NCBI GenBank assembly: GCA_964490395.1
Contig: CAZBAS010000007.1
Location: 7,208-71,207 of the forward strand
Origin: an uncultured Candidatus Saccharibacteria bacterium
Lineage (GTDB): Bacteria > Patescibacteriota > Doudnabacteria > UBA920
Length of the DNA stretch: 64,000 bases
Reading direction: 5' to 3'
Shown here: one piece after another, positions 1 through 64,000 of the stretch
How positions within the stretch are numbered: the first letter of the stretch is position 1
Layout of the letters: each line of letters starts with the position of its first letter
Notes under the pieces: generated by a model
Told to the model about the DNA's origin: nothing
Databases searched by the model: none
What the model saw: the letters and a program-made list of their open reading frames with translations, nothing else
Position numbers and translations under genes: made by a program

Positions 1-84
1 GTAGGAATCGAACCTACATTTATACGTTATCCGACTTCGCTAAAGCTATGTCGGACAATGGGAGTGTTTTGTTCCTCGCCCGCC
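1..84 (-). ncRNA. Truncated tRNA-like element with a canonical T-arm (GTAGG-TTCGATT-CCTAC) at the window edge; the anticodon/variable region is atypical (24-nt hairpin CCGAC-N14-GTCGG)
   Basis: The reverse complement of 1-17 is a perfect T-stem-loop GGTTCGATTCC, and the acceptor 3' strand would lie outside the window. Upstream of the T-arm I cannot fold a canonical D-arm or anticodon arm, so this may be an intron-containing, type-II or degenerate tRNA. It lies 9 nt from tRNA-Arg. Confidence 0.35.
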
Positions 85-93
85 TGACTAGTC

Positions 94-168
94 TGGTGAC
101 CTCGATAGGAATCGAACCTATATCGGCGCGTTAGGAGTGCGCTGCTCTATCCATTGAGCTACAAGGCC
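94..168 (-). tRNA. tRNA-Arg (anticodon CCT)
   Basis: I folded the reverse complement by hand: acceptor GGCCTTG/CGAGGTC with two G-U pairs, D-stem GCTC/GAGC, anticodon loop CU-CCU-AA, T-arm ATAGG-TTCGATT-CCTAT, and an encoded CCA. Confidence 0.8.
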
Positions 169-420
169 AACAGGCTGGTCGGGCGGGTATTTTTGGAACA
201 ACGAGGAGTTCGGGCGTGCGGGGCTATGTCATTGATTTCTGCTTTCTTAAGAGCCTTTTGTGCTCTGGGGTCTCCACAAGGCTTTGTATCGCTCAAAGCA
301 GTAAGGAAAGTGCAGAAATATGGTTAACTTAGGCAATTGTAACACGAAATGGAGTCTAAATCTTTTCTGGTTGCTATTTAGAGCTGGCCCTTAAGTCCGA
401 CGATGGTCTACAATTAGCCC

Positions 421-1815
421 ATGCGCCATCTTGGGTATCCCCTAAAAACACTGTTTTCGTACGAATCTTTTTCTCTGCTGCTCGCTGGAGTGACGAGGCT
501 GTTTTTTGTTTTTTTGGTGATATTTCTATTTTTCAATGTGAGATACGAGTATGTAGCTAGTTTTTCCTATATTTTAGGTGAAAAAAAGGATTTTACCATA
601 ATATTCTTGTATATAAGCGACATAATATTATTTCTACTATGTTTATGCGCAATATTTGTATACATTCAAAAGCACAGAGGTCTCACCACGTGGAATTGGC
701 GTGAGTATGGTTTGTTTGGTCCTCTTAGTCTGCTAATTTTGGCTTTGGTCTCCTATCTGATCCGTTTCGAAAAGCTCACATTACCTATTATTTCTTTATA
801 TTATCTACTATATCTTACAAAAGGTATTGTTTTACATGAAACAATAAAATCATTTGGATATAAACTATATGGTACTTTTAGTCGGGTTTTTCTTGTATTG
901 CTCGCGCTGGTGTCTTTGCTTTCTATATACCAGTTCGCCAATCAAACAGATTTAGGTTTGCAAGTGCTAGGGGAGTCTGTGGTTGGTCCTTACGGATGGG
1001 GTGTGGCAAAAGTAGAGGCGTTAGGGCAATTTTTCCTTCGCAGTTATGGGACATTTCCCCACCCGAACATCCTAGGTGCGTTTTTAGTCTTAGGTATACT
1101 GTGCGCAGTCGGGAACACCCTAGAAAACTCCAAGAATCATCACAGGATAAGGTGCTTAGGAGGAATCTTACTCATAAATCTATACATTTTTGCTTTATTT
1201 TTAACTTTTTCTAGGGCTGCTTGGTTAGGGGCTGCGGTAGGCTTGTCTTTGTATGTTGTTTTCACGTGGAACATAAGGCACAAGGTGGAAAAATACCGGT
1301 ATTATTTAGTTTTTTCATCAATAGCTCTTAGTGCGGCAACTATTTGTTTACTCATGTTGCCTTTTATTAAGCAGCGGGGAGATATTTTTGACAAGGCTTA
1401 CAAAGAACGAAGAAGCTATAATTCCTCTGCAGGGCAGATGATACGTGAGCACCCTTTTCTTGGACTTGGCCCAGGAGAGTCAGTGCTTCACATGGAACAA
1501 TATTTAGGCAAGGGGACTAAGCCTTGGGAGGTACAGCCAATCCATAACTATTATTTATTGCTTGGAGCTGAGATTGGCTTGCCAGCATTGTTCGTTTTCT
1601 TTGTGTACGTTTGGTACGGGTTTAGTATTTGGAAAAGAGCTGGAGCGAATCAGAATTTTAGGAAAATTACTTTAGGGGTTGGCTCTTTAGTGTGTTTGGT
1701 CTTAATGCTCTTTGATCACTATTTCTATACTTTTCAAGGAACAGTGCTTTTGTTTTGGGCTTGGACTGGTATGTACATGGCCGAGGTTGCACATGAAACA
1801 GACTTGGTACAGTAA
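421..1815 (+). CDS. Polytopic membrane protein of the O-antigen ligase/polymerase (Wzy_C-like) family
   Basis: It has at least 10 predicted TM helices and a late periplasmic loop with the conserved H-N-x-Y-L-x-x-x-A-E-x-G motif (HNYYLLLGAEIGLPALF) typical of the WaaL/Wzy_C family. The true start is probably internal to the ORF-track start. Confidence 0.5.
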   Translation: MRHLGYPLKTLFSYESFSLLLAGVTRLFFVFLVIFLFFNVRYEYVASFSYILGEKKDFTIIFLYISDIILFLLCLCAIFVYIQKHRGLTTWNWREYGLFGPLSLLILALVSYLIRFEKLTLPIISLYYLLYLTKGIVLHETIKSFGYKLYGTFSRVFLVLLALVSLLSIYQFANQTDLGLQVLGESVVGPYGWGVAKVEALGQFFLRSYGTFPHPNILGAFLVLGILCAVGNTLENSKNHHRIRCLGGILLINLYIFALFLTFSRAAWLGAAVGLSLYVVFTWNIRHKVEKYRYYLVFSSIALSAATICLLMLPFIKQRGDIFDKAYKERRSYNSSAGQMIREHPFLGLGPGESVLHMEQYLGKGTKPWEVQPIHNYYLLLGAEIGLPALFVFFVYVWYGFSIWKRAGANQNFRKITLGVGSLVCLVLMLFDHYFYTFQGTVLLFWAWTGMYMAEVAHETDLVQ

Positions 1816-1914
1816 CCCGCTACTTTTCAAGGTGAGTAGATAGCAAAGCACTAGGCGTATTGCCTAGCGCTTTTGTAATTAAGAGTATCAGACTAATTAT
1901 TAGTACCCGGAATA

Positions 1915-2385
1915 TTATTTGTGGTATTCTTTGCCGCTTGCAATTGTGCATGACCTATATAATTGTTCTTCAAGAAGAACTCGCGCAAAATTGTGAGTGA
2001 ACGTCAGGGGGCTTAGCGAAATTATATGGTTCGCCCGTTCTTTTAAGAGCCTATCAGTACCTGCTCCGCTGCCAATAACAAAAATTATTTCTCTTCCAAA
2101 ACTGGTAATGCGCTCGATAAAAGCGGAAAATTCTATAGAGTCTCTGGTTACACCTTTCTCGTCAAGTAATACAACTACTGCATCTTTTGGTAGGCGCTTC
2201 AAAATAATTTCTGCTTCTTCAGTCTTGGCCTGCAGCATTTGGTCAAATGTTTTATATGAAACTTCCTTGAGCTCCTCGACCGTAATTTTACAAAAAGGCT
2301 TGAGGCGCTTTAAGTACTCGTCCTCTAAGTTTTTAAATGCGGCTTCTTTGAATTTTCCTAAACAAAGTATCTTTGCTTTAAACAT
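1915..2385 (-). CDS. rlmH: 23S rRNA (pseudouridine1915-N3)-methyltransferase RlmH (SPOUT family)
   Basis: The 156-aa product has the RlmH-like C-terminus ISLSPLTFTHNFARVLLEEQLYRSCTIASGKEYHK, which matches the SPOUT knot motif, and the length is typical. Confidence 0.8.
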   Translation of the reverse strand: MFKAKILCLGKFKEAAFKNLEDEYLKRLKPFCKITVEELKEVSYKTFDQMLQAKTEEAEIILKRLPKDAVVVLLDEKGVTRDSIEFSAFIERITSFGREIIFVIGSGAGTDRLLKERANHIISLSPLTFTHNFARVLLEEQLYRSCTIASGKEYHK

Positions 2386-2578
2386 ATGTATAGAGAGTTG
2401 GGAATTATAATAGGTGCGCTACTGGATCGAATATTACAACGCTATTAGTATAATAGTATTTACCAATTATCGCATGCACCTTAGTGTCCTGTTGCGCTGT
2501 ACTTTACTACTATAATAAGCTGAGCTACTATATCAAAGCATTACAGTACAGCTTGGTGCTGTAAGGTATGAATATTGC

Positions 2579-2652
2579 GGGCCTATAGTAAAGTGGTATT
2601 ACGCGGCATTCGCATTGCTGAGGCGGGAGTTCGATTCTCCCTAGGTCCACCA
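2579..2652 (+). tRNA. tRNA-Ala (anticodon CGC)
   Basis: The hand fold gives acceptor GGGCCTA with the G3:U70 Ala identity pair, D-arm GTAA/TTAC, anticodon loop TT-CGC-AT, T-arm GGGAG-TTCGATT-CTCCC, and an encoded CCA. Confidence 0.8.
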
Positions 2653-2743
2653 AAAGCTCGTTTAGTATGAAAACCGATGCGCTCTAATGCTTAAAGTATC
2701 GGTTCTAAAATATAATTTTAAATCTATTTTTGTTTTTGGTATA

Positions 2744-2817
2744 CGGGATGTAGTATACCGGTAGTACATACGCTTCGGGTGCGTGGAGACCGGGTTCGAT
2801 TCCCGGCATCCCGACCA
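2744..2817 (+). tRNA. tRNA-Pro (anticodon CGG)
   Basis: Acceptor CGGGATG/CATCCCG, anticodon stem TACGC/GCGTG with loop TT-CGG-GT, T-arm CCGGG-TTCGATT-CCCGG, and an encoded CCA. Confidence 0.8.
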
Positions 2818-2957
2818 GGAACAAAAATGCATTTTTAAAAGACTCTATCTGCTTGATAGGGTCTTTTGAATATACTGTCAGTTATGCAAGTAGAGCTGGG
2901 GGCCTGTGATGGCGGCAGATGGCATAGCATAATCCAACTTTCACGGCTGTTATTTTT

Positions 2958-3395
2958 TTGAACTTCGTGTACAATACCCGCATGACAAAAGTTGGTGTGG
3001 AACAGATTGGGTTTAACGATGCCGTTGCTACTGAACCAAGGTTCGCGTTTAGGCGCTGGTTTGAAACTTGGGTTGACGCGGTTAACAATGGCAACCGTGA
3101 TGTCTGGCAGCCCGCCTTACTCGATGTGATCACGGTCACCGATCTGGTGGATAAAGAACTAGGGTATGAAAGGTTTGTAGATTATATCACGACTCCACCC
3201 AAGCAGTTACGGATGCCAAGCGTGAAGGTGTCGATTGAGGACGGGTTGTACGTAGTACGAGGTTCGCTAGAATTGTTTTCTGATGGGTTCATGATTTTTG
3301 AGGGGACGTTCGAGACAGTGGTCCATGATATTGGAGTTAATGATTTTAAAATTTTCGGTATAACCTGCTATCCGCATTTTCGAGTTTCAACATAG
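2958..3395 (+). CDS. Hypothetical protein (no recognisable domain); tRNA-adjacent, with GC higher than its surroundings
   Basis: A 145-aa ORF in otherwise ORF-free space. Its composition is shifted relative to the neighbouring genes. The start is uncertain (alternative MTKVG... start). Confidence 0.4.
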   Translation: MNFVYNTRMTKVGVEQIGFNDAVATEPRFAFRRWFETWVDAVNNGNRDVWQPALLDVITVTDLVDKELGYERFVDYITTPPKQLRMPSVKVSIEDGLYVVRGSLELFSDGFMIFEGTFETVVHDIGVNDFKIFGITCYPHFRVST

Positions 3396-3450
3396 AAATT
3401 TTTTATTTATATTTTTATACATTCTGTGAGCGCTGTACCCGGTTCGGTCT

Positions 3451-4149
3451 GTGAGGCAGCGACACAGAATTTATTTTTTGTTGCATATGAAACCTTTGGG
3501 ACTTGCACTTGAGAAAAAATTTTTATCAAAAGGCTACTCGCATATTGTCGGGTGTGATGAAGTGGGTAGGGGAGCACTCGCTGGCCCCATTGTTGCGGCG
3601 GCAGTCATCTGGGGCGAGGACGCGGAATTAAGAATTACGAATCATGAATTAAGTAAAGTTCAGGATAGTAAATTGCTCAAGGCGTCAGAGCGTGAGATGT
3701 TGGCGTTCCATATTAAACATCATGCAGTCGCGTGGAGCATCGCGAGTGTCTCGCCGCAGGTGATTGATAAAATAAATATCCACCAAGCAAACTTGCTCGC
3801 GCTCTATCGTGCCGTAGAGGGTGTTCATAGAAAGTTAAAACATCATCGTAGAGACAAAACGTACACACTCGTGGATGGACGTTTCACCATACCTCAGTTG
3901 CACGACGCGCAGCAAGCCGTGGTGGATGGGGATGCAAAAGTTTTTTCTATAGCGGCAGCTTCAATTCTTGCAAAGGTTTATCGTGACGAGCTCATGATGA
4001 AACAAGACGTACAGTTTCCCGGGTATTCTTTTTCTGCTCACAAGGGCTACGGAACAGAAGTGCACCGAACAGCAATTGCTACTTTGGGACTTACCTCTAT
4101 TCACCGTAAAACTTTCTGTACGCGCATACTGAAACCAGGTACAAAATGA
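3451..4149 (+). CDS. rnhB: Ribonuclease HII
   Basis: It carries the RNase HII signature VGCDEVGRGALAGPIVAAAV (the DEVGRG catalytic motif). The likely true start is the internal Met at 3487 (MKPLGLALEKK...). Confidence 0.85.
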   Translation: MRQRHRIYFLLHMKPLGLALEKKFLSKGYSHIVGCDEVGRGALAGPIVAAAVIWGEDAELRITNHELSKVQDSKLLKASEREMLAFHIKHHAVAWSIASVSPQVIDKINIHQANLLALYRAVEGVHRKLKHHRRDKTYTLVDGRFTIPQLHDAQQAVVDGDAKVFSIAAASILAKVYRDELMMKQDVQFPGYSFSAHKGYGTEVHRTAIATLGLTSIHRKTFCTRILKPGTK

Positions 4150-4327
4150 CAGGCGCGTATGCGTGCCATGTAGTTCCATGTATTGATTCACGCGTATGAA
4201 GTGTTGACGATGGCCCGGGTAAGCCGGTATAGTATTAACGTTGCATGCGTGTTTAACATTAATATTTATTAATGTTTTACGCTCGTTCCACGCGATATCG
4301 GTTAGCCGATACGGTGCGCATATATAT

Positions 4328-4418
<91 letters not shown>

Positions 4419-4440
4419 CGGTCCGCCGGAGCGGACCTAC

Positions 4441-4620
4441 GGCGTGACGCAGTCCGCCAGTAGGGATGCGTAGGCGACCATCACCATCAGAAGTGACTAC
4501 GGCGTGACGCAGTCCGCCAGTAGGGATGCGTAGGCGACCATCACCATCAGAAGTGACTACGGCGTGACGCAGTCCGCCAGTAGGGACGCGTAGGCGACCA
4601 TCACCCATCAAAGTGTGACG
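4441..4620. repeat. Three tandem 60-bp direct repeats (two identical, the third diverged), immediately 3' of tRNA-Ser and a GGTCCGC-CGGA-GCGGACC hairpin
   Basis: Positions 4441-4500 and 4501-4560 are identical; 4561-4620 is a diverged copy. There are no intervening spacers, so this is not a CRISPR array. Confidence 0.9.
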
Positions 4621-4829
4621 TAGTCCCCCGGTAGCCGTGAGAAAGCGGCTACGATCGTGTCATTAGAATCTGGTGTGACACAGTTCGTCTACTGACACAG
4701 AAAAACCAATTCATTCTATCCAGTCGAAGCTGCTCGGTGAAAAATCTGGTTTATGAGTTGTAGTGAACGTGGCCTGGCCTAAGAGCTTCAACCTTCTATA
4801 AAAATTAGTAGGTAGACCAAAATAAAAAT

Positions 4830-5099
4830 ATGTACTATATCTATAGTCTCAAGTGCAAAGACGGATACTACATAGGCTGTACTGATGATCTTAAGAATAG
4901 GTTTGTAAGGCATCAAAAAGGTTATGTGGATGCTACAAAAGAGCGCCGACCTGTAGAGCTTGATTTCTATTTTGCAGTACATGATAAACACAAGGCTTTT
5001 CTATTTGAGAAGTATCTAAAATCTGGATCAGGCAGAGCATTTATTAATAAGCATCTGGTGTCGGCAATTGAGCCAATGTCTGCACAAGAGAAGAAATAA
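4830..5099 (+). CDS. Small GIY-YIG nuclease superfamily protein (UPF0213/YhbQ-like)
   Basis: The N-terminus MYYIYSLKCKDGYYIGCTDDLKNRFVRHQKG matches the GIY-(10-11)-YIG motif, and the 89-aa size is typical of stand-alone GIY-YIG proteins. Confidence 0.7.
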   Translation: MYYIYSLKCKDGYYIGCTDDLKNRFVRHQKGYVDATKERRPVELDFYFAVHDKHKAFLFEKYLKSGSGRAFINKHLVSAIEPMSAQEKK

Positions 5100-5105
5100 T
5101 TTTTT

Positions 5106-5411
5106 ATGAGCAACAAATCACAGTTGAACAGTTTGTCAAAAAGAGAAATATTGGAAAGCTTGCTTGCGCGTCAGCAGCAAGATAGCACAACCATGAATCG
5201 TTTGGTGTTGGCCATTGCCCTCGCTGCTGGTCTAGATGCAGAAGCAGTTGCCCAAAAATTTGCTGACGCAGCAGCAACAGGTGAGTATGCAGAAAAGTTT
5301 AACAAGGCACTCGACTCAGAGTTTAGCAAGAGGCAAGCGCAAGCACCGGAACGTTCTGAGTCAACAGCGGATGCCGTAGTAGAGGCAGCACCTGAAGAAG
5401 ATAAAAAATAA
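5106..5411 (+). CDS. Hypothetical protein, Ala/Glu-rich
   Basis: A 101-aa ORF 6 bp downstream of the GIY-YIG gene with no recognisable motif. Confidence 0.4.
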   Translation: MSNKSQLNSLSKREILESLLARQQQDSTTMNRLVLAIALAAGLDAEAVAQKFADAAATGEYAEKFNKALDSEFSKRQAQAPERSESTADAVVEAAPEEDKK

Positions 5412-5477
5412 TTTGCGTACAGAAATTCGTTGCACCATGTAACGAATTTCTTTGTTTGTATGTTTGTCTGATTTTTT

Positions 5478-6644
5478 TTGTATACCACTATGACCGAAAC
5501 ACTTTCAGGAAAAAAAATTCTTATTCTCTACACTGCGCACACGCTGGGTCACCAGCGAGTGGCAGAGAACATAGGATGGTGGCTCACACAGAGTGGGGCA
5601 ACTGTGGCGCTGCGTGAAGTTTTAAAATCTGATCCATCACCGCTTATAAAAAAGTTTTTGAAAGTACATGTCTGGGTCAATGAGCGGGCGCCGTGGCTCT
5701 GGGCGTTTTTGTATGCCTGGGGATTTTGGATTGCCATGATGCCCTTCCGTCTCATTGCTGCTAATTTTCAAAAAAAAGAAATTGTAAAATTGCTCGCAGC
5801 GGAAAAGCCGGACATGGTCATTACCACTCAGACAGCACCGTCTGCCGTCATGAGTGTGCTTAAGCGGCAACATGCCTTTAACGGTCCTTGGGGTATTGCG
5901 TTTAGCGACTATCACTTTCACCGTGCGTGGGTGTATCCGCGTGGAGATTTTTATTTGCCAAACATAGAAGAGCAGAAGACTGCGCTTCTGGCCTTAGGTG
6001 TTTCTTCTGAAAGCATGTACCGCATAGGTCTGGCGCTGCCACCCTTGGCTGAAGTGGATAGTCAGAAGGTACGGAGGTTATTAGGTATACCACAGAGTGC
6101 TCGGGTAGTGTTGGTAGGGAGTGGTACCCTTGGAGTCCGTTTACCAAATGGGCTCTATGAGTTTTTAGAAGAGGTGCGGGCAAAAGGAGCTGAATCTGGG
6201 TTAGATATTTGGGTAATTGTTGCGTGCAGCAAGAGCGAAGAACTATACCGTGCGGTAGCAGGGCAAACAGGCGGTCGCCCCTGGCTTAAGCCTTTTGGCT
6301 TTTATGAACCCATAGCAGAACTGTATGCTGCGTCGAATGTTATGGTCTCTAAACCAGGCGGTCTTACCATAGCTGAAACCCTGCAGCGGGGTCTGCCCGT
6401 ATTTGTTACTCACTATTTGCCAGGCCAGGAAAAACTGAACATAGATTTTCTTACTGCGCACAAAGCAATCATCTCTCTCTATAATAAACCAGCAAGCGAT
6501 TGGGCAAGTGCGGTGGTAGAGGAGCTTTTGAGTGGCAGTCAGCATGCGTTTTTAGTTTCACAGCCAAATATTCAAAGCTTGGTTGCCCCTTCGGACCTAG
6601 CAAATTTGGCCGACTATGTGGGGTCATGGTTTCATAAGAAATAG
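5478..6644 (+). CDS. GT28-family glycosyltransferase (MGDG synthase / processive diacylglycerol glycosyltransferase / MurG-like)
   Basis: The N-terminal KKILILYTAHTLGHQRVAENI and the C-terminal NVMVSKPGGLTIAETLQRGLPVFV correspond to the two conserved boxes of UgtP/MGDG-synthase-like GT-B enzymes. Confidence 0.65.
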   Translation: MYTTMTETLSGKKILILYTAHTLGHQRVAENIGWWLTQSGATVALREVLKSDPSPLIKKFLKVHVWVNERAPWLWAFLYAWGFWIAMMPFRLIAANFQKKEIVKLLAAEKPDMVITTQTAPSAVMSVLKRQHAFNGPWGIAFSDYHFHRAWVYPRGDFYLPNIEEQKTALLALGVSSESMYRIGLALPPLAEVDSQKVRRLLGIPQSARVVLVGSGTLGVRLPNGLYEFLEEVRAKGAESGLDIWVIVACSKSEELYRAVAGQTGGRPWLKPFGFYEPIAELYAASNVMVSKPGGLTIAETLQRGLPVFVTHYLPGQEKLNIDFLTAHKAIISLYNKPASDWASAVVEELLSGSQHAFLVSQPNIQSLVAPSDLANLADYVGSWFHKK

Positions 6645-6843
6645 ACTTACTTCTGAGTAGTTTCGACTGTTTGACGGTTATATGTAACATGCGCTAAGAT
6701 TTGATTAGATAAGGTGCTGAACAGCAATAGGTGTGCCTTGTGTGTGGGTATGGTTCTCGTAAGTGTGTCCCTTGCTCAGACGCTGTTTCGTACCAGATGA
6801 ATAAAATTAGTATCTCCAAAGTAGAGAGTGTAAAGAGATTTGT

Positions 6844-7431
6844 ATGCCTAAGGAAAAACGATCCTTTTTCGGAAAAATTATTGGTAGTCAAACAGAGGAT
6901 GCCGAAATGCAGCCTGTTTCTACTGAAGACGATGTAGAAGATGAGGAAATGGAAGATTTGGCAGATCCAGAAATACTGGAAGAAGAAGTGATAGAAGAAG
7001 AGGAAGGTGTTTCTGTCGAGATTCCAGTGGGTGCACCGGAATCTAAGCCTGCTCCAGTGAGGACTGAGGTTAGCCAGCACGAAGAGTGGCTATCTGACTA
7101 CGAAGGTCAGCTTAATATAGACATGTATCAAACCAAAGATAATGTCATTATTAAGTCAACAATTGCTGGTGTAAGACCTGAGGACATGGATATTACTGTG
7201 GCAAATGACATGGTAACCATAAAGGGCGCCCGGAAACGCGAAGAAACGGTTTCTGATGATGACTACTTCTATCAAGAGTGTTATTGGGGTAATTTTTCTC
7301 GAAGTGTCATTATTCCTGTAGATATAGATAGCGAGCACATAGAAGCAGACCTAAAAGATGGTATTTTAACCGTAGTAGTTCCAAAAGCGGCTAAGGCAAA
7401 AACTAAGAAAATCAAAGTAAAAGGCCTCTAA
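6844..7431 (+). CDS. Hsp20/alpha-crystallin family small heat-shock protein with an acidic N-terminal extension
   Basis: It has an ACD core (DMYQTKDNVIIKSTIAGVRPEDMDITVANDMVTIKG...) and the C-terminal GILTVVVPK motif, preceded by a Glu/Asp-rich low-complexity N-terminus. Confidence 0.8.
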   Translation: MPKEKRSFFGKIIGSQTEDAEMQPVSTEDDVEDEEMEDLADPEILEEEVIEEEEGVSVEIPVGAPESKPAPVRTEVSQHEEWLSDYEGQLNIDMYQTKDNVIIKSTIAGVRPEDMDITVANDMVTIKGARKREETVSDDDYFYQECYWGNFSRSVIIPVDIDSEHIEADLKDGILTVVVPKAAKAKTKKIKVKGL

Positions 7432-7467
7432 GACGTCACATCCCTTTACTTATCTCACCTCAAAAGA

Positions 7468-7505
7468 AGAGAGTAGCTACCTAGTAGCTACTCTCTGTAT
7501 TTTTG
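7468..7505 (+). terminator. Rho-independent terminator after the hsp20 gene
   Basis: A perfect 12-bp stem AGAGAGTAGCTAC/GTAGCTACTCTCT with loop CTA, followed by GTATTTTT. Confidence 0.7.
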
Positions 7506-7539
7506 AAGGTGTGCATGATACAATAAATTACTTGAAATA

Positions 7540-9753
7540 ATGAGCAATATGGCAAAAAAGAAAAAAGAAACAGCAAAAAACAAAGGTGCTTCAAAAACAA
7601 AAGCTGTTTTTGAAATGCAACTCAGTCCAGATACTAAAAGGGCACTGGTGGTAATTGTTTTGCTAGCCATTGCCCTGCTCTCCATAATGAGTTTTATAGG
7701 TCTGGCAGGCGGTTTTGGCTCTTTGTGGACTCGAGCTGTTTTTATTTTGCTTGGTCACTTTGGATATATGCTTCCCTTAGTTTTGGGGGGGTTGGCTATA
7801 GGACTAGGTTGGCCTCGTGCCTTGGAGTCGTTTGAGGGTGAGTGGGGCAAAAGAGCTGTGCTTGGCTCTGCCATGAGCGTAATAGCTGTTATTGGGGCAT
7901 GGCATATGGTGGAAGCAAAATTGTTAGGCCTTGCTGGGTTTGACGTGGCAACTGCTGGAAAAGGCGCTGGTCTGCTCGGGGCGGCTATTGCTGTGCCGAT
8001 TGTTAGTATATTTGGTTTTTGGGCTGGTTTGCTTATAGTTGCAGTACTGCTTTGCATTGGCCTGCTTATAGCCCTGAACGTACCGTTCTTTGTGAAGCAT
8101 AAAGAGCCGGCTGTAGCAAAATCTGCAGTTGTGGGTCCGTTGCCAGCAATTAAAATAAACAGCCCGCAAGACGCAGATTTTTCCGCAACTGAACTTTCTA
8201 CTCCTGCTGCAGTGAGACCCCAACCCGCTAAGCCTGCAGCTGCTCCTACTGTGCAAAAGTCGGTCTCAGAAGCAGCTCCATTGCCAGATGCCGTTATTAT
8301 TGAAGAGCGAAAAGACTGGAAGCTTCCCCCATTTGATTTACTCGATGACAGTAAAGCGCAGGTAGACAGCGGAAATATTGAGGCAAACGTTGCCATCATT
8401 CAGAAAGCACTCGCAGATTTCGGCATTGAAGTAGAGATGGGCGAGGTAAATGTGGGTCCTACCGTGACCCAGTACACACTCCGGCCGAATACGGGCGTGA
8501 AGCTATCGCAAATTGCAGGCCTGAAGAATGATCTTGCTCTTGCTCTTTCAGCTCATGCGGTTCGTATGGAGTTGCCTATCCCAGGGAAGCCGCTAGTGGG
8601 TCTTGAGGTGCCAAATAAAACAAGCCGCATTGTGTCCCTCCGTGAAGTTCTGCAAACGACTGACTTTATCAATCATCAGAGCAGGCTCGCCTTTGCCCTT
8701 GGGAGAGACGTAGCCGGTAAGCCGCAAATTGCAGATTTGGCAAAAATGCCTCATTTACTCATAGCTGGTAGTACTGGAACGGGTAAAAGTGTAGCGCTAA
8801 ATACGTTTATTATAAGTTTGTTATACCGAAATACGCCGCAGGATGTGAAGCTAATAATGGTAGATCCTAAGCGGGTTGAAATGACGCTGTATAATGGTAT
8901 ACCACACTTACTTACTCCTCCCATCACTGAACCAGAAAAAGCAGTAAACGCGCTTAAGTGGGCAGTAAGTGAGATGGATAGGCGCTATAAATTATTGGCA
9001 GAAGCGAAGAAACGCAATATATTGGAATACAATGCCACTGCTGGCCTGCCATTGTCCTATGTGGTTATTGTGGTAGATGAGTTGGCAGATCTTATGGCGG
9101 TCGCGCAGGCCGATATTGAGGCAGCCATTGTACGGCTTGCTCAAATGGCTCGTGCTATTGGTATACACTTAGTGCTCGCTACCCAGCGCCCAAGTGTCGA
9201 CATTATTACAGGCCTTATTAAGGCAAACATAACTTCACGCGTTGCGTTTGCAGTAGCGAGCCAAATAGATAGCCGCACTATTCTCGATAGTAGTGGAGCA
9301 GAGCAGCTTTTGGGAAATGGGGATATGCTCTTTGTTTCTGCGGAATTTAATAAGCCTCGTCGTATACAGGGTTCATATGTAAGCGAGAAAGAAGTGGCAA
9401 AAGTTGTAGACTTCTTTAAGTCGCAAACTGGGGCAGTCATCTATAATGATGAAATTGTCCAGCGGCCAAAAACCCCTCTTTCAATTCCTGGGTTTGAGAG
9501 TAGTGATGGAGATGGGGACGACTTGCTTGAACAGGCAAAAGAAGAAGTGCTAAGGGCGGGCAAGGCTTCTGCTTCATTCCTGCAGAGGCGGTTAAAGGTG
9601 GGGTATGCGCGCGCTGCTCGCTTACTCGATTTGCTCGAAGAACAGGGCATTATTGGGCCTGGTGATGGTGCAAAACCAAGAGAGGTATATGGTGCAACCC
9701 CGAGAGATGAAGGGTATGGCGAGGCGAGTAGTGCCCCTGAAGAGTATGAATAA
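7540..9753 (+). CDS. ftsK: DNA translocase FtsK/SpoIIIE
   Basis: It has N-terminal TM helices, a Pro/Ala-rich linker, Walker A LIAGSTGTGKSVALN, Walker B VVIVVDELADLM, and a C-terminal winged-helix gamma domain (ASFLQRRLKVGYARAARLLDLLEEQGIIGP). Confidence 0.9.
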   Translation: MSNMAKKKKETAKNKGASKTKAVFEMQLSPDTKRALVVIVLLAIALLSIMSFIGLAGGFGSLWTRAVFILLGHFGYMLPLVLGGLAIGLGWPRALESFEGEWGKRAVLGSAMSVIAVIGAWHMVEAKLLGLAGFDVATAGKGAGLLGAAIAVPIVSIFGFWAGLLIVAVLLCIGLLIALNVPFFVKHKEPAVAKSAVVGPLPAIKINSPQDADFSATELSTPAAVRPQPAKPAAAPTVQKSVSEAAPLPDAVIIEERKDWKLPPFDLLDDSKAQVDSGNIEANVAIIQKALADFGIEVEMGEVNVGPTVTQYTLRPNTGVKLSQIAGLKNDLALALSAHAVRMELPIPGKPLVGLEVPNKTSRIVSLREVLQTTDFINHQSRLAFALGRDVAGKPQIADLAKMPHLLIAGSTGTGKSVALNTFIISLLYRNTPQDVKLIMVDPKRVEMTLYNGIPHLLTPPITEPEKAVNALKWAVSEMDRRYKLLAEAKKRNILEYNATAGLPLSYVVIVVDELADLMAVAQADIEAAIVRLAQMARAIGIHLVLATQRPSVDIITGLIKANITSRVAFAVASQIDSRTILDSSGAEQLLGNGDMLFVSAEFNKPRRIQGSYVSEKEVAKVVDFFKSQTGAVIYNDEIVQRPKTPLSIPGFESSDGDGDDLLEQAKEEVLRAGKASASFLQRRLKVGYARAARLLDLLEEQGIIGPGDGAKPREVYGATPRDEGYGEASSAPEEYE

Positions 9754-9904
9754 TGCTTAGCACCGGACACGTGCAGAATTTCGTTACCTTTTTACTTGTT
9801 TTGTCAGATGTAATAAAAGTGATTCGCCATTGCCCTTGCGGCCGCGAGTCACTTTTATGTATTTTAGTTCATTTTGGTTACGGTGCATGTGATATAATTA
9901 GCAT

Positions 9905-10660
9905 ATGGTTGATTTTGAAGTTCATAAACTTGAATTAGAAACGTTGGCGGAATATTTACTTTCCATCCGCGCTGATTTAGGTTTTACGGAAAACGAGGTA
10001 GTACAAAAAACTGGAATTACTTTAAAATTATTAATAGCACTTGAGACTGGCAATTTTAGAACAATGCCAGAGCCTGTGTATGTTGTTGGTTTCATAAAGA
10101 AGTTGGCAGCGCTCTATGAAATTCCGTGTGAGCCTTTAGTGCAACAATTTTATCGAGAGGCGCTCATTGCTGAGCACAATGATACCCTAGGCGCTTCAGC
10201 GGGCTGGAAGGCGTTAGCACAGCGATTGTCTCCTCTTCGGTGGACCTTGTTAGTTTCTGTGGCCGGTGGAGCTTTGTTTATTGCAGTATGCGTGTGGCAA
10301 ATTTTTGCGATTGGCAAAGTGCCCGATGTCTCGGTTATTACTCCAAAACCCAACGATAGAATTCAAAGCAGTCTTATTATGGTTTCAGGCCTCGCCACTC
10401 CGGGAAGTGAAGTGGCGCTCAATGGCCAGACCGTGTTCGCCGGTAGCGATGGAAAGTTTTCAAGTAGCATAAGTTTCTTTTCTGGTACGCAAACAGTGAC
10501 AGTAACGGCAAAAAGTCGTTTTGGAAAAGTCGCGACTAAAACCGTTCAGTTCGTCGTTGATGCTGGAGCGAGTAGTCCTATGGGACCATTTCTTCCCAGC
10601 GGTACTAGCGCCACTGCTCACGGCATTCCTACTGCAATGGTGCAGGGTGCAACTCGGTAA
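9905..10660 (+). CDS. RodZ-like HTH (XRE-type) membrane protein
   Basis: It has an N-terminal HTH (LSIRADLGFTENEVVQKTGITLKLLIALETGNF...YVVGFIKKLAALYEI), a single TM helix, and a Ser/Thr/Gly-rich C-terminal domain. A TTGGTT-17-TATAAT promoter lies upstream. Confidence 0.55.
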   Translation: MVDFEVHKLELETLAEYLLSIRADLGFTENEVVQKTGITLKLLIALETGNFRTMPEPVYVVGFIKKLAALYEIPCEPLVQQFYREALIAEHNDTLGASAGWKALAQRLSPLRWTLLVSVAGGALFIAVCVWQIFAIGKVPDVSVITPKPNDRIQSSLIMVSGLATPGSEVALNGQTVFAGSDGKFSSSISFFSGTQTVTVTAKSRFGKVATKTVQFVVDAGASSPMGPFLPSGTSATAHGIPTAMVQGATR

Positions 10661-10764
10661 TGATTTCTTCAGGTTACTAGGTCAATATAGCAACACAATA
10701 ATATAGCAAGGGCGCGACTACCTTCGTACTAGTAGTTATCTTGGTATGTTGTTAAATTGTTAAA

Positions 10765-11856
10765 TTGATATATATGGCAAAACCTACAAAAGCAAAGTCA
10801 AAAGTTCCGGCAGCGGATTCTGAAACCGGACGGTGGAAAGCCGTTGCAAGTGCACTCGATCAGATTCGCGATAAATTTGGCGAGGGGAGCATCATGAAGC
10901 TCTCCGATTCTAGAGCTCTGAATGTTGACACTACTCCAACGGGAAGCATTAGTTTAGATATTGCTCTCGGAGTTATGGGTATTCCAAAAGGGCGCATTAT
11001 TGAAGTCTATGGTCCAGAGAGCTCTGGAAAAACTACGCTCACCCTGCACATGATTGCTGAAGTGCAAAAGCGCGGCGGTCTTGCAGCGTTTATTGATGCA
11101 GAACATGCACTGGATCCAGAGTTTGCTAAAAACTTGGGTGTGAATGTAGATGACTTATTAGTGTCGCAGCCAGACTCCGGTGAACAAGCTTTGGATATTG
11201 CTGAAACGCTGGTCCGCAGCAATGCTGTTGACTTAATTGTGATAGACTCTGTTGCGGCGCTCACACCACGCGCTGAAATAGAAGGCGAAATGGGCGATAG
11301 TCACATGGGGCTACAAGCCAGACTTATGAGCCAGGCACTTCGCAAGCTTACCGGTATAATGTCAAAGTCGAAAACTACTGTTATCTTTATCAACCAAATT
11401 CGCATGAAAATTGGGGTTATGTTTGGTAACCCTGAGACTACGACCGGTGGGAATGCGCTAAAGTTTTATGCGTCTATTCGATTAGATGTTCGCCGCATAG
11501 CGCAAATTAAGAGCGGCGAAACAGTCATTGGAAGTAGGGTGAAAGTTAAAGTACTCAAGAATAAAGTGGCCCCACCGTTTAAAGTGGCAGAGTTTGATAT
11601 TATGTATCAACCGGGCAATTGGGGTATATCTGTTGCGGGTGATGACTTAGATACTGGGGTTGCACTCGGCGTGCTTGAAAAAAATGGTAATACCTATGTA
11701 TTTAAAGATACCAAGCTTGGTGTGGGAAGAGAAAATGCCAAAACGTTCTTGAGAGAGCATGCAGATACTCTGAAAGAACTTGATGAAGCCATTCGAGCAA
11801 AAGTGAAAGAGGGTATAAGCCTTCCTGCAGAAGTGGCAGCAGCAGATGAAGAGTAG
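10765..11856 (+). CDS. recA: Recombinase RecA
   Basis: Walker [11 protein letters not shown], the RecA L1/L2 loop regions and overall collinearity identify it. The likely start is MAKPTK at 10774. Confidence 0.95.
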
Positions 11857-11891
11857 AGGGCTTAAGAATATCTAATTTCCAAAGTCAGAAT

Positions 11892-11924
11892 AAAATGCGG
11901 TACTTTACGGTACCGCATTTTACG
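11892..11924 (+). terminator. Rho-independent terminator after recA
   Basis: The stem AAAATGCGGTAC/GTACCGCATTTT with loop TTTA, followed by a U-tract. Confidence 0.7.
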
Positions 11925-12004
11925 TTTGCTAAAATTTGGCATTAGAAATTCGATATTTGTAGAGCGGGTTTGCCACATATCTACTGTCCCGGTATCATAT
12001 ATGC

Positions 12005-14218
12005 ATGAATGACAAGCAGCAAATCTATGCCAGCGTAGATTTAGAGCTTAGTGGATTTGATCCCGAAGCTGATGGAATTATTGAAATAGGAATACTGAGA
12101 TTCTGCGCGGAGGCAGGTGCTCTGACCGTTATTGACTCGTGGGGCTCGCTGGTAAGGCCAACAGCTGAAATTCGGAGCCGTGTTTTGGGCTTGACCGGGA
12201 TTGATTCTGTGGAGGCGAGTGCTGCGCCCCAGTGGGCGGAAGTGTTGCCGAAAGTGCAGGAGCTTTTAGGTGAGGCTATTATTTTAGGACACGGCGTTGA
12301 TTTAGACCGTAAGTTTCTGGAAGCCAAGGGTGTGGTATTACTTTCTAAGACCATAGACACGCTTGAACTCGCTCAAATATTTCTTCCAACCCATCATAGC
12401 TACAATTTAGAAAATTTGGCTCATGAGCTGCAGGTTGTGCACACAACAGCGCATCGTGCCCTTGCTGATGCAGAGGCAACATATGGCGTTTTAGAACAGT
12501 TGATAGGGGTCTATCAAGGCTTGCCTAAAAACCTTCAAAAAACTATTCAGCGCATTGCTGAACTGAGGCATATTGAGTGGGCAGCATTGTTTGCTGCGGT
12601 AACTCATGCAGTACCTGTAAAAATAGCTGCGTCTGGACCGATAGAGGTAGGACACCACACATTGCCTGTGCTACGGAGTTCAGGGATGGTCGTTACAGCC
12701 CCTGGTGAGCAGTATCTACCAAATTTTGAGGCGCTGAGAACCCATATCCCAACGTGGGTGGTGGCTCTGGCAGAGAGAGAACGAGTGTTGGCGCTAGCAA
12801 AACATGAGCATGTTGAGCCGTATCTCGGCGCGTTTGAATCGGTATCGCCTCGGGCGCTTGAAGAATTGCACGATAAGCTATCTGAATTGGGGCCTAGGGA
12901 AATCACTGCCTATTTAAAAGTGCTTGTGTGGCAAGCTCGAGAGTCTTCTCACGGTATATTAGCTGAGCTAAATTGGTCCATTATTGGTACAGAATTAAAG
13001 CGTTTATTCACAAACGGCTTTATTTCAAGGGTTCCGCTCGGAGTGGCGGTTTCGGACTTTCGCTCCCTACCCGATTTTAAAGATGGAAGGAATGTTTGGA
13101 TTGAACAGGCCGATAGCTATATTCAGTTTTTAGAGCAAAAAAGTGGGATGCAGGTGAGCTGGAATAGTATGCTCACTGCGCTTCGACAGGTGTATAACCC
13201 TGAAACTGGGTTTGGTGATGCCGCCCGTAGTAAGGATATTATAGAAGCAATAGCCCAAGTTGATGTATTTTATGCCCGAGTACTTCTTTTGTTTAAGCAA
13301 GAACTGCACCTAACTAGTGGGGTTGTATCTCCCGATTATGCTGGCGCGTATGTATGGTCCCGTATTACACAAGCAGCTGAAAATGTATGCGCCAAACTAC
13401 GAACGCTCTTTGAGCGAACCAAAGAAACTTCTATTAATCGTATTACGGAGAGCTTAAGCGCTTATTTCAGTCAACATGCAAAAGAAACAGAGGTTCGTTG
13501 GGTGGAATTCTCGGATAACCGATGTGTGTTTGTCCTCAGGCCAGTAGAGCTAACTGAGGTATTCAGGCAATCAACGGCCCAGAAAAAAGAAATAGTGCTA
13601 CAGACTGACGTGCGCAATAGTCTGCTCCAAAGCTATTTTGTAAAGCGCTTGGGATTTTCCAGTACCGCTACAAATGTTTCAGAGGAACTGAATGCTCCTA
13701 TTTTTCAGCGTGAACTTACTGTAATAGACGAGAGCGTAGAATTGGAAGTTTCGCGCAGGCTTGCGGGCATTCAAAATGGCATTATAATTTTCCCTACGTT
13801 AGAAAAACTAAAAAATTATTACGATTTACACTATGCCAAGCTTACTGCTGCCCCTGCTGTCGCGGCGGTAGGGGTACATGGTGGTGCGAATAAGGTTTTG
13901 CGGAACTTTAGTCATAGTAAGAAAACAATAGTCTTGGCGGCTTTGCCTAGCCTCGTGTCCTTTCTCCCGTTTTCGCTGAGCTTGTCTCATGTTCTCTTTG
14001 CCGATCTTCCTTTGGTAGATGTACGGCATCCATATCAAAGCAAATTAGCAAAGCAGTATTTCCCCGATGAGCAAAGTTATAAAAGTCATATTCAGCTTTT
14101 ACATTTTATTCAAACGCTTCGCGTATTTAACACCAAGGATCTCGCATTCTTAGAGCTTATGGCCCAAAAGAGTGATGAGCAAACGGCGAAATTTATCTTT
14201 GACGAAGTGTTTGGGTAA
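12005..14218 (+). CDS. DnaQ-like (DEDDh) 3'-5' exonuclease domain fused to a ~550-aa C-terminal region lacking Walker motifs (a DinG-like architecture with a degenerate or absent helicase)
   Basis: The Exo I motif is VDLELSGFDPEADGIIEIG. Exo II/III-like residues (HGVDLDRKFL and ...HRALADAEAT) are present. The remaining ~550 aa show no P-loop. Confidence 0.6.
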   Translation: MNDKQQIYASVDLELSGFDPEADGIIEIGILRFCAEAGALTVIDSWGSLVRPTAEIRSRVLGLTGIDSVEASAAPQWAEVLPKVQELLGEAIILGHGVDLDRKFLEAKGVVLLSKTIDTLELAQIFLPTHHSYNLENLAHELQVVHTTAHRALADAEATYGVLEQLIGVYQGLPKNLQKTIQRIAELRHIEWAALFAAVTHAVPVKIAASGPIEVGHHTLPVLRSSGMVVTAPGEQYLPNFEALRTHIPTWVVALAERERVLALAKHEHVEPYLGAFESVSPRALEELHDKLSELGPREITAYLKVLVWQARESSHGILAELNWSIIGTELKRLFTNGFISRVPLGVAVSDFRSLPDFKDGRNVWIEQADSYIQFLEQKSGMQVSWNSMLTALRQVYNPETGFGDAARSKDIIEAIAQVDVFYARVLLLFKQELHLTSGVVSPDYAGAYVWSRITQAAENVCAKLRTLFERTKETSINRITESLSAYFSQHAKETEVRWVEFSDNRCVFVLRPVELTEVFRQSTAQKKEIVLQTDVRNSLLQSYFVKRLGFSSTATNVSEELNAPIFQRELTVIDESVELEVSRRLAGIQNGIIIFPTLEKLKNYYDLHYAKLTAAPAVAAVGVHGGANKVLRNFSHSKKTIVLAALPSLVSFLPFSLSLSHVLFADLPLVDVRHPYQSKLAKQYFPDEQSYKSHIQLLHFIQTLRVFNTKDLAFLELMAQKSDEQTAKFIFDEVFG

Positions 14219-15015
14219 ATAATGCTGACTTATCCACAGTTTTGAAAAATGCGATTTTTGAGAAATGATGAAAAAAATATGTACTGCACATTTCTTCTGC
14301 TCATGAGTATGAGAGAATTAGGCTCTCTGGTGCATGAGAATTGACATAAGTTGAGATCAATTTTACAATACATAAGTAGACAAAAGAAATAGCTCTTTCA
14401 CAAATAAATAATAAGTGTCGGTTCTGCTTCGCAGGACTTATAATTGGACGAAGGAAATCTGCGCAGGAAGTCAGAATTAAGAAAGTAGAATTTCGAATTA
14501 AGTCTTAGTACATAATTTTAGATTCATACTTCGTGATTCGCTTTCTCATGCTCAGTTCTCCTTTAGCTCTTCGTCATAGATCGACCAGTCCGATCTGACT
14601 GTATAAAATAAAAATCAAAATGTAGGTACTTTCCGCTTTTGCGGATCAAAAATCAAAAAAATCAAAAATCAAAAAAATCAAAAGTACAACTTATTTTAGG
14701 TGGAAGACCACCATAAGAGGGGCTTAAGGTTCAGTTTGGCACTTAGACTTGGAATGTCAGACGCTATCTCATCTTTATTGGTGAGAAACTCCTTATAGTG
14801 ACGAAATTGTAACCTTACAACTCGGGTTAAAGACCTAGTTGTAAAGTTGCTCAAGCTATGGGGCTCCGCGCCTCTATTGGGTACTTTACAACCGTGGCCC
14901 TTAATAGGGGCGCATTTGCGTTTATAGAGCATATTCAGTATATTATCGATATATATAAATACGTTAGTCTTCGACTTATTTCTTTATATATACTTATAAT
15001 TTCTATAGAATTGCT

Positions 15016-15321
15016 ATGTTGCCAGCTGACTTTACAGAAAAAATGAAAATCCGCCTTATCGATATGAAGGCTAAACTAGAAGCTGAGCTTGCAGAGGTTA
15101 AGCCTCATACCGAGCTTGGTAATGATTATGATGATACGGCTTCCGAACTGCAAATTGATGAGGTGAATCAAGACGTCATTGCTCAAATTACAAGCGATCT
15201 GGAAAAGATTAATGCTGCTCTTCAAAAAATTGAAGATGGTACGTATGGTATTGACGACGAGGGTAATGAAATAAGTCCAGAGCGCCTTGAGGTATTGCCG
15301 TACGCAGATAAGGCTATCTAG
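15016..15321 (+). CDS. DksA/TraR-family protein, a cysteine-less variant (general stress protein 16O-like)
   Basis: It has a coiled-coil N-terminus and a C-terminal GTYGIDDEGNEISPERLEVLPYA that aligns with the DksA C4 zinc-finger region, but all four Cys positions are substituted. Confidence 0.55.
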   Translation: MLPADFTEKMKIRLIDMKAKLEAELAEVKPHTELGNDYDDTASELQIDEVNQDVIAQITSDLEKINAALQKIEDGTYGIDDEGNEISPERLEVLPYADKAI

Positions 15322-15327
15322 TAGTAT

Positions 15328-15807
15328 ATGGATACCAGTTCCACACATGTATCAACGAGCGAGGCTACTCCAGTGAGCCCGCTCGTTTGGTTTATAAGCA
15401 CAAGTATTTTAGTAGTGGCAGACGTTGCGAGTCGTGCTGCATGTTTTTCTTATTGCAACTTCACTCTTACCAAGTACATTGGACTCCATCCGTTCAAGAA
15501 TGAATATTTCGCATTTAGCATACCGTTGCCCTTGTGGTGCATGTATATGTTATACGGGCTAGTAATGACAGTGCTGGTTTGGTATGTTACTAGGCAATGG
15601 TTAAAGCTCGGAGTGTATATGAGAATGGCGTGGCTACTTATTGTCGCTGGGGCGGTGGTGAACGTAGGTGAGCGTCTGGCAATTGGCTATGTGCGCGATT
15701 TTATCCAAGTTGGTACCGGGTATTTGAACTTAGGTGATATCTACATACTCGTCGGAGTTGCATACTTGTTGTATCATAATAGTAGACACGCTCAGCGAAC
15801 TGTCTAA
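15328..15807 (+). CDS. lspA: Lipoprotein signal peptidase II
   Basis: It has four TM helices, with the conserved FAFSIPLP (N-x-G-x-AFS-like) and GAVVNVGERLAIGYVRDFI...NLGDIYI (GNxxDRxxxGxVxDF...FNxAD) boxes. Confidence 0.75.
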   Translation: MDTSSTHVSTSEATPVSPLVWFISTSILVVADVASRAACFSYCNFTLTKYIGLHPFKNEYFAFSIPLPLWCMYMLYGLVMTVLVWYVTRQWLKLGVYMRMAWLLIVAGAVVNVGERLAIGYVRDFIQVGTGYLNLGDIYILVGVAYLLYHNSRHAQRTV

Positions 15808-15889
15808 ATATCTACTCCTTTTTTCTCGCGCAGGCTCTGTGTCCCGGTGATGTATAAGGTGTTAGACTTTTGATATTTCATCGAAAGGT

Positions 15890-17398
15890 ATGGTTTCAAG
15901 AATTACAACCGCAACCGTAGTTGGTCTTGATGCTGAAGTTATAGAAGTAGAGGCCGATGTAACAAATGGCTTGCCCGCAACAATAATTGTGGGACTGCCT
16001 GACGCTGCTGTTCAGGAAAGTAAAGAGCGAGTGCGAAGCGCTCTAAAAAACTCCAGCTGCCAATATCCGCTGACCCGTGTTTCAGTAAATTTAGCTCCAG
16101 CAGATACGCAAAAAATTGGAACTTTGTTCGATGTTCCCATTGCCCTGGCCATTATCTTGGCTTCAGGGCAATTTTCTTTTTCTGCTCTGCACCGCTGGTT
16201 TGTTGGTGAGTTGTCGCTGGATGGCGCGGTGCGTGCTGTGCCCGGTGTACTTGCTATTGCGCTTAAAGCTAAAGAGTGTGGTGCGCAAGAGTTGTTTGTT
16301 CCTGTCCAAAACGCAGTCGAGGCATCTTTGGTGCAAGGGCTGGCGGTGTATCCTTACGGTAGTTTAAAAGAATTGCTTGCGCACTTGCTTGCTACTGCCA
16401 GTATTGCTATGCAGCCGCCAGCAGACCTGTCCCTGCTTTTTACACAGACCTCTGTAGGGCTTGATATGGCTGAGATTTCAGGGCAGGAGACCGCGAAACG
16501 TGCTCTGGAGATTGCTGCGAGTGGGGGGCACAATGTGCTTATGTCGGGCCCGCCTGGTTCTGGTAAGACGCTTTTAGCGCGGGCCATGACTAGTATTTTA
16601 CCGCGCATGGAGTTGTCGGAAAGTCTTGAACTGACAAAAATATATAGTATTGCAGGACAGCTTCCCGTGAGCGGAGTCATAACGCAGCGACCAGTGCGCA
16701 GCCCACACCATACGACTTCAAGTGTGGCCCTGGTTGGAGGGGGTGCGTCGCCTAAACCAGGCGAAATTACATTGTCGCACAGAGGCATCTTGTTTATGGA
16801 TGAATTACCGGAGTTTCCGCGTAATGTTCTAGAGGCGCTGAGACAACCGCTTGAAGACGGAATTGTGACTGTTTCAAGAGCAAAAAATACATTTACGTTT
16901 CCTGCTAAATTTATGCTTGTAGCAGCGCTCAATCCCTGTCCGTGCGGGTATTATGGCGACACAAGTAAACGATGCATTTGTACCCCTGCTCAAATTTTTA
17001 AATATCAAAAACGTTTGTCTGGTCCGCTGCTAGACCGGATAGATTTGCACATAGATGTGCCGAGGCTGTCCTATGAAAAAATGGCCGCTCCGGCTTTGGC
17101 AGAGGCTTCTTCTCATGTGCAAGCACGGGTCCAAGCAGCGCGAACTTTGCAATACAAAAGATTGGGAAGCGCAAAGACAAATAGTGAGATGAATGTAGTT
17201 GAGATTCGTCGGTACTGCTCTTTAGGTGAAGCGGAAAATAAAGTTCTGTCTCTTGCAACGCAAAAATATAGCCTATCTGGTCGGAGCATTCATCGTATGC
17301 TGAAAGTAGCTAGGACCATAGCAGACCTTTCAGGTTCAGAGACTATTACTGCAGACCATCTTGCTGAGGCATTTCAGTATCGCCCTAAAGAAGACTAA
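15890..17398 (+). CDS. comM: YifB/ComM family Mg-chelatase-like AAA+ ATPase
   Basis: It has an N-terminal Lon-like/ChlI domain, Walker A MSGPPGSGKTLLAR, Walker B ILFMDELPEF, and the C-terminal region typical of ComM. Confidence 0.85.
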   Translation: MVSRITTATVVGLDAEVIEVEADVTNGLPATIIVGLPDAAVQESKERVRSALKNSSCQYPLTRVSVNLAPADTQKIGTLFDVPIALAIILASGQFSFSALHRWFVGELSLDGAVRAVPGVLAIALKAKECGAQELFVPVQNAVEASLVQGLAVYPYGSLKELLAHLLATASIAMQPPADLSLLFTQTSVGLDMAEISGQETAKRALEIAASGGHNVLMSGPPGSGKTLLARAMTSILPRMELSESLELTKIYSIAGQLPVSGVITQRPVRSPHHTTSSVALVGGGASPKPGEITLSHRGILFMDELPEFPRNVLEALRQPLEDGIVTVSRAKNTFTFPAKFMLVAALNPCPCGYYGDTSKRCICTPAQIFKYQKRLSGPLLDRIDLHIDVPRLSYEKMAAPALAEASSHVQARVQAARTLQYKRLGSAKTNSEMNVVEIRRYCSLGEAENKVLSLATQKYSLSGRSIHRMLKVARTIADLSGSETITADHLAEAFQYRPKED

Positions 17399-17563
17399 AG
17401 GTCATTTCCCTTAGTCGTGCGCATGCCTACTCAATCATGCCAATTTCCATCATGTAGTCCCTATACTAAATACGAAGGCCTGCGCTACGCTGGAGGCTTC
17501 GGCAAGGCGAGCCGTCACAGATGGTTTTGAGGTTGCTCGAATGCTAGGCGAAGACAATCGCGG

Positions 17564-19111
17564 TTAGGGGAGGAGTTGGTAAATTGAGGTTGCGCTGTCT
17601 TCGTAGCGCAGAGAAAAATATTCTGGCGCTGCGGCAAGTACGTGTTTTAAGTATTTATTTCTCGAATTTTCTAAAAATATATAGTGAGCATGAAAGTGGT
17701 GCGCAAGGGTATTATGAATCATGGTTGGGTCCAGAGTGGTTTCGTTGGCAACAGATTTATAAAACAAGTATTCGTCTTTGTTCTGTAGGTACATGAACGT
17801 GGGATCAAGACCAACAATGTACGTATTGCGTTGGTTCCAATAAAAGAGTTGTGGAAATTCATCCCATTGGGTATTCCATACCGTACTTCCTTTGGGGCTG
17901 TTGTATAGTAACCAATCGGCCGCGGGTTTGTACCCTTGGGCTGGAGTTCCGTGCGTTAACGCTAGAAACGTTTGGGTAATGTTTTTAGCGAGTAATAGCA
18001 TGGTGCATATGCCCATAAACATGCTTAACGCTTTTCGAGAGGTTGGCCAGGCACTAACGCTAGACAAACTGAGTGTGCTTAGGGCCTGAGCGTATACAGT
18101 GGTAAGAGTGTATCCAGAGAATAGCAACGCACATGGTATCCAGTACTCTATGTATCTGCCGCTCTTAAGCATGACGAGAAATGTACACACACTCAGAGCA
18201 CCAAGCCAGCTTATGGTGAGGGCTGTGTGGGGTGCAAACTTTTTGTGGATGAGATTTTTTATAGCTATATAGAGGGCGAATATCCATGGTGCGGATATAA
18301 GTATATCCTGCGTGCTATCACGCCCAACGTTGTACGGTAGCCATTCGTAGCCCTGCTCCACAACGCCATGCAGCTGGAGTCCGCTGTCGACTATTTGTTG
18401 CCAAAGAAAGCTGGGGAGTGTTAATCGGTACGGGTGTGTAAGTATGCCGAGCCCGAGCCCTGCACAGATGTATACAAAAGATGTATACTCAAATTTTTTT
18501 GTGTAGAGATATACGCATATGGAGTAGAGTGCCGCGCACAAGGGCAGGAGTATGAACCCGCCGTAGAGCCATACCGCGACAAAAGCTATGAGAAAGAGGG
18601 GCCATGTGCGCTTTTGCGTAATATACCAGAGCGCCACGAGCAGCAGGGCTAAAAATAGTGGTACGGCTTTGACCAAGTTTAGCCTCAGAAGGAACGTAGC
18701 TGAGCCTGCCATGTATATGATGAGCCAGAGTGGTTTCCAAGATATGGTAAAGAACCGAAGTATAAACAAAAATGCAAGTAGGTTAACGCTGGTGAATAGT
18801 ACAGTCGCCAGATGAAGCTCTGCTATAGAGGTGAACGGTTTTAGGAGAACGTGAAACAGGTGCTGTTGGTCAGCAAATGTGTGCAGCAATGTTGTGTTTT
18901 GTAACCATGGAAATGTGCTAGTACCGTGGAGTATCTGTGCCAGCGATGCCATTCTACCATGGTAAAAGGCGTCAGCGTCAATAAACACGTGACGCGAAGC
19001 ATATTGTAGAAATGCTATGAGTATAATGCACCCAACAGCGGTGAGAGGAGTTGCGGGGTGCTTTAGTGTATTCACAATCGCTTTGTGTATGTTAGTACGC
19101 AGTGAGTTCAT
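17564..19111 (-). CDS. Polytopic membrane protein, candidate GT-C-fold glycosyltransferase (PMT/ArnT-like); paralog of 23439-25064
   Basis: It has at least 11 TM helices. The first extracytoplasmic loop carries a D-x-D-x-F-Y-H-G motif (IDADAFYHGRMA), reminiscent of GT39/GT83. The C-terminal soluble domain is shared with 23439-25064 (WNTQWDEFPQLFYWNQRNTYIVGLDP...). Confidence 0.5.
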   Translation of the reverse strand: MNSLRTNIHKAIVNTLKHPATPLTAVGCIILIAFLQYASRHVFIDADAFYHGRMASLAQILHGTSTFPWLQNTTLLHTFADQQHLFHVLLKPFTSIAELHLATVLFTSVNLLAFLFILRFFTISWKPLWLIIYMAGSATFLLRLNLVKAVPLFLALLLVALWYITQKRTWPLFLIAFVAVWLYGGFILLPLCAALYSICVYLYTKKFEYTSFVYICAGLGLGILTHPYRLTLPSFLWQQIVDSGLQLHGVVEQGYEWLPYNVGRDSTQDILISAPWIFALYIAIKNLIHKKFAPHTALTISWLGALSVCTFLVMLKSGRYIEYWIPCALLFSGYTLTTVYAQALSTLSLSSVSAWPTSRKALSMFMGICTMLLLAKNITQTFLALTHGTPAQGYKPAADWLLYNSPKGSTVWNTQWDEFPQLFYWNQRNTYIVGLDPTFMYLQNKDEYLFYKSVANETTLDPTMIHNTLAHHFHAHYIFLENSRNKYLKHVLAAAPEYFSLRYEDSATSIYQLLP

Positions 19112-19225
19112 AATTTCTGTATTGTCTCATTTTAGTATACTGCATCGCCCCCACAGATACTGGTAATGAACGAAAACTGCCCTTTGACAGGGTGCTCTGG
19201 TTTCGTCATCATATAGAGGCGTCCG

Positions 19226-19295
19226 TAGGACGGAATTTTCAATTTCTCCGCCCAAGGCGGACCCGCCCGGGCGGGCAATTTCTAATTTCTAATGT
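19226..19295. repeat. Dispersed ~55-bp repeat element (two GC hairpins CCGCC-CAA-GGCGG and CCCGCC-CG-GGCGGG, followed by a CTAATTTCTAAT motif); an inverted copy sits at 63941-64000
   Basis: The reverse complement of 63941-64000 matches 19240-19295 with about 5 mismatches over ~55 bp. Confidence 0.75.
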
Positions 19296-19365
19296 AATAC
19301 CTAAGTCCTATGATGATGCAGTCACTGTAGAACTGAAGTCTAGGGTTTACGTTCAACTATAGATT

Positions 19366-20265
19366 ATGAGTCAAAAAGTTAAAAAAGCAGTTATTGCAGC
19401 AGCGGGTTTTGGCACTCGTTTCCTTCCAGCGACTAAAGCAATGCCAAAAGAGATGCTGCCGGTGGTCGATAAGCCCATCATCCAATATGTGGTGGAAGAA
19501 GTAGTTGCTGCTGGGATTGAAGATATTTGTATTGTGAGCGGCTGGCATAAGCGCAGTATAGAAGATCATTTTGATTATCCGTTTGAGCTAGAAAAGCGGC
19601 TTGAGGAGTGGGGTAAGCATGATTACCTTGAGCAGGTACGGGCCATTGCAGAAATGGCGAACTTCCACTACATACGACAGAAAGGTCCTATGGGAAATGG
19701 TACGCCTATTTGGAGCGCCCGTAGTTTTATTGGTGAGGACCCTTTTGTGTATTTGTGGGCAGACGAATTTTATATGAGCAAAGGTCCAAGCCGTTGCCAG
19801 CAGCTTATTGCTGCGTATGAAAAACTAAATGCCAGTGCCATCCTTGGTAGTTTCCGCAAAACTGAAGATAGGGACTACAAGCTTTGGGCGTATGCCATGG
19901 GCAAGGAACTAGAAGATGGAGTGCTGAAAGTGGCGCAGACAGTAGAAAAACCTGGTCCTGGGGTGGTCGATTCAGATTATGCAGTATTCTCTCCGTATGT
20001 GTTTGATGCAAGTATTGTGCCGGCCATAAAAGAAGCAATGGTGCGCCTTGAAAAAGAAGGGAGCGGTCGCGAGCTCTATGTGGTGGAAGGGATAAACATA
20101 CTGCTCGAACAAACGCGTGATGTGTATGCGGTAGAGATGAAGGGCGGTCAGTTTTACCAATGTGGTAATAAATTGGACTACCTGAAAAGCATAGTTGAAC
20201 TTGGTCTTGAACATGAAGACCTCCGAGAAGATTTTAGAGCGTTTCTTAAAACCTTATCATTGTAG
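19366..20265 (+). CDS. galU: UTP--glucose-1-phosphate uridylyltransferase
   Basis: The N-terminal KAVIAAAGFGTRFLPATKAMPKEMLPVVDKPIIQY is the GalU signature, and the protein is GalU-like throughout. Confidence 0.9.
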   Translation: MSQKVKKAVIAAAGFGTRFLPATKAMPKEMLPVVDKPIIQYVVEEVVAAGIEDICIVSGWHKRSIEDHFDYPFELEKRLEEWGKHDYLEQVRAIAEMANFHYIRQKGPMGNGTPIWSARSFIGEDPFVYLWADEFYMSKGPSRCQQLIAAYEKLNASAILGSFRKTEDRDYKLWAYAMGKELEDGVLKVAQTVEKPGPGVVDSDYAVFSPYVFDASIVPAIKEAMVRLEKEGSGRELYVVEGINILLEQTRDVYAVEMKGGQFYQCGNKLDYLKSIVELGLEHEDLREDFRAFLKTLSL

Positions 20266-20355
20266 TTTTAGTAGGTAGTAGAGTATAACGACCCTTGCTC
20301 GCGCAGAGGTCGTTTTTGTTTGCTATACTATACCTATAGTAGTTATAGATACATT

Positions 20356-21675
20356 ATGAAACTAACATTCAAACAATTTATTAAACCCGTTGCAACTTGT
20401 TTGGCCATTAGCTTGCTCGCTGCTGGGTGTGGTGGCGGCGGTACTAAAAGTGCAGCGGTAGAGCTTGTGGTGTGGAAAGTGTTTGAGGACAATTCTCATT
20501 TCCAGCCCCTCTTGCAGGCATACAAAAAAGCTCATCCGAATGTCCGGGTTACCTTTGTAGAAAAGAACGCTACCGGCTACAAAGAAGAACTCATTAACGC
20601 CTTGGCTTCAGGTACAGGCCCTGACATCTTTTCTATTAACAATGCATGGCTTCCAGAGTACATAGATAAAGTTGCTCCGACTACGGAACAACAGTGGACG
20701 TTCAATGACTATAAAAATACGTTTGTAGATGCAGTAGTTAATGACTTTACGCGTGATAGAAAAATCTATGGCGCTGCAACATATGTAGATAGCTTGGCCC
20801 TCTATTACAACAAAGATTTGCTGGGTAGTGCTGGCATAGCAACCCCGCCTCGTACCTGGGATGAGCTTGCCCGCGATGTGCAAAACCTAACCAGACAAAA
20901 CCAAACTGGCTACTTTAGCCGGAGCGGTATAGCCGCTGGGCTTTCCAGCGCAGCCCCCAGTGGCCAAGTAAATAGGGCAGAGGACATACTCTATTTGTTC
21001 ATGCTCCAGCAAGGAGCGCAGGCCTGGTCCGCAGATGGTACCCGCCCACTCTTTAATGGTACGGTGACGAACAGCCAGGGCCAGCAAATATATCCCGCAC
21101 GTGAGGCGCTGAGCTTCTACACCTCGTTTGCGAACTCAACTTCGCCCTATTACTCCTGGAATACCCGAAGTGATTATTCTATAGATGCTTTTGCAAACAC
21201 TAGAGCGGCTATGATGATCAATTATTCATACGCCCGCGACCTTATTACGCAAAAAGCTTCCACTTTGAACTTTGACGTGGCTCCCGTGCCGCAGCCAAAC
21301 TTGGACCAGCCAGAAGTGAACTTTGCCAACTACTGGGGAGAAGTAGTGAGTAAGCAGAGCAAGCACCAAAAAGAGGCTTGGGACTTCCTTAAAACCATTA
21401 CTGGTAAAGATGCACTAGATAAGTACTATGCAGGGCATAAACTTCCCTCGAGCCGCAAAGATTTAATTGAGCTGCAAACCTCAGATCCGGATATAGGTGT
21501 GTTCGCTCACGCAAACCTTACTGCCAAAACGTTTTACCGACCAGACCAGTTGAAGTTTGATGCCATTATGGCTAAGGCAATAGATGATGTAGTATTGCGC
21601 GGTGCTTCTGTAGACCAGGCAGTATCCGAAGCAGCCAGCCAAGGCGGCGCTCTGGCAGTTCCGAGGAAGAATTAA
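20356..21675 (+). CDS. ABC transporter substrate-binding lipoprotein (family-1 sugar-binding, MalE-like)
   Basis: It has the lipobox LLAAGCGGGG after a signal peptide and solute-binding-protein-like periplasmic domains. The ORF-track start at 20320 is extended; the Met at 20356 precedes the signal peptide. Confidence 0.65.
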   Translation: MKLTFKQFIKPVATCLAISLLAAGCGGGGTKSAAVELVVWKVFEDNSHFQPLLQAYKKAHPNVRVTFVEKNATGYKEELINALASGTGPDIFSINNAWLPEYIDKVAPTTEQQWTFNDYKNTFVDAVVNDFTRDRKIYGAATYVDSLALYYNKDLLGSAGIATPPRTWDELARDVQNLTRQNQTGYFSRSGIAAGLSSAAPSGQVNRAEDILYLFMLQQGAQAWSADGTRPLFNGTVTNSQGQQIYPAREALSFYTSFANSTSPYYSWNTRSDYSIDAFANTRAAMMINYSYARDLITQKASTLNFDVAPVPQPNLDQPEVNFANYWGEVVSKQSKHQKEAWDFLKTITGKDALDKYYAGHKLPSSRKDLIELQTSDPDIGVFAHANLTAKTFYRPDQLKFDAIMAKAIDDVVLRGASVDQAVSEAASQGGALAVPRKN

Positions 21676-21731
21676 GTATCTTACTTATAAAAAAGACCCA
21701 GCAAGGGTCTTTTTTGAATATATGTACTAGG

Positions 21732-22049
21732 TTATTCTAGTGTTTTGCGCAGTTTTGTGATTTCTTTCTTTTCAGCAATATTTTGAGACACTTTGTTCAG
21801 TTCTTCCAGCTGCTCAGTATTTTCTTTAAGCAGGTCTGCATACGCAGCGAGTTCAGCATTTCTACTTTCAAGATATTTCTGAGTGATCGCTAAAAGGCCG
21901 GGACTTTTTACATTTTCAACGCTTTCAATAAGTATTTTTTCTAACAGAGCTTGCGCCTCTGCCTTTTTCCCGGCGTCTAGAAGAGTTGAGTATTCCTCTA
22001 GTGCGTCATTGGTATTTGTTGTGATAGGTTTAGACGATTCCATGGGCAT
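21732..22049 (-). CDS. Hypothetical coiled-coil protein
   Basis: A 105-aa, helical, K/E-rich product that overlaps the stop of the upstream 439-aa gene by 20 bp, suggesting translational coupling. Confidence 0.4.
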   Translation of the reverse strand: MPMESSKPITTNTNDALEEYSTLLDAGKKAEAQALLEKILIESVENVKSPGLLAITQKYLESRNAELAAYADLLKENTEQLEELNKVSQNIAEKKEITKLRKTLE

Positions 22050-23349
22050 AGTTGTGGTTATTTAACAACTGTAAAAAAGTAAATGCTTTAGCTCGGTTGA
22101 CTGCCTTCAGTTTTTTGTGAGCAGCCTTGACTGCTTCGTTGAAAGCTTTGCTAAATTCCTTCCCTTTGAGTGTACCGACCTTTGTTCTTCTAAATACAGG
22201 AGAGCTGAATATGCGGTCCATGTCGCCACTACTTATACCTTCTGCTGCTAAAAACATTTCCTGGGCGAAGTTTTCTTGAATGAGCTTCTCTAGTTTTGCT
22301 AGTTTTGTTCCGCGAGTCTTATTGTAAGTAGACCAGTTAATTCCAAGCTCAGATTGCCCAGAGACTCTTTGCAAGTGTTCACTGAGGGCCTCTTCTGCGG
22401 CAGCTAGGTCGCCTTTTTCGGCTTTTTTCATTGCGGCTTTATATTTTTCTGTAGAGCGTTTTTTTGCTGCTGCAGCTAAGGCTTTGCCGATAGCACTTTC
22501 TTCAAATAAAGACTTCCTGGTTGCGGCAATATCCTGTTCTAGGTCGTCGAGATCGCTTTCCGTTTTTACAGCTTCTGCTACCGACCTTTGTATGGTCTTT
22601 GCATCAAAACGCTGACCCTTCACAAGCCCCCTGAGGTCGTTTCCGCCACCGAGTTTTACATTTACTTCCCTGAGTGCGGTTTGCTCTTCGTGAGTTAGGG
22701 TGTGAGGATTCTCTAGTTGTTTTTTGTTCAGGCCGTTGACTATTTCCACTTGTTTTGCAAAGTGTTCAATCATATGGCTATTGCCTCCCATCTTTTCCTG
22801 TTTTTCTTCCAGCGCTTGAATTTTTTTTAGGTTTGCCTTGTGTTCCAGTGCAGTTGCCAAGAGTTTTGTAACGCCAGTTGGGTTTTCCCTTACTTCGTGG
22901 TCGACCTCAGACTCTATTAGCTTAAGAACTTCCTCGGGTAGCTGTTCGGTTGTGGTATTTTTTCCTTCAAGCTCACGCGCCATGGTTTCTCTGTATAGAG
23001 CTTTGAGCTCGGCCTTCACTTTATCTTGAACTTTATATGCTGCATACCGTTCTGCAATGAACAGAGCAGTGTCCGGATGTTTTTCTGGCTCTAAGGCTTC
23101 ACGCTCTCTTTGCTCATCAAATCCAGATGAGTTTGCAAGTACCTCGTGAAACTTCCTGTCTGCTACGGCTGTGCGGGCATCGCTCGCTATAGTTTCTTGT
23201 TTGTCTTTTTCAATGCGTTCAGCGCGGGCATTTTTGAACTCTTCAACTTTTTTGTCTTTAAATTTTTTTAAGCGATCGAGTCCGCCTGAAAGGCTGCCCA
23301 CAAATGAGCCTGCGCGTTCTGCGGCGGTAGGGGGTAATGTTTCAGACAT
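22030..23349 (-). CDS. Hypothetical K/E-rich coiled-coil protein
   Basis: A 439-aa product with extended heptad-like charged repeats and no catalytic motifs. Confidence 0.5.
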   Translation of the reverse strand: MSETLPPTAAERAGSFVGSLSGGLDRLKKFKDKKVEEFKNARAERIEKDKQETIASDARTAVADRKFHEVLANSSGFDEQREREALEPEKHPDTALFIAERYAAYKVQDKVKAELKALYRETMARELEGKNTTTEQLPEEVLKLIESEVDHEVRENPTGVTKLLATALEHKANLKKIQALEEKQEKMGGNSHMIEHFAKQVEIVNGLNKKQLENPHTLTHEEQTALREVNVKLGGGNDLRGLVKGQRFDAKTIQRSVAEAVKTESDLDDLEQDIAATRKSLFEESAIGKALAAAAKKRSTEKYKAAMKKAEKGDLAAAEEALSEHLQRVSGQSELGINWSTYNKTRGTKLAKLEKLIQENFAQEMFLAAEGISSGDMDRIFSSPVFRRTKVGTLKGKEFSKAFNEAVKAAHKKLKAVNRAKAFTFLQLLNNHNYAHGIV

Positions 23350-23438
23350 ATGTACCAGAACAAAACAATAATATTAAATTTATTATGGCATAAAATTTTT
23401 ATTTATGCAAAAAATTACCCCCCAAAAATATGCCCAAA

Positions 23439-25064
23439 TCATTGATTGACCTGGAATATGGAAATGTAGATGTCGTGGTATACGAGAGAGAATTTTTTAT
23501 CAGCTACCGCATTTGTGTATATGTAGTCCAATAGTTTCGGGCTCCGATAATTTTCTATAAGTATATACGGGGAATTAAAGTCATTTCGAATTATGGAAGC
23601 AAGTATGGCATTGCTCCATTGTTCCGGCTGCTCGTCAGTAACTACGTGCCATTTGCGGTACAAAGTTGAGTTGTATGTATACATAAACAAAGGATCTAAT
23701 CCTACTATGTACCGATTGTGTGTGTTCAAATAAAAAAGCTGAGGAAAGTGGTCCCATCGTGTATTAAAGATTATGGCATCTTGCTCTGTATTTTCCCTAA
23801 GCCAGTTGCTCGCACCAGTATACGATTCCACACCGGCATTATGTTTAAGGTCTACAATAGCGAGTTTGGTATTGTACCAGGCCATTGTTCCCGCGCACAC
23901 AATAAGCAGTAAAGTGCCTAATGCTACTTGCCATGTTGTTTTTAAAAGTTTTATAAAACTACTTACGTGTATTCGGGCTACATAGGGGGCGCACGCAATA
24001 ATTACTGCTATGCTTGCAGTGGGTACCCAGTATTCAATAAACCTCTTACTACTTAGAAATAGAAAAAACCATCCAACGCTTAAAACTCCAAGCCAGGTAT
24101 TTGCGCTGCGGAATTTTGAGAAAGAAATTTTATTTGCTAATTTTTCTGCGCACTGAATTACTATGGTCGATATCCATGCACAGAGTAGGGGGGAGCTGTA
24201 CTTAATAAGGCTACTAAAGCCGTACGCGTACCACTCACTACCTACGCTGGCACTATGTTTACCACTGAGTGGCACCATAAGCTGGGTTTTTAAATAGGGT
24301 ATTAGCGCAGCGTGTTGCGGGTGGAGTAGGTAGCCACAAACCATGCCGAGCGCAGTGTATAGAATTATGTATCCTATGTTTCGCTTTCCAGTTTTTACTA
24401 TAATGAAGTAACTCACTACGAGTGGTATGGTTAGTACAAATGATCCGTGCGCAAGTACCCACAGCGCTAGTACAGGAGCAAGTAGCCAAAATTTATTTTT
24501 GAGTAGGGTTAATATGGTTATGCAGAAAAAGAGCACGCCAAGCATACTACCTTTAACAAGGTTTACTCGGAACAGGAAGCCGCTACTTGCAAGAAATATA
24601 GTAAGACTCCACCAGTATGGTTTCAAGACAGTGCGTTCGCGGAGGATTACACCTGCGGTCGTGAAAATACCAAGACCCACCAAGACCGTTACTATTTGCG
24701 CCCACACATGAGTGGAATGGAGTGCTAAAAGTTTGTGATATAGAAACTGCTGATCGAAAAAAGTGTTTTTTAAAATGGTTGCATCAAGCCAGGGGAGCTG
24801 CGTTGTTACTTGTCCGCTATGGTATAGCTTTGCTATGCCAAGGTGGTACCAACCATCTGGGTCGCCAAAACCTGTGCCGGTGAATTTTTGAAGAAAGGCG
24901 CACAGTAGTAGCAATAGCGCTGCGGGTATCCAGTAATCTGAGTATTTTCTTAGGTTAAAGTAAGTGAGGGACAGAATTCTCATATTTGATATAGTATCAC
25001 GAAAGTGAAAAGCTTTTTGGGCAAAAAGAAAGAACGCTTGCGGGTGTGACGACACACACTGCAA
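23439..25064 (-). CDS. Polytopic membrane protein, candidate GT-C-fold glycosyltransferase; paralog of 17564-19111
   Basis: It has the N-terminal loop motif GDPDGWYHLGIA and a C-terminal domain FNTRWDHFPQLFYLNTHNRYIVGLDP..., collinear with the 17564-19111 product. Confidence 0.5.
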   Translation of the reverse strand: MQCVSSHPQAFFLFAQKAFHFRDTISNMRILSLTYFNLRKYSDYWIPAALLLLLCAFLQKFTGTGFGDPDGWYHLGIAKLYHSGQVTTQLPWLDATILKNTFFDQQFLYHKLLALHSTHVWAQIVTVLVGLGIFTTAGVILRERTVLKPYWWSLTIFLASSGFLFRVNLVKGSMLGVLFFCITILTLLKNKFWLLAPVLALWVLAHGSFVLTIPLVVSYFIIVKTGKRNIGYIILYTALGMVCGYLLHPQHAALIPYLKTQLMVPLSGKHSASVGSEWYAYGFSSLIKYSSPLLCAWISTIVIQCAEKLANKISFSKFRSANTWLGVLSVGWFFLFLSSKRFIEYWVPTASIAVIIACAPYVARIHVSSFIKLLKTTWQVALGTLLLIVCAGTMAWYNTKLAIVDLKHNAGVESYTGASNWLRENTEQDAIIFNTRWDHFPQLFYLNTHNRYIVGLDPLFMYTYNSTLYRKWHVVTDEQPEQWSNAILASIIRNDFNSPYILIENYRSPKLLDYIYTNAVADKKFSLVYHDIYISIFQVNQ

Positions 25065-25076
25065 GCGTTCTAAAAG

Positions 25077-27611
25077 TTACCCATTCCGTTCCGGTGGTGG
25101 TTGTCCCTCCGGAGTCGGGCTGGGTGTAGGAGTAGAAGAAGGACCTACAGTCCTTGGGCGTGAACCCAAGGGTGTTGGCGTTGCAGTTGGCGTTGCTGTT
25201 GGTGTGGGTGTTGGAGTTGGCTCACCCTCAACCGGCGTTGGCTCGGGTGTTGGCGTAGGAGTTTCGGCTGGTAGAACAAACTTTGGTTGTTTGCCTTCCA
25301 GAAAATATCCATACACCGGATTTCCGTTTACGTCCGTAGTGTAGGGAGCTTTCACTACACCAGGGACAATGTCCGGAAAGTCACCACCCAAGTCTGGCCT
25401 GGCTGCAAGCGCTTTTTGCAAAAAGTCTACCCAAATGGGTAGTGCAACTTTTGCGCCCGTAGCACCAATGTCCTTGTTGTCGTCTGCGCCAATATAAACG
25501 ACAACTACCAAGTTCGGCGTATAACCCAAGAACCAAGCGTCACGCGACGAACCAGTTTTGCCGGCCGCCATATGCGTGAGGCCCAAAACACCGGCACTGG
25601 CGCCAGTACCGCCTTCCTCAAAGATCCGCTGCATCATTTTGGTCATGATGAACGCTTCTTCGGAAGACAGTACTTGCCCGTAGTCCGTAGTCTTTGGTTC
25701 CAACTTGCTCACGCCAGGGCCAGTTGCTTCGCGGTATAACACCGGTGTAACTGGCTTTCCAGTTACGAACATGGCTGCAGCCCCCGCAATTTGCAGAGGC
25801 GTTACTTCACTGTTGCCAATGAAGCTTGCCCTGTCGGCTCTGGGCTTCGGCATACCAGTTGCTTGAATAAATTCTTGCACTGTACTTATGCCAAGCTCGT
25901 CGCCGATCTTCACTGCTACGTCATTGCTCGATATTTTTAAGGCATCGGGCAAAAACAGGTCGCACTCGCAGTAGCCATGTAAACTTCCGGGCCAGCCACT
26001 TGCTGGTTTGGATTCGCGAATTCGCCGCGCCCAGTTAAATTTGTCCGCGTCTTTGTGCATTGCTGCAGCCCAGAGGAACGGCTTGAACACCGATCCAGGC
26101 TGGCGCTTTGCATTTGTTGCGCGGTTAAACTGGTTAGCAACATAGTCACGCCCTCCTACAAGCGCGAGTACGTCACCGTTGTGGGGGTTAAGCGCCACGA
26201 GCGCGACATTGGGCGTTACCCCTTTGCGCACTCGTGTGTCCACCGTAGCCATCCAATCCTGTACTGCCTGCGTGGCAGCATCTTGGAGTGTCTTGCTGAT
26301 GGTGGACTGGATATGGAGCGATCCTGCCTCGGCAGCGCTCAGATTCTCGTGGTCCTGACGAACACGTGAGTATACAGCGTCGACTGCATATGGCGCATCA
26401 TCGTTGACGTTGCGTTGTTCTTTCGTTTCAAGCGACGTAGATGCAAGCACCTTTGTCGCCTGTTGAGAAATGCGAGATTTTTTCTTTAACTGCATAAGAA
26501 CCTTTCGGCTCTCATCGTTAAAGCTCATCATATCTGTAATTGTCTCGTTACTACGTGCAAGGACTACTTGGGCATTCTTTGTCCAGGGCGCGTAACGTCC
26601 GGGACTCTGAATCATTTGCGCTAGAATGGCAGCTTGCCGTAGACTCAGGTCGCGCACTTCGCAACCAAAGTATACCCACGCTGCCTGCCCGATGCCGCGA
26701 ATCTCCATACCACCATATTGCCCAAAGTAGGCAATGTTGAGATAGTATGTAAAGATTGCATCTTTGTCGGGTATTTCAATTTCTAGAGCAAGTGCGAGCA
26801 GTCCCTCTCGGATTTTGCGCCGATATCTTTTTTCAGGAGTCAGCAGAAGATTTTTAATAATCTGCTGGTCAATCGTGCTTGCGCCTTGCACGCTTTCTCC
26901 TGCCTCGTAGTTCGCGTCTACTGCGCGCATAACGCTCCAGACATCTACGCCCACATGGTCGTAGAATGCCCGGTCTTCGCGGATGAATATGGCATACGCA
27001 ACGTGTGCAGGGACCCAGTTACCTGGTGAGTCTTTTTTGACTTCCGCGTCTACGTGGAATTCCACGAGACGAAAAGCCTTTACGCTTTTGTCGCTGCCAA
27101 CCTCACGGCCAGCAAGTAGCTCAGGAGGCTTGTCGCCTTCCTTTGCAGCGTAGACTCCGGCGGCAATATTTTGCCTTGGAAGACCGTTACGAATGGTCTT
27201 TCTATCTTCTGGCAAAATAAATCCAGCCCAGTAAATCAGAGTGATTGCAATCGCTATCACCACAAGCGTTACTAGGACCATAAGAGTGGTAATGATGTTC
27301 TGAATCAAGCGCTTTCGCTTGAGTTTTTTTGCCAACTCTGCGGCCTTCTGCTTTGCTTCTTCTGACTGAGCAGATTCTTCGCTTAGGCCAGCAAGGTTGT
27401 CGTCTGTGACGACCGTCCTCTTGCTGGTTGGTTTTGGTTTCTTGGCTGGCAAAAGCTTTGCCCACCAAGGTGGTTGTTCTGTTCCTGGTTTTCGCTTTTT
27501 CTTGGTACTAAAAAACATTGAGTACCAAGGTTGTGTGCGCTTCCGTTTTTTACGACTCGAGCGACGTGACGAATAACCAGGCGTAGGTCTTCTATTACTA
27601 TTCCTAATCAT
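25077..27611 (-). CDS. Bifunctional class A penicillin-binding protein (PBP1A; GT51 transglycosylase plus transpeptidase) with a Pro/Thr-rich C-terminal tail
   Basis: The GT51 motifs are QGASTIDQQ and RKIREG. The transpeptidase motifs are SGSVFKP (SxxK), SSN and KTGSS (KTG). A C-terminal PTPTPEPTP... linker follows. Confidence 0.9.
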   Translation of the reverse strand: MIRNSNRRPTPGYSSRRSSRKKRKRTQPWYSMFFSTKKKRKPGTEQPPWWAKLLPAKKPKPTSKRTVVTDDNLAGLSEESAQSEEAKQKAAELAKKLKRKRLIQNIITTLMVLVTLVVIAIAITLIYWAGFILPEDRKTIRNGLPRQNIAAGVYAAKEGDKPPELLAGREVGSDKSVKAFRLVEFHVDAEVKKDSPGNWVPAHVAYAIFIREDRAFYDHVGVDVWSVMRAVDANYEAGESVQGASTIDQQIIKNLLLTPEKRYRRKIREGLLALALEIEIPDKDAIFTYYLNIAYFGQYGGMEIRGIGQAAWVYFGCEVRDLSLRQAAILAQMIQSPGRYAPWTKNAQVVLARSNETITDMMSFNDESRKVLMQLKKKSRISQQATKVLASTSLETKEQRNVNDDAPYAVDAVYSRVRQDHENLSAAEAGSLHIQSTISKTLQDAATQAVQDWMATVDTRVRKGVTPNVALVALNPHNGDVLALVGGRDYVANQFNRATNAKRQPGSVFKPFLWAAAMHKDADKFNWARRIRESKPASGWPGSLHGYCECDLFLPDALKISSNDVAVKIGDELGISTVQEFIQATGMPKPRADRASFIGNSEVTPLQIAGAAAMFVTGKPVTPVLYREATGPGVSKLEPKTTDYGQVLSSEEAFIMTKMMQRIFEEGGTGASAGVLGLTHMAAGKTGSSRDAWFLGYTPNLVVVVYIGADDNKDIGATGAKVALPIWVDFLQKALAARPDLGGDFPDIVPGVVKAPYTTDVNGNPVYGYFLEGKQPKFVLPAETPTPTPEPTPVEGEPTPTPTPTATPTATPTPLGSRPRTVGPSSTPTPSPTPEGQPPPERNG

Positions 27612-27876
27612 TGTTTTCCTCCTGAAAACATTTTGTAAAGTACCTACGCCATGCCGCGGCGCTCGGGTTCAATTCCTCACATTCTTCACCGACTAAACTA
27701 TAAAAAGAATTATTATGACGAAATGAGGCGAACGGTATGCATGTTTGAATAAATCATGCATGCATACCACCCGTCTCATCACTATTCAATTTTACATAAT
27801 ATTATGCCATGCATTATGGATTATGTCAATAGTATTGTGTAATAAAAAATGGCAAGAAAGAGTTACTATATGCAAA

Positions 27877-27910
27877 AGGGTAACAAAAAAGAGCAGACTA
27901 ACGGGCTGCT
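27877..27910 (-). terminator. Rho-independent terminator for the 27967-29094 gene (minus strand)
   Basis: The reverse complement reads GAGCAGCCCGTTAGTCTGCTC followed by TTTTTTGTT. Confidence 0.6.
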
Positions 27911-27966
27911 CCCATGTCCTTAAAGGACTCCGGTTAAATTGGCAATTCACAGGAAGCTAGAATAGT

Positions 27967-29094
27967 TTAGTGCAAGGGGCGTGGGGTAATGTAATCCTTA
28001 TCCCTACCCCCCGACATGTTGTAGAACCGCGACTTTACCCCAATGCTTGGTGTAATAGCTGCGAAATCTACTCCATGCGCTGCCCCGTAGACCATGGCTC
28101 CGTGCTTTAACCCATAGGTTTTGAGGTACCGTATGAATTTAGCTAGAGACACGTAGCTTCGCCATTCCACAACAAGACTGTCCTCTATGTCTTGTATGGA
28201 CTTGCCGTTTTCATTGAGACAGGCGTACTTGTGAATTGGGAAAACATTCTCGTGGAGCGGCGGGTCTTCCACCCCTGTTACTCGCCTGTTAAGGTCGCGA
28301 AGCTGCCACTGAAACGGGGCGTAGACCTGCACCTGTTTTTTGATCTTGTTATCGAACTTATCTCGTTCGGTGGGGTCGCTTAGGTTGTACAGACGACCTA
28401 AGGTGGCTATGTAAACGGGCATGCTTTCTTTCTCATCATACCCGCCTTCCATGCCGACTGCCTGAGGTGCAAGCTCCTCCAAACCCTTAAGGATCTTGGT
28501 GTGGCAGGTTGTTAGTTCTTGTATTTCTTTCTCGCTAGACTCGCCAAACGGCGACTCGTGAATCATGAGAAAGAAATCAATCGAAAGTCCTTCTGCCTCG
28601 GAAAGCGCGCTTGTTACTTCGCTCTTTTCGCGATCGTATTCTTTTCTGATTAGCCCAACACTGCTGCCGAACCGTTCATCGTTTCGATACTTCGCCAGGA
28701 GTGCTTCGATGTGGCTTGTAATCTTGTCGAGCCGATTTTTGGTGGCCTTGGTATCCACCTTAGATTCGACTACCAACGCAGCGCCGCTTGTGGTTGCGTT
28801 GATCGAAAGGGGCGGGGTTGATTTGGGGTTGTTCTTTTTTGCTATCACGGGCCTGCTCGAACCCTCTTCTCGCTTCCCTTTTAGGGGTACGAAATAGAGA
28901 AACAGGCAAGTTGTGATTCCCAGGAACATTGCTGTTCCTGAAACAATAAAGATAGTCCGTGAAGTATTTTTCTTTAACCGACGTTGCCGCCGGCTGGACT
29001 TCCTGCCCTTTCCAAAGAATGAGGGTAAGGAGAAAGAAAAGCTTACGCGACGGTTGCGTAACTGCCGACTGCGTCCAGATCTGTGAATTGCCAT
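27967..29094 (-). CDS. Hypothetical membrane-anchored protein (Arg-rich N-terminus, one TM helix, ~300-aa C-terminal domain); weak resemblance to the TraB/GumN/TIKI family
   Basis: A 375-aa product. It has FFLMIHESP and downstream E/H/R residues in a spacing that loosely recalls TraB-family motifs (I could not verify this). Its codon usage is GC3-enriched relative to the core genes. Confidence 0.45.
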   Translation of the reverse strand: MAIHRSGRSRQLRNRRVSFSFSLPSFFGKGRKSSRRQRRLKKNTSRTIFIVSGTAMFLGITTCLFLYFVPLKGKREEGSSRPVIAKKNNPKSTPPLSINATTSGAALVVESKVDTKATKNRLDKITSHIEALLAKYRNDERFGSSVGLIRKEYDREKSEVTSALSEAEGLSIDFFLMIHESPFGESSEKEIQELTTCHTKILKGLEELAPQAVGMEGGYDEKESMPVYIATLGRLYNLSDPTERDKFDNKIKKQVQVYAPFQWQLRDLNRRVTGVEDPPLHENVFPIHKYACLNENGKSIQDIEDSLVVEWRSYVSLAKFIRYLKTYGLKHGAMVYGAAHGVDFAAITPSIGVKSRFYNMSGGRDKDYITPRPLH

Positions 29095-29279
29095 TATGAA
29101 CCCTCCGATTCAGTGGTTTGGCCGGGTAAAATCCGGCTTTTCGTTTGTAATGTACTGTAACCTTGCTAAACGCATTATACGTATAATCATTATATAAGTC
29201 AATAGCTATATATATGCAATATGCTAAATTATCCTTTATATAAGCCATTATATGACACGATGTCTTTGAGCAAATACTA

Positions 29280-29309
29280 TTGACAAATACCGAAATAAAT
29301 GATATAATG
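29280..29309 (+). promoter_or_regulatory. Near-consensus sigma-70 promoter (TTGACA-N18-TATAAT) driving the 29512-32141 operon through a ~200-nt leader
   Basis: TTGACA lies at 29280-29285 and TATAAT at 29304-29309. The leader contains a long-range inverted repeat, GGCATGGCCTTTTTAA ... TTAAAAGGCCATGCG. Confidence 0.6.
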
Positions 29310-29511
29310 TTTTCACAGTACATTGACAACTGAGCTGGAAGTGGCAGGCATGGCCTTTTTAAGCCAAAGAGTGAAACACTATTTTCTCTGGTTTTAAAAG
29401 GCCATGCGGGCCGATACTTGGGAGTACGCACGCGCGGACTCCTAAATTCTTTGCTTCTTGTGACCGCATGGCCACGGAAGTTTAACTTGCAACTCAACCT
29501 GTGGAGGGTAT

Positions 29512-31077
29512 ATGCCAGTGAATCAAATTCAAATTAGCGATGAAACTCGAAAAGCGCAGGCGCGCATTAAACTCGATTTCATCCCCGTTACCTTTACTAC
29601 CGATCTTCAGAAACGCATTACTGCGTTAGTGGCAACGTTCGTTGCTGCTACCGGTATCGAACCGCTTTACAAGACCGCTGCGGGTTGGGCTGCGCAGATC
29701 TATGCTGGTTTAATCCAGCGTGTGCATCCTATCGTCGAAGAAGCGAAGTCAGAAGCCACGGAAGTGGTGGATGGTACGAGCTTTGGAGGCGAAGCCGCAG
29801 TTTACAGAAGCGCGGTTGAAAGCGCGGAAAAGAAGTACCGTGAAAAGGTCAAAAAGGCGTTTAAGAAGGCCTTGGGCAATGACCGCAGCAATTCCCGTAA
29901 GTTGACAGGTCTGAAGGCTGAAAGAACCGAACTCCTCGTTCGCATCAAAGATCAAGTGGTGCGCATGACTGGCGATGAGAATGCCCATATCCGGTCCGAG
30001 AGTAAAATCCTCGAATGGGTTATGAGGTCGGCGTTGCTTGGCTCCTTCTCTACCGTTGAATACTTGCTCGGCTTCGGCGCATATGCATTCTTGGGTAATG
30101 ACCAAATTGCCACCGGCTTTTCCGGCGGCACTGTGCTGGCCATGCTCATCTTGACTATTCTTGCAGGCGAATGTTTTAGCCGTATGTATGCTTATCGGAG
30201 CGCTCTGCGAACTCTCGCGGAGAATTATCCTGATGGCTACTACGACTACGATGACCGTAAGGTTATCATTGTTCGTCCGAGTGAGAAAGTCGAACTCATA
30301 GCGAAGTCTAGTTTACGGGGGCTGATCGGTCTTAGCGTTATTCTGCTCTTGATGCGTATTGTGGTCGCGTTTATGGACCATGAGACGGGGCCAATTGCCA
30401 TCGGCGGCGCACTCATTATGGCCGCGTTGAGCGGTGCATTTCTGCTTGTCGAACTTAAGATCGGCATGCAGTATGACGCCGACGCCTACCGTAAGTGGAA
30501 AGAGCTGAATGACCGCCTGGACGAAGTTGAAGACGGGATTGATGAAATCGAAAATCCGGATCCGGAAGCGCCGGAAGATACGACTGTACAGGATGAATTG
30601 ACCAAAACTTTGACTGTGGCACACGAAGAATATCTGGAAGTGGTCCGCAACCCTGCGGAAACGATTGAAAGGAAAATTCGTGTTGAAGCAGCAAAAGTGG
30701 AGTTCTTCCTGGCTGTGATTGATCGCGTTGCAGAAGCTGGAAAAATGATTGAGGACAAACTGGCTGAGTTGATGGTGTTAATTTGCGAAGCGGTTCTGGC
30801 CAGTAATGCTGGTCTGGATCGGGATGCGATGATACCGAAGCGCAGTCAAGTCCAAAAATTGTTAACCGAAGCAATTGGTGCCTCCTCGGCCTTCAGTGTT
30901 TCTGAAGCGTTGATCGAACGCATGCGGCAGTTCCAACCGCCCACCATTATTTCCCTTGGCTTGCCAGCCGCCATTACCGATTTTGCATTTGTTAATAGCG
31001 AAATCGAAATGGCTGTGCGAGCTGAACTCTTGAATGAAGACCTACAGCAGCCAGTCGCCCTGGCTGAGGACATCTAA
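29512..31077 (+). CDS. Orphan membrane protein (soluble N-terminal domain, four central TM helices, acidic helical C-terminal domain)
   Basis: A 521-aa product with no recognisable motif and an atypical codon signature (AAG, ATC, CCG and GCG preferred). Confidence 0.55.
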   Translation: MPVNQIQISDETRKAQARIKLDFIPVTFTTDLQKRITALVATFVAATGIEPLYKTAAGWAAQIYAGLIQRVHPIVEEAKSEATEVVDGTSFGGEAAVYRSAVESAEKKYREKVKKAFKKALGNDRSNSRKLTGLKAERTELLVRIKDQVVRMTGDENAHIRSESKILEWVMRSALLGSFSTVEYLLGFGAYAFLGNDQIATGFSGGTVLAMLILTILAGECFSRMYAYRSALRTLAENYPDGYYDYDDRKVIIVRPSEKVELIAKSSLRGLIGLSVILLLMRIVVAFMDHETGPIAIGGALIMAALSGAFLLVELKIGMQYDADAYRKWKELNDRLDEVEDGIDEIENPDPEAPEDTTVQDELTKTLTVAHEEYLEVVRNPAETIERKIRVEAAKVEFFLAVIDRVAEAGKMIEDKLAELMVLICEAVLASNAGLDRDAMIPKRSQVQKLLTEAIGASSAFSVSEALIERMRQFQPPTIISLGLPAAITDFAFVNSEIEMAVRAELLNEDLQQPVALAEDI

Positions 31078-31094
31078 GATAAGGAGAGCAAATC

Positions 31095-32141
31095 GTGAGA
31101 AACAGTAGACGTAGTAAACGCAGTGGAAAAGGTAATGGGCGATTGGTGTTACAAATCATCGCTGCGATCATGGGTTTATTGATCGTGGTTGGTGGTATCG
31201 GCTACATCGCTTATCGTCAAATCAAGAGCCATACTGATTATAAAGTTGCCAGTGACGAACAGATGATTGCCCGGGATGCACTCAGTGATGAACATCCCAC
31301 GATCCCATCTTTCTTCACTAAGCCTCTCGTCAAAAAGTTGTATCAAGGCGAAGGGTTTAAGGTGACCTTTGTAGTCAAACATGATCCAAATAATGGCTAT
31401 AAAGACTCAGAGGAAGTCTTTGAAATCCAACCCTGGGAGAAATACCAGGAAACGTTTGTCCGGGTTCGGAGGAACCAGGTGGACGAACAGATTAAGAAGT
31501 TTCCGGAGTTTGTTGAACGCTTTAACGAAGACCGGCCCCGAACCATCCAACTCTACCTCTGTGTCGACGACACAGAAGGGATCAGTACCGGCTTGAAGAA
31601 GCAGGTGACTGAAGAAGTTAAGAGTTGGGATATCGCGGCAAAACTGGCCAAGGGACACACGGTTGAAGTGATTGCGTGGCCACTTAGTGACACGGAATTC
31701 ACTCATAACCAGAAAGTAGTCCTGAAGCCAGACACTGACGATGTCGAGACGAAGCTGAAACCGCTATATACGTTTTTGTTCGGTGAAAAACCGGGCGACG
31801 TACAAGCGACAGCGACGTCCGACATTGCCGGCGGCATTAAGCGAATTGCCAGCGTAGCAGCGGAACATCCAGACCGTCAGTTTCTTTTTTTCGGCGACAG
31901 TCTTCAGAACCACAACGGCGTGCATTTTTACGGCGCTGAGGGAATGAAGATGCTTGAAGAGAAGAATTGGCCAAGTTTAGACAAAACGTTGTTTGACGAC
32001 AAGCTTCCCGCCCTTAAGGATGCCAAAATTGATTGGTTTCCACCACAGGTGGCGGCGAGCGAATCGGCATTGGTTCGTAAATCTTTGACGTATTGGGAAC
32101 ACGTCTTCGCCAAGGCCGGCGCAAAGGCCAAGATTCACTGA
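31095..32141 (+). CDS. Orphan protein with an N-terminal signal-anchor TM helix and a ~310-aa extracytoplasmic domain
   Basis: A 348-aa product starting 18 bp after the upstream gene (operonic) and followed by a terminator. Confidence 0.55.
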   Translation: MRNSRRSKRSGKGNGRLVLQIIAAIMGLLIVVGGIGYIAYRQIKSHTDYKVASDEQMIARDALSDEHPTIPSFFTKPLVKKLYQGEGFKVTFVVKHDPNNGYKDSEEVFEIQPWEKYQETFVRVRRNQVDEQIKKFPEFVERFNEDRPRTIQLYLCVDDTEGISTGLKKQVTEEVKSWDIAAKLAKGHTVEVIAWPLSDTEFTHNQKVVLKPDTDDVETKLKPLYTFLFGEKPGDVQATATSDIAGGIKRIASVAAEHPDRQFLFFGDSLQNHNGVHFYGAEGMKMLEEKNWPSLDKTLFDDKLPALKDAKIDWFPPQVAASESALVRKSLTYWEHVFAKAGAKAKIH

Positions 32142-32146
32142 TAGCA

Positions 32147-32211
32147 AGCGGCGGTAGTTGCAGAAGAGAAATTAAACACTCTTCTTGCGACTACTGCCGC
32201 TGTTTTTTTAT
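32147..32211 (+). terminator. Rho-independent terminator closing the 29512-32141 operon
   Basis: A long imperfect stem AGCGGCGGTAGTTGCAGAAGAG / CTCTTCTTGCGACTACTGCCGCT, followed by GTTTTTTTA. Confidence 0.65.
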
Positions 32212-32261
32212 TTGATAATGTATTTAAAAGCAGCCATGTTATATGGCTGCTTTAAAGTAAA

Positions 32262-35200
32262 TTATTTGAATATTTCTTCTTTTATGCGTTTAGCACGAGG
32301 GGATAGTCTACTTATTTGATTCACAAAGTCATCCAGGAAGGCCATATCTCCCTTGCCGGCATCCTTGGCCTGCTTGAGTGCTCTCAGCGCTGGTTCGTAC
32401 TCTTGATCGGATAGCTGCTTTAACATAACACCCTGTTCAGTTTTGCTTCCAACTACTTCTTTGCGATGCAGGCTTTGTGCGTTAGTAAGGACAGCTGTTT
32501 GTATGCCAGTGAACTCTCGGGGTGTTGGAAGGCGTCGCAAGGTTTGCTCTACTGTTTCATTTATTGGTAGTGGAACTTTCAGCGTATCCGGTTGGCGTAG
32601 GGGTTCGAGGCTAGCACGTTTTGTTTCCGTGTCTATGACAACTGTTTTAATGGCTTTGAGCCTGTCTGAGTAGTCCGTAAGTAGGAGTACTGCTTCGTCC
32701 ATCTCGTCTTCATTTTGTTCTAGGAACCGAGCATCTACTTCGCGTCCTTGAGTGGTAATGCGTAGTGTAAGGTCTGGTCGTATAGATGCCCTAAGCTCGC
32801 CATCCCATTTTTCAAATAGGTTTTCCGCCGGTGGCTTTACTTCTGGTGCAGCTGTCTGCTTAAGTGGTTCTAGTTCTTTTTCTATTTCTGCGCGAGAAGT
32901 GAGCTTGCCAGTGGGCACCCATAGTTCTGCTTTCCCAACGTCTGGGTCTAAATCCAAGCCAGTTTCTTTAGAGCCTACAACGAATACGACTTCAGTCACA
33001 CCGTTTAACAGTCTGGCGTTTTGCGCAACAATTAGTAGGTTTGCTTTTATAATTATTTCATCATTTACCGTCTGTTGCCCCACATCTGGTATGCCCAAAT
33101 TGCCAAATGATAGTTTCGGTAAACCGGGAATTTTGCCCCACTCGGCTAAAGCGCCTGCTTCTATTTGTGCAGCCTTTTCCTTTACCCCCATTTCTACTTC
33201 TTTTGTAAACGGGACCTCAACTATCTTAGCATCTGTTAGTTTGTAGTCAGTAGGGTTTTGGAAAATAACAATTTTGTTTACTCCGCCAGCGGTTTGGGCA
33301 AACTTCTCATATGGTGGTTGTAGGGGGATGTTATTTGTATATGCGTCTCCCTGTTTCCAGGTTTCCTGTGTTATAGACACACCTTTACCGTTGTTACGGT
33401 CCGGTCCCATGGGCATAGTCGTAAAAGCCTGCTCAGCTATCTTACGTATGAACTCAGGGTGCTCGTTCAGGTATTTGCTCAACTCTTCGTACGTACTTTT
33501 GTTCACGATAACTTCCGTGAAGAGCTCCTGCCCACCACGTGTACTGTAGTCTTGATAGGCGTGTTCGTTCTGCGCACCTGGAGCTGTTACAAAATAACCA
33601 ATACGGTATGCTACTTCTGCTCCTGCTTTTTGTTTATTATATTGGCTTAAAGGAGTGTTGCCCGCTACTTTTTCCAGTGTGATAAATTCATGCAGGCTTT
33701 TATCGTTGGCCGCTAGTTCGCGCAGTGGACTTACATATGCGATGGAGGGATAGCGCTTGGCATCTGCCCTATTTTCTCCGAATGTTCCCACGAACCCAGC
33801 CGAACCTTCGGGGTGATAGTGCTGGGGTAAGCTGGTATACACTAAGTTAGCCGCGTTTTCAGGCTTCGCGAGGAGCTCAAGCAGTCTCTGCTCTTTTGCT
33901 TCTTTGGTCTCAGCCTGTTCTGCTGCTGCCACTGCTGGTTGCTTGGCTTCCGGTGTCGTTGTATTTCCAGCTCCAAACACAGTATCCAAGTCTGCAGCAG
34001 TGATCTCTCGAGTTGCGGGGATAAATAGTGTACTCGCAAGACGAATAACAGAGGTTTCTTCAAAGTCTATGTTTATTGTGGAAATGGTGCTTATTTCTTT
34101 TCTGCCGCCCAGCTGACCAAGGTTTGCTTCTATAGTTGCAACATTGAGCGCGACTTGTGTGTAGTTATATTGATTTTTATTAGGGGTAGGATCACCCACT
34201 TTTTTATTTGCAATATATTCTTGGTATCCTTGTCCAAACGCCCACACTATATCTATTCCCGGGCGCGCCTGTTTCCATGTTTGCGTTATGCGGCCAGCAG
34301 CTGCCATGCCCACTCCGCTTTCCCGCATAAAATCTGGTATGGCATGTTCGGCCGCAGATTGGGCTGTCTCTGGTGGTTTCGATGCGGGAGGTACTGCTTG
34401 GTGTTTGGTAGGCGTTGATTGTGTGGTTGCCTTAGGAGAAGCTCCAGATATGATTTGCTCAAGAGCTTGTTCCTCAATGGCGTTTCTACAGGGGACAACG
34501 AGTGTATCTCCTTCTTCATGCAATGTTGCTCGCTCTTGCAGATCTAACTGAACCAGTCTGTACTTGCCTAGACCTGCTTTATTCTTTACAAGTAAGCCCA
34601 CGTTTATATCTATATCGCTTTCATGTTCAGCGACTAGCGCTAAATTATATACTCGCTCGTTTGGTAGTTTGCCTGCCGTAGCCTTGGCTGTTAACTCCGC
34701 ATATCCAGTAGTGTCATATTGCGTTTTAAGAGCGGCTGGCATGGTTTCAGTTTTCCATAACTCCACTACCCTTGAAACAATCATAGTTCCTTTGCCCGCC
34801 TCAGTAAGGTATTCGGTTACTTCTTTTTCGGGTGCGATATTTTTTTTACTAACTGGTTTGCTGGAGGGGGTGATTTTACTGCTCTTCTTTTTTGGTGCAG
34901 TCCCTTCTAACTCGGTGAGTATTTCTTCAGCTCGTTGTCTGCCGTTTTCATTTAGGCTTACCCGGTATATGAGGGCCTCGTTGGACGGTACTCTTTTCCA
35001 TCCCCATACCCTCCCCCAAGATTCACGGTTTTGTTCATCTATCCACTTCAAAAATTCCGCGCTGCTATTCCCCGGTTGCACTTCACGGTTCGCTCTGTCG
35101 TTCATTATATTTTCTGCCGCCCACATTGTTCTTTGGGGCTTAGGCATGCCTTCTACATCATATGGTTTTGCCAGGAGTGGGTTCCATTCAGGACGAGCTG

Positions 35201-35306
35201 CTTCCGTTTCGAGCTTGCTTTGTCTTCGGGTCTGTGGTGGTTTTTCGGGTTGTTGGTCTCTTTCTGGTTGCGCGGTAGGGTACCAATCGGCGCCTCTTCT
35301 TATCAT
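32262..35306 (-). CDS. Large (1014 aa) hydrophilic orphan protein with no TM helix, no signal peptide and no recognisable catalytic motif
   Basis: A single uninterrupted ORF with core-like AT-rich codon usage. It contains a Lys/Glu/Thr-rich linker (residues ~280-330) and a Pro-rich N-terminus. Confidence 0.6.
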   Translation of the reverse strand: MIRRGADWYPTAQPERDQQPEKPPQTRRQSKLETEAARPEWNPLLAKPYDVEGMPKPQRTMWAAENIMNDRANREVQPGNSSAEFLKWIDEQNRESWGRVWGWKRVPSNEALIYRVSLNENGRQRAEEILTELEGTAPKKKSSKITPSSKPVSKKNIAPEKEVTEYLTEAGKGTMIVSRVVELWKTETMPAALKTQYDTTGYAELTAKATAGKLPNERVYNLALVAEHESDIDINVGLLVKNKAGLGKYRLVQLDLQERATLHEEGDTLVVPCRNAIEEQALEQIISGASPKATTQSTPTKHQAVPPASKPPETAQSAAEHAIPDFMRESGVGMAAAGRITQTWKQARPGIDIVWAFGQGYQEYIANKKVGDPTPNKNQYNYTQVALNVATIEANLGQLGGRKEISTISTINIDFEETSVIRLASTLFIPATREITAADLDTVFGAGNTTTPEAKQPAVAAAEQAETKEAKEQRLLELLAKPENAANLVYTSLPQHYHPEGSAGFVGTFGENRADAKRYPSIAYVSPLRELAANDKSLHEFITLEKVAGNTPLSQYNKQKAGAEVAYRIGYFVTAPGAQNEHAYQDYSTRGGQELFTEVIVNKSTYEELSKYLNEHPEFIRKIAEQAFTTMPMGPDRNNGKGVSITQETWKQGDAYTNNIPLQPPYEKFAQTAGGVNKIVIFQNPTDYKLTDAKIVEVPFTKEVEMGVKEKAAQIEAGALAEWGKIPGLPKLSFGNLGIPDVGQQTVNDEIIIKANLLIVAQNARLLNGVTEVVFVVGSKETGLDLDPDVGKAELWVPTGKLTSRAEIEKELEPLKQTAAPEVKPPAENLFEKWDGELRASIRPDLTLRITTQGREVDARFLEQNEDEMDEAVLLLTDYSDRLKAIKTVVIDTETKRASLEPLRQPDTLKVPLPINETVEQTLRRLPTPREFTGIQTAVLTNAQSLHRKEVVGSKTEQGVMLKQLSDQEYEPALRALKQAKDAGKGDMAFLDDFVNQISRLSPRAKRIKEEIFK

Positions 35307-35381
35307 ATAAGTATCAAATTATTCACTAAAATCATTATAGCGGTTTGGAGGTGTTTGAACAAAATGTACCCCGATACCCTT

Positions 35382-37013
35382 TTAGAGGCCAACTTTGTAA
35401 ATTTTAAGCTCAGCGTTTTGATATATATTTTTTAAATAGTCGCGTTCTTCAAAAGCAGCGCTGGACCATGAAGAGACTTCGCTATCTATAATAAGGTAAT
35501 CTATGCCATTCATTTTGCAGAAAGTTTTGAGGGGATCGCTCTGGTTTGGCTCCGTGACTAGCACCCTTCTAAGCAACGTGTATTTAGCGTAATAAAATGC
35601 AGTTTGGTCTCCGTGGCCTATATATACTGTTTGTCCGGTTGTACCAGGGATTATATTTCCAAGGTTTGAACCAGTAGCAACTATGCTCCTAGACGGGGTG
35701 TTTGTTTTCAGCCAGTCTAAAGCTTCATGTTCTGAGGAGGGTATATAGTACGGCTGTGTATTTGTTTGGAAGGCCTGTACGTCTTGCCATGCAATACGGA
35801 GATTACCATATGAAAATAATAAAATAATGGCTATGGCAGTTGTGTACCGTAAATATGTGAATCTAATTTTTAAAATTATATCCCACAGTATATATCCAGC
35901 CATTATGGCAAGAGGAATGTGCAGCCCCAGAATTAGCTTTCTTTGGAACGTAATTTGTAGGGGTGCGTATACAAGCATGAGTAGCGCACCTGCCCAAAGA
36001 GCACAAAATAAAATATATTTGTTGCTAGTTTCGTGTTTAATCCAAGCAAAGAAAGCAAAGGGGAGTAGGGGCGCATATGTTTGTATGAGGGGTAAAAGTG
36101 GTGGCGCTGGCCGCGGAGGCTGCATGTTAAACCATAGGCCGAAAGCTTCGTTGTGGCTAATAACGTATCCTTGCCAGAGTATCGCCGGAAGGGTCAACAG
36201 AGTAAGGTGCATGAAATGTTTTATTGTCCCAAGATTTCGGTTGGAAAAGGCTTGGTATACAACGTACAATCCTAGTACGCTAAAGATAGAAATAATGTCA
36301 TATGGATGTACAAGGATAATCGCGTTACACAATAGTGCTTCTATGGCCAATCGTTTCTTAGAAAACGCGGTATCGTTTTTTAGGAATGATGCGTATAGTA
36401 GCAACATGAGTAGCATCGCGCTTATATTTAGCACTGACTCATAGAGCGACAAGAAAGTAACCGCTTCTGTCATCCATGTATCCAGGGAAACGTTTGAATG
36501 GGTGATCCAACCTAGACCAGACGAAGTTGCTACTAGGGCCCAGATAAACCATGATCGAGATGTTGTAAGGACGAACCTTTTTATAAATATATAGAGGGAA
36601 GTAAGAAATGCTGTTCCAAGAAGAATGCGGGCAATATTGTACCAAATAATATTTGGTAAAGATATGATTTTTGCTACAAGGCCTATTACTAAGAAAATAG
36701 GATGAAATAGTCGAGGCCCATTATTCTCCGTTGTATATAGTGGGGCGAATAATATGTGTCCTTGTCTCCCTTGCTCAATCCATGCCAGGTAACTATAAGT
36801 ATCTCCCTGGTTAATGCGGTGAACGCCTGTAAACGATCCAGGGTGTGAACGCATTGCGCCATATATATAGGGTAAGGAAATTATTACCATGGCTATTAAC
36901 GACGTTGTTACTAGCAAGATCGTACTCCTGTTTTTGGTGTATAGAGATGAGAACATGTGGTGATTATAACAAAAAAGAGCGGGTCCTTTACGCTGAGCTA
37001 TAAATAGCTTCAC
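35382..37013 (-). CDS. Polytopic membrane protein (at least 12 TM helices), possibly a GT-C-like glycosyltransferase, with a C-terminal soluble domain
   Basis: A 543-aa product whose hydrophobic helices span the first ~400 aa, followed by a C-terminal ~100-aa domain. It is not obviously related to the 17564 and 23439 paralogs. Confidence 0.5.
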   Translation of the reverse strand: MKLFIAQRKGPALFCYNHHMFSSLYTKNRSTILLVTTSLIAMVIISLPYIYGAMRSHPGSFTGVHRINQGDTYSYLAWIEQGRQGHILFAPLYTTENNGPRLFHPIFLVIGLVAKIISLPNIIWYNIARILLGTAFLTSLYIFIKRFVLTTSRSWFIWALVATSSGLGWITHSNVSLDTWMTEAVTFLSLYESVLNISAMLLMLLLYASFLKNDTAFSKKRLAIEALLCNAIILVHPYDIISIFSVLGLYVVYQAFSNRNLGTIKHFMHLTLLTLPAILWQGYVISHNEAFGLWFNMQPPRPAPPLLPLIQTYAPLLPFAFFAWIKHETSNKYILFCALWAGALLMLVYAPLQITFQRKLILGLHIPLAIMAGYILWDIILKIRFTYLRYTTAIAIILLFSYGNLRIAWQDVQAFQTNTQPYYIPSSEHEALDWLKTNTPSRSIVATGSNLGNIIPGTTGQTVYIGHGDQTAFYYAKYTLLRRVLVTEPNQSDPLKTFCKMNGIDYLIIDSEVSSWSSAAFEERDYLKNIYQNAELKIYKVGL

Positions 37014-37076
37014 GTAAATTTCTCGCTCTCAGTTTTCCCTCCCTGCTCCTCCTGCAGGGTTGTTTGGTCGCGCACG

Positions 37077-38432
37077 TTATTTGTGCACGATCCGGATTGT
37101 CACATGGAATCCGCCAGAGTTGTTTCCGTCGGAATATCCATGCAGTGATTCAATGATGCGGAGCGTTGGCACGCCCGCCTCTTTGGCCGATTGATTAAAC
37201 CGCGACCCAACAAAGTACCGGCTTGTGTCTTTGTTGGTGCCGATCCACATCTCCAAGCCTCCGATGTGGGCGGTGAATGGGCTGTCTACGCTGGGGTCGC
37301 GGTAGGCTGACCTCTCGCCTTCGGGGCTCACAGGACCGCGGCCAATGTTGGCCGTGCCTGTTGCCTCAATGCTGAGTTCGTCGCCTACTTTAAGCTTCAG
37401 CTCTTCGCCGCTCGCGGTGACCAGCTTGACGCCTTCCGCAACAACGGGGACGTCGGCTGACCATGATCCATCAGCGTTTTTGGTGACTTTGGCTTGTACA
37501 TCTGGAAGCGTGCTGCCACGTCCAGAAGTGGAAGAGGATTCCTTTGTCCAGCTAAACCAGCCATGGCGATAGGCGTACAACCCAGCCAAGACCAGCCCGA
37601 GTAACATTGCCGCTATTACCACGTGGTTTCGCGTCAACTTAAAACTGAACTTCAACCCTTTTCCAGCGCGTTCGCCCATCATGTAGCGGATCAGGAACCT
37701 GGCCGCATACAGGATGATTGCCAAGCCAATGAGGACTCGGAGCCACCAATATGGGTTTGTGTAGTTTGCTGCCCGTTCCCACTCGTCCCAGTGGTATATC
37801 CAACCAAACAACTTGCCGTTGGTTATAGCATCAACCACCAGGAAAATTGTCAGCAGGACCTGGCTGCCCAGCGCCAAGCGTTGCAGTGCCTTTAGCCAGA
37901 AGCCATCCGCTTTGAATGCAATCGCCATTATGCCGGCAATAAGCGAGGCCAAGATGATGACTGCAAACTTCATTGGGTGTTCATGCAGCGGTGTGAGCGC
38001 TGTGATCTCCAAGAGAAGTCCGAAGAGTGCGAACAGGGCGATAAACGTCGTTATGAACGAGTCCCTCTGCTCCACGGTTACCCACGGATCAGATGCCTTT
38101 TGTTCACCCGGCGCGATTTCACGAACGGCGTCCACGCCTGTGCGGAGAGCTTTCTCTGCAGCCGTGAAAAGCGCTGCAAGAAAACCTAACTGCAAGGTCG
38201 CCGCATATGCACCCAGCATGATCATTATTGAAGCGCCAATCATCACGAAGTAACCAAAGCTGTGAGAGTACCAGTCTGAGGCCATCCCTCCCAGATAGAC
38301 GGCAAAAAAGAAAGCCGGCCATCCGTAGAGGAAGATCATGAGGCGGCCAAGGTGGTACTGTAGTTCGCGCTGGGCATCCAGGACTCTTTCCTGTGTCCAA
38401 AAGAAGAAGAATTGTAGGTAGTCTTTCGGCAT
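37077..38432 (-). CDS. Orphan membrane protein (~8 TM helices) with a C-terminal ~170-aa beta-rich extracytoplasmic domain
   Basis: A 451-aa product with GC3-enriched codon usage. It is the last gene of a three-gene minus-strand operon, 40001 to 37077. Confidence 0.5.
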   Translation of the reverse strand: MPKDYLQFFFFWTQERVLDAQRELQYHLGRLMIFLYGWPAFFFAVYLGGMASDWYSHSFGYFVMIGASIMIMLGAYAATLQLGFLAALFTAAEKALRTGVDAVREIAPGEQKASDPWVTVEQRDSFITTFIALFALFGLLLEITALTPLHEHPMKFAVIILASLIAGIMAIAFKADGFWLKALQRLALGSQVLLTIFLVVDAITNGKLFGWIYHWDEWERAANYTNPYWWLRVLIGLAIILYAARFLIRYMMGERAGKGLKFSFKLTRNHVVIAAMLLGLVLAGLYAYRHGWFSWTKESSSTSGRGSTLPDVQAKVTKNADGSWSADVPVVAEGVKLVTASGEELKLKVGDELSIEATGTANIGRGPVSPEGERSAYRDPSVDSPFTAHIGGLEMWIGTNKDTSRYFVGSRFNQSAKEAGVPTLRIIESLHGYSDGNNSGGFHVTIRIVHK

Positions 38433-38441
38433 GTTTCCCCT

Positions 38442-39230
38442 TTAGGACCCTTGAATAAGGGCCCGGATGATGAGCACAATAATTGAGCCGAACCCGATTC
38501 CGAGAACGACCCCCCAGTAGAGGATTCTGAACCACAGCGGCGCTGTGGGCGCAGAGAGCCTCTGGCCAGGAAGTAAGGTTTCGGGTTGTAGGTGGAAGAG
38601 CTGAGCCAGGGTTGGCCGGTTGCGAAGACGATCCAGTTTTGCGGCAATGCGGGCCTCGCGGACCACATTCGCATCGCGGACTGCAGTCTCGCCGAATTCG
38701 CGGACTGCATCCAAGATACGTTCTGACATCGTGAGGTCAGCACAACCGGTACTGGCCAGTAAGGCCAAGCGTTCGGTGTCGTCCTCACAAAGTAGAAGTG
38801 CAGCAATTTCGTCGCTGCGGTGATTTTCGTCGGCGATACGGAAGTGGCGTTTCAGATACTTTTTCCTCATCCGGGTCACGGCTTCATCCGTGCTCGCGAG
38901 AAAGAAAATGGTATCATTTAACCGTGCCACGCCCGCAGGGCCATCAAGGTCCTCATGCAAACGTTCCAGTTGCTTACGCACCTGGCCCAAATCACGCAGA
39001 AACAATGCTCCTTCAGCAGTCATGCCCAATTTATCATCTTGCATGGTCATGATGCGCTGCGCTGCTCGAACATCGCCCTCTTCCAGTTTCTTCTGGGCAG
39101 CACCCACGACGGCTTCAGCGCCTTTGCCTTCCGCAAAGAGTGCATGAACCGCTGTGTTCGCCGTAAATTCGGACATGAAGTGTTTGGCCACGTCCCAGCC
39201 CTCATCAATAATCTTTTGAACTGTCGGCAT
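38442..39230 (-). CDS. Orphan helical protein with a single C-terminal TM helix (tail-anchored topology)
   Basis: A 262-aa product with the C-terminus LWFRILYWGVVLGIGFGSIIVLIIRALIQGS. It ends 9 bp upstream of the next gene. Confidence 0.5.
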   Translation of the reverse strand: MPTVQKIIDEGWDVAKHFMSEFTANTAVHALFAEGKGAEAVVGAAQKKLEEGDVRAAQRIMTMQDDKLGMTAEGALFLRDLGQVRKQLERLHEDLDGPAGVARLNDTIFFLASTDEAVTRMRKKYLKRHFRIADENHRSDEIAALLLCEDDTERLALLASTGCADLTMSERILDAVREFGETAVRDANVVREARIAAKLDRLRNRPTLAQLFHLQPETLLPGQRLSAPTAPLWFRILYWGVVLGIGFGSIIVLIIRALIQGS

Positions 39231-39239
39231 AGCTCTCTC

Positions 39240-40001
39240 CTATGAGTACTTGAGGTCAAGGATGACCGGTTGATCGTTGGGGTGAAGCACAGTAAGCTGT
39301 GTTTCGTTCACCCTAAAGAATTTTAAGCGGATAGTTTCAATGCCCGCTGCTGGTGTAAATTTCCAACTCGCGACCGCGAATTTCTCTTGGGTCGCTGGCG
39401 GGGTTGGTGGTACACGCGTGATGGGTGTGCCGTCGGCTGCCTGCATTACGAACTTGGCCCCACAACTAATTTCGACTTCCTCGGGGTTTTGGTCACCAGC
39501 GGCATTCGCCGTTTTAATGGTGAGTAAGAACCAGGGGTTGCCGCCACTAATTGCGGTTTTGCCAGTAACTGTAACGCGCGACTTCTTGGACGTTGCCACG
39601 CTCACAGTCCCTGCGGGTGCAGGCGGAGCCTTTGGGATTTCGAGCGCTTTCGATGTAACGTTGTCTACGTCCTCCCGCGCGCAGATGTGCGTGAAAGGAG
39701 CGCCAGACAAGTTAACGGTGACAGAACCCCAGCCCCGGTTGTTAGTGCTGATAGTCACTGGAGCATCCGGCGTGGTGCCTTTCGTAAGCTGTATGTCAAA
39801 CGCGTCAGCAGTCTCATCGTTCCCCAGATAGAGTTTGACATTTTTCACGGCAAGCCCTTTATTTCCTTTCCTTGTTTTTATTCTCAAGGTTAATTTAGTG
39901 GGGTCCTTGCCGATAATCTCAAAATCAATCGCCTCTCGGCTCTGCTGGGCCTGTTGACCAGGTTTCTTTCCGTTGGGCTGTTTGCCTTTATCGTCGGCCA
40001 T
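39240..40001 (-). CDS. Orphan protein, predicted beta-sandwich-like, with a Lys/Gln-rich N-terminus
   Basis: A 253-aa product. It is the first gene of the minus-strand operon; an AT-rich promoter region lies upstream at 40002-40600. Confidence 0.5.
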   Translation of the reverse strand: MADDKGKQPNGKKPGQQAQQSREAIDFEIIGKDPTKLTLRIKTRKGNKGLAVKNVKLYLGNDETADAFDIQLTKGTTPDAPVTISTNNRGWGSVTVNLSGAPFTHICAREDVDNVTSKALEIPKAPPAPAGTVSVATSKKSRVTVTGKTAISGGNPWFLLTIKTANAAGDQNPEEVEISCGAKFVMQAADGTPITRVPPTPPATQEKFAVASWKFTPAAGIETIRLKFFRVNETQLTVLHPNDQPVILDLKYS

Positions 40002-40262
40002 AGCTTGCTTCTCCTTTCAAGAGAAATTGTTTACGGTTTACGCAAGCTATGCCAACAGGCATTTGCTGCGCGCTGGTATATGATTTATAACTATTTAGTT
40101 GTAAAAGAGCGCGAAACACGGACAATTGTCCGCTGGTAGGTGGATTAAGAATTATCCTACCAGATATATGGCTTACATAAGCCATAAGTCTCATAGGGCA
40201 ATTCGTGTATTCATTTGAAACAACATTATAGTATATTATTGCAAATATGTCAATATATAGGT

Positions 40263-40300
40263 ATACATAAACTCTGCTTAATTAAGCAGAGTTTATGTAT
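40263..40300. promoter_or_regulatory. 38-bp perfect palindrome (ATACATAAACTCTGCTTAA|TTAAGCAGAGTTTATGTAT) in the divergent region between the orphan operon and the pilin-like array
   Basis: It is exactly self-complementary over 19+19 bp and no U-tract follows. A second 9+9 palindrome, TATGGCTTA-CAT-AAGCCATA, sits at ~40166-40186. Confidence 0.6.
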
Positions 40301-40599
40301 ATTATTGTGTTGGTGTATGCGCCAAAATAGAGCATAAATAAGCCTTGCATAGACTTAGCATTGTATCTTCCTTGTCTTGGTCTGGCTCTGCTCGGCTCAC
40401 TGTTCCGTTTCGACGTGCTATCTATATATAGCCATAAGTATGAACCATTATTTTCACCTCCCAGATTTCATATGGGTCCTACAGAACTAATCCCATATCA
40501 TTTCTACAATTTGTCTTTAAGTTTCGAGAGTCATTTACTGTACGCATGGAATATGTTCTGGTATAATTTTTTTAAAGGCAGTTTACTTTAAGAAACCAA

Positions 40600-41073
40600 A
40601 TGCTTAAAAAAATAAATTGGAAATTTGTTCGGTATCTGCTCGCATCGGTTGTGGTCGCTGTTGCGTTGTATGCTCCTATGGCGCATGCCGCAATAGTTAA
40701 TTGCGGCAATCAAGACGGGGGAGATGCAAAAGATGGGTGTAAGTTTAGTGACCTGTTTACCAGCGCAACAAATTTAATAAATTATTTTTTGAGTGGCGCT
40801 GCTGTTGTGGCGGTAGGTGGAGTAGTATATGGTGGTTTTCTCATGGTTACGTCTGCGGGCAATGCAAGCAAACAGGGTGCTGGTAAGAAAGCAGTTACGA
40901 ATTCGCTCATTGGCCTCGGGGTTATACTTGTGTCGTTTCTGCTCATAAAGAGTGTGTTTGTAATTCTTGGCTTTAAAGGTGGCGCAGATCCTTTGCAGAA
41001 CCCAACGCAATTTATAAATGGCCAGAGTGGAAACTTAATAGACTCTGGTGTGCCGAGCGGCGGAGGGAAATAA
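40600..41073 (+). CDS. Pilin-like array member 1: signal peptide, a short Cys-containing ectodomain, and the C-terminal VirB2/TrbC-like two-helix domain
   Basis: The C-terminus is VVAVGGVVYGGFLMVTSAGNASKQGAGKKAVTNSLIGLGVILVSFLLI (hydrophobic helix, polar loop TSAGN..K.G.K, hydrophobic helix). Confidence 0.6.
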   Translation: MLKKINWKFVRYLLASVVVAVALYAPMAHAAIVNCGNQDGGDAKDGCKFSDLFTSATNLINYFLSGAAVVAVGGVVYGGFLMVTSAGNASKQGAGKKAVTNSLIGLGVILVSFLLIKSVFVILGFKGGADPLQNPTQFINGQSGNLIDSGVPSGGGK

Positions 41074-41115
41074 GTTCGTTAATGCATTTTCTAAAAATAA
41101 ACTAAACAAGCTATC

Positions 41116-41967
41116 ATGACATTTAAAAAATTATCTATTATTAGTAACTCCATAGCCTTGCTCGTAAGCCTTGCTACAGTGGCATCTGTATGGAGCGCAC
41201 CTGCATTTGCCGCTGGGTGTGATCCAGATATATATTTTTCAATTACCGACCCAGTAACTGGCAACATTGTTACGCAAGCTCCTCAAAATGGTAAAGTTAC
41301 GTTTTATGTAAAACTTACTCCGAAGGGTGACTGCTCGACCACGGTAATAAACGATGTAGTAATAAATCAGCGTCTTACCAATGGAATCACCTTTTTGGCA
41401 AATTTTCCTATTTCTGATAAAAACGGATTGCGACGAGGGGTTGTTGAATCTAAATATACCCAGGGCGTAGATGGGATCCTCGACACCACGACGGGTAAGC
41501 CAGTACAAGTTGGTGGGAAGTTGTCGCTTGAAGGGGCCGTCAAATTAGAGGGTGAAGATAAATACCGTAATTCAAGTCCCACGCCACTTGCTGCGGTTGC
41601 TGCTGTTCCTGGCGGAGGTGGTGGAGATGTGAATGCGCCAAACGTAAACACCCCTGGTGGAAACGTAAACACCCCCGGTGGCGATCCTAGTACTGTAGGC
41701 ACTATTGGTACCATCTCAAACCCTATTGGCTATGAGTCTTTGGGTGCGCTTGTGGTGGCCATTATCCGTTTTCTACTTACTATGATTGGTGGTCTTGCCG
41801 TGCTGTTCATTATTATAGGTGCGGTGCGCATGGTTACCTCTCAAGGTAATGAAAAGGCCGTTACTGCTGGTAAGCAAACTGTTACCTGGGCAGTCATAGG
41901 TCTTATTACTGCACTCATGGCGTTCTCGCTCATTAGTTTGGTCCAGAGTTTAATAGGGCGTAAGTAG
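41116..41967 (+). CDS. Pilin-like array member 2: signal peptide, a beta-rich ectodomain with NVNTPGG repeats, and the conserved C-terminal domain
   Basis: The C-terminus is LLTMIGGLAVLFIIIGAVRMVTSQGNEKAVTAGKQTVTWAVIGLITALMAF. Confidence 0.6.
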   Translation: MTFKKLSIISNSIALLVSLATVASVWSAPAFAAGCDPDIYFSITDPVTGNIVTQAPQNGKVTFYVKLTPKGDCSTTVINDVVINQRLTNGITFLANFPISDKNGLRRGVVESKYTQGVDGILDTTTGKPVQVGGKLSLEGAVKLEGEDKYRNSSPTPLAAVAAVPGGGGGDVNAPNVNTPGGNVNTPGGDPSTVGTIGTISNPIGYESLGALVVAIIRFLLTMIGGLAVLFIIIGAVRMVTSQGNEKAVTAGKQTVTWAVIGLITALMAFSLISLVQSLIGRK

Positions 41968-41997
41968 AAGCGACACTAATCAACGAATTTCACACGA

Positions 41998-42744
41998 ATG
42001 ACACGAATAATAAAATTCAACCATACACTACGTGCGTTTCCACTTTTTGTTTTTGTTGCTGGTTTAGTTGTGGCGATGTGGTTTACCGGTACAGCCGTGG
42101 CGCAGACAGGTAATCCGTATGCATGTCCTACCCATCCACAAATTCCGACTGCTACCCGAAACGGTACTTGTGTACAAGCATTACAGTGGTTGCTCAATAG
42201 TAAAATACCAACGCCTGCTCTAGAAGAGAATGGCGACTTTGATACTGCTACGGAAGACAAACTTACGTTGTATCAGAAAGGTGCTGGTCTAAAATGTACC
42301 GACGGTATAGCTGGGCCAGAAACATGGAACTCACTTATTCCCGGTTTGAATCAAACAGGGGGGTGCGCTGGTGGAGGAGCAACCACCACTCCTTCCGCGA
42401 CAAACACAACTACGGGTGGAGTTTCTGCAGGCTGTAGTAAGATAGAGCAAAACTTTACTGAGTTTGGTGGCGGCACACCAGGTCCGCTTGCCAACAATTG
42501 CTATACTCCGGGTGAAGGAGTGAATAAAGTTATCAAAATAGCGTTTACGTTGGTTGGCATACTCACTGTTCTCTTTATAGTCATTGGTGGGTTTAGGTAT
42601 ATGACTTCTGCTGGTGATGAGAAGCGTGCAGGGAGTGGCAAGAAAACAATTCAGTGGGCGCTCATTGGTTTGGTGTTGGTGTTGTTTGCTTATGCGATTG
42701 TTACTATCTCCACACGACTCGCAACTACCAGTCAACTTTTCTAG
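41998..42744 (+). CDS. Pilin-like array member 3: signal peptide, a peptidoglycan-binding (PG_binding_1-like) domain, a Thr/Gly linker, and the conserved C-terminal domain
   Basis: The PGBD-like stretch is VQALQWLLNSKIPTPALEENGDFDTATEDKLTLYQKGAGLKCTDGIAGPETWNSL. The C-terminus is LVGILTVLFIVIGGFRYMTSAGDEKRAGSGKKTIQWALIGLVLVLFAYAIV. Confidence 0.6.
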   Translation: MTRIIKFNHTLRAFPLFVFVAGLVVAMWFTGTAVAQTGNPYACPTHPQIPTATRNGTCVQALQWLLNSKIPTPALEENGDFDTATEDKLTLYQKGAGLKCTDGIAGPETWNSLIPGLNQTGGCAGGGATTTPSATNTTTGGVSAGCSKIEQNFTEFGGGTPGPLANNCYTPGEGVNKVIKIAFTLVGILTVLFIVIGGFRYMTSAGDEKRAGSGKKTIQWALIGLVLVLFAYAIVTISTRLATTSQLF

Positions 42745-42859
42745 CGCGCAAAAAAATTAAAATATTCTACCTCCCTTAAAATGTGATATAATAATTATGT
42801 AAAAATAATCCTCTAGAGTTTAAAGCTCCTAGAATAAAAGGAGAGGGGGTGAAAGTAAA

Positions 42860-43267
42860 TTGAAACAAATGATGAAAAAAATAAATTGGTTGGGCGTTGT
42901 CCCAATAGTCGCAGTTGTAGTATTGATGGGTATCTCCATTATCGCACCAAGCTTTGCTCATGCAAGTCAAATTCCTGATCCAGGTTTGTGCACCAAGGTA
43001 AATGGACTCAACTGTACTAACTACACATTGAATGGTCTTATTATCCGTGTTATCAACTGGATATTGGCTATTACATTGGCAGTAGATGTATTGTTCATGA
43101 TCATTGGTGGTTTCCTGTACATTACTTCTGCAGGTAACGAAGATCGTGCAAAGAAGGGAAGGACTACCGTTATCAATGCTATCATTGGTTTGGTAATTAT
43201 CATCCTCGCATACGTCATTGCAAACGTAGTTTCTAGCTTCTTCTCAACTGAAAACTTCACCGCATAA
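42860..43267 (+). CDS. Pilin-like array member 4 (TTG start), with a short ectodomain
   Basis: It starts at TTG at 42860, preceded by the RBS AGGAGAGGGGGTG. The C-terminus is LAITLAVDVLFMIIGGFLYITSAGNEDRAKKGRTTVINAIIGLVIIILAYVIAN. Confidence 0.6.
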   Translation: MKQMMKKINWLGVVPIVAVVVLMGISIIAPSFAHASQIPDPGLCTKVNGLNCTNYTLNGLIIRVINWILAITLAVDVLFMIIGGFLYITSAGNEDRAKKGRTTVINAIIGLVIIILAYVIANVVSSFFSTENFTA

Positions 43268-43432
43268 ATAAAATTCTCCGTACTGCGTCGTGTTTTTCTA
43301 CTCATTTCTGTGAGCACGGCTGCAGCCACATGACGCAGTGCGGATGAATATATATTGCAAGTTGCAAATTGTAGATTGCATAGGTGTGAACCTTTCAATC
43401 TACAATGTGAAATTTACAATCGGAACCTGCTC

Positions 43433-43843
43433 ATGTTCTATACACCAAAAGTACGCACATTGGTTGCCACGTTTATTCTCTTGGTAACCTTTGTTGTCCC
43501 ACGCGCCCTGTTTGCACAAACAACAGGAACAAACGGAAACGTTCAGGGCGGTTTAAACGAAATCAAAAATCAGTTTAATTCTCAAAGCGAAATAGCGCAG
43601 TCGCAAACGGTAGGAGACCTCATCTTGTCCGTCATTCGAATACTGATTGGTTTGCTCATGGCTATTACTGTACTGTTTATTATTTTAGGTGGGTACCAGT
43701 ACGTAACTTCTGCCGGCAACGAGGAGCAGGCCAAGCGGGGGAGGAGAACACTGACCTACGCAATTATTGGTCTTGTAGTAGTCATTCTTTCTTATGTAAT
43801 AGTAAATACAGTGTCCGGTGCGGTGGACTCTACACAACTCTAA
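43433..43843 (+). CDS. Pilin-like array member 5
   Basis: The likely start is MFYTPKVRT... at 43433; the ORF-track start at 43355 runs through the upstream hairpin and inverted-repeat region. The C-terminus is LLMAITVLFIILGGYQYVTSAGNEEQAKRGRRTLTYAIIGLVVVILSYVIVN. Confidence 0.6.
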   Translation: MFYTPKVRTLVATFILLVTFVVPRALFAQTTGTNGNVQGGLNEIKNQFNSQSEIAQSQTVGDLILSVIRILIGLLMAITVLFIILGGYQYVTSAGNEEQAKRGRRTLTYAIIGLVVVILSYVIVNTVSGAVDSTQL

Positions 43844-43849
43844 AAATGT

Positions 43850-44722
43850 ATGATGAATACGACTTTGTTTAAAAAAATACTTCTATACCTCGGGGTTGCA
43901 GCAATTGGTGTATCTGTAACGTTTGCTTCTACCGCTGCAGCAATTATTGATATGCGGGCAACCGGTATGAGTGGGTGTGACACCAGTCTTACAACATGTA
44001 CTCCGAACAAGGTGCAGCAGGGGCAAATATTAGTAGTACGGGCAACCGGCGTACCCGTGGACTCGCTCGATGCTGTTCGTGTTGCATTTAACTTCGATGT
44101 AGATAATGGTTTAGGTAATGCCCCGTACGATTATAAAACTGATCCTGTAACCGGGGAGACTAGCTTCTTTGTAAAAGTACAGGCTGGAGCTTCGGAGATG
44201 GGTGTGGGTACTCACAAAATTGCTCTTATTGGGCAGGGTATACCTTCGACTGTGGTTGGGTCGCTTACTATTGCAGCTGCAACATCGCCTACAGGTCCGG
44301 TGCCGCCCGGTCCGACCGGCCCTGTCCCGCCAGGGCCAACTGGCCCCGCTCCTGTCACTCCTGTTCAGTCAGATCTGGAGTGTGCTTCACAGGGTCTTGA
44401 AAAAGACACTGCGACTGGTCTGTGTTTGCCTAAGAATCCTTATGCGAGCGCTAGCCCAGATAGCTTGGTAAAAGCAACGAGTGTTGGGGATTTAATCAAA
44501 AAGATTTTAAACATCTTGCTTACCCTTGGCGGAGTAGTCGCGGTACTCTTTATAGTGCTTGGCGGGTATGAGTACATCACTTCGCGCGGTAGTGAAGAGC
44601 GCGCAAAGAGCGGTCGCAAGACTATGACGTATGCCATTATCGGGTTAGTTGCCATACTGTTGGCTTTCATGATGGTAACAGTAATGACAAACTTGTTTAC
44701 GCAAGGGAAGCTGTTTAGTTAG
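43850..44722 (+). CDS. Pilin-like array member 6: signal peptide, a beta-rich ectodomain with PTGPVPPGPTGP collagen-like repeats, and the conserved C-terminal domain
   Basis: The C-terminus is LLTLGGVVAVLFIVLGGYEYITSRGSEERAKSGRKTMTYAIIGLVAILLAFMMV. Confidence 0.6.
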   Translation: MMNTTLFKKILLYLGVAAIGVSVTFASTAAAIIDMRATGMSGCDTSLTTCTPNKVQQGQILVVRATGVPVDSLDAVRVAFNFDVDNGLGNAPYDYKTDPVTGETSFFVKVQAGASEMGVGTHKIALIGQGIPSTVVGSLTIAAATSPTGPVPPGPTGPVPPGPTGPAPVTPVQSDLECASQGLEKDTATGLCLPKNPYASASPDSLVKATSVGDLIKKILNILLTLGGVVAVLFIVLGGYEYITSRGSEERAKSGRKTMTYAIIGLVAILLAFMMVTVMTNLFTQGKLFS

Positions 44723-44766
44723 AAGTCTTAAACAGGTAACAGATACCATGTAACATGGAGCATATA

Positions 44767-44798
44767 AAACATCTCTGCACGCGCAGAGATGTTTTTGT
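44767..44798 (+). terminator. Rho-independent terminator closing the pilin-like array
   Basis: The stem AAAACATCTCTGC/GCAGAGATGTTTT with loop ACGC, followed by a U-tract. Confidence 0.7.
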
Positions 44799-44929
44799 TA
44801 CATGCTGCACGTGCGATGTTTCTTACAATTTGTTAGCTCTGGCTTTAACTGAAGGGACCTGGTAGAATATCCATATTGTTGCCCCTTCGGGGGTTAAATG
44901 AAAAAAGCCTTATATTTGTAAGCGCTTTG

Positions 44930-45016
44930 GCCCAGGTGGTGGAATTGGTATACACGCCAGCCTTAGGAGCTGGTGGGAGAAATCCCGTGGAGGTTCGAGT
45001 CCTCTCCTGGGCACCA
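44930..45016 (+). tRNA. tRNA-Leu (anticodon TAG), type II
   Basis: Acceptor GCCCAGG/CCTGGGC, anticodon stem CCAGC/GCTGG with loop CT-TAG-GA, variable arm GGGA-GAAA-TCCC, T-loop TTCGAGT, discriminator A, and an encoded CCA. Confidence 0.8.
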
Positions 45017-45129
45017 GAAATAGAATTAAGAATATAGAATAATGAATTATGCACAAGATAAAATCGAGTGTTTGATTCCGATTCATAATTCTTAATTCAT
45101 GATTCATAATTCTAGATTTTACATACCCT

Positions 45130-47049
45130 ATGTGGAAAATTACTCGTAACATTATTATCGCGTTGGTTATATTTTTGCTTATCACCGCAGGTATTTCTGC
45201 GCTGTCTGGTGATACAAAAGTAAAGCCAGTCTCAGTAAGCGAAATTGTAAACCTTGCTAACAATGGCAAGGTTCAGTCTGTTGAAGTTACCGAAGACAAG
45301 GTGCTCGCTACCATAAAAGACTCAGACACTAAGCTCTCGGCTACTTTAGGAAAAAATACGGAGTTTGTAACCTTGCTCAAAGACAATGGTATATCTGCCG
45401 ATGGTATTCGCTCTCTGCAAATAGAGTACAAGCAACCCGGGTGGGGAAGCTCCATACTTTCAAATATCTTGCCTATCTTGCTACCGTTTTTGCTTATCTC
45501 TTTGTTCATCTACTTCCTCATGAGGCAAGTGCAAGGGACAAATAACCGTGCTATGTCTTTTGGGCAGAGTAGTGTAAAACTTTCCGATGAACGAAAGAAT
45601 AAAGTTCGTTTTGTTGACGTTGCGGGCGCAAAAGAAGCAAAAGAAGAGCTGAAAGAAGTTGTAGAATTTCTTAGGTTTCCTCAAAAGTTTTTGCAGCTTG
45701 GCGCAAAAATACCAAAAGGCGTGTTGCTTCTTGGTAGTCCTGGAGTTGGCAAAACATTGCTTGCCCGCGCTGTAGCGGGTGAAGCGAATGTGCCTTTTTT
45801 CCATATTTCCGGTAGTGAGTTTGTGGAAATGTTTGTTGGTGTGGGCGCAAGCCGCGTACGAGATTTGTTCCGCAAAGCAAAACGAAACAGCCCATGTATT
45901 GTATTTATAGATGAGATAGATGCAGTAGGGCGTCAGCGGGGCACTGGCCTTGGCGGCGGCCATGACGAGCGCGAACAAACCCTAAACCAAATTTTGGTTG
46001 AGATGGACGGGTTTGAAAACGAAACAAATGTCATAGTCATCGCAGCGACGAACCGGCCAGATGTGCTGGATCCTGCATTGCTGAGACCAGGGCGTTTTGA
46101 CCGCCAAGTAGTGCTCGACTTACCAGATATAAAAGACCGTGAAGAAATACTGAAGGTCCATGCCCGCAATAAGCCGTTGGCAACAGACGTAAACTTACGT
46201 AACATAGCAGAGCGAACTCCCGGGTTTTCCGGCGCAGACTTGGCCAATCTTCTAAATGAAGGTGCCATACTGGCTGCCCGCAGCGAAAAGAAAGATATAG
46301 GTACAAGCGACCTGCGCGAAGCAATTGAAAAGGTTATGCTTGGCCCAAAGCGTGCAAGCCATATACTGAGTACGGCCGAAAAGAAAGTTACTGCATATCA
46401 TGAAGGCGGTCACGCGCTTATAGGCGCAGTGCTTCCCGAAGCGGATCCAGTACATAAAATTACCATCCTTTCCCGTGGTCGCGCAGCAGGGTATACCATG
46501 AAGCTTCCGAGTGAGGAAAAGCATATGCAAACTCGCTCTAGTTTCTTAGACGAAATTGCAGCGCTTCTTGGCGGCTATGCTGCTGAAAAGCTGGTTTTTG
46601 GTGAGTTAACCACAGGTGCTTCAAACGACCTTAAGGTTGCTACCAGCATGGCTCGTAAACTTGTCACTGCATATGGTATGAGCGACGTTTTGGGTCCTAT
46701 CACCTTTGCAGAGCCGAGCGAAACAGTATTTCTAGGTCGCGAACTGGGCGAACATACCAATTACAGTGAAACTGTTGCTACTCAGATAGATGCTGAAATT
46801 AGCCGCATAATGCGCGAACAGCTGGAGCGCGCAACCGAAGTGCTTACTACTCAGCGCAGTTATCTAGATGCTATTGCAACAAAGTTGGTGGCAGAAGAGA
46901 CTTTGGAGCAAGAACAATTCTACGACATTGTAAAAGATATTGTTCCAAAAGATAAAATGGGCCCTACGCTTAATTCTGCTACGCCAATTGTAGAAGAGCC
47001 AGTAGCCGCTGTAGTTGCTCCTGGGCAAACTACAGAAGACGCATCCTAA
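45130..47049 (+). CDS. ftsH: ATP-dependent zinc metalloprotease FtsH
   Basis: It has an N-terminal TM helix and periplasmic domain, AAA Walker [17 protein letters not shown], the SRH motif, and the zinc-binding HEGGHAL (HEXXH). Confidence 0.95.
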
Positions 47050-47285
47050 ATATACGTATCTTGCATACCGCTGGAAGCCTATGGTACCATACTTCCAGCG
47101 GTATTTTGTTTGTACAGCAAGTACAATCCGTAACAGGGGCGGCAGGCTTAGTGTGCCTGTACCCACGCTAAGCGCGGGCGGTTAGCTTCCGCCGACCCCG
47201 CCAGCTGGCGGATATGGCGGACGAGAATTGCAAATATATAGCTGAATATGTGTAGGCTTGCCCTACGTAACTTCAGTGAAGTAGG

Positions 47286-47361
47286 GGGCGGTTAGCTCAG
47301 TTGGTAGAGCGTCACATTGACGTTGTGAATGTCACAGGTTCGACTCCTGTACCGCCCACCA
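47286..47361 (+). tRNA. tRNA-Val (anticodon GAC)
   Basis: Acceptor GGGCGGT/ACCGCCC, D-arm GCTC-AGTTGGTA-GAGC, anticodon stem TCACA/TGTGA with loop TT-GAC-GT, T-arm ACAGG-TTCGACT-CCTGT, and an encoded CCA. Confidence 0.85.
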
Positions 47362-47563
47362 GAGTAAAATCCGAAGCACGAATTTCGAAATACGAAACAA
47401 ATTCGAGACTGTAAACTTCAATGCTCAGGATCAAGGTCTAGAATTTAGAGCATTTGAATTTAGAATTTATTTAGGATTTCAATATTCGAATTTCGAATTT
47501 TATAAAAATTATTAATTTTTATCGAAGAGTCAAACCGTACTGTAACAGTTATTTCGGTCCGAT

Positions 47564-48286
47564 TTGACGTTTCGATTCCAAAAGGAATCTAAACACACCA
47601 TGATAACGAAAGAAGCAGCTGAGCGCGTACTCGGCATAAAAATACAAAACCTCGATCTCTATATATCTGCGTGTACGCATCGTTCGTACTTGAACGAGCA
47701 TCGCAGTTTCCCCCTTCCTCACAACGAGCGCTTGGAGTTCTTGGGTGATGCTGTTTTAGAGCTTGCCGCAACAGAGCACCTCTATCGCACGTATCCTTAC
47801 TCAGAAGGGGAGCTTACGAACTTTCGCTCCGCGCTCGTAAACTATAAAATGCTTTCAGAAATAGCGGACCGATTGGGCCTAGAAGAGTTTTTGCTTATGT
47901 CTCGCGGCGAAGCAAAAGACACTGGCCGTGCGCGTCAGGTTATTTTGGCAAACGCGTTTGAAGCAGTGGTTGGGGCTATTTATTTAGATGTTGGTTTTGA
48001 GCCCGCAGCAGATTTTATCAATCGAGAAGTATTGCGAGAGCTGCCCGGAATTATTGCTACAGGCCAATATGTAGACCCGAAAAGCAAGCTCCAGGAAATT
48101 GTACAAGAGCGCAAAGGGGTTACTCCAACCTATGGTGTAGTTTCAGAAACTGGTCCAGATCACAATAAAGAGTTCGTTGTGGCTGTATACGTTCAGCAAG
48201 CAGAGGCGGGTCGGGGCACTGGACCTTCCAAGCAAGAAGCAGAAATTTCTGCCGCAGAAAATGCTTTGAAGAACATGGGTATCTAG
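47564..48286 (+). CDS. rnc: Ribonuclease III
   Basis: It has the catalytic signature ERLEFLGDAVLELAATEHLY and a C-terminal dsRBD. The likely true start is MITKEAAERVLG at 47600. Confidence 0.9.
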   Translation: MTFRFQKESKHTMITKEAAERVLGIKIQNLDLYISACTHRSYLNEHRSFPLPHNERLEFLGDAVLELAATEHLYRTYPYSEGELTNFRSALVNYKMLSEIADRLGLEEFLLMSRGEAKDTGRARQVILANAFEAVVGAIYLDVGFEPAADFINREVLRELPGIIATGQYVDPKSKLQEIVQERKGVTPTYGVVSETGPDHNKEFVVAVYVQQAEAGRGTGPSKQEAEISAAENALKNMGI

Positions 48287-48291
48287 TTACT

Positions 48292-48735
48292 CAAATCTAC
48301 AAATGAGACAAATATACAAATGTCTACAGATGCAGGATCTAAAAACAAACTCCTGTATGGCGAATTAAGCTATAAGCTTAATGGGTTATTATTTGCCATC
48401 CACAATGAGCTCGGGACGTATGCTCGCGAAAAGCAATACGGTGATTTACTGGCTCTAAAGTTAGATGAAAGTAATATATTGTTCCGAAGAGAGTGCATAA
48501 TTGGCGATTCAGGAAATATAGCAGACTTTATTATAGAAAATGTTATAATTTTAGAGTTGAAAGCAAAGCCGTTTTTGCTTAGAAGCGATTACGAGCAGGT
48601 TCAGCGTTATTTATATATTTGTAATTTACAACTCGGATTGCTTGTTAATTTTAGAAGTAGATTTCTACAGCCTAAAAGAATTCTGCATCGAGATTATTTG
48701 TAGCCATTTGTATATTTGTCTCATTTGTAGATTTG
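48292..48735. mobile_element. 444-bp cassette: perfect 31-bp inverted repeats (CAAATCTACAAATGAGACAAATATACAAATG at 48292-48322; its exact reverse complement at 48705-48735) bracketing a GxxExxY-family ORF
   Basis: The two arms are identical on reverse complementation. The ORF start ATG lies in the left arm, and the stop abuts the right arm. The cassette exactly fills the rnc-smc intergenic space. Confidence 0.7.
48320..48703 (+). CDS. GxxExxY-family protein (PD-(D/E)XK-like; the family commonly encoded inside 23S rRNA intervening sequences)
   Basis: The N-terminus LLYGELSYKLNGLLFAIHNELGTYAREKQYGDLLALKL and the C-terminus ...IADFIIENVIILELKA (E-hydrophobic-K) fit the family. Confidence 0.55.
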   Translation: MSTDAGSKNKLLYGELSYKLNGLLFAIHNELGTYAREKQYGDLLALKLDESNILFRRECIIGDSGNIADFIIENVIILELKAKPFLLRSDYEQVQRYLYICNLQLGLLVNFRSRFLQPKRILHRDYL

Positions 48736-48739
48736 GACT

Positions 48740-51358
48740 ATGCATTTAAAACGTTTAGAAATTCAAGGGTTTAAATCCTTTGCGCAAAAAACAGCGCTGG
48801 AGTTTGAGCCTGGTATAACCGCAATTGTTGGTCCCAACGGAAGTGGGAAGAGTAACGTTGCCGATAGTATCCGCTGGATACTAGGAGAACAATCAGTAAA
48901 ACAACTTCGCGGTAAAAAGAGTGACGATGTAATTTTTGCGGGGAGTGATAAACGTACACGCGGATCTTTTGCCGAAGTGATCGCTACGTTCGATAACGCA
49001 GATCGTCGTATTCCTTTAGACAGTAGTGAGGTTAGCATTGGTCGCCGTGTTGATAGAAGTGGGGAAAGCGAATATTTAATAAACGGTGCTCGGGTAAGAC
49101 TGCTAGACATTATAGACCTTGTGCTCAAGAGCAATATCGGTACGTCTCGGTATACCGTTATAGGGCAGGGCACTATAGACCAGCTCATTCTTGCTGGCCC
49201 TGCTGAAATAAAAGGTCTGCTTGATGAAGCGAGTGGTGTTAAAACGTACCACGTTCGTCGGGAGAAAACTCTAAAGCGTCTCGACCAGACCGCGCAAAAT
49301 TTGATGCGCGCCCAGGACGTGGTAAACGAGCTTGAACCACGCCTAAAAAGCTTGCGCAGACAGGCAAAGCGTATGGAAGCTCGTGAAGGCATTGAGCTAG
49401 AACTTAAGGTGTTGTTGCGAGAGCGCCTTGGGGGCAGCTTTTATGTGCTTTCAAATCAGGTCGCAGAGCTTACTCGTCGCCTCCAAGCGTTTACTGAGCA
49501 GCGGCAGGCAATTGAAGAGCAAATTCGAGCAGCACAGGAAAAAATAGAAAAAGAGGCTCAAGGGGAGAGTAGCGAAGCTGCACGGTTTGCTACACTACGA
49601 CGCGATCTTTTGAGTTTACAAGAACAAAAAAATAGATTATTTGAGCAGCGTAGTATATTGCAAGGTAAGCTCGCAAGTGCGAAAAGTGGCGCTGCAGGCG
49701 ACCCGCGCACTTTGCAATTGCAGGCACACCAGCTTGAGCTTAAGTTGCAAGCACTTGAGGAGCAGCTCGCTCGCGCAAACCAAGAGCTAGCGGGGAGCGT
49801 TGAGCAGGTGCAGCACTTGCAGCACGAGCGTGCCAACGTAGAAAAGCACTTACAAGAACTATACGCAGTGCTCGCCGAGCCAGATACGGTGGACCGAGAT
49901 GCATTTGCAAAGGCCATGGATGGCCTCCACAACGCCGTAGACAGTTTTCTTGAGCGTGTCGAAAGCGCTCAGAACCTCCTACAAATACAAGAACTTACGT
50001 CCACATTTAAGCACTCGTATGCAGACTTAAAGCATACGGCCCATGCTGTTTTGCAGCAGGGTGGTGGAAAGTCTGTAGAGCGACAAGAAGAGCTTCAGAA
50101 GCTTCACGTAGTGAAGTCGCGTATTGAGCAAGAGCTTTCCACGCTTTCCGCGAGGCGCGCGAGCGCGGAAACGAGTGTGCGACTATTGGAAGAACAGAAG
50201 CAGGCACTGTCTCAGGAGCATTTAGATGTAAGGCTGGAGCTGCAAAAAGCATCGAGTACAGGTACTGATAGCTTCGTAGAGCAGCTCACAAGCGAGTCTA
50301 CCCGCATAGAGCAAGAAGTGGCTACTCTTCAGGCTCGTATGCGATCCATTGAGGAAGAGCTGGCTAAGGCAGATGCAGGCGAAGCACAGCGCAGGCAGTT
50401 ACTTTCTGAGACCGAGCGCCATATACGAACCCTCCAAGATGCCATAAGCAAGCTCAGAGACCAAGAGTCGGGTATTAATATAGAAAAAGCTCGGTACGAC
50501 ACCCAGCTTGAGTCTTTAACAGCAGAGATAGAGCAGGTCTTTGGTGCTGATCTTGGAAGTGAAGTCATGCGAACTGCTGCTCCGAGCACTACGCCGAATA
50601 TAGACGAATCCATAGCGAAATTTAAGCACCAGCTTGAACTTATTGGCGGCGTAGACGAGATGACCATGCAGGAGTACCGAGAAACAGAGGAGCGCTTTAC
50701 GCGGCTTTCAGACCAGATTGCCGATCTAAACCGCAGTATGGAAGATTTAAAACAGGTTATGGATGAACTAGATGAACACATTAAGACCCGTTTTAATGAA
50801 GCTTTCCATAAAATAAACGAGCGGTTTGAAAACTACTTTAGAGTATTGTTCAATGGTGGTCGCGCTCAGCTTACACTCGTAAGGGCCAAGGACGAAGCAG
50901 CTGAAGAGGCCCTAGAAGCCAATGAAGCTCCAGAAGCTGTAGGCACCAATCTTCGTCCAGAAGAAAAGTTAGTTCAAAAATACGAAGCTGGTAGTAGTAA
51001 TGTAGTTGGTGTGGACATGAAAGCAACCCCACCGGGAAAGAAGCTTGCGAATATTCAAGCCCTTTCTGGCGGTGAACGAGCATTAACATCTATTGCCTTA
51101 CTGTGCGCACTGCTCGCGTGTTTCCCTTCGCCTTTTGTGGTGCTTGATGAAGTAGATGCAGCCCTTGATGAGGCCAATACCATTCGTTTTGGCCAAATAC
51201 TCGGAACTCTAGCCCACCAAACCCAATTCGTCACCATTTCCCACAATCGCGAGACCATGGCTCAAAGTACCATGCTGTATGGCGTTACCATGGGCGATGA
51301 CAGTGTTTCCAAAATCTTGAGCCTGAAGTTTGATCAGGCAACTGAGTATGCGAAATAG
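48740..51358 (+). CDS. smc: Chromosome partition protein SMC, a compact 872-aa form
   Basis: The N-terminal head is MHLKRLEIQGFKSFA...AIVGPNGSGKSNVADSIRWILGEQS. The C-terminal head has the signature LSGGERALTSIALLCALL and Walker B FVVLDEVDAALD. The central region is coiled-coil, with no obvious glycine-rich hinge. Confidence 0.8.
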   Translation: MHLKRLEIQGFKSFAQKTALEFEPGITAIVGPNGSGKSNVADSIRWILGEQSVKQLRGKKSDDVIFAGSDKRTRGSFAEVIATFDNADRRIPLDSSEVSIGRRVDRSGESEYLINGARVRLLDIIDLVLKSNIGTSRYTVIGQGTIDQLILAGPAEIKGLLDEASGVKTYHVRREKTLKRLDQTAQNLMRAQDVVNELEPRLKSLRRQAKRMEAREGIELELKVLLRERLGGSFYVLSNQVAELTRRLQAFTEQRQAIEEQIRAAQEKIEKEAQGESSEAARFATLRRDLLSLQEQKNRLFEQRSILQGKLASAKSGAAGDPRTLQLQAHQLELKLQALEEQLARANQELAGSVEQVQHLQHERANVEKHLQELYAVLAEPDTVDRDAFAKAMDGLHNAVDSFLERVESAQNLLQIQELTSTFKHSYADLKHTAHAVLQQGGGKSVERQEELQKLHVVKSRIEQELSTLSARRASAETSVRLLEEQKQALSQEHLDVRLELQKASSTGTDSFVEQLTSESTRIEQEVATLQARMRSIEEELAKADAGEAQRRQLLSETERHIRTLQDAISKLRDQESGINIEKARYDTQLESLTAEIEQVFGADLGSEVMRTAAPSTTPNIDESIAKFKHQLELIGGVDEMTMQEYRETEERFTRLSDQIADLNRSMEDLKQVMDELDEHIKTRFNEAFHKINERFENYFRVLFNGGRAQLTLVRAKDEAAEEALEANEAPEAVGTNLRPEEKLVQKYEAGSSNVVGVDMKATPPGKKLANIQALSGGERALTSIALLCALLACFPSPFVVLDEVDAALDEANTIRFGQILGTLAHQTQFVTISHNRETMAQSTMLYGVTMGDDSVSKILSLKFDQATEYAK

Positions 51359-51413
51359 AAAAACCTTGTACCAAGCGATGCTGCTTGATACAAGGTTTAT
51401 GGTCACACATCCT

Positions 51414-51713
51414 CTAATCATCCAATTTAAATGTGGCCTTCGCTAAACCCCCTTCGCGCGGAACACGAAACGTTCCATGTTTCACTCCTTGCCATTTCGG
51501 GTCGTTCGGGCGCCTTGCCCTGATCTTTGCAACCCAACGTGTGTCAAACATGCAGTTGTCCTTATTGCAATCCCTTATTTCTATTGCGAAAGGCTCATAG
51601 CCCGCATTTCTCATAGCGTCTCGGGACGCAATATACACCTCGTCCCTGGTTTGACCGTGGGCGGTGATTGCCAGCATCAAGGCAATAGTAATTGAAAGCA
51701 GTCTTCTTTTCAT
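51414..51713 (-). CDS. Small secreted protein (signal peptide MKRRLLSITIALMLAITAHG), hypothetical
   Basis: The ORF-track start at 51797 is extended; the Met preceding the signal peptide maps to 51713. Two Cys residues are present in the mature region. Confidence 0.45.
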   Translation of the reverse strand: MKRRLLSITIALMLAITAHGQTRDEVYIASRDAMRNAGYEPFAIEIRDCNKDNCMFDTRWVAKIRARRPNDPKWQGVKHGTFRVPREGGLAKATFKLDD

Positions 51714-51744
51714 TGAAACTCCTTTTTTATATGTGTTGATATTG

Positions 51745-51833
51745 TCGTCAAACTCTTGACGACTAATAGTTATAACAGGATATATTGTTATTGTCAACTC
51801 TAAATTGACGATAATAGCGTATTATGCTATAAT
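51745..51833. promoter_or_regulatory. Divergent control region: palindrome TCGTCAA-ACTC-TTGACGA (51745-51762), the related TGTCAA-N8-TTGACG (51792-51810), and a TTGACG-N17-TATAAT promoter whose -10 ends 6 nt before the ATG at 51840 (a leaderless mRNA)
   Basis: The motifs and spacing are read directly from the sequence. The promoter -35 overlaps the second palindrome arm. Confidence 0.55.
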
Positions 51834-51839
51834 TAAGCC

Positions 51840-52601
51840 ATGAAATACGAAAGTTTGTTCAGCAAGCTTGGTTTAAGTAAATCTGCTACTAAGATCTACT
51901 CTATTTTATTGCAGCTGGGGGCTACTAAGGCTGGGCCGATTGTTAAAGCCGCAGGTATGCACCGGATGATGGTGTATGATGCTTTGGAAGAACTTAAAAA
52001 AGAAGGCCTTGTTTCCATTGCATCAAAAAACAATGTAAAGGTTTTTTCTCCAGCAGACCCGGACAAGCTAATTACTAAAGCGCAGGGTCTTTTGGAGGAA
52101 ACGGAAGCAGTGGTAGATGAGTTGCGGAAGAGTGCTCAAATACCTGCATCGCAAATTACAGTGCAGACACTAGTAGGAAAAGAAGGGTTTTGGGAGAACC
52201 TACAGTTGTTGACTATGGCTTGCGGAAGGCAGGAACAAAAGATTATGCGTATAATTGGCGCGGGCGATGACAAACAGTATTACGACGCTTTAGGTAGAAA
52301 ATATAAGCAATACGCTGAACTTTGCGAACGTTTACAAGTGGGCAAGCGTCTATTAACTGATGCGAGAGAACAGGAAGAGTTTAACAAAAAAGTTGTTCCG
52401 GGGACTGACTCCGAACTACGCACTCTTCCGAGCAACGCGTTCTCGCCCATGTACACTCGTATTACTGAGGAATATATCTCGTTTGAAATCTTTGAGCCGG
52501 AAATTACCATTATTCAAGTTCATAGTCCAATAGTGGCAAAGAGCTACATAGATTCGTTTGATTATATTTGGTCACAGCGTGGTCAAAGGGTCAATGCTTA
52601 G
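51840..52601 (+). CDS. TrmB-family-like HTH transcriptional regulator
   Basis: The N-terminal winged-HTH KLGLSKSATKIYSILLQLGATKAGPIVKAAGMHRMMVYDALEELKKEGLVS resembles the TrmB N-terminal domain. A C-terminal ~150-aa effector-type domain follows. Confidence 0.55.
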   Translation: MKYESLFSKLGLSKSATKIYSILLQLGATKAGPIVKAAGMHRMMVYDALEELKKEGLVSIASKNNVKVFSPADPDKLITKAQGLLEETEAVVDELRKSAQIPASQITVQTLVGKEGFWENLQLLTMACGRQEQKIMRIIGAGDDKQYYDALGRKYKQYAELCERLQVGKRLLTDAREQEEFNKKVVPGTDSELRTLPSNAFSPMYTRITEEYISFEIFEPEITIIQVHSPIVAKSYIDSFDYIWSQRGQRVNA

Positions 52602-52681
52602 ACCGAAGCCGTATAATGGGTTCCTTGACCACATGCTTATTGAGTGTTAGAATAAGTCTACTTTATTGATATATTTGATAC

Positions 52682-53065
52682 ATGTTAACTATCCGTTTTC
52701 AACGCACAGGTAAGCGAAATCGAGCAGAATTCCGAGTTGTTGTAGCTCCTAAAACAGCTGCTGCTCAGAAGAAATTTACCGAAATATTGGGTAACTATAA
52801 CCCTCGCACCAAAGAGCTAACCGTAAAGAACCAGGACAGGCTAAATTACTGGCTTTCTCAGAAGCTAGAAATGTCAGCAAGTGTTCAGAACCTCTTTGTT
52901 ACCAAGAAGCTTATGGAAGGCACCAAAGTGAAAGCTTTTACTCTTCCAAAGAAAGAAGCACCTAAGGTAGAAGAGGCTCCTGCGGCTCCAGTGACCGAAG
53001 AAACCCCTGCTGTTGAAGAAGCTCCTGCAGCTGAACCAGCAACCGAAGAAACTCCAGCAGCATAA
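52682..53065 (+). CDS. rpsP: 30S ribosomal protein S16 with an Ala/Pro/Glu-rich C-terminal extension
   Basis: The N-terminus is S16-like: MLTIRFQRTGKRNRAEFRVVVA...LGNYNPRTKEL...NQDRLNYWLSQ. Confidence 0.85.
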   Translation: MLTIRFQRTGKRNRAEFRVVVAPKTAAAQKKFTEILGNYNPRTKELTVKNQDRLNYWLSQKLEMSASVQNLFVTKKLMEGTKVKAFTLPKKEAPKVEEAPAAPVTEETPAVEEAPAAEPATEETPAA

Positions 53066-53108
53066 TGCCGGAACATGTAACATATAGCATGTAGCATAAA
53101 ACATTTAA

Positions 53109-53138
53109 ATATCCCGCCGTGCGGGATATTTTTTTTGT
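53109..53138 (+). terminator. Rho-independent terminator after rpsP
   Basis: ATATCCCGC-CGT-GCGGGATAT followed by TTTTTTTT. Confidence 0.75.
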
Positions 53139-53193
53139 TATGTGTCATATGTTATGCGTTACATGCTACATGTTTTTGTTCTATGAATACATT

Positions 53194-53222
53194 TTGACAC
53201 GAGATGAAGATTTTGCTATAAT
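53194..53222 (+). promoter_or_regulatory. Consensus sigma-70 promoter (TTGACA-N17-TATAAT) with a ~190-nt leader preceding the 1270-aa surface-protein gene
   Basis: TTGACA lies at 53194-53199 and TATAAT at 53217-53222. The leader contains the hairpin CCCACC-GCCGCTAAAGCTAT-GGTGGG at 53310-53335. Confidence 0.65.
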
Positions 53223-53399
53223 GCATGTACAAAAGTTTACAAATCCCTCTGGGAGTTGAAACACAAATAAAAAACAATTAAATAAGCGTTCCGAATTTAC
53301 GAATCACATCCCACCGCCGCTAAAGCTATGGTGGGCAAAGTCGAATATGACTCTGTATTCGTGCTTGTCCGACGAAGTTTTGGCGAAGTTGGATGAGAT

Positions 53400-56300
53400 T
53401 TGTATATTCGTTTCGCAAAGAAAACAAAAAGTATGCAATCTTCAGAGCCGGGATACGATCCTGGGAAAAGTTCTAGCGGCGCTACTGGCCAGAAAAAAGT
53501 GGCTGAGCGTCTTTTGTCGTTCGTAGGGCCACGCACAGCGTTCGCTGTGATTTTTGCAGGTATTTTAGTATCTGCTGCCCTTATTCTTGCTGCGTTTAGC
53601 ACCGGTCGAGGTGGTCTTGCAGTAAAATCTCTCACTAGCATGGCTGGGTTTACCAACTCAAGCGCTGGTAGAGTAATAGACCCTGTAAATGGCAAATGCC
53701 CATTGAACTACAGGCTCGATGCACTAACAAGGAAGTGTATATTGCCTCTTCCTCCAGAGCCAACCCCTCCGGCGCCTACTCGTGCGCTAAAGCTTGATGT
53801 GGGCTTTACGCCGACTGTTGTCGCGCCTGGAGGCTCATATACTTTTTCTGCCTCATATGTAGATACGAACGGCGCTACCCAGAAATACTCTGGTCTTTTG
53901 GACGTTCAGCTTAGACTCTGCCAAATTGCAAATCCCTCATCTTGTCAGAGCAGTACTGGACCATGGGGTGACTACAATGTCACAAATGGTTCTATAGTAA
54001 TTAACCTTCCTACAACAATAGGGGAGGGTATATATAACGCATCATTCATACCTCGCGGCCAGCCTGGATGGACATGGAGCAACGAAGCAGCAGTAACCGT
54101 ACAAGCGACTTCGGTAACCCCTCCAACGGGTGGCCAGAAAATAAGACCAATATCTGCAAATGCTTCTCGAGCGACCTATGGGTCTGCCATGAACGCAATT
54201 GATGACAATATCAATACAACGTGGAATTCGGGTGATGGTGCTCCTCAGTGGATTGAACTCGATCTGGGGCAATATTATTCCGTCTCTTCAATGCGTTTTA
54301 ATGTAGAAAAGACTCCAGGTGGGGAGGCTACACACCAAATTTATGCTGGAGCATGTCCTACTCCTACCTCTCTTGCTACTACATTTACTGAGAACTTAAC
54401 AAGTAAGCAGTGGAAAGACGTATCTTTTTCTGCTGCCTCTGTCCGCTATGTTCGCGTGCTCACTACAGCCTCTCCTTCGTGGATTGCCTGGAATGAAATA
54501 GAAACTTACGGAACCTCGGCAACGTTCACTGGTTCATGTGATGGCGGTACGCCACCTTCACCAGTTGGTTGTTTAACCGGCTCCGTTAACCTATATAGCA
54601 ACAATATTGCAGTAGGCACTACCACAACTGCAAGCTCCTCAGTCCCGGGTGTTGCTGTTACCTACGAAAGCAATAATCAGAGCATAGCGACTGTAAATGG
54701 TACTACTATTACTGCAGGGAATACCGCAGGAACGGCTACCATATCTGGTCGGTTCGTATATGCCGGTAGGACTTGTTACCTCACTAGTGCAACGTTAACT
54801 GTAACTGGCGGAAATGCTCAGGGTACTGTTAGTGCTAATCCAACAGATGTATATTTGTGTACAAGCAATGGTACTTCCAACCAGGCTACTGTTACCGTAG
54901 CGGTAACTCGTGGAAGCGGTAAGGTTGATGTGTCCGGCGCTGTAACCTTCTCTGGACCAAACCGGTTAGATGCTCCTAACACGTGGACGCAAGTAATTAG
55001 CCCAGGAAACTTTACCGGCCTTAACGCCACAGCAAATGGCCAGGCAAGTGTCACTATTAGTTTGAAAGACTACTTCACAGGTCAGACCATTGCTAGCAAA
55101 ACAATTACTGCACGTATAAATCCTCCAAGTAACTGTCCTCAAGCTGGTCAGTCCAGCCTAACAGTTGGTACTGTGTATGCTGCATGTAGCTCATCTTTGA
55201 GCGCTACCGCAGATTCCATTCAGGCCACCAGCGGTACGGGTTCAACTTCTCGTGTTCTCGGAAATGGTCGCATGTTGTTTGCCTTAGACCCAAATGGTAG
55301 CGCTTCGCAGTCAAATGTAAGCATTGGATATGCTACAGACGGCAATAGCATAAGCTTTACCTTGGTAGAAGACGGTAGCAACCGTGTCCTGGCTGGTCCC
55401 GTCACAAAGATAGTACAGCCAAATCCTGCTTGTTCTCCTACGGGTACCATTACTCCAAATACTTCATACGTAAGCACTTGTGCCTTAAGCGGTCGTCCTG
55501 CAAGCGTAACCTTGAGTGCTGCTATTACCACACCATTTGGTGAAGGCGACATAGTAGTTGGTACTGGTTCTTATCCTGGTGCTTCATTCGGTCATGTGGT
55601 GGCCAACGGTGGTCCAAAAACATTCACTGTGAGTGCAAGCCAGATGGATATGTATTCTGGTGTAACATTCAACATTCGTTCTACAAGCGGTAGTTTGGTA
55701 AGCGGGGCAGGTGCGGTGGTCTATCGTGATGATAGAAACTGTAATACCTCTACTCCAACTGGTACCATTACCGTTACTCCTTCAACCTTAGCACTCTGTC
55801 CTGGCCAAAGCGGCCAGGTAACAGTGAGTGTCACATCAAATGCTCCTGGTGTTATTGGAGCTGGTGGTGTTATCTTCGGCAACTTCAATGCGCCTGGTGA
55901 CAGTTGGCAGCGTACCGTTACTGAAACAACCACATTCTCAGGTAACGTTGGTGGGTTAAGCCCAGTTGCTATGGCTTCTAAAAATGTAACTGTGACACAG
56001 GCTAGTAACTGTGCGACCACCACACCGACTTATGATTTCATACTCACCGCTAACGACACCACAGTATGTGCTGTAACCAATGACACTGCTCTCATAGCGT
56101 TCAACGCTAGTGCGGCTAATATCCCCGACTCCTATCAGGCTAGTGGCAACGACCAAGTTATCGTCTCTAAAGATGGTCAAATCGTGTATGCAAAAGGATT
56201 TGTGTCGGTGCAGCCGGGTAGCTACGTAGCTGCGGGTTCGTATTCGGCTACTACAACCGGGGTATACTCTGTGGCCATGACTTTTAACGGACAGCTTCGT

Positions 56301-57212
56301 GGTGGTACCCCTCGCTTGGTCAATGTTTCTCAAAATTGTCCAACAGCTACTCCAAGCTATGACCTGAACGTTACTGCTAATGATACTACAGTATGTCCAA
56401 TCATCAATGACAACGCATCAATCAATATGGCTGCTACTGCCTTTGATATGCCAGCAGGATATGTATCTACAAACGCAGATTCACTCACGGTAGCAAAAGA
56501 TGGTCAGATTGTATTTAATCACGGTTTTGTTCAGGGTAATCCTGGCAACTGGACTGCGAGCGGTAGTTATACTGCAACCACTCCAGGTACCTACTCAGTA
56601 GCCATGAACTTCAACGGTCAATTACGACAGATCCGACAAATAGTTATTACTCAGAATTGCCCTGCCCCTACTGGTTCCCTTTCAGTAAGCGGTGGTACGG
56701 TTCCTTGTAACTCAACTAATGGTTTAGTAAACATCTCTATATCGGGGCAGGATGGTGTGCAGTATAGTGTTGCTCGTAGCGGTGGGTGGTACTATAACAC
56801 TACGGGTTCAGGTTCTACTACCGATATAGTTCCGTTAGGTACAACATATACCTATTCCCTTTCTGCGGGTAGTCAGTACCTTGGATCGAAGAGTGTGACT
56901 GGTGTGTCAGACTCAAATTGTGGCGGTGCTGGTCACATTAGCGTAGATTCTACTACGCTGATCCTCGCTCGTCAGCCAGTATTCCCATATGCCTGTGGTA
57001 TAGCAAGACAGGGTTCCATAACCGCAACTAACAGTGGCAATGTAAACTTAACCTTTAGTGCTGGCGGGGTATCTTATCTAATAACTCCCGGCCAGACTCG
57101 AACTGGTAATATGTGGTATACCTCCGCAGGTACATATACACATAGGTTGGTCACTGAATCTACTGGTCAGCAAGTTGATTCAGTATCAGTGAACGTTTCT
57201 TGTGTGAACTAG
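53400..57212 (+). CDS. Giant (1270 aa) cell-surface protein with an N-terminal signal-anchor, an F5/8 type C (discoidin-like) domain, a Big_2-like Ig domain, tandem ~105-aa repeats and a Thr/Ser/Gly/Asn-rich beta-rich body
   Basis: The discoidin-like stretch is ISANASRATYGSAMNAIDDNINTTWNSGDGAPQWIELDLGQYY.VSSMRFN. The Big_2-like stretch is YESNNQSIATVNGTTITAGNTAGTATISG. The tandem repeats are TPTYDFILTANDTTVCAV... and TPSYDLNVTANDTTVCPI.... An alternative start lies at 53433. Confidence 0.7.
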   Translation: MYIRFAKKTKSMQSSEPGYDPGKSSSGATGQKKVAERLLSFVGPRTAFAVIFAGILVSAALILAAFSTGRGGLAVKSLTSMAGFTNSSAGRVIDPVNGKCPLNYRLDALTRKCILPLPPEPTPPAPTRALKLDVGFTPTVVAPGGSYTFSASYVDTNGATQKYSGLLDVQLRLCQIANPSSCQSSTGPWGDYNVTNGSIVINLPTTIGEGIYNASFIPRGQPGWTWSNEAAVTVQATSVTPPTGGQKIRPISANASRATYGSAMNAIDDNINTTWNSGDGAPQWIELDLGQYYSVSSMRFNVEKTPGGEATHQIYAGACPTPTSLATTFTENLTSKQWKDVSFSAASVRYVRVLTTASPSWIAWNEIETYGTSATFTGSCDGGTPPSPVGCLTGSVNLYSNNIAVGTTTTASSSVPGVAVTYESNNQSIATVNGTTITAGNTAGTATISGRFVYAGRTCYLTSATLTVTGGNAQGTVSANPTDVYLCTSNGTSNQATVTVAVTRGSGKVDVSGAVTFSGPNRLDAPNTWTQVISPGNFTGLNATANGQASVTISLKDYFTGQTIASKTITARINPPSNCPQAGQSSLTVGTVYAACSSSLSATADSIQATSGTGSTSRVLGNGRMLFALDPNGSASQSNVSIGYATDGNSISFTLVEDGSNRVLAGPVTKIVQPNPACSPTGTITPNTSYVSTCALSGRPASVTLSAAITTPFGEGDIVVGTGSYPGASFGHVVANGGPKTFTVSASQMDMYSGVTFNIRSTSGSLVSGAGAVVYRDDRNCNTSTPTGTITVTPSTLALCPGQSGQVTVSVTSNAPGVIGAGGVIFGNFNAPGDSWQRTVTETTTFSGNVGGLSPVAMASKNVTVTQASNCATTTPTYDFILTANDTTVCAVTNDTALIAFNASAANIPDSYQASGNDQVIVSKDGQIVYAKGFVSVQPGSYVAAGSYSATTTGVYSVAMTFNGQLRGGTPRLVNVSQNCPTATPSYDLNVTANDTTVCPIINDNASINMAATAFDMPAGYVSTNADSLTVAKDGQIVFNHGFVQGNPGNWTASGSYTATTPGTYSVAMNFNGQLRQIRQIVITQNCPAPTGSLSVSGGTVPCNSTNGLVNISISGQDGVQYSVARSGGWYYNTTGSGSTTDIVPLGTTYTYSLSAGSQYLGSKSVTGVSDSNCGGAGHISVDSTTLILARQPVFPYACGIARQGSITATNSGNVNLTFSAGGVSYLITPGQTRTGNMWYTSAGTYTHRLVTESTGQQVDSVSVNVSCVN

Positions 57213-57318
57213 TAGGGAGTTTGACATTTAAAAGGCGCACTTGTAAAATCTAAGTAGAGCTGGCTTTGTAAGAAAGGTCGAAAGCTAGAACCAGTTTAGA
57301 GCAGCTTTTATAACAGAT

Positions 57319-57669
57319 ATGGCAGAAGAACAAGACGCAGCATTCGTAGAGTATGTAGTTCGCGCGTTGGTCGACAACCCGGACGATGTACGCACCGAGC
57401 GCGTGGTAGATGAGATGGGTGTATTAATCACTCTTCACATCAACCCAAAAGACATGGGTCAGGTTATTGGTCGCCAAGGCCAGACCGCTAAAGCTATCCG
57501 CACACTTCTTCGTGTAGTGGGTGCTAAGCACAAAGCTCGCGTGAACTTGAAAATCTATGAACCAGAAGGTTCTCACCGTGGCCCTATGCATGGTGGTGAC
57601 CATCAGGATCATGGCATGTCCACTCCAGCACCGGTTGGCGCTGATGATATGGACGATTTCAAGATCTAG
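57319..57669 (+). CDS. KH-domain RNA-binding protein (YlqC/UPF0109-like) with a His/Asp-rich C-terminal tail
   Basis: The KH core is VLITLHINPKDMGQVIGRQGQTAKAIRTLLRVVG, and it sits in the canonical position between rpsP and trmD. Confidence 0.75.
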   Translation: MAEEQDAAFVEYVVRALVDNPDDVRTERVVDEMGVLITLHINPKDMGQVIGRQGQTAKAIRTLLRVVGAKHKARVNLKIYEPEGSHRGPMHGGDHQDHGMSTPAPVGADDMDDFKI

Positions 57670-57679
57670 TTTAGAATTT

Positions 57680-57717
57680 AAAATCCGGTCCGATGTTATA
57701 TCGGACCGGATTTTTTT
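57680..57717 (+). terminator. Rho-independent terminator/attenuator between the KH gene and trmD
   Basis: AAAATCCGGTCCGAT-GTTAT-ATCGGACCGGATTTTTTT. Confidence 0.7.
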
Positions 57718-57725
57718 GTTATACT

Positions 57726-58472
57726 ATGCTCATGAAGAAGCGGAAAACCATCTCTATTAGTATTATTACTTTATTTCCAAAGTTTACGGACCATTACACT
57801 ACCTTTGGCATTATCGCTCGCGCCGTTGCAAACAACTTGTTGAAGTGGCAGTCCATAGACTTGCGGCAGTTTGGGCTAGATGCCCGCCAAACAGTAGATG
57901 ACCGGCCGTATGGTGGTGGGGTAGGGATGGTATTAAAACCGGATGTTTTGTATGCAGCCATTGCTGCCGCAAGAAAGCAGCAAGCAGTAAGTAGTAAGCG
58001 CAAAGTACGGGTAATTTTACTCACACCATCGGGCAAGGTTTTTAAGCAGAAAGATGCAGTGCGGTTGGCAAGGTATGATGAGCTTATTTTTGTGTCTGGG
58101 CGGTACGAAGGGTACGATGAGCGTATTACGAAATTTGTAGACGAAGAACTGTCCATAGGTGACTATGTGCTTATGGGCGGTGAGCTTCCTGCGCTCGTAA
58201 TAAGCGAGGCAGTACTTCGTAATGTGCCAGGTGTGTTGGGGAAAGATGAGTCCGCAGTGGGTGAATCTTTTAGTGAACAGATGTTGGAGTATCCGCAGTT
58301 CACGAAACCTGAACAGTGGAAAGTGGAAAGTGGAAAGTGGAAAGGCAAAACTTTTAAAGTGCCGAAAGTACTGCTTACCGGGCATCATGCAAACGTAAAG
58401 GCGTGGCGCGCCCAGGAAGCGCTGAGGCGTACTAAAAAAAGACGGCCAGACATGTTAATTGACCAAAATTAA
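57726..58472 (+). CDS. trmD: tRNA (guanine37-N1)-methyltransferase
   Basis: It has ISIITLFPKF...IDLRQFGLDARQTVDDRPYGGGVGMVLKPDVL and a SPOUT fold. The ORF-track start at 57693 lies inside the terminator hairpin, so I placed the start at the downstream Met (MLMKKRK). Confidence 0.85.
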   Translation: MLMKKRKTISISIITLFPKFTDHYTTFGIIARAVANNLLKWQSIDLRQFGLDARQTVDDRPYGGGVGMVLKPDVLYAAIAAARKQQAVSSKRKVRVILLTPSGKVFKQKDAVRLARYDELIFVSGRYEGYDERITKFVDEELSIGDYVLMGGELPALVISEAVLRNVPGVLGKDESAVGESFSEQMLEYPQFTKPEQWKVESGKWKGKTFKVPKVLLTGHHANVKAWRAQEALRRTKKRRPDMLIDQN

Positions 58473-58542
58473 ATAAAATTGTCCATAATTGCCCAGAATT
58501 GAAATGGTAATTTTGGGCAATTATGGTCAATTTTGGACAATT

Positions 58543-59541
58543 ATGGGCAATATATTCACTGTGACACAACTTAAAACGAGATTAGATAAATTCTTGGTAG
58601 AACAACTGCCAAGCCTTTCTCGTAGCCAGATTCAGCGTGGCATAGAAGCAGGTGCGGTAGCGGTAAATGGGGTGGTGCAGAAAGAGTCGAAGTTTGTGGT
58701 GCGAGTGGGAGATGAGGTGGGGTATGCGCAAGAATCAATAATCAAAAATCAAGAATCAAGTAACCGGCTTGCACGCCAGAAAATCAAAACGCTTTATGAT
58801 AATCATGGGCTGCTCATTATAGACAAGCCTGCGGGGCTGAGTGTGCACCCGGGTGCGGGGGTGAAGGGGGATTCGCTCTCGGATCTATTGCTGTTGCAGT
58901 TTCCAGAAATATCCGGGGTGGGTGAGGCGCATCGTCAGGGCATAGTGCACCGTCTCGATAAAGATACGAGCGGGGTTATGTTGGTGGCAAAAACACCTGA
59001 CATGTATGAGTACTTAAAAGATGCGTTTGCTGAAAGAAAAGTCAAAAAAGAATACATTGCGCTTGTCCAAGGTGTGCCTGAAAAAGCGCATGAGTTTATA
59101 GATGTGCCAATTGGCAAGAGTAAGGCCGATTTCCGCAAATATACCACAACGGACATGCTTGAACCAAAGCCGTCCCTGACCGAATATCGTGTTTTAGAGG
59201 TTTTACCCCTACCAGCTACCAGCTATCCGCCCCAGGCTGACCTGCCTCGGGCGGGCAACCTGCTCATTGACAAAACAGCCCTAATTTCTGTAAACTTACA
59301 TACAGGTCGAACACATCAGATCCGTGTTCACATGAAAAGCATTGGCCATCCACTTATGGGCGATAGTTTGTATGGTGGTAAAAAGTCAAAGCTTTCTGGC
59401 CTTATCCGGCAGTTCTTGCATGCTCGTCGCATAGAAGTACAGCTTCCCGACGGCACCTGGATAGAAGCGGAGTCAGAGCTCGCAGGAGACCTAAAGGATG
59501 TACTTGTTTCTTTGGGCAGTAAAGCAGTAAAGAATTTATAA
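58543..59541 (+). CDS. RluA-family 23S rRNA pseudouridine synthase (RluD/RluC-like) with an N-terminal S4 domain
   Basis: The S4 domain is RLDKFLVEQLPSLSRSQIQRGIEAGAVAVNG. The catalytic motif is HRLDKDTSGVMLVAKT. The start is uncertain; the ORF-track start at 58489 runs through an AT-rich palindromic repeat. Confidence 0.8.
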   Translation: MGNIFTVTQLKTRLDKFLVEQLPSLSRSQIQRGIEAGAVAVNGVVQKESKFVVRVGDEVGYAQESIIKNQESSNRLARQKIKTLYDNHGLLIIDKPAGLSVHPGAGVKGDSLSDLLLLQFPEISGVGEAHRQGIVHRLDKDTSGVMLVAKTPDMYEYLKDAFAERKVKKEYIALVQGVPEKAHEFIDVPIGKSKADFRKYTTTDMLEPKPSLTEYRVLEVLPLPATSYPPQADLPRAGNLLIDKTALISVNLHTGRTHQIRVHMKSIGHPLMGDSLYGGKKSKLSGLIRQFLHARRIEVQLPDGTWIEAESELAGDLKDVLVSLGSKAVKNL

Positions 59542-59640
59542 TATTTAGACAATAAAATGTCTAATGTCTAATACCTAATTCCTAATGGAATGCTCCGGAT
59601 ATTTAGACATTAGAAATTAGTAATTAGACATTTCATTTAT

Positions 59641-60015
59641 ATGGCCATTGTAAAGCATTTAGAAGAGAAACAAATTCGGGAGCTCCCCACTTTCCGTGTT
59701 GGTAACACTGTTAAAGTTCATCAGAAAATTCGGGAAGGTAGCAAAGAGCGCGTACAGATTTTTGAAGGACTTGTTATTGCTCGTAAGGGCGGCACAGGCG
59801 CAAACGCAACCTTTATGGTTCGCAAAATTGCCAGCGGTGTTGGTGTGGAACGCATTTACCCTTTGCATAGCCCAAACATTGTAAAGCTTGAAGTGGTGAA
59901 GAATCCAATCGTACGCCAGGCCAAGCTCTACTATGTACGTGCTCGTCAGGACAACACTCCTCGCACTCGCAAAGAAAAGAAGCCAATGAAGAAAGAAAAG
60001 GCTCCTAAGAAATAG
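59641..60015 (+). CDS. rplS: 50S ribosomal protein L19
   Basis: [35 protein letters not shown]...[25 protein letters not shown] is the L19 signature. Confidence 0.9.
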   Translation: [124 protein letters not shown]

Positions 60016-60095
60016 AATTCTGAATTACGAATTACGAAGAATGAAAAACAGCCACGCACATGCGTGGCTGTTTTTGTTTGGCATAATAATTGCGC

Positions 60096-60704
60096 TTATT
60101 GTGCGGAAGCTTTGTCCATCCCGAGCTTTACGGCAGTGGCTTCGACATCTTCCCAGTTTATATTTTTGAAGAATGCGGCTATGTAGTCGGCGCGGGAAGT
60201 GCCATAGTCCATGAAGTAAGCATGCTCATACACATCCAGTGCCACCAGAGGGGTGGCGTGCCAAATGGGGAAGGCATCGTGGGCATCGCCTAAATAGTTG
60301 AATACGCTTTTATTTTGCCAGTCAAAGGCAAACCAGACCCAGCCCCGAGCAGCAATGCCCGTGGCTTTCATGTCTGTAAGCCAGTTTTCGTACGACCCAA
60401 ACTGGTCAGCTATCATTTTGCCAATAGCGCCCGTGGGGGCTGCGCCATTGCCAGAGAGGTTGCTAAAGTAAAGCTCGTGGCTTTTAATGGCATTAACAGC
60501 AAATGAGTATCCAAGCTTAAGTGCGCGAAGGTCTGAGTAGGTGGCATTCGCTTTGGAAAGGTCTACTGTTTTGAGCGACTCTTGAATTTCGTTCGCTTTT
60601 TTTATGTAGCCCTCATAGAGCTTGTAGTGCTCTTTCATTTGACGCTCGGAAAGTCCGTCTACACCGTTAATAGAGTTAAACTGTTTTACTTCAAATTTGG
60701 CCAT
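60096..60704 (-). CDS. sodA: Fe/Mn superoxide dismutase
   Basis: The N-terminal domain and the C-terminal metal ligands in DVYEHAYFMDYGTSRADYIAAFFKNINWEDV (the D-x-W-E-H-A-Y-Y box) identify it. Confidence 0.9.
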   Translation of the reverse strand: MAKFEVKQFNSINGVDGLSERQMKEHYKLYEGYIKKANEIQESLKTVDLSKANATYSDLRALKLGYSFAVNAIKSHELYFSNLSGNGAAPTGAIGKMIADQFGSYENWLTDMKATGIAARGWVWFAFDWQNKSVFNYLGDAHDAFPIWHATPLVALDVYEHAYFMDYGTSRADYIAAFFKNINWEDVEATAVKLGMDKASAQ

Positions 60705-60713
60705 ATAACTCCT

Positions 60714-60810
60714 AGCTCAAAAATCAAAAGTCAAAACTTCAACTCCTAACTTAAAACTGGTAGTATTACAAGTTTGTAGTTTTTGGTTGAAGTTTTGCTT
60801 TTTGAGTTCT
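60714..60810. terminator. Long AT-rich hairpin (arms AGCTCAAAAATCAAAAGTCAAAACTTCAAC and GTTGAAGTTTTGCTTTTTGAGTTCT) between the prx stop and the sodA start
   Basis: It has ~24-bp imperfect complementary arms with a ~40-nt loop. The position fits a terminator for prx and/or an operator for sodA. Confidence 0.5.
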
Positions 60811-60828
60811 AAGATTTTATTTAATTAT

Positions 60829-61398
60829 TTAGGCTTTCCCTAATGTTTTCTCGCCGGTATGCCAGTTTGCAGGGCAGCGTTCACCGGTTTGAAGAGCTTT
60901 AACTACGCGGAGAGTTTCTTCTATATTGCGTCCAACAGAGTCTGCAGACACTAAAGCGAATTTAAGCGTCCCTTCTGGGTCTATAACGAACGTGCCACGC
61001 TGAGCTGAGCCGTCCATGTCGAGCACGCCGTACATATCTGCCAGTTCTTGTGTAGTGTCCGCCACTATTGGGTAGGTAACCCCTTTAAGGCGTTCGTCGG
61101 TTTCGTACCATGCCTTATGTACATATTCGCTATCGGTGCTTGCGCCAAGTACTTCGCAGTTCACGGCTTTGAACTCCTCATACAGTTTCCCAAAAGCTTC
61201 TATTTCAGTTGGGCAGATAAAGGTAAAATCTCGTGGGTAAAAAAAGAGCACGAGCCACTTACCTTTGTAGTCAGACAGTGATACTTTGTGATATTCGCCC
61301 TGGTGGTAGCTTTGGAGGTCTTTAAACACAGGTGTTGCCTGGCCCACTTTTGGAGCAAAGTCACCGTTTTGGCAGCCGCAATCGCATGTAGTTTCCAT
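60829..61398 (-). CDS. Peroxiredoxin (AhpC/2-Cys Prx type) with an N-terminal CDCGC cysteine cluster
   Basis: The peroxidatic Cys is in FTFICPTE, the resolving Cys is in GERCPANW, and the extra N-terminus is METTCDCGCQNGD. Confidence 0.85.
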   Translation of the reverse strand: METTCDCGCQNGDFAPKVGQATPVFKDLQSYHQGEYHKVSLSDYKGKWLVLFFYPRDFTFICPTEIEAFGKLYEEFKAVNCEVLGASTDSEYVHKAWYETDERLKGVTYPIVADTTQELADMYGVLDMDGSAQRGTFVIDPEGTLKFALVSADSVGRNIEETLRVVKALQTGERCPANWHTGEKTLGKA

Positions 61399-61804
61399 TG
61401 TATTCCTTTCCTAAAAATAATGTATATACATTCATAATACTGTCCCTACCTTACAAGTGCAACAGTTGCTTCATAAAAAAGTCATTAATTTTTGGAGCTG
61501 CGGGCAAATTGACCATGGCTGGTAGCGCGTGGTATAGTGAGGGTGGTTACATTATTACTATTTTCTAGTTTGCATGAGAGCGTGTAGTAGCAAAACAGAG
61601 TACTATAGTATGTCCCATTTACCTCAGATTTATTCAGTTTTTTCCATAGCAAATTTACATTTGGTTGCAAATAAGCCAAATATACTTCGCTTGTGCGACG
61701 GCACTAAAAAATTAGGCACATACGCATAAACTTATAACAGTTACTGAAGGCAGTAGCTGAACTTTGCTATACTCACGTCCGTTCGAACTATAATAAGGAA
61801 CGGT

Positions 61805-63352
61805 ATGATTTTGTTATATATACTAGGCGGTCTCATTGTGGGCCTCTTAGTTGGCTATGCTTTCAGACAGAGTCTGGCTACCAAAAAAGTTGGTAGCGCA
61901 GAAAGTCGGGCTGAAAGAATACTAGAAGAAGCAAAGAACAAAGAGCGAGAGCTACTCTTGGAAGCAAAGAGCAAGGCGCTTGAAATTACCGATCAGGCCA
62001 AGAAGGCTGAGGGTGACTTTAGAGCACAGATTGTTCGTTTTGAAGAGCGCATAGATCGTCGCGAAAAAGAACTAAATACTAAGGAGCTTGCTCTGGACCA
62101 GTCAAAGCAAAACTTGGAAGTTAGACAGGCAGAGGTTCAAAAAACTTTAGAAGAGGCGAAAGAGACCAAGGCTAAACAGTTGGCAACTTTAGAAAAGATT
62201 GCAGGGCTTACTCGCGAAGAAGCGGGGAAGGTACTTATGGACAATGCAGAGCGAAGCATTTCAGAAGAAATGGTAAAGCTGCATCGTAAGCTGCTCATGA
62301 CCGCACGAGAGGATGCAGATAAAGAAGCTCGTCGCATTATTGCTCAGGCCATAGACCGGGTTGTCAGTGACGTAACTGCAGAAACTACCACTACAACTGT
62401 GGCGCTGCCAAATGAAGAACTAAAAGGGAGAATTATTGGTAAGGAAGGTAGAAACATCCGCGCCTTTGAGCAGATGATGGGTGTAGAAATACTCATAGAC
62501 GACAGTCCAGATACCGTAGTGCTTTCCGGCTTTAACTCCATTCGCCGCCACATTGCTAAGCTTACCTTAGAGAAATTGGTTTCCGACGGGCGCATACATC
62601 CGGCTCGCATTGAAGAAGCATACGAAAAGAGCAAAGCAGAAATAAATGAGCAAATTAAGCAGGCTGGGGAAGAGGCTGTATTTGAGCTTGGCATAACCAA
62701 CTTCCCTCCAAAGCTCGTGCATTTGGTTGGGCGTCTTATGTTCCGCACCAGTTATGGTCAGAACGTGCTCCGTCACAGCGTGGAAATGGCTAAACTCGCA
62801 AGCCTTATGGCTGAAGAGCTTGGCGCTGACCAGCAAATAGTAAAACAAGGCGCACTGCTCCACGATATTGGAAAAGCTTTAGACCAAGACATGGAAGGTA
62901 CGCACGTAGAGATTGGGCGTAAGATTGCCGAGAAGTTTGGCTTAGACAATAAAGTCATAGAAGCTATTGAATCTCACCACCACGATACCGATGTAGCAGA
63001 GCACGCACACAAGCATGAAGGTCCACTTTCTGTTGAAGCTTTGATTGTAGATGCAGCCGATACTATTTCCGGTGGTCGCCCTGGCGCACGCAAAGACAGC
63101 TTTGAAAACTATGTAAAGCGTCTGACCGACCTTGAAAACATAGCGAACAGTTACGAAGGCGTAGAAAAGACCTACGCTATACAAGGTGGTCGTGAGCTTC
63201 GCGTATTTATAACTCCTACTCGAATAGACGATCTTGCAGCTCAAAAGCTTGCTCGTGAAATTGCCAATCGCTTAGAAAACGAACTTAAATTCCCTGGCGA
63301 AATTCGCGTGGTGGTTATCCGCGAAACAAGAATTGTCGAATATGCACGATAA
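61805..63352 (+). CDS. rny: Ribonuclease Y
   Basis: It has an N-terminal TM helix, coiled coil, KH domain (LKGRIIGKEGRNIRAFE) and HD domain (HSVEMAKLA...LLHDIGKA). Confidence 0.9.
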   Translation: MILLYILGGLIVGLLVGYAFRQSLATKKVGSAESRAERILEEAKNKERELLLEAKSKALEITDQAKKAEGDFRAQIVRFEERIDRREKELNTKELALDQSKQNLEVRQAEVQKTLEEAKETKAKQLATLEKIAGLTREEAGKVLMDNAERSISEEMVKLHRKLLMTAREDADKEARRIIAQAIDRVVSDVTAETTTTTVALPNEELKGRIIGKEGRNIRAFEQMMGVEILIDDSPDTVVLSGFNSIRRHIAKLTLEKLVSDGRIHPARIEEAYEKSKAEINEQIKQAGEEAVFELGITNFPPKLVHLVGRLMFRTSYGQNVLRHSVEMAKLASLMAEELGADQQIVKQGALLHDIGKALDQDMEGTHVEIGRKIAEKFGLDNKVIEAIESHHHDTDVAEHAHKHEGPLSVEALIVDAADTISGGRPGARKDSFENYVKRLTDLENIANSYEGVEKTYAIQGGRELRVFITPTRIDDLAAQKLAREIANRLENELKFPGEIRVVVIRETRIVEYAR

Positions 63353-63920
63353 GAAACTACAAGATATGTCCTGGGTCGAGGCGGCTCGCGCCATGGCGGC
63401 AAATGCAGCCGATGCTGTTTTTGCTCTCCGATGGTGGCAGTGGCTCTTGAGCGCCCTAGTTGTGATAGTGGCTGTATACTTTGTGTCCAGCTTGGCAGAG
63501 TTTATTGTAGCTGTGCAGAATAAATATTCAGTCTATCCAGTAGGCTACGATAGTAACATGACTTCTAAGAGCATTGGTCTTGAAGGTGTGCTTAGTCTTG
63601 GCGCGGCATTTCTTGTGGGGTATATCTGGAAAATTATCCCTACTAAGTGGTATGTGGTTGTGCTCGCACTTTTTTTCTCTGGTCTCGTCTGCCTGGTAGA
63701 TACTCAGGTACAGTGGGTTGTCGTTCCATTCTTTCTTATATTCGCTGTGACAGTGGGTTTAAGTTTTTGGGCTAAAATACCTTTTCTCGTGCCGCTCCTA
63801 GGTTTTTGCATTATGCTCTTGCTTCGTCCAAGTGTGTTGCCGGATCGCTGGTGTAAGTACGAATTAACCATGTATCCCTGCGCTGACCAGGTAAATTATA
63901 ATCTGAACATTAAACAGTAG
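63333..63920 (+). CDS. Hypothetical membrane protein (4-5 TM helices)
   Basis: A 195-aa ORF that overlaps the rny stop by 20 bp; the start may be the Met at 63369. Confidence 0.45.
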   Translation: MSNMHDKKLQDMSWVEAARAMAANAADAVFALRWWQWLLSALVVIVAVYFVSSLAEFIVAVQNKYSVYPVGYDSNMTSKSIGLEGVLSLGAAFLVGYIWKIIPTKWYVVVLALFFSGLVCLVDTQVQWVVVPFFLIFAVTVGLSFWAKIPFLVPLLGFCIMLLLRPSVLPDRWCKYELTMYPCADQVNYNLNIKQ

Positions 63921-63940
63921 CCTCGGTAACGATTTCCAGC

Positions 63941-64000
63941 ACTGTTTTACTATTAGAAATTAGGAATTACCCGCCCGAGGCGGGTCCGCCTTGGGCGGAG
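63941..64000. repeat. Second (inverted) copy of the GC-hairpin/CTAAT dispersed repeat, truncated by the window end
   Basis: The reverse complement aligns to 19240-19295 (see that feature). Confidence 0.7.

Follow-up and report, generated by a model that had tools for sequence, protein, structure and literature searches.

The left end of the 64-kb window, by which we mean the whole stretch of bacterial DNA analysed, carries a tRNA-like element whose hairpin recurs in the leader of a giant surface-protein gene. Our best explanation, which we regard as probable, is that the left element is the wreck of an old tRNA-Arg gene, that the hairpin within it is a dispersed and probably mobile palindromic repeat, and that the leader of the giant gene holds a REPIN-like doublet of the same repeat. 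The initial annotation had placed hairpins at 31–54 (CCGAC-TTCGCTAAAGCTAT-GTCGG) and at 53310–53335 (CCCACC-GCCGCTAAAGCTAT-GGTGGG), and both are found there. Their loops had been described as differing at the first base; they do share an exact 12-mer, CGCTAAAGCTAT (13 nt with the next G), but it is the first two bases that differ (TT versus GC). The 12-mer has three exact occurrences in the window (38, 53318, and 57486), and shuffled sequences give 0.42 occurrences with at most one mismatch. The private link between the tRNA-Arg locus and the giant gene that this sharing had seemed to imply does not survive: the hairpin is a dispersed repeat that is also found at tRNA-Val, in trmD, and, in dozens of copies, in phage contigs. 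The shared loop is best understood as common membership in a repeat family, without a regulatory link between the two loci.

Comparison with relatives identifies the element at window positions 1–74 (minus strand) as a truncated tRNA-Arg(CCT) pseudogene with a 31-nt hairpin repeat interrupting its anticodon loop. It covers tRNA positions 22–76 and lacks the 5′ acceptor strand and the D arm. Read along the minus strand, a junction spacer (75–93, GACTAGTCAGGCGGGCGAG) stands in place of these missing parts and does not resemble the 5′ part of the tRNA. It is followed by positions 22–35 of the old tRNA (61–74, GAACAAAACACTCC), which span the 3′ side of the D stem, the 5′ side of the anticodon stem, and the first part of the anticodon loop; by hairpin copy ‘a’ (30–60, CATTG TCCGAC ATAGCTTTAGCGAA GTCGGA), inserted between anticodon nucleotides 35 and 36; and by positions 36 to ~64 (1–29), which span the 3′ side of the anticodon stem, the variable region, and the T arm. 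The minus-strand T arm that had been annotated is present at 1–17 (GTAGG-TTCGATT-CCTAC, with a loop of the GGTTCGATTCC type). Next to it, the final 11 nt of the remnant (CAAAGAG-ACCA) fall left of the window and were read in contig L001, which extends the window leftward by 715 nt.

The old gene can be recognized in the relative L004 (RlmH 87% identical), where a single tRNA-Arg(CCT) occupies the syntenic site. The remnant is identical to this gene at 13 of 14 nucleotides over positions 22–35 and at 36 of 40 over positions 36–75, and in a gapped alignment a clean 31-nt insert separates the two matching blocks. As in relatives, the remnant is located between a Wzy-like gene and a 93-aa gene, and in each of five relative lineages the tRNA-Arg(CCT) is single and uninterrupted. 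No sampled relative has an insert at tRNA-Arg, and no target-site duplication is visible at the insertion. The hairpin/tRNA chimera appears to be lineage-specific, because an exact search for the hairpin-plus-T-loop pattern against one genome per GTDB species gave 0 matches; an RpsP-based metagenome scan for closer relatives recovered only distant ones (≤69% identity).

The remnant sits directly 3′ of a different, intact tRNA-Arg(CCT) (94–168, minus strand; G1-C72 ‘GGCCTTG’ type), which is called by ARAGORN and by the Rfam tRNA model (63 bits) and is the functional replacement copy. The sequences of the two differ along their full length. In L019 and L020, the ‘GGCCTTG’ type is the only tRNA-Arg(CCT) at the locus. 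No terminator was seen between tRNA-Arg and the remnant. The T-arm/3′-end of the remnant and its counterpart in the intact tRNA lie 104 nt apart in direct orientation, and the interval holds only the 19-nt spacer, tRNA positions 22–35, and the 31-nt hairpin, with no integrase seen. Relative to L004, the upstream flank contains ~120–150 nt of extra sequence, and a search for the 5′ half of the old tRNA across the window and L001 did not find it. We propose that the original tRNA-Arg(CCT) lost its 5′ acceptor strand and its D arm when a ~245-nt segment was written over them, and that this segment brought with it a complete, different tRNA-Arg(CCT), one whose type other Saccharibacteria also have. 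What is left of the old tRNA, its 3′ two-thirds, would now lie within the 3′ trailer of the new one, and the hairpin would be a 31-nt insertion into the anticodon loop rather than an arm of a tRNA.

The initial annotation had favored an atypical tRNA-like element, a view that gives way to a truncated pseudogene with an insertion at a site where relatives have an uninterrupted tRNA. It had also allowed that leftward extension might reveal an ordinary tRNA; the extended element does resolve as a tRNA, but a broken one. That the left element nonetheless functions as an unconventional tRNA (intron-containing, split, or permuted) or as a tmRNA-like molecule seems to us extremely unlikely. In its favor are a perfect T arm and a 3′ end of 7 nt followed by ACCA, yet ARAGORN (tRNA and tmRNA modes) and the Rfam tRNA model make no call on the remnant even with the extension included, and neither L001 nor the window contains a YUYUUUG 5′ strand followed by a D arm, so that the acceptor stem is unformed. 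An intact tRNA-Arg with the same anticodon, moreover, lies 19 nt upstream of the truncated gene. The 3′ acceptor strand of the remnant (C66-G72, CAAAGAG) has G at position 70, and a G3-U70 alanine identity pair is therefore impossible. A tmRNA, standard or two-piece, was rejected, with the ARAGORN tmRNA mode and Rfam empty and the upstream space occupied by tRNA-Arg. A tRNA intron was likewise rejected: the host tRNA is without its 5′ third, the insert is just 31 nt, and relatives are without the insert. A group I intron core measures at least ~200 nt, and introns of the archaeal type need a bulge-helix-bulge at the exon junctions.

The hairpin belongs to a large family with the consensus CTTG-YCCNNC-GTAGCTTTAGCGAA-GNNGGR, in which CTTG is followed by a 6-bp variable stem, a conserved loop, and the complementary stem in a unit of ~30–40 nt (31–39 nt). 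The initial annotation had taken an identical loop on compensatory stems as the sign of a selected RNA or protein-recognition motif, and the family bears out a constraint on the hairpin. Across 28 members, 96.4% of stem cells are paired; 33 cells show double changes versus 13.2 in shuffles (0 of 500 shuffles as high), and the covariation score is 0.50 versus 0.17 in shuffles (again 0 of 500 as high), with slid controls at ≤0.11. Nor is the shared word of low complexity, as might have been feared, and its stems covary. The apical 14 nt are near-invariant in contigs that span 44–73% local GC, which argues for conserved recognition or function as opposed to purely selfish spread.

The ‘loop’ appears to be structured in turn. 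Its apical part reads C-GUA-GC-UUUA-GC-GAA-G, so that GUA faces GAA around a short capped helix. The 2-bp helix covaries (copy ‘f’ and L071 have A-T in place of G-C, and GCC..GGC variants occur), and the first and last loop bases co-vary, with G..A in 33 cases versus A..C or A..A. Judged by sequence alone, the flanking triplets resemble what we take to be a loop-E/sarcin-ricin-like internal loop: GUA opposite GAA recalls the AGUA/GAA core, whereas the symmetric 3x3 loop without an extra 5′ A, and a carrying strand that is often antisense, do not. We tentatively raise the idea that the apical module (GUA / GC-UUUA-GC / GAA) could be a putative recognition structure for a protein common to Saccharibacteria-like bacteria and phages. 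Rfam 15 returned only tRNAs in the window at its gathering scores, no match at either locus in E-value mode, and no match in ~144 kb of hairpin-rich viral loci; literature searches with sequence strings, encoded peptides, CPR tRNA introns, and palindromic repeats yielded nothing relevant. As far as Rfam and the searched literature go, the hairpin family has not previously been described. The element thus behaves as a palindromic repeat of a REP/REPIN-like or RPE-like kind.

The giant gene had been annotated as 1270 aa long, the length that a TTG start gives. A database protein that is 100% identical over 100% of its length places the start at ATG 53433 instead and gives a product of 1259 aa. 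A sigma-70-type promoter for the gene (53194–53222, plus strand; TTGACA-17-TATAAT with TG before the second hexamer, 12 of 12 hexamer positions) lies directly after the rpsP terminator (53107–53131). The leader contains hairpin copy ‘c’ in its 5′ arm (53305–53343, minus strand, with the core at 53310–53335; 44.6 bits with model R1 and 44.4 bits with model R2) and copy ‘b’ in its 3′ arm (53360–53398, plus strand; GCTTG TCCGAC GAAGTTTTGGCGAA GTTGGA; 45.6 bits with R1 and 43.6 bits with R2); copy ‘a’ in the tRNA remnant scores 47.5 bits with R1 and 45.8 bits with R2. It had seemed puzzling that the motif lies on the same DNA strand at both loci while the tRNA-like element reads on the other, and this puzzle dissolves because the leader holds two copies in inverted orientation. 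Together, ‘c’ and ‘b’ form a long 5′-UTR hairpin (53286–53419, plus strand) that ends 13 nt before the ATG and has a minimum free energy of -66 kcal/mol (z = -5.6; 0 of 200 shuffles equal).

The doublet is common to the window, L005, and L075, and copy ‘c’ is present in the leaders of the latter two. An unrelated long hairpin occupies the corresponding place in the L006 leader, which suggests selection on a hairpin as such there. Copy ‘b’ aligns to the minus strand of the left element with a score of 51 (shuffles, 18.9 ± 3.05). Homology between the leader and the 3′ half of the tRNA beyond the hairpin was considered and rejected: the score of 51 comes mainly from the hairpin, with a flank (~13/20) that is suggestive only, and part of this flank (GAAAACAAAAAG) is ancestral leader sequence that L006 carries too. 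Should the doublet influence the giant gene at all, for example through mRNA stability or translation, it would do so as a side effect.

Elsewhere in the window, copy ‘f’ (47253–47291, plus strand; GCTTG CCCTAC GTAACTTCAGTGAA GTAGGG) ends on the first base of tRNA-Val(GAC) and is absent upstream of tRNA-Val in L075, L077, and L079. R1 gives it 23.7 bits (window-wide E 2e-4); R2, a model that has copy ‘f’ among its building sequences, gives it 40.7 bits. An RNase III gene adjoins tRNA-Val. A weak, divergent copy (47183–47229, minus strand; TCCGCC ... GGCGGA with a longer nested loop), marginal at 15.9–17.6 bits with R1/R2, overlaps 12 nt duplicated from the tRNA-Val 5′ end (47176–47187). The count for the 64-kb window is 4–5 repeat copies. 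Copy ‘d’ lies in frame inside trmD of L005, where it accounts for a 9–14-residue insert (IKNSTVAKAMTDKQ) that is absent from trmD of the window and of L006. Copy ‘e’ is located in L017, which has 20-nt and degenerate copies of the tRNA-Ala 3′ end near the hairpin, and further variants lie 3′ of tRNA-Val in L075 and 3′ of tRNA-Leu in L077. The third exact 12-mer (57486–57497, plus strand) falls in a KH-domain (KhpA-like) gene, encodes T-A-K-A-I, and is without a flanking stem. It was rejected as a family member, since versions with 1–2 mismatches occur in many distant KH genes and the R1 match is partial (9 bits); its sequence context points to coding constraint or coincidence.

Genomes of uncultured phages are far denser in the repeat than those of Saccharibacteria. 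Scanning viral contigs for the pattern gave 27 matches across 24 loci, and a control with the loop letters permuted gave 0. Covariance model R2 gave 88 matches at E ≤ 1 in ~344 kb, and a second covariance search, at E ≤ 0.001, recovered 62 copies (53 distinct) in 27 loci totaling ~288 kb. Density peaks at ~12 copies in one 14.5-kb locus. The viral loci come from many metagenomes, and the apical sequence that they share is also found in Saccharibacteria. A consensus-hairpin BLAST against cultured phages and plasmids gave chance-level matches only (E 4–5). PHROG and Pfam annotation of hairpin-rich phage loci identified no convincing transposase or nuclease, the one PHROG ‘transposase’ match (in L064) being without Pfam support, and the window proteins have essentially no similarity to those of the phage loci.

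Most copies occupy short spacers, and phage copies frequently sit immediately ahead of a ribosome-binding site and start codon. Where the genes on both sides of an intergenic copy run in the same direction, the copy is antisense in 16 cases and sense in 8. Copies occur singly or in pairs, never in regular arrays, and further inverted doublets lie in L064 (10457/10493) and L073 (4423/4450). In the portal gene of L064/L062, SGSAKATQDK is encoded across a hairpin. Phages that are ~85% identical keep orthologous hairpins, and many copies are therefore old rather than recent insertions; at one orthologous spacer, the orientation differs.

If the repeat is mobile, the unit may insert as a folded single-stranded hairpin whose conserved apical part is recognized by an enzyme supplied in trans, and the stems might change freely provided that pairing holds. 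No transposase, RAYT, or integrase linked to the repeats was found. It is possible, though on the whole we doubt it, that the hairpin is instead mainly a functional cis-element, a structured RNA motif or one in single-stranded DNA that a conserved protein binds or cuts. Set between phage genes, beside tRNA precursors, and in the leader of the giant gene, such an element might serve as an RNA-processing or stabilizing site or as a translational control site, and its spread would be secondary. The position of phage copies in short spacers, often before a ribosome-binding site and start codon, favors such a role, but copies take both orientations with respect to transcription, the purine-rich GUA/GAA version is antisense in about two-thirds of intergenic cases, and one orthologous site shows an orientation flip. 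Diverged phages retain orthologous copies, as a functional site might; the tRNA-Arg and tRNA-Val copies of the window, however, are lineage-specific, and other copies lie within coding regions and, in one case, a dead tRNA. The near-invariant apical 14 nt on covarying stems, the covarying 2-bp helix and terminal loop bases, the apparent likeness of GUA/GAA to a loop-E/sarcin-ricin-like internal loop, and the RNase III gene beside tRNA-Val are all in keeping with a protein-bound site, yet neither a partner protein nor an Rfam family was found.

We consider it improbable that an integrative element that targets tRNA genes, such as a prophage, left both the left element and the leader copy as scars, with the hairpin representing an element end kept beside an att core in the anticodon loop. 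Two direct T-arm/3′-end copies 104 nt apart would suit such a history, but the intact upstream tRNA differs along its whole length and not just 3′ of a crossover, and the insert is exactly one 31-nt unit between contiguous tRNA halves, which is not what deletion of a prophage would leave. Although hairpins recur beside partial tRNA duplications (12 nt of the tRNA-Val 5′ end, and the tRNA-Ala 3′ end in L017) and the 3′ arm of the leader aligns weakly past the hairpin into the tRNA 3′ half, the copies in trmD and the portal gene are not at att sites. Hairpins are very dense in tailed-phage contigs, yet no integrase lies nearby and the window proteins are essentially unlike those of phage loci. 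Very little credence, finally, attaches to a scheme in which transcription of tRNA-Arg runs on into the remnant, whose loop, ATAGCTTTAGCG, would be a trans antisense RNA that regulates the leader by kissing the loop of its 5′ arm and, perhaps, regulates the KH-gene mRNA likewise. The 12-nt complementarity is perfect (13 nt counting the adjacent stem G), but opposite orientation by itself makes any two family members complementary, and the match in the KH gene appears to be a coding coincidence. No terminator separates tRNA-Arg from the remnant, as co-transcription would have it; against this, the remnant is confined to the window lineage while the leader doublet is also found in L005 and L075, and the 5′ arm of the leader is already paired internally.

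The preferred reading, a dispersed palindromic repeat that has entered a decaying tRNA gene, can be set beside several known systems. REP elements and REPINs of Proteobacteria are reportedly mobilized by RAYT (IS200/IS605-like Y1) transposases, and classical REP families are usually species-specific. Like these, the repeat consists of short imperfect palindromes that are dispersed, mostly intergenic, and present in both orientations, with gains and losses of copies between relatives; like REPINs, it occurs as singlets and as inverted doublets that fold into a longer hairpin (the leader, L064, and L073). Unlike REPs, which conserve the palindrome and a 5′ GTAG, it conserves the apical 14 nt and varies its stems. 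Its motif is common to unrelated phage contigs and Saccharibacteria rather than restricted to a species or genus, no RAYT was found, and copy number in the bacterial window (4–5 in 64 kb) is low. Rickettsia palindromic elements (RPE) are said to be ~100–150 bp long and confined to Rickettsia. The present repeat resembles them in its insertion into protein genes (in frame), RNA genes, and spacers, as seen in trmD of L005, the phage portal gene, and tRNA-Arg, and differs in its ~31–39-nt unit and in its hosts, which are phages and CPR bacteria (Saccharibacteria).

The tRNA-Arg locus itself resembles remnants left by gene replacement or integration, in which a decaying 3′ part lies beside an intact copy with the same anticodon; unlike the usual tRNA remnants, it has a repeat insertion in the anticodon loop and no integrase or island between the copies. 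Among phage elements, PeSL cassettes of T4-type phages combine an early promoter with a stem-loop (PMC2839356). PeSLs are, like our hairpins, repeated stem-loops in phage intergenic spacers, and they accompany gene insertion, deletion, and replacement (PMC2839356); they are specific to T4-type phages and come with a promoter, whereas the hairpin unit has none. TIGR arrays are regular tandem arrays with variable spacers within the loops of stem-loops (PMC12045711). A guide array of the TIGR or CRISPR type was rejected for the present family, in which the loop is conserved, the stems are variable, and regular arrays do not occur.

For annotation, these observations carry the lesson that a tRNA remnant with a repeat insertion can mimic an exotic tRNA-like RNA. 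For the organisms concerned, they point to a compact hairpin repeat that is common to ultra-small Saccharibacteria genomes and many uncultured tailed phages and that can insert into tRNA genes, leaders, and coding sequences. If mobile, the repeat would count as a new mobile element of small size and would mark exchange between phages and their hosts among CPR bacteria; a functional repeat would be a new cis-signal in phage operons, one that the variable giant surface-protein gene also has in its leader. Should the apical module indeed be a recognition structure, its candidate partner protein could be a new hairpin-targeting mobilization enzyme or a processing or regulatory factor, and the module would represent a new class of nucleic-acid signal that punctuates phage operons as well as tRNA and surface-protein transcripts in CPR bacteria.

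Two hairpins in the window, CCGAC-TTCGCTAAAGCTAT-GTCGG at 31-54 and CCCACC-GCCGCTAAAGCTAT-GGTGGG at 53310-53335, in the leader of a giant surface-protein gene, lie where the initial annotation had placed them. Their loops share the word CGCTAAAGCTAT (13 nt if the next G is counted) and differ at the first two bases, rather than at the single first base originally described. This 12-mer has three exact occurrences in the window, against an expectation of 0.42 at ≤1 mismatch; at three mismatches its 24 occurrences are at chance level (21.9 expected). The third exact site, at 57486, is within a KH-domain gene, where it codes T-A-K-A-I and has no flanking stem. Because this stretch recurs with one or two mismatches in many distant KH genes, we rejected it as a motif site and consider it a coding coincidence.

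The left element (window 1-74, minus strand), which had been taken for an atypical tRNA-like element, is a tRNA-Arg remnant that carries a unit-sized hairpin insertion. The gene content and a close relative assign the window to a Saccharibacteria genome (candidate phyla radiation). A Logan contig with an identical RlmH protein (L001) adds 715 nt to the left of the window and places CAAAGAG-ACCA after the T arm on the tRNA strand. Even with this extension, ARAGORN finds no tRNA or tmRNA at the element, and an Rfam search of it returns no match. The closest genome available (L004; RlmH 87% and a Wzy-like protein 61% identical) encodes a single tRNA-Arg(CCT) at the syntenic site, without the window's extra sequence. 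In an alignment to this tRNA, positions 22-35 (GAACAAAACACTCC) match at 13/14 nt and positions 36-75 at 36/40, and the two blocks are separated by exactly 31 nt, CATTGTCCGACATAGCTTTAGCGAAGTCGGA, which fall between anticodon nucleotides 35 and 36. GACTAGTCAGGCGGGCGAG stands in place of the remnant's 5′ acceptor strand and D arm, and the 5′ half of the old tRNA is absent from both the window and L001. tRNA-Arg(CCT) is single and uninterrupted in all five relative lineages sampled via the neighboring 93-aa gene; three have the 'old' C1-G72 type and one (L019/L020) the 'GGCCTTG' type that is intact at 94-168 in the window. The alignment, the lost 5′ part, and the uninterrupted tRNA of relatives thus establish that window 1-74 is a truncated pseudogene adjoining a replacement copy.

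Some 120-150 nt upstream of the intact tRNA-Arg in the window lineage are missing from L004. No terminator separates the intact gene from the remnant, which is thus probably transcribed as a 3′ trailer of tRNA-Arg. Inverted GC-rich flanks at 79-93 and 170-188 (CCCGCC ... GGCGGG) bracket the intact gene. They could lengthen the acceptor stem of the precursor, may be the ends of a ~245-nt segment that brought the gene, and caused a spurious miRNA-model match.

The start codon of the giant gene is ATG 53433, which gives a product of 1259 aa, not 1270; a protein in the database matches it at 100% identity from end to end. The leader begins at a perfect sigma-70-type promoter (53194-53222) directly past the rpsP terminator and folds as one long hairpin (-66 kcal/mol, z = -5.6) with the 53310-53335 hairpin within the 5′ arm. 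The 3′ arm, GCTTG TCCGAC GAAGTTTTGGCGAA GTTGGA at 53363-53393, is a further copy that runs the other way; aligned with the left element's minus strand, it scores 51 (shuffles, 18.9 ± 3.05). This accounts for the same-strand orientation that had seemed puzzling, and in place of a tRNA-like RNA connected with the giant gene, we read the left element as a tRNA pseudogene into which a repeat has inserted, one also present in the leader. The doublet is common to the window and the L005/L075 lineage of relatives; a further relative, L006, has an unrelated long hairpin at its position.

A small hairpin, GTTTACAAATCCCTCTGGGAGTTGAAAC, at the extreme 5′ end of the giant-gene transcript (53235-53262) is better conserved than the doublet. 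Both L005 and L006 keep it, the central loop varying (TCT/GCTA/ACTA), and it has a weak similarity to a CRISPR repeat (CRISPR-DR63, 18.9 bits, E 2.1). It may be the leader's real regulatory element. Between them, rpsP and the KH-domain gene enclose a variable cargo site (window 53433-57212) within a conserved ribosomal-protein operon. The large surface proteins that occupy it differ among relatives (L005, L006, L075, L079): they are F5/8-type-C proteins of 1037-1283 aa or, in L079, a 630-aa protein for which Pfam gives only weak or faint beta-helix/NosD matches.

A fuzzy search of related loci identified further copies. One lies in frame inside L005 trmD, where it adds IKNSTVAKAMTDKQ, missing from the window and L006. 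Another, in L017, is joined to a degenerate repeat of the 3′ end of tRNA-Ala. L017 780-935 also holds an exact 20-nt copy of the tRNA-Ala(GGC) 3′ end, ~240 nt past the gene, which makes the degenerate one the third; the pattern resembles scars of integration or recombination that recurred at this tRNA. A first covariance model, built from six copies and searched against the window, identified GCTTG CCCTAC GTAACTTCAGTGAA GTAGGG at 47253-47291, the last base of which is the first base of tRNA-Val, and a weaker copy 30 nt upstream. Beside the weak copy, 47176-47187 repeats 12 nt of the tRNA-Val 5′ end (GGGCGGTTAGCT) ~110 nt upstream of that gene. The tRNA-Val hairpin is missing in three relatives, one of which (FtsH 95% identical) has instead a variant hairpin that overlaps the CCA at the 3′ end of that tRNA-Val; another relative has a variant 3′ of tRNA-Leu. 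At no fewer than four sites, close relatives differ by the gain or loss of a copy. An RNase III gene (47564-48286, identified via Pfam domains of its L075 orthologue) lies just downstream of tRNA-Val and adjoins two of the hairpin copies.

The hairpin is a member of a dispersed family in which the apex is conserved and the stems covary. The degenerate pattern TTGYCCNNCRTAGCTTTNRCGNNGNNGGR gave 27 matches in 24 IMG/VR loci, versus 0 for a loop-letter-permuted control. A covariance model from 28 sequences (R2) gave 88 matches at E ≤ 1 in ~344 kb, and a second covariance search at E ≤ 0.001 gave 62 (53 distinct). The covariation proposed from two hairpins was borne out: 96.4% of stem cells are paired and 33 double-change cells compare with 13.2 in shuffles (0/500 as high). 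The search pattern fixed three of the six pairs, and all of the covariation is in the other three, which were free or partly free; it collapses in slid-stem controls. In the 14-nt 'loop', a small helix between positions 4-5 and 10-11 also covaries (two independent copies have A-T for G-C, and GCC..GGC variants occur), and the first and last bases co-vary (G..A in 33 cases versus A..C or A..A). The apical part reads GUA / GC-UUUA-GC / GAA, which we take, as a lead only, to resemble loop-E or sarcin-ricin-type internal loops.

Approximately 12 copies occur in one 14.5-kb locus which, like one other, is a bona fide tailed phage (terminase, portal, protease, scaffold, major head, and tail genes). 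Most phage copies occupy short spacers between co-directional genes, often immediately before a ribosome-binding site and its start codon. Of the intergenic copies flanked by co-directional genes, 16 are antisense and eight sense. Some form adjacent inverted doublets, so that singlets and doublets coexist in the family, and others lie in frame within long ORFs, such as a portal gene in which the copy codes SGSAKATQDK. Copies tolerate both orientations and even placement within coding sequence. Two phages ~85% identical have both kept the copy in the portal gene and one of those in spacers; in another spacer, each has a family member in the opposite orientation to the other's and with different stems.

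Searches of Rfam gave no match to the repeat, those of cultured phage and plasmid collections gave chance-level matches only, and full-text literature searches found no description of it. TIGR stem-loop arrays, which carry variable spacers in loops and form regular arrays (PMC12045711), show the opposite pattern and were rejected. The family appears to be undescribed so far, and we rate it as a new form among interspersed palindromic repeats.

Other repeats in the window include three tandem 60-nt units at 4437-4616 (two identical, one 88% identical), directly after tRNA-Ser(CGA) at 4328-4417. Many intergenic spacers hold long AT-rich inverted repeats (40226-40337, 48292-48735, 58458-58551, 59551-59637, 60716-60813) made of short 'words' such as GAATTA, CGAAT, and GTCTAAT. 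Relatives have different palindromes at the same positions (for example, L075 upstream of tRNA-Val and the L006 leader), which suggests that intergenic hairpins turn over fast in this clade. A GC-rich repeat, CTCCGCCCAAGGCGGACCCGCCCGGGCGGGCAATTTCTAATTTC, at 19246-19293 (+), 59226-59258 (+), and 63952-64000 (-), resembles a double hairpin with a T-rich tail behind it and thus may be a terminator present in several copies; the TCCGCC/GGCGGA stem and the CAAG of this repeat are reminiscent of the hairpin family. By synteny, genes at 40600-44722 are probably orthologues of a run upstream of ftsH in L075 (4376-9262) and L079 that has weak T4SS-pilin-like Pfam matches.

We favor a mobile repeat, in which the hairpin unit would spread by inserting as a single strand in its folded form, its apex would be recognized by an enzyme acting in trans, much as for REP/REPIN elements, and the effect of the doublet on the giant gene would be incidental; the in-frame insertions are RPE-like. 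That the hairpin is a functional cis-element is a serious if tentative rival, and the two readings are non-exclusive. Conservation of the apex over very different GC backgrounds, retention of orthologous copies in phages, and recurrence of differing hairpins at the same leader position all argue against a purely selfish repeat. Much less likely than a cis-element are an att-site scar at the left element and leader copy, which we consider improbable, a trans-antisense role of the remnant, which is more doubtful still, and a functional odd tRNA, which is scarcely credible. The repeat family itself merits a proper census.

Follow-up and report, generated by a model that had tools for sequence, protein, structure and literature searches.

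Gene organization of the region

The region lies inside a window, the whole stretch of DNA that was analyzed, of 64,000 nt. It comprises eight protein-coding genes, here called A1–A3, B1–B3, C1, and C2, and the following features:

27967..29094, minus strand: A1, ORF of 375 aa
29174..29202, minus strand: promoter-like site of A1, TTGACT-N17-TATAAT (11/12 matches)
29280..29308, plus strand: consensus σ70 promoter of A2–A3, TTGACA-N17-TGATATAAT (TATAAT), with an extended –10 TG
29309..29511, plus strand: structured 5′ leader of A2–A3, ~200 nt, core at 29343–29480
29512..31077, plus strand: A2, 521-aa membrane protein
31095..32141, plus strand: A3, 348-aa type II membrane protein
32148..32209, plus strand: putative intrinsic terminator of A2–A3, ~21-bp GC-rich stem followed by T7, as read from the sequence
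32215..32265, minus strand: 3′-terminal hairpin of C1, a gene convergent with A3
32262..35306, minus strand: C1, 1014 aa, no TM helix
35382..37013, minus strand: C2, ~12 TM helices, soluble domain at the C-terminus
37077..38432, minus strand: B3, 451 aa, seven TM helices, N-terminus in, C-terminus out
37080..37496, minus strand: predicted PA-IL/LecA-like lectin domain of B3 (aa ~313–451), extracytoplasmic and C-terminal
38442..39230, minus strand: B2, 262 aa, helical, one TM anchor at the C-terminus (241–259)
39240..40001, minus strand: B1, 253 aa, beta-rich, no TM helix or signal peptide
40002..40224, minus strand: structured leader of B1-B2-B3 (fold z = −5.2)
40225..40253, minus strand: consensus σ70 promoter of the B unit, TTGACA-N17-TATAAT (12/12 matches)
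40262..40301, no strand: perfect 40-nt palindrome in the divergent intergenic region

Two blocks, 27967–32141 (A1–A3) and 37077–40001 (B1–B3), enclose C1 and C2. The former had been described as a three-gene plus-strand operon in a reading made from the letters of the DNA (hereafter the sequence-only reading), yet A1 lies on the minus strand, diverging from A2–A3 and with its own promoter. The hairpin downstream of C1 is probably the terminator of that gene. None of the eight proteins matched a family in Pfam, NCBIfam, PHROGs, or PADLOC.

The series A2-A3-C1-C2-B3-B2-B1 recurs, with order and orientation unchanged, in a locus from a related genome (L009), whose housekeeping proteins share 60–70% identity with their counterparts in the window. 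Identity to the respective ortholog amounts to 31% for A2, 48% for A3, 25–31% for C1, 27% for C2, 32% for B3 (TM part), 32–36% for B2, and 30–34% for B1. C1, which contains an internal repeat and had no family match, is represented there by a protein of 611 aa. Five of the six genes in the two blocks thus have orthologs in L009, the exception being A1, for which neither this nor any other locus fetched provided a homolog. A1 combines an Arg-rich N-terminal tail with one TM helix (residues ~48–70) and an ectodomain of ~300 aa; it had no family or PDB match, and among 5.8 billion protein clusters it was matched by near-identical copies only. It is the sole true orphan of the region and stands outside the conserved cluster, and would represent an unrelated gene at a rearrangement junction.

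Codon composition and origin

Per-gene codon and GC3 statistics, a check proposed in the sequence-only reading, confirmed that the six genes of the two blocks are compositionally distinct. Their GC3 ranges from 0.533 to 0.635 (A1, 0.56), i.e. z = 2.3–4.4 relative to the remaining 43 ORFs of the window, which average 0.420 (sd 0.049) and reach at most 0.542. Synonymous codons ending in C or G are favored (share in the six genes vs. the others: ATC, 0.46 vs. 0.15; GTC, 0.26 vs. 0.11; GGC, 0.48 vs. 0.28; TTC, 0.53 vs. 0.29; AAG, 0.50 vs. 0.37), ATA is depleted (0.11 vs. 0.37), and codon-fit z-scores of the individual genes lie between −1.6 and −3.9. Expression bias was rejected as the cause of this shift, since the ribosomal-protein genes of the window show the best fit to native codon usage (z about +2). 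C1 and C2 (GC3 of 0.40 and 0.39, respectively) have the native composition previously attributed to this core-like pair.

The deviating GC3 and codon usage, as well as the lack of any homolog of A1, speak for the two blocks being recently acquired foreign operons, i.e. genomic islets from a donor of higher GC content. So does the occurrence of A2–A3 in unrelated neighborhoods of several genomes that are far poorer in GC3 (0.76 and 0.71 for A2 and A3 vs. 0.32–0.39 for the neighbors in L011), a pattern that fits a cassette passing from one CPR lineage to another on long time scales. However, as synteny with L009 covers five of the six genes together with C1 and C2 (25–48% identity), any acquisition predates a divergence that is saturated at synonymous sites. 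L009 also displays a similar GC3 mosaic, with A2, A3, and B3 again GC3-rich and C1 again low, while GC3 of its B1 and B2 is not clearly raised. A2 and A3 exceed their neighbors in GC3 not only in L009, but also in L010, L011, L004, and L016; in L003 this holds for A2 and less so for A3. The enrichment is not universal, being absent in L005 and reversed in L017. Raised GC3 is a recurring property of these genes and their orthologs rather than a sign of recent import.

In line with the sequence-only reading, no tRNA was present at the borders and family searches detected no integrase or transposase domain in the flanking genes; neither did direct repeats flank the two blocks nor did a search of viral contigs return relatives. 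Recent transfer of the GC3-rich blocks is largely refuted, leaving foreign operons a distinctly unlikely explanation and the horizontal acquisition originally proposed unsupported, as a recent event, for five of the six genes. Recent acquisition is possible only for A1, given that it has no homolog anywhere and occupies the position where gene order departs from L009.

The A2–A3 cassette

A2 consists of an N-terminal helical domain of ~170 aa, two TM hairpins (residues ~172–225 and 262–319), and an acidic, helical C-terminal domain of ~200 aa, and belongs to no Pfam family; by topology, nearly all of the protein would reside on the cytoplasmic side. In A3, a basic N-terminal tail and one TM helix (17–40) are followed by a small alpha/beta N-domain (~53–145) and a vWA-fold domain (~150–348) predicted to be extracytoplasmic. 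The AlphaFold2 model of A3 is confident (pLDDT 92.8), and its vWA fold emerged from fold matches to the predicted structure, another of the checks proposed earlier, whereas no Pfam VWA model scored above threshold. The domain harbors a MIDAS-like motif, D158-x-T160-x-G162 … S242 … D268-x-x-Q271-N272, in which Gly replaces the second Ser of canonical DxSxS; the family consensus has S-S and D-G-x-E-N in the latter two elements (in summary, D-x-T-x-G…S-S…D). Across 55 family members, D158 is invariant, T/S160, G162, S/T242, and D268 are conserved in 95–100%, and S243, E271, and N272 in 84–89%, with the protein of the window carrying D243 and G246 in place of the family's S and T. An N-terminal TM helix is present in 54 of the 55.

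A2 had likewise been considered an orphan, but its homologs lie directly upstream of A3 in all ten contigs having enough upstream DNA. These contigs include Doudnabacteria and Saccharibacteria, and their neighborhoods are otherwise unrelated. By sequence comparison, A2–A3 can be regarded as a conserved, uncharacterized two-gene envelope cassette across CPR lineages. This retains part of the previous proposal of an undescribed envelope system, but the arrangement of all seven genes is common only to the window and L009. The view that all six products are orphans lacking a recognizable domain holds with respect to family libraries, but not for A3, which has a vWA fold and of which a library clustered at 50% contains 66 relatives, nor for B3, with its LecA-like lectin domain. 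Topologies were roughly as described before, except that B3 is read as having seven TM helices instead of eight.

Anchored by its single N-terminal helix, A3 would display the vWA domain and its conserved MIDAS-like site outside the cell and might bind an external ligand, e.g. a protein or glycan of a host surface or of the cell's own surface, in a metal-dependent manner. Gene adjacency suggests that A3 may contact A2, a four-helix membrane protein whose ~400 non-membrane residues would face the cytoplasm, such that ligand binding would be coupled through the membrane helices to a cytoplasmic A2 scaffold. Since vWA domains occur as components of MoxR–vWA and vWA–ternary conflict systems, according to work cited in PMC13622651, A3 could alternatively be part of a defense system. 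Yet there were no PADLOC matches, neither the region nor the nine other cassette loci encode a MoxR AAA+ ATPase or a DUF58, kinase, phosphatase, or effector domain, and the vWA domain is predicted outside the membrane, making this reading unsupported and extremely improbable.

A conserved leader RNA upstream of A2

The A2–A3 promoter is one of just three sites with 12/12 matches in the 64-kb window. Its hexamers, identical in L009 (8194–8222), had been recognized as a textbook promoter, but the spacer measures 17 nt instead of 18. Judging by sequence, near-consensus TTGACAAA-type promoters precede A2 in L003, L004, and L010 as well.

The leader that follows (fold z = −4.3) is the sole non-coding stretch conserved between the window and L009 (~70–75% nucleotide identity). 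It contains a long hairpin (P1; 29350–29405) and a second stem (P2; CG-GGCC / GGCC-A-CG) that encloses the P3 hairpin, GGGAGTACGC-ACGC-GCGGACTCC. Alternatively, GGCCATGCGG (29400–29409) can form 10 bp with CCGCATGGCC (29465–29474), a pairing that covaries, reading GGCCATGCGT/ACGCATGGCC in L009. Between the two loci, 8 to 10 base pairs stay paired via changes on both sides. A search with a covariance model located the third copy in L003, a Doudnabacteria locus, where it precedes A2 (302–404; 25 bits, E = 3.6e-4), so that the evidence for this RNA comes from two close sequences and one distant one. The motif is absent from four other A2–A3 loci, two of which contain a small ORF instead, and it matched none of 4227 Rfam families. 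The long-range stem recognized in the sequence-only reading is real, with 16–18 bp rather than 15, and the regulated expression proposed from it gains support from the conservation in L009, the compensatory pairs, and the L003 copy. The leader would gate expression by switching between P1 plus P2 and the alternative long-range pairing, with the 3′ arm of P3 predicted to be complementary to the ribosome-binding site.

The terminator downstream of A3 has a counterpart at the same position in L009 (11073–11120), namely a hairpin of 20 bp plus a T tract. Unit A (29280–32209), from its consensus promoter and structured leader through both genes to the terminator, would form a self-contained cassette.

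The B unit and a LecA-like lectin domain

The seven TM helices of B3 were derived from hydropathy, helix, and charge pattern, and the TM part of its structure model is of low confidence. Two unrelated proteins (P0001 and P0002) contain domains that share 53% and 48% identity with the C-terminal domain of B3, and a profile of these three sequences matches the lectin PllA (5odu; E = 0.004). In Foldseek, the top eight hits were EclA, LecA, and PllA (E of 6e-6 to 1e-4; TM-scores of 0.68–0.75), while the Pfam PA-IL model gave no match; the structure prediction identifies the domain as a PA-IL/LecA-like lectin. As a further point for foreign origin, the two related domains are encoded on unrelated contigs rich in mobile elements, and the B3 domain aligns poorly with that of the L009 ortholog (27% over the whole protein), which suggests exchange at the level of the domain.

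A 12/12 promoter lies upstream of B1 in L009, too; sequence similarity to L009, in turn, does not extend from the promoter into the B leader. The palindrome starts 9 bp upstream of the –35 hexamer, is unique in the window, absent from L009, and may be an operator; it is perfect, as reported previously, but 40 rather than 38 nt long. B1, the L009 ortholog of which has an extra cold-shock-like N-terminal domain (weak Pfam support), would be a cytoplasmic beta-rich protein and B2 a tail-anchored helical protein. Together with B3, a 7-TM protein showing its lectin domain outside the cell, they would form a carbohydrate-recognizing membrane complex.

As the 63-nt gap between B3 and C2 contains no terminator, unit B (40253–37077) probably continues into C2. 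This absence of a terminator, the lectin domain on B3, the architecture of C2 (~12 TM helices plus a C-terminal soluble domain), and the overlap of the L009 C2 ortholog with a GT2 glycosyltransferase gene of the same operon would be compatible with B1-B2-B3-C2, possibly with C1, being an operon for surface-glycan or glycoprotein biogenesis, in which C2 is a GT-C enzyme and B3 reads the cell's own glycan. However, C2 yielded no Pfam or PDB sequence match, no GT2 gene is present in the cluster of the window, and the GT-C-type assignment, suspected but unproven, derives from architecture only. We consider such an operon very doubtful.

Interpretation of the neighborhood

The region is best explained, with reasonable though far from complete confidence, as a native, vertically inherited, and fast-evolving cell-envelope neighborhood of a tiny, symbiotic-type CPR/Patescibacteria bacterium, made up of separate transcription units rather than foreign islands and encoding surface proteins that may bind ligands. 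Its function would be surface ligand binding under leader-RNA control, possibly with a role in host attachment.

A related view denies any link between the units. The region would be a common syntenic stretch in which lineage-specific envelope genes without mutual relation follow one another, A2–A3 would be the sole functional pair, and the GC3 shift would arise secondarily, e.g. where surface-protein genes recombine frequently and undergo GC-biased gene conversion. This view overlaps heavily with the explanation given above, differing solely in that denial. In its favor, synteny with L009 extends across all 20 kb surrounding the region, housekeeping genes included, so that the shared seven-gene order, found only in the window and this one fairly close relative, carries little functional weight. 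Synteny with one relative does not establish that units A and B, C1, and C2 are a single functional system. Furthermore, each of units A and B has a promoter and a terminator of its own. The co-occurrence of the six genes, also suggested for checking, extends to five of them in L009, while L010, L011, and L004 carry A2–A3 without any C or B homolog. On the other hand, A2–A3 of L005, a distant Doudnabacteria locus, lie a few kb from a cluster comprising one beta-rich and one helical protein along with membrane proteins that adjoins a T4SS-pilin array and FtsH, a layout resembling that of the window. A 216-aa protein at the analogous position matches B2 (hhalign E = 7.8e-5), and the resemblance extends to a cold-shock-like N-terminus in common with B1 of L009. 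These are weak hints of an analogous arrangement. Complete independence of the units seems rather unlikely to us.

Comparison with known systems

Returning to the native envelope neighborhood that we favor, A3 invites comparison with vWA adhesins and receptors located at pilus tips or anchored in membranes, i.e. the Streptococcus sanguinis PilB module, GBS104, Mfa5, integrin I-domains, and CMG2 (the anthrax-toxin receptor). Unlike these, A3 has neither a pilin fusion nor a sortase signal; it further differs from these proteins in its D-x-T-x-G motif (D-x-S-x-S in the others), its additional N-terminal alpha/beta subdomain, the subthreshold Pfam VWA score, and its invariable pairing with a mostly cytoplasmic 4-TM protein that has no counterpart there. 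As a TM-anchored bacterial vWA protein, A3 resembles BatA and BatB of the Bacteroides aerotolerance operon, structures of which were among its fold matches, and MoxR–vWA systems, but its partner protein is a different one, and no MoxR ATPase, DUF58, TPR (BatC), or other Bat genes are located nearby.

In common with riboswitches and attenuators, the A2 leader forms a long 5′ UTR downstream of a consensus promoter, with conserved nucleotides in unpaired stretches (GGCCGAUAC), compensatory stem changes, and mutually exclusive pairings, one of which could reach the SD region. In contrast to the known representatives, it falls outside all Rfam families, with three examples found. The B3 domain has the beta-sandwich fold of PA-IL/LecA lectins (P. 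aeruginosa LecA, Photorhabdus PllA, and the N-domain of Enterobacter EclA; 24–26% identity) and their pattern GD..I.A.G…G.L…(I/V)G…(D)GNNSG.F.V.I; unlike these soluble tetramers, it occurs as a fusion to a 7-TM membrane protein.

Gene content and composition of the region

Eight long open reading frames make up the region, with PBP1A as left neighbour and, to the right, six T4SS_pilin (PF18895) paralogues followed by tRNA-Leu and FtsH. ChlI, LspA and other housekeeping genes lie further out, and these surroundings point to a CPR/Patescibacteria genome of ~45% GC. The pilin array with its six T4SS_pilin (PF18895) members extends over window positions 40600-44722, and one paralogue (41998-42744) also has a peptidoglycan-binding domain. 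The genes of the left GC3-rich block are referred to as A1, A2 and A3, those of the right block as B1, B2 and B3, and the two genes between them as C1 and C2.

Long open reading frames of the region (window coordinates)
27967-29094, minus strand: A1, 375 aa
29512-31077, plus strand: A2, 521 aa
31095-32141, plus strand: A3, 348 aa
32262-35306, minus strand: C1, 1014 aa
35382-37013, minus strand: C2, 543 aa
37077-38432, minus strand: B3, 451 aa
38442-39230, minus strand: B2, 262 aa
39240-40001, minus strand: B1, 253 aa

The sequence-only reading of this DNA had flagged A1–A3 and B1–B3 as compositionally foreign genes for orphan membrane or membrane-associated proteins. Hydropathy supports the topologies it described, and the compositional anomaly is real: GC at the third codon position (GC3) amounts to 0.533-0.635 in the six genes vs. 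a mean of 0.420 (sd 0.049) in the other 43 window ORFs (z = 2.3-4.4), and their leave-one-out codon fit is correspondingly low (z = -1.6 to -3.9). Synonymous choice has moved to C/G-ending codons (ATC, 0.46 vs. 0.15; ATA, 0.11 vs. 0.37; GGC, 0.48 vs. 0.28; TTC, 0.53 vs. 0.29). As the ribosomal-protein genes fit native codon usage best, this shift is not expression-linked. The composition of C1 and C2 is native. The proposed three-gene plus-strand operon on the left did not hold, as A1 lies on the minus strand, divergent from A2-A3.

None of the eight proteins matched Pfam, and scans with PADLOC, PHROGs and NCBIfam returned nothing meaningful. Public copies of all of them were found on one 81,965-bp NCBI contig and a few near-identical metagenomic fragments. 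A word-based search of 5.8 billion protein clusters retrieved self-hits only for A1 and A2 and, for B3, two proteins whose common part is the C-terminal ~130 residues only; exact-match contig look-ups for B3 and A2 had none on record, and PDB sequence searches with A1, A3, B1 and a C2 profile yielded nothing. A TraB/TIKI-like reading of the A1 ectodomain (motifs IHES…GMEGG…WR…GAAHG) was dropped, with no Pfam match even at E <= 10. Exhaustive HMMER searching of 1.84 billion representatives recovered 66 full-length A3 relatives of 330-430 aa, and A3 therefore belongs to a real family. The earlier description as orphans devoid of any recognizable domain thus stands as far as these family databases go, but not for A3, with its family and vWA fold, or for B3, with its LecA-type domain (see below).

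Conservation of the cluster in a related genome

The anomalous codon usage had been taken to argue for horizontal acquisition. The closest A3 relative (P0017, 45% identical) is encoded on a 69.8-kb contig of a related genome (locus L009), whose flanks correspond to the window's housekeeping proteins at 60-70% identity (ChlI, 70.5%; NTP-transferase, 62%; solute-binding protein, 60%; PBP1A, 62.5%). Between them, A2 (31%), A3 (48%), C1 (25-31%), C2 (27%), B3 (32% over the TM part), B2 (32%) and B1 (30%) follow one another in the same order and orientation as in the window. Synteny at this locus hence extends to C1, C2 and five of the six flagged genes; only A1 is absent. PBP1A sits on the other side of the cluster there, which places A1 at a rearrangement junction. 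The cluster thus descends from an ancestor that these two well-diverged genomes had in common, and it evolves about twice as fast as the housekeeping genes.

The compositional mosaic of the window is mostly repeated in L009, where GC3 reaches 0.63 in A2, 0.63 in A3 and 0.66 in B3, vs. 0.43 in C1 and 0.45-0.55 in the background, which B1 and B2 (0.53-0.54) do not clearly exceed. Synonymous sites are saturated at the divergence of the two genomes, and therefore an unameliorated recent import cannot explain the window's GC3. In agreement with the sequence-only reading, the borders of the region revealed no integrase, transposase or tRNA, and likewise no mobility gene or direct repeats; viral contigs searched with the A3 family contained no relatives. 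With five of the six genes syntenic and the mosaic largely recurring, horizontal acquisition is unsupported, with A1 as a possible exception. The genes are conserved, quickly diverging envelope components.

The two loci also differ in content. L009 has an extra GT2 glycosyltransferase gene between its C1 and C2 orthologues (13192-13923), which overlaps the latter and is missing from the window's cluster. C1 exceeds its 611-aa L009 orthologue by 400 aa and is internally repetitive: its residues ~25-294 and ~159-297 map to consecutive segments of that orthologue. Outside the cluster, the window encodes two paralogous ~12-TM proteins (17564-19111 and 23439-25064; 31% identical) without family assignment, homologues of which adjoin A2 in L009 and are found close to the A2-A3 pair of the Doudnabacteria locus L003.

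A3 is a vWA-fold protein paired with A2

An N-terminal TM helix is present in 54 of 55 aligned A3 family members. Conservation is highest at D158 and T/S160 (both 55/55), G162 (52/55), S/T242 (55/55) and D268 (54/55), followed by E271 and N272 (each 49/55), S243 (46/55) and T246 (28/55); the window's A3 itself has D243 and G246. An AlphaFold2 model built with the family alignment (pLDDT 92.8) displays a Rossmann-like alpha/beta fold of the vWA type, and Foldseek, which had been suggested for such models, retrieved vWA domains from the PDB (CLCA1, Rpn10, factor B, NorD, BatA and CMG2). The conserved residues map to the three loops that make up the MIDAS site in vWA domains. Whereas the vWA MIDAS motif reads D-x-S-x-S … T … D, the A3 family carries the variant D-x-T-x-G, with G162 for the second serine. 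Pfam VWA models did not match A3, and VWA_2 was hit below threshold in only 3 of 55 relatives (best E = 0.0065). Because a basic N-terminal tail precedes the single TM helix, the vWA domain is predicted to lie outside the membrane, where it could bind a ligand in a metal-dependent manner.

Loci with A3 relatives were obtained from species-representative genomes (two Candidatus Doudnabacteria MAGs and one Saccharibacteria MAG), from metagenomes and from contigs of individual relatives. An A2 homologue directly precedes A3 on the same strand in all ten contigs with enough upstream DNA (the window included), even though the wider neighbourhoods are unrelated, e.g. tRNA synthetases and SmpB in L010, FtsA in L004 and metabolic genes in L011. 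A2-A3 thus constitute a conserved two-gene module. A2, for which Pfam offers no family, begins with a helical N-terminal domain of ~170 aa and ends in an acidic helical C-terminal domain of ~200 aa; between them lie two TM hairpins whose outer loops are very short. In this layout, nearly all of the protein should face the cytoplasm.

The pair is also markedly GC3-richer than its neighbours in most of the host genomes analysed (L003, L004, L009, L010, L011 and L016), even where it is clearly inherited. GC3 values of A2/A3 are 0.76/0.71 vs. 0.32-0.39 for the neighbours in L011, 0.72/0.68 vs. 0.46-0.51 in L010, 0.56/0.64 vs. 0.32 in L004 and 0.62/0.66 vs. 0.55 in L016; the exceptions are L005, with no difference, and L017, where the relation is reversed. 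The enrichment might be caused by repeated exchange of the cassette between lineages, by GC-biased gene conversion in surface genes that recombine often, or by selection on the mRNA.

Promoters and a structured leader upstream of A2

Signals flanking the A and B genes (window coordinates)
29280-29308, plus strand: unit A promoter, TTGACA-N17-TGATATAAT, 12/12 consensus
29309-29511 (core 29343-29480): A2 leader; counterparts at L009 8223-8412 and L003 302-404
32148-32209: strong intrinsic terminator after A3; a comparable one follows A3 in L009
40253-40225, minus strand: B-gene promoter, the second such 12/12 site
40262-40301: perfect 40-nt palindrome, unique in the window, starting 9 bp upstream of the B promoter's -35 hexamer

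Promoter, leader and terminator around A2-A3 render unit A a compact, self-contained expression cassette. Two details of the sequence-only reading needed adjustment: its consensus promoter is present with a spacer of N17 instead of N18, and its perfect palindrome measures 40 nt instead of 38 bp. Sites matching the promoter consensus at 12/12 positions are rare, the 64 kb containing only those of unit A and the B genes plus one other. This third and last site (53194-53222) precedes a gene (53400-57212) whose 1270-aa product has F5/8 type C (galactose-binding-like) and Ig-like domains, so that all three perfect promoters drive putative surface-protein genes.

Compared with shuffled sequence, both leaders are far more stably folded (z = -4.3 for A2, -5.2 for B). 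The A2 promoter and its ~200-nt leader are ~70-75% identical at the nucleotide level between the window and L009, compared to merely 31% for A2 itself, and blastn of the window against the 21-kb L009 locus identified the leader as the sole conserved non-coding segment. The B-operon leader and the 40-nt palindrome have no conserved counterpart in L009; the palindrome could represent an operator for some regulator.

RNAalifold places three stems in the A2 leader, confirming the structured leader with a long stem proposed earlier: P1 forms a 16-18-bp hairpin, and P2 (CG-GGCC/GGCC-A-CG) encloses P3. Eight to ten base pairs persist although both partners have changed. An alternative pairing joins the 3′ half of P1 to a downstream segment (GGCCATGCGG/CCGCATGGCC in the window, GGCCATGCGT/ACGCATGGCC in L009), and because these sequences differ yet pair, its last pair covaries. 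In each of the two genomes, the 3′ arm of P3 appears to complement the Shine-Dalgarno region, although the sequences involved differ. By changing between the alternative pairings, the RNA might act as a switch. Searching with a two-sequence covariance model revealed a third leader copy exactly upstream of the A2 homologue in L003 (25 bits, E = 3.6e-4), in which P3 and the distal stem of P1 differ in sequence and the unpaired GGCCGA(A/U)AC box is retained. Conservation and covariation are thus based on three genomes, a small sample with limited statistical support.

Rfam gave no match to the leader beyond generic hairpin noise, and the motif is absent from the other cassette loci L004, L005, L010 and L011. 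A reading of the leader as encoding a leader peptide was rejected, as its small ORFs lack conservation between the window and L009. We consider the leader a candidate new cis-regulatory RNA. At the position of the window's structured leader, between promoter and A2, two of the other loci instead harbour a ~100-aa beta-rich ORF (L005 5731-6036 and L011 8059-8355), putatively a third cassette component that these lineages may possess.

A LecA-type lectin domain in B3

The C-terminal ~130 residues of B3 (window 37080-37496) are 53% and 48% identical to domains of two unrelated proteins (L001 8592-8978 and L002 8253-8594), both encoded in mobile-element-rich regions. One is a ToxR-like wHTH membrane protein, and the other (P0002) has a second domain that Pfam assigns to PA-IL. 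The PA-IL model itself did not match the B3 domain, and a profile of the three sequences detected the lectin PllA (5odu; E = 0.004). In the AlphaFold2 model of B3, the domain is predicted at a pLDDT of ~75-84 (two loops <50) and the TM part at <50. Foldseek against the PDB, again in keeping with the earlier suggestion, returned EclA-N, LecA/PA-IL or PllA as all of the top eight matches (E = 6e-6 to 1.3e-4, TM-score 0.68-0.75, 24-26% identity), identifying a LecA-type beta-sandwich fold; the domain includes a GNNSG motif. Hydropathy, the model's helices and the positive-inside rule agree on seven TM helices, with the N-terminus in and the lectin domain out.

The L009 orthologue of B3 shows a C-terminal LecA-like sequence pattern that is far more divergent and aligns poorly with the window's domain. 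Given that the unrelated relatives at 48-53% identity are much closer, the window's lectin domain may have been swapped with a foreign homologue, i.e. by lateral exchange at the domain level.

B2 is a tail-anchored helical protein and B1 a beta-rich protein without export signal, whose L009 orthologue carries an extra, cold-shock-like N-terminal domain with weak Pfam support. Residues 76-173 of B2 display a weak and consistent likeness to ribosomal protein uS2, in its C-terminal half (best E = 0.0016 in the PDB); this is probably due to chance. The 63-nt gap between B3 and C2 contains a hairpin and no U tract, and C2 is hence probably co-transcribed with the B genes; C1 may have its own weak promoter. 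The architecture of C2, along with the GT2 gene overlapping its L009 orthologue, suggests a GT-C glycosyltransferase, an assignment to which Pfam and the PDB profile search lent no sequence support.

The distant Doudnabacteria locus L005 contains, a few kb from its A2-A3 pair, a four-gene cluster (11143-14946) situated between the pair and a pilin array. The products of this cluster are a beta-rich protein of 516 aa whose N-terminus is cold-shock-like, a helical protein of 216 aa matching B2 (hhalign E = 7.8e-5) and two membrane proteins, one of them multi-TM and the other combining TM helices with a beta domain. The cluster adjoins the T4SS-pilin array, with FtsH close by, in a window-like layout; homology between the window's B1 and the 516-aa protein was not significant. 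Based only on the B2 match, the cold-shock-like N-termini and the layout, this cluster could be distantly analogous to the B operon. Pilin arrays of a similar kind were seen near the A2-A3 pair in the Doudnabacteria locus L005/L007.

Discussion

A large part of bacterial diversity belongs to CPR/Patescibacteria, and many of them live attached to host cells; to our knowledge, the molecules used for attachment and sensing are mostly not known. The best-supported reading of the present cluster is that of two surface-recognition modules. In the first, the extracellular vWA protein A3 would be coupled to its cytoplasm-facing membrane partner A2, under control of the leader RNA. The second would consist of the 7-TM, lectin-bearing B3 and two partners on the cytoplasmic side. 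In a CPR episymbiont, the most plausible use of such modules would be to attach to, or to sense, a partner cell or the organism's own surface structures. What the analysis establishes is the folds, the conservation of the genes, the A2-A3 pairing and the conserved RNA; ligands, contacts between the proteins, switching of the RNA and the physiological role are inferences from these.

A bolder proposal, which we consider unlikely, holds that the cassette is a hitherto undescribed envelope module widespread in CPR and circulating between lineages, with its persistently foreign GC3 as a trace of that circulation, that in one clade it is controlled by a riboswitch-like leader of a new class, and that together with the lectin-bearing B operon it belongs to the host-attachment apparatus of episymbionts.

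Through this analysis, a block of 'hypothetical proteins' becomes three testable objects. The first is a vWA protein, predicted to be extracellular, that has an obligate membrane partner, is conserved from Doudnabacteria to Saccharibacteria and is not represented in Pfam. The second is a membrane protein displaying a LecA-type lectin domain, and the third a conserved leader RNA outside Rfam families with potentially switch-like alternative pairings. The region also calls for caution: a clear codon-usage anomaly is here a heritable trait of particular genes, common to orthologues in a diverged genome, and is no evidence for recent horizontal transfer.

Our literature search found no description of the A2-A3 cassette or the leader RNA. 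Bat/MoxR-vWA systems differ from the cassette in their neighbours, a MoxR AAA+ ATPase and DUF58 (or BatC-E), none of which occurs in the window's region or at the cassette loci, and PADLOC matched no system of this type in the region. The 'undescribed envelope system' of the sequence-only reading is not one of a new kind: it is a variation, itself new, on known modules, vWA and lectin, joined by a candidate new regulatory RNA.

Follow-up and report, generated by a model that had tools for sequence, protein, structure and literature searches.

A fast-evolving mosaic protein of a Patescibacteria bacterium carrying a copy of a domain that appears widespread in this group

The 1014-amino-acid protein encoded at positions 32262..35306 of the window, the whole stretch of 64,000 nucleotides that was analysed, is best explained as a lineage-restricted and fast-evolving mosaic of a Patescibacteria (CPR) bacterium. 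At its centre lies a domain that, judging from sequence comparisons, is widespread in the Patescibacteria and falls outside the described families and solved structures. Our tentative interpretation, to which we give somewhat less than an even chance, is that the protein acts in the cytoplasm as a lineage-specific adaptor and includes a copy of this conserved domain.

Results

The gene and its product

The gene is located on the minus strand, as are all features of the gene and its product described below. The complete open reading frame extends from an ATG start codon to a TAA stop codon and encodes a protein of 112 kDa with a pI of 5.6. A run of 1014 open codons would arise by chance at the local composition with a probability of ~1e-24, and the codon-position periodicity is strong (GC1 0.585, GC2 0.414, GC3 0.400). 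An independent Logan assembly (L021) covers positions 32926-37873 of the window, corresponding to residues 1-793 of the protein, at 100% identity, and both junctions of the extra central segment are in frame there, as they are in the window. These observations, and a syntenic relative, P0002, confirm the uninterrupted 3-kb frame reported in an earlier note on this DNA, and the frame is a real gene. The native codon usage proposed there is also in agreement with the data, as the GC3 value of 0.40 is inside the range of the housekeeping genes (0.40-0.49), although the RSCU correlation with these genes, 0.35, is somewhat lower than that among the housekeeping genes themselves (0.45-0.79).

The protein is hydrophilic, as stated previously, with a GRAVY score of -0.56, a single cysteine and a polar N-terminus (MIRRGADWYPTAQPERDQQ). 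Its highest 19-residue hydropathy is 1.27, and thus no transmembrane helix or signal peptide is predicted. A motif scan identified no Walker A, HExxH, GxSxG, CxxC or LPXTG motif. The earlier claim that catalytic signatures are lacking is in agreement with this result. The tripeptide DxD is present three times, which is close to the chance number by our own estimate, and in the parts that align with P0002 it is not conserved. There was no match to the protein in Pfam and NCBIfam (E <= 0.01), in PHROGs or in a sequence search against the PDB, a k-mer homologue search returned only the protein itself, and a literature search found no described homologue.

The scaffold is shared with a single syntenic orthologue

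An exhaustive HMMER search against 1.84 billion representatives found the scaffold in a single further 50%-identity cluster. This cluster is represented by P0002, a protein of 611 amino acids on Logan contig SRR22250823_2801 (locus L001) from related Patescibacteria, which matches with E = 6e-56 at 26-31% identity, whereas housekeeping genes are 57-70% identical. The P0002 gene occupies the equivalent position: it comes last, behind the same membrane-protein operon, and converges with the same gene pair as in the window. The protein had been called an orphan, a term that does not apply to a protein with one syntenic orthologue and a central domain in common with about 48 other proteins. P0002 and the window protein share the N-terminal region, two A modules, a B module and the basic C-terminal region.

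The N-terminal segment (residues 1-160) is basic, with a pI of 9.5, and contains a conserved region (residues 30-135, 34902..35219) that aligns with residues 15-122 of P0002 (shuffle z = 19). A relationship between the scaffold N-terminus and the N-terminal region of the ~420-residue family described below was considered and rejected, as the N-terminal profile of that family matches neither the window protein nor P0002. The A modules follow in tandem and are about 125 residues each. Module A1 (residues 161-291, 34434..34826) is similar to the corresponding module in P0002 (z = 36) and to module A2 (residues 321-447, 33966..34346; z = 15.8), which is a tandem duplicate of A1 according to the shuffle z and the module profile. 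The linkers between modules are rich in P/S/T/K and disorder-prone, and the A1-A2 linker (residues ~292-320) is rich in P/S/T/K/A. Module B (residues 823-931, 32514..32840) is similar to the B module of P0002 (z = 27.5) and shares with the A modules a core that consists of a helix, a “V.ID” strand, a “TL.(I/V)P” strand and a second helix. The internal repeats were detected by Smith-Waterman comparisons with shuffled sequences and by the module profile, while a BLASTP self-comparison missed them. The E-values of the module profile (2e-55 for A1 and 6e-36 for B) are circular and serve only to delimit the modules, because the profile was built from these modules. A PDB profile search with the module alignment gave nothing below E = 0.1.

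P0002 has no clear counterpart of residues ~444-822; the part that is absent outright, residues ~444-755, comprises the central domain and about 50 further residues, and the last ~65 residues align weakly. These last residues belong to a unique region (residues 706-822, 32841..33191), for which the weak alignment with P0002 is confined to this end. The interpretation of the unique region as a partial module was rejected, since z <= 1.5 and there is no profile match to the A or B modules. The C-terminal region (residues 932-1014, 32265..32513) has a pI of 9.4 and ends with RLSPRAKRIKEEIFK, conserved in P0002 as RMSSKAQRIKQEVFGS. With two orthologues, the central segment may represent either an insertion in the window gene or a loss in P0002.

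The central domain belongs to a Patescibacteria family

The central globular domain (residues 456-705, 33192..33941) is absent from P0002. In a phmmer search against 1.84 billion representatives, it matched about 48 soluble proteins of Patescibacteria (P0003-P0050) at their C-terminal domain, with E-values from 6e-17 to 7e-4, and the identity to the window copy is 23-33% over the whole C-terminal domain. Reciprocally, 21 of the 22 other members of the alignment matched positions 33192-33941 in tblastn searches (E 1e-26 to 2e-12), while a k-mer search that started from the domain alignment retrieved just one protein. The family is characterized by the motifs TSLPxxYHPxGxxGF, YxDYSxRxGQ, PxFIR and WxxGDxxTN..PLxPPYE, in this order.

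All 12 invariant residues of the family are retained in the window domain (TSLP, the G of “GF”, E, Y, R-x-G, P-x-F-x-R, W-x-x-G and PP). Most near-invariant residues are also kept, with the exceptions of an N in place of P147 and an F in place of W214, and the ~40-residue insert found in the middle of the domain in most family members is missing. The earlier note had argued that proteins of this size are rarely functionless, and the retention of the invariant residues suggests that the protein is very probably functional.

Members of the family were identified in Saccharimonadales, in Staskawiczbacteria and in other MAGs of the Patescibacteria group. The placement of the window DNA in the Patescibacteria rests on relatives: on these MAGs, and on a SOD from the same 90%-identity cluster that carries the label Candidatus Doudnabacteria. 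They occur as proteins of ~420 residues, as longer proteins of 600-1000 residues, in one case as a fusion with an FtsK-gamma DNA-binding domain, and as the copy in the window scaffold. Their neighbourhoods in the loci examined include genes for MetRS and TatD; ThyX, dCTP deaminase, L1 and NusG; a methyltransferase and MurC; and TrmD. No recurrent gene neighbour was found across 16 loci.

The family has no match in Pfam, NCBIfam, PHROGs or the PDB, and a PDB profile search gave nothing below E = 0.1. Of the structure predictions proposed earlier, the full-length AlphaFold2 model from the single sequence was unusable (pLDDT 35), but the central domain could be modelled from the family alignment with a pLDDT of 86.4 and a pTM of 0.86. 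The predicted structure combines alpha and beta elements, with helices packed against an antiparallel sheet. Foldseek searches of the PDB and BFVD retrieved no structural relative (TM <= 0.28). The top matches were PAS, GAF and LuxR-type domains (RhlR 8dq0_C, LOV/GAF) with E >= 3.5e-3 and an rmsd of 7-17 A. At these values the resemblance is not a fold match, and a PAS/GAF-like ligand-binding fold was not assigned, as the threshold was TM >= 0.5.

Genomic context

The gene seems to form its own transcription unit, with a candidate promoter and a candidate terminator. The promoter candidate, TTGTTC-17 nt-TATAAT (35334..35362), ends 27 nt before the ATG codon and was recognized as a consensus match only. 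There is no Shine-Dalgarno sequence, and most housekeeping genes in the window likewise lack one. In the P0002 gene, a TATAAT box likewise precedes the ATG codon, at a distance of 7 nt, and a Shine-Dalgarno sequence is again missing; a gene for a GT2 glycosyltransferase located just upstream is found at that locus only. The putative intrinsic terminator, AAAGCAGCCAT-ATAAC-ATGGCTGCTTT followed by a T/A-rich tail (32226..32253), is located 9 nt past the stop codon and was not listed by a simple scan because its T-run is too short.

Upstream on the minus strand are four genes (35382..40001) that are conserved at the P0002 locus and named here g253, g262, g451 and g543. A perfect TTGACA-17-TATAAT sequence is located ahead of them at 40253-40225. 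The g253 product is soluble and appears beta-rich by eye, that of g262 has one C-terminal transmembrane peak, that of g451 is polytopic and has a soluble domain at its C-terminus, and that of g543 is polytopic. Homologues of g451 and g543 also occur at another locus (L022), which has no homologue of the 1014-residue protein. The open reading frame had been placed upstream of the membrane-protein gene at 35382-37013; since both genes are on the minus strand, the latter is instead located 5' of it. This neighbour is indeed polytopic, but the 12 transmembrane helices ascribed to it were not confirmed: a crude scan with a strict threshold gave eight hydropathy peaks, two of which overlap.

The flanking genes have a GC3 of 0.53-0.64 and are preceded by Shine-Dalgarno sequences, unlike the 1014-codon gene. 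The description of the flanks as foreign operons is thus justified with respect to their distinct composition but not with respect to a recent foreign origin, because the same composition and gene order are found in the distant relative that encodes P0002. A close relative does not have the block to the left of ~40550 at this position, and its nucleotide identity beyond the breakpoint is 73-84%. No orthologue of the 1014-residue protein or of g543 with more than 40% identity was found in databases that hold the proteins of the close relative GCA_964648985.1. The operon proteins are only marginally similar (z about 3) to the gene products found at the corresponding location in the close relative L024.

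Discussion

If the 1014-residue protein is an adaptor, as we tentatively suggest, it would stay in the cytoplasm, because neither the protein nor any of 49 relatives has a signal peptide or a transmembrane helix, the family genes lie among housekeeping genes at the loci examined, and one member is fused to an FtsK-gamma domain. The extra segment of ~380 residues, whose core at residues 456-705 is well folded in the model, is carried within the fast-evolving repeat scaffold, and the scaffold modules may direct the conserved domain, with whatever binding or catalytic activity it has, to a new site or partner. The target site could possibly be the membrane machinery encoded next door. A protein that is exported or interacts with the host would be equally consistent with the fast divergence and with the location in a variable block beside a pilin array.

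An N-terminal (Sec) signal is not required in type IV secretion substrates. It is conceivable, although in our view unlikely, that the protein is exported by the Patescibacteria type IV secretion system (T4SS) or by another non-classical route, is recognized via its basic C-terminal region and acts on the host bacterium or within it while the epibiont grows. A narrower version, in which a T4SS substrate from a hypervariable block beside the pilin array delivers a copy of a conserved housekeeping-type domain with an unseen fold to the host, is distinctly improbable. Five genes for PF18895 VirB2-like pilins, identified in a Pfam scan, form an array at 40600-44722, about 5 kb from the gene. Such arrays are part of the Saccharibacteria T4SS, which a cultured Saccharibacterium requires for its epibiotic growth and which “may instead export proteins” (PMC10633639, PMC12102498, PMC12857230). 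The variability of the block between close relatives, the fast divergence, the modular repeats with disordered linkers and the conservation of the basic C-terminal tail in P0002 point in the same direction. However, Pfam scans found no VirB4, VirB6 or VirD4 in the window ORFs, and the last 30 residues have a net charge of only +2, and of 0 in P0002. Homologues of the upstream membrane protein are encoded after a VirD4/TrwB-like ATPase in two other genomes, but a link via this protein was rejected, as those loci contain no homologue of the 1014-residue protein. No substrate of the Patescibacteria T4SS is named in the three papers cited above, nor was one found in a literature search. The protein searches revealed no domain of an effector, adhesin or toxin, and the sole widely conserved part of the protein belongs to a family that appears to be cytoplasmic and of housekeeping type. 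The earlier suggestion of a secreted effector, toxin or cell-contact component has only circumstantial support from the pilin array, the fast evolution and the basic C-terminus, while the soluble, signal-less family speaks against it.

It is very unlikely that the protein is a component of a conflict system on a variable island, directed against phages, host defences or non-self, with the modules as sensors and the central domain as the effector. The patchy distribution of the protein, which was found in the window and in the distant relative but without an orthologue above 40% identity in the databases holding the GCA_964648985.1 proteins, would fit such a role, as would the fast evolution and the many unannotated neighbouring genes. 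Yet known defence-type domains such as nucleases, NTPases and proteases were not found, there are no homologues in the phage, plasmid and IMG/VR collections, and the domain family is found in stable housekeeping surroundings, where no partner gene recurs.

Least probable of all is a recent, near-neutral fusion or insertion that is decaying without a specific function, for although the scaffold is common to two clusters only, the central segment is absent from P0002 and the RSCU correlation is modest, the 3-kb frame is still open, the domain retains its invariant residues and most of the near-invariant ones, the extra segment joins the scaffold in frame at both ends with the independent assembly showing identical junctions, and the scaffold has been kept at 26-31% identity over a large evolutionary distance.

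Many genes in Patescibacteria are of unknown function, and proteins like this one are common there. [quoted passage not shown] Since the 250-residue domain is compact, confidently modelled, present in several lineages and absent from Pfam, NCBIfam and the PDB, it provides a defined target for structural and genetic studies. Should the scaffold be a device for export or localisation, it would offer a handle on how epibionts deal with their hosts.

In comparison with known systems, the protein has no signature of the common catalytic families (P-loop NTPases, zincins, GT-A enzymes and serine hydrolases) in a conserved context, and its hydropathy, polar N-terminus and lack of LPXTG set it apart from Sec/Tat-exported, lipoprotein and sortase-anchored surface proteins. 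It resembles substrates of VirB/D4-type systems in being large, hydrophilic, modular and fast-evolving, without a Sec signal, and with a basic C-terminus and pilin genes nearby, but this is a resemblance only, and it differs from them in having neither a secretion signal of a defined class nor a known effector or chaperone-binding domain. By the tests applied here the protein is unclassifiable, which does not imply a new mechanism. The proteins that share its central domain are similarly hydrophilic, with no signal peptide or transmembrane helix. These are mostly ~400-450 residues long and begin with a helical region of ~150-200 residues, which the window protein lacks. The domain is C-terminal in the family members but internal to an unrelated scaffold of 1014 residues in the window protein, which is therefore a member of the family at the domain level only. 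The window protein shows that the central domain is portable, occurring in several architectures that include a lineage-specific repeat scaffold.

Gene structure and protein properties

Gene g1014 is a 1014-codon open reading frame on the minus strand (32262-35306) with an ATG start and a TAA stop. At the composition of the window, the probability of 1014 open codons arising by chance is about 1e-24. The GC content at the three codon positions is 0.585, 0.414 and 0.400, and such a strong difference is the pattern expected of coding DNA. A Logan assembly (L021, run SRR12487046) is 100% identical across 4,948 bp spanning residues 1-793 of the product, so an assembly other than the deposited contig shows the same reading frame and the same two junctions of the central segment. 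The uninterrupted 3-kb frame described in the earlier note is confirmed, and g1014 is a real gene. A 248-aa antisense frame (34564-35310, plus strand), which overlaps the 5' part of g1014, is most likely a shadow ORF.

The product, P0001, has a mass of 112 kDa, a pI of 5.6 and a single cysteine. It is hydrophilic, as had been proposed (GRAVY -0.56), and since its maximal 19-residue hydropathy is 1.27, neither a transmembrane helix nor a signal peptide is predicted; P0001 is without a classical export signal. The Walker A, HExxH, GxSxG, CxxC and LPXTG motifs are all absent from the protein, which agrees with the reported lack of catalytic signatures for Walker A and HExxH but not for DxD, of which there are three tripeptides. 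However, this is roughly the chance number by our own estimate, and they are not kept where the ortholog P0002 aligns. P0001 fails all tests run for membership in secreted, anchored, mobile-element and common catalytic families, and the tests applied assign it to no kind of protein described so far. Unannotated proteins are common in the genomes of Patescibacteria.

Homologs and modular architecture

No matches to P0001 were obtained in Pfam, NCBIfam, PHROGs or the PDB sequences, and from 5.8 billion proteins a word-indexed search retrieved only P0001 itself. On the other hand, phmmer run exhaustively against 1.84 billion cluster representatives identified 50 proteins of two kinds, the ortholog P0002 and matches to a domain family, and the protein is hence not the orphan that it was taken to be.

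P0002 (611 aa; E = 6e-56) is encoded on a 69.8-kb contig, L001, which is syntenic with the window. The equivalents of g253, g262, g451 and g543 precede the P0002 gene, those of the convergent pair g348 and g521 follow it, and genes for ComM, a GalU-type protein and a solute-binding protein are located close by. Identities between the window and L001 are 57-70% for housekeeping proteins versus 26-44% for proteins of the g1014 block, which shows that the block evolves fast. The PBP1-type gene (25077-27611, minus strand; L001 1519-3810) encodes proteins of 57% identity; in L001 it heads the membrane operon and adjoins a pilin gene, while in the window it lies beyond the convergent pair, which points to a local rearrangement.

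Residues 30-443 and 756-1013 of P0001 align with residues 15-420 and 356-609 of P0002, whereas the roughly 310 residues in between (444-755) have no counterpart. P0001 is a mosaic in which a rare scaffold of repeats is combined with a domain that is widespread in Patescibacteria. The scaffold contains two tandem A modules (residues 161-291 and 321-447; z = 15.8 by local alignment and shuffling), both matched in P0002 with z up to 36, and a shorter B module (residues 823-931; z = 27.5 to P0002), which has a core in common with the A modules. These units are separated by disorder-prone linkers rich in P, S, T, K and A. Both ends of P0001 are basic (pI 9.5 for the N-terminal 160 residues and 9.4 for the C-terminal 86) and flank an acidic middle; P0002 retains the C-terminal tail, ...RLSPRAKRIKEEIFK. 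Residues 706-822 show no significant similarity to the scaffold modules, and the module profile gave no match in the PDB.

The central domain family

The other 48 phmmer matches are for the most part about 400-450 aa long, and their C-terminal 250 or so residues correspond to residues ~456-705 of P0001. An alignment of 23 sequences contains 12 invariant positions, all present in P0001, and the family motifs are TSLPxxYHPxGxxGF, YxDYSxRxGQ, PxFIR, WxxGDxxTN and PLxPPYE. None of the 38 full-length members scanned matched Pfam in this domain, none of 28 gave a credible NCBIfam match, and the family profile matched no PDB sequence. With the same alignment, AlphaFold2 produced a confident alpha/beta model with seven strands and about eight helices (pLDDT 86.4, pTM 0.86).

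Relatives of the central domain occur in metagenome-assembled genomes of Saccharimonadales, Staskawiczbacteria and other Patescibacteria. All 49 relatives are strongly hydrophilic, and neither a signal peptide nor a transmembrane helix is predicted in any of them. At the loci examined, their genes have housekeeping neighbors: those for MetRS and TatD; ThyX, dCTP deaminase, L1 and NusG; a methyltransferase and MurC; or TrmD, and an all-against-all comparison of 16 family loci revealed no recurrent neighbor. No homologs were found in IMG/VR, GenBank phages or PLSDB plasmids. The domain is also present in longer proteins of 600-1000 aa. The sole informative fusion found is P0039 (999 aa; L017 236-3235), with an FtsK-gamma winged-helix DNA-binding domain (E = 1e-19) at its C-terminus and trmD as the next gene listed after it. 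The simplest reading is that the central domain is cytoplasmic and has a conserved function.

A variable block and its membrane-protein operon

A far closer relative of the window, L024 (GCA_964648985.1), has 73-84% nucleotide identity to the right of 40550, over a stretch that takes in the pilin array, FtsH, RNase III and SMC and continues past them. Synteny stops at about 40550 (about 4880 in L024), so the region of about 18 kb to the left is not at the same position in L024. On that side of the pilin array, L024 has other genes, none of which resembles g253 through g1014 by BLAST; they include small unrelated genes and another PBP (25% identity), and a 229-aa protein is marginally like g253 (z about 3). 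No relatives of g1014 or g543 with 40%-99% identity were found in databases holding proteins of GCA_964648985.1. Two further genomes have a g541/g515-type membrane protein after the g451/g543 pair, where the window has the P0001 gene, and in some cases a VirD4/TrwB-like ATPase precedes the pair. The membrane-protein operon is thus more widespread and diverges rapidly, and the P0001/P0002 gene has been added to its 3' end in a specific lineage; the block as a whole has a patchy distribution.

The earlier note placed g1014 upstream of a membrane-protein gene, but the order is the reverse: both are on the minus strand, and the polytopic gene g543 (35382-37013) is upstream. It is one of three minus-strand genes for polytopic proteins of 515-543 aa (the others at 17564-19111 and 23439-25064), with relatives at loci L019 and L022. 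g515 and g541 have the same counterparts in L001 and L019 (31-33% identity), and in other genomes their homolog is directly 3' of the g543 homolog. At L019 and the P0060 locus, a VirD4/TrwB-like ATPase gene is located 2-4 genes upstream of the g543 homolog, and two g543 homologs carry PF20176. The polytopic g451 product (37077-38432, minus strand) has a C-terminal soluble domain of about 150 aa ending in ...GYSDGNNSGGFHVTIRI. A homolog with 31% identity (L022 768-2747) apparently forms one 659-aa protein with an extended helical region at the N-terminus, a fusion partner that by eye resembles g262.

Expression signals and gene classes

Promoters, Shine-Dalgarno (SD) sequences and terminators were called from reading the sequence alone. 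A candidate promoter, TTGTTC-17-TATAAT (35362-35334, minus strand), is placed in the 75-bp spacer after g543 and ends 27 nt before the ATG of g1014, which has no SD sequence; the P0002 gene has a TATAAT 7 nt upstream of its ATG. A candidate terminator, an 11-bp hairpin with a T/A-rich tail (32253-32226, minus strand), starts 9 nt past the stop codon. Directly after g348 on the plus strand there is a long GC-rich hairpin followed by T7ATTT (32147-32211), and the two hairpins would form back-to-back terminators between the convergent genes.

Genes in the window are of two classes. Most housekeeping genes (GC3 0.40-0.49), g543 and g1014 (0.39-0.40) lack an SD sequence and belong to a class with GC3 of about 0.40-0.50, often with TATAAT boxes near the start; by GC3, g1014 is native-like in composition. 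In contrast, g253, g262, g451, g521, g348 and g375 have a strong SD sequence and GC3 of 0.53-0.64. The split (window 27967-32141 and 37077-40001; L001 4296-7554 and 12098-14720) is repeated in the L001 orthologs, with which the SD-led class spans 0.53-0.66. This marks it as an old property that has been maintained, not as a trace of recent import, so the operons called foreign in the earlier note are no recent acquisition. Facing g253 is a perfect sigma-70 consensus, TTGACA-17-TATAAT (40253-40225, minus strand), which adjoins a palindrome with a 20-bp stem (40260-40303) in the divergent intergenic region toward the pilin array; together (40225-40303) they may be a shared regulatory site.

Genomic setting and possible role of P0001

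The window encodes tRNAs and housekeeping proteins, among them FtsK, RecA, FtsH, SMC, RNase III, RNase Y, TrmD and a PBP1-type protein. Its superoxide dismutase shares a 90%-identity cluster with one labelled Candidatus Doudnabacteria. From this, the pilin array and the genomes in which relatives of the central domain occur, we take the source to be a member of Patescibacteria. A 1270-aa protein (53400-57212, plus strand; 1283 aa in L024) with an F5/8 type C (discoidin, carbohydrate-binding) domain is probably surface-related.

g1014 is located in a variable block beside an array of five consecutive, divergent genes for PF18895 VirB2-like pilins (40600-44722, plus strand; 157, 283, 248, 162 and 290 aa), the third of which also has a peptidoglycan-binding domain. 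L024 keeps the array, with six genes. Arrays of this type are on record from Patescibacteria, Saccharimonadia and Microgenomatia in particular, and in Southlakia epibionticum they are part of a type IV secretion system that is essential (PMC12102498, PMC10633639, PMC12857230).

We tentatively favor, mainly because the domain family appears cytoplasmic and housekeeping in character, a reading in which P0001 would remain in the cytoplasm as an adaptor and take the activity of the conserved domain to a new site or partner, which may be the membrane machinery encoded next to it. The main rival is that P0001 is exported without a Sec signal, for example as a substrate of type IV secretion. Its location, fast evolution and basic C-terminus agree with this, but no secretion ATPase, neither VirB4 nor VirD4, was found within the window, and we consider export unlikely. 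A role in a conflict system is improbable, and a near-neutral fusion slightly more so.

The top structural matches to the central domain of P0001 are PAS, GAF and LuxR-type ligand-binding domains, although the similarity is far below fold level. At the domain level P0001 belongs to an unnamed family of Patescibacteria, from which it differs in its architecture.
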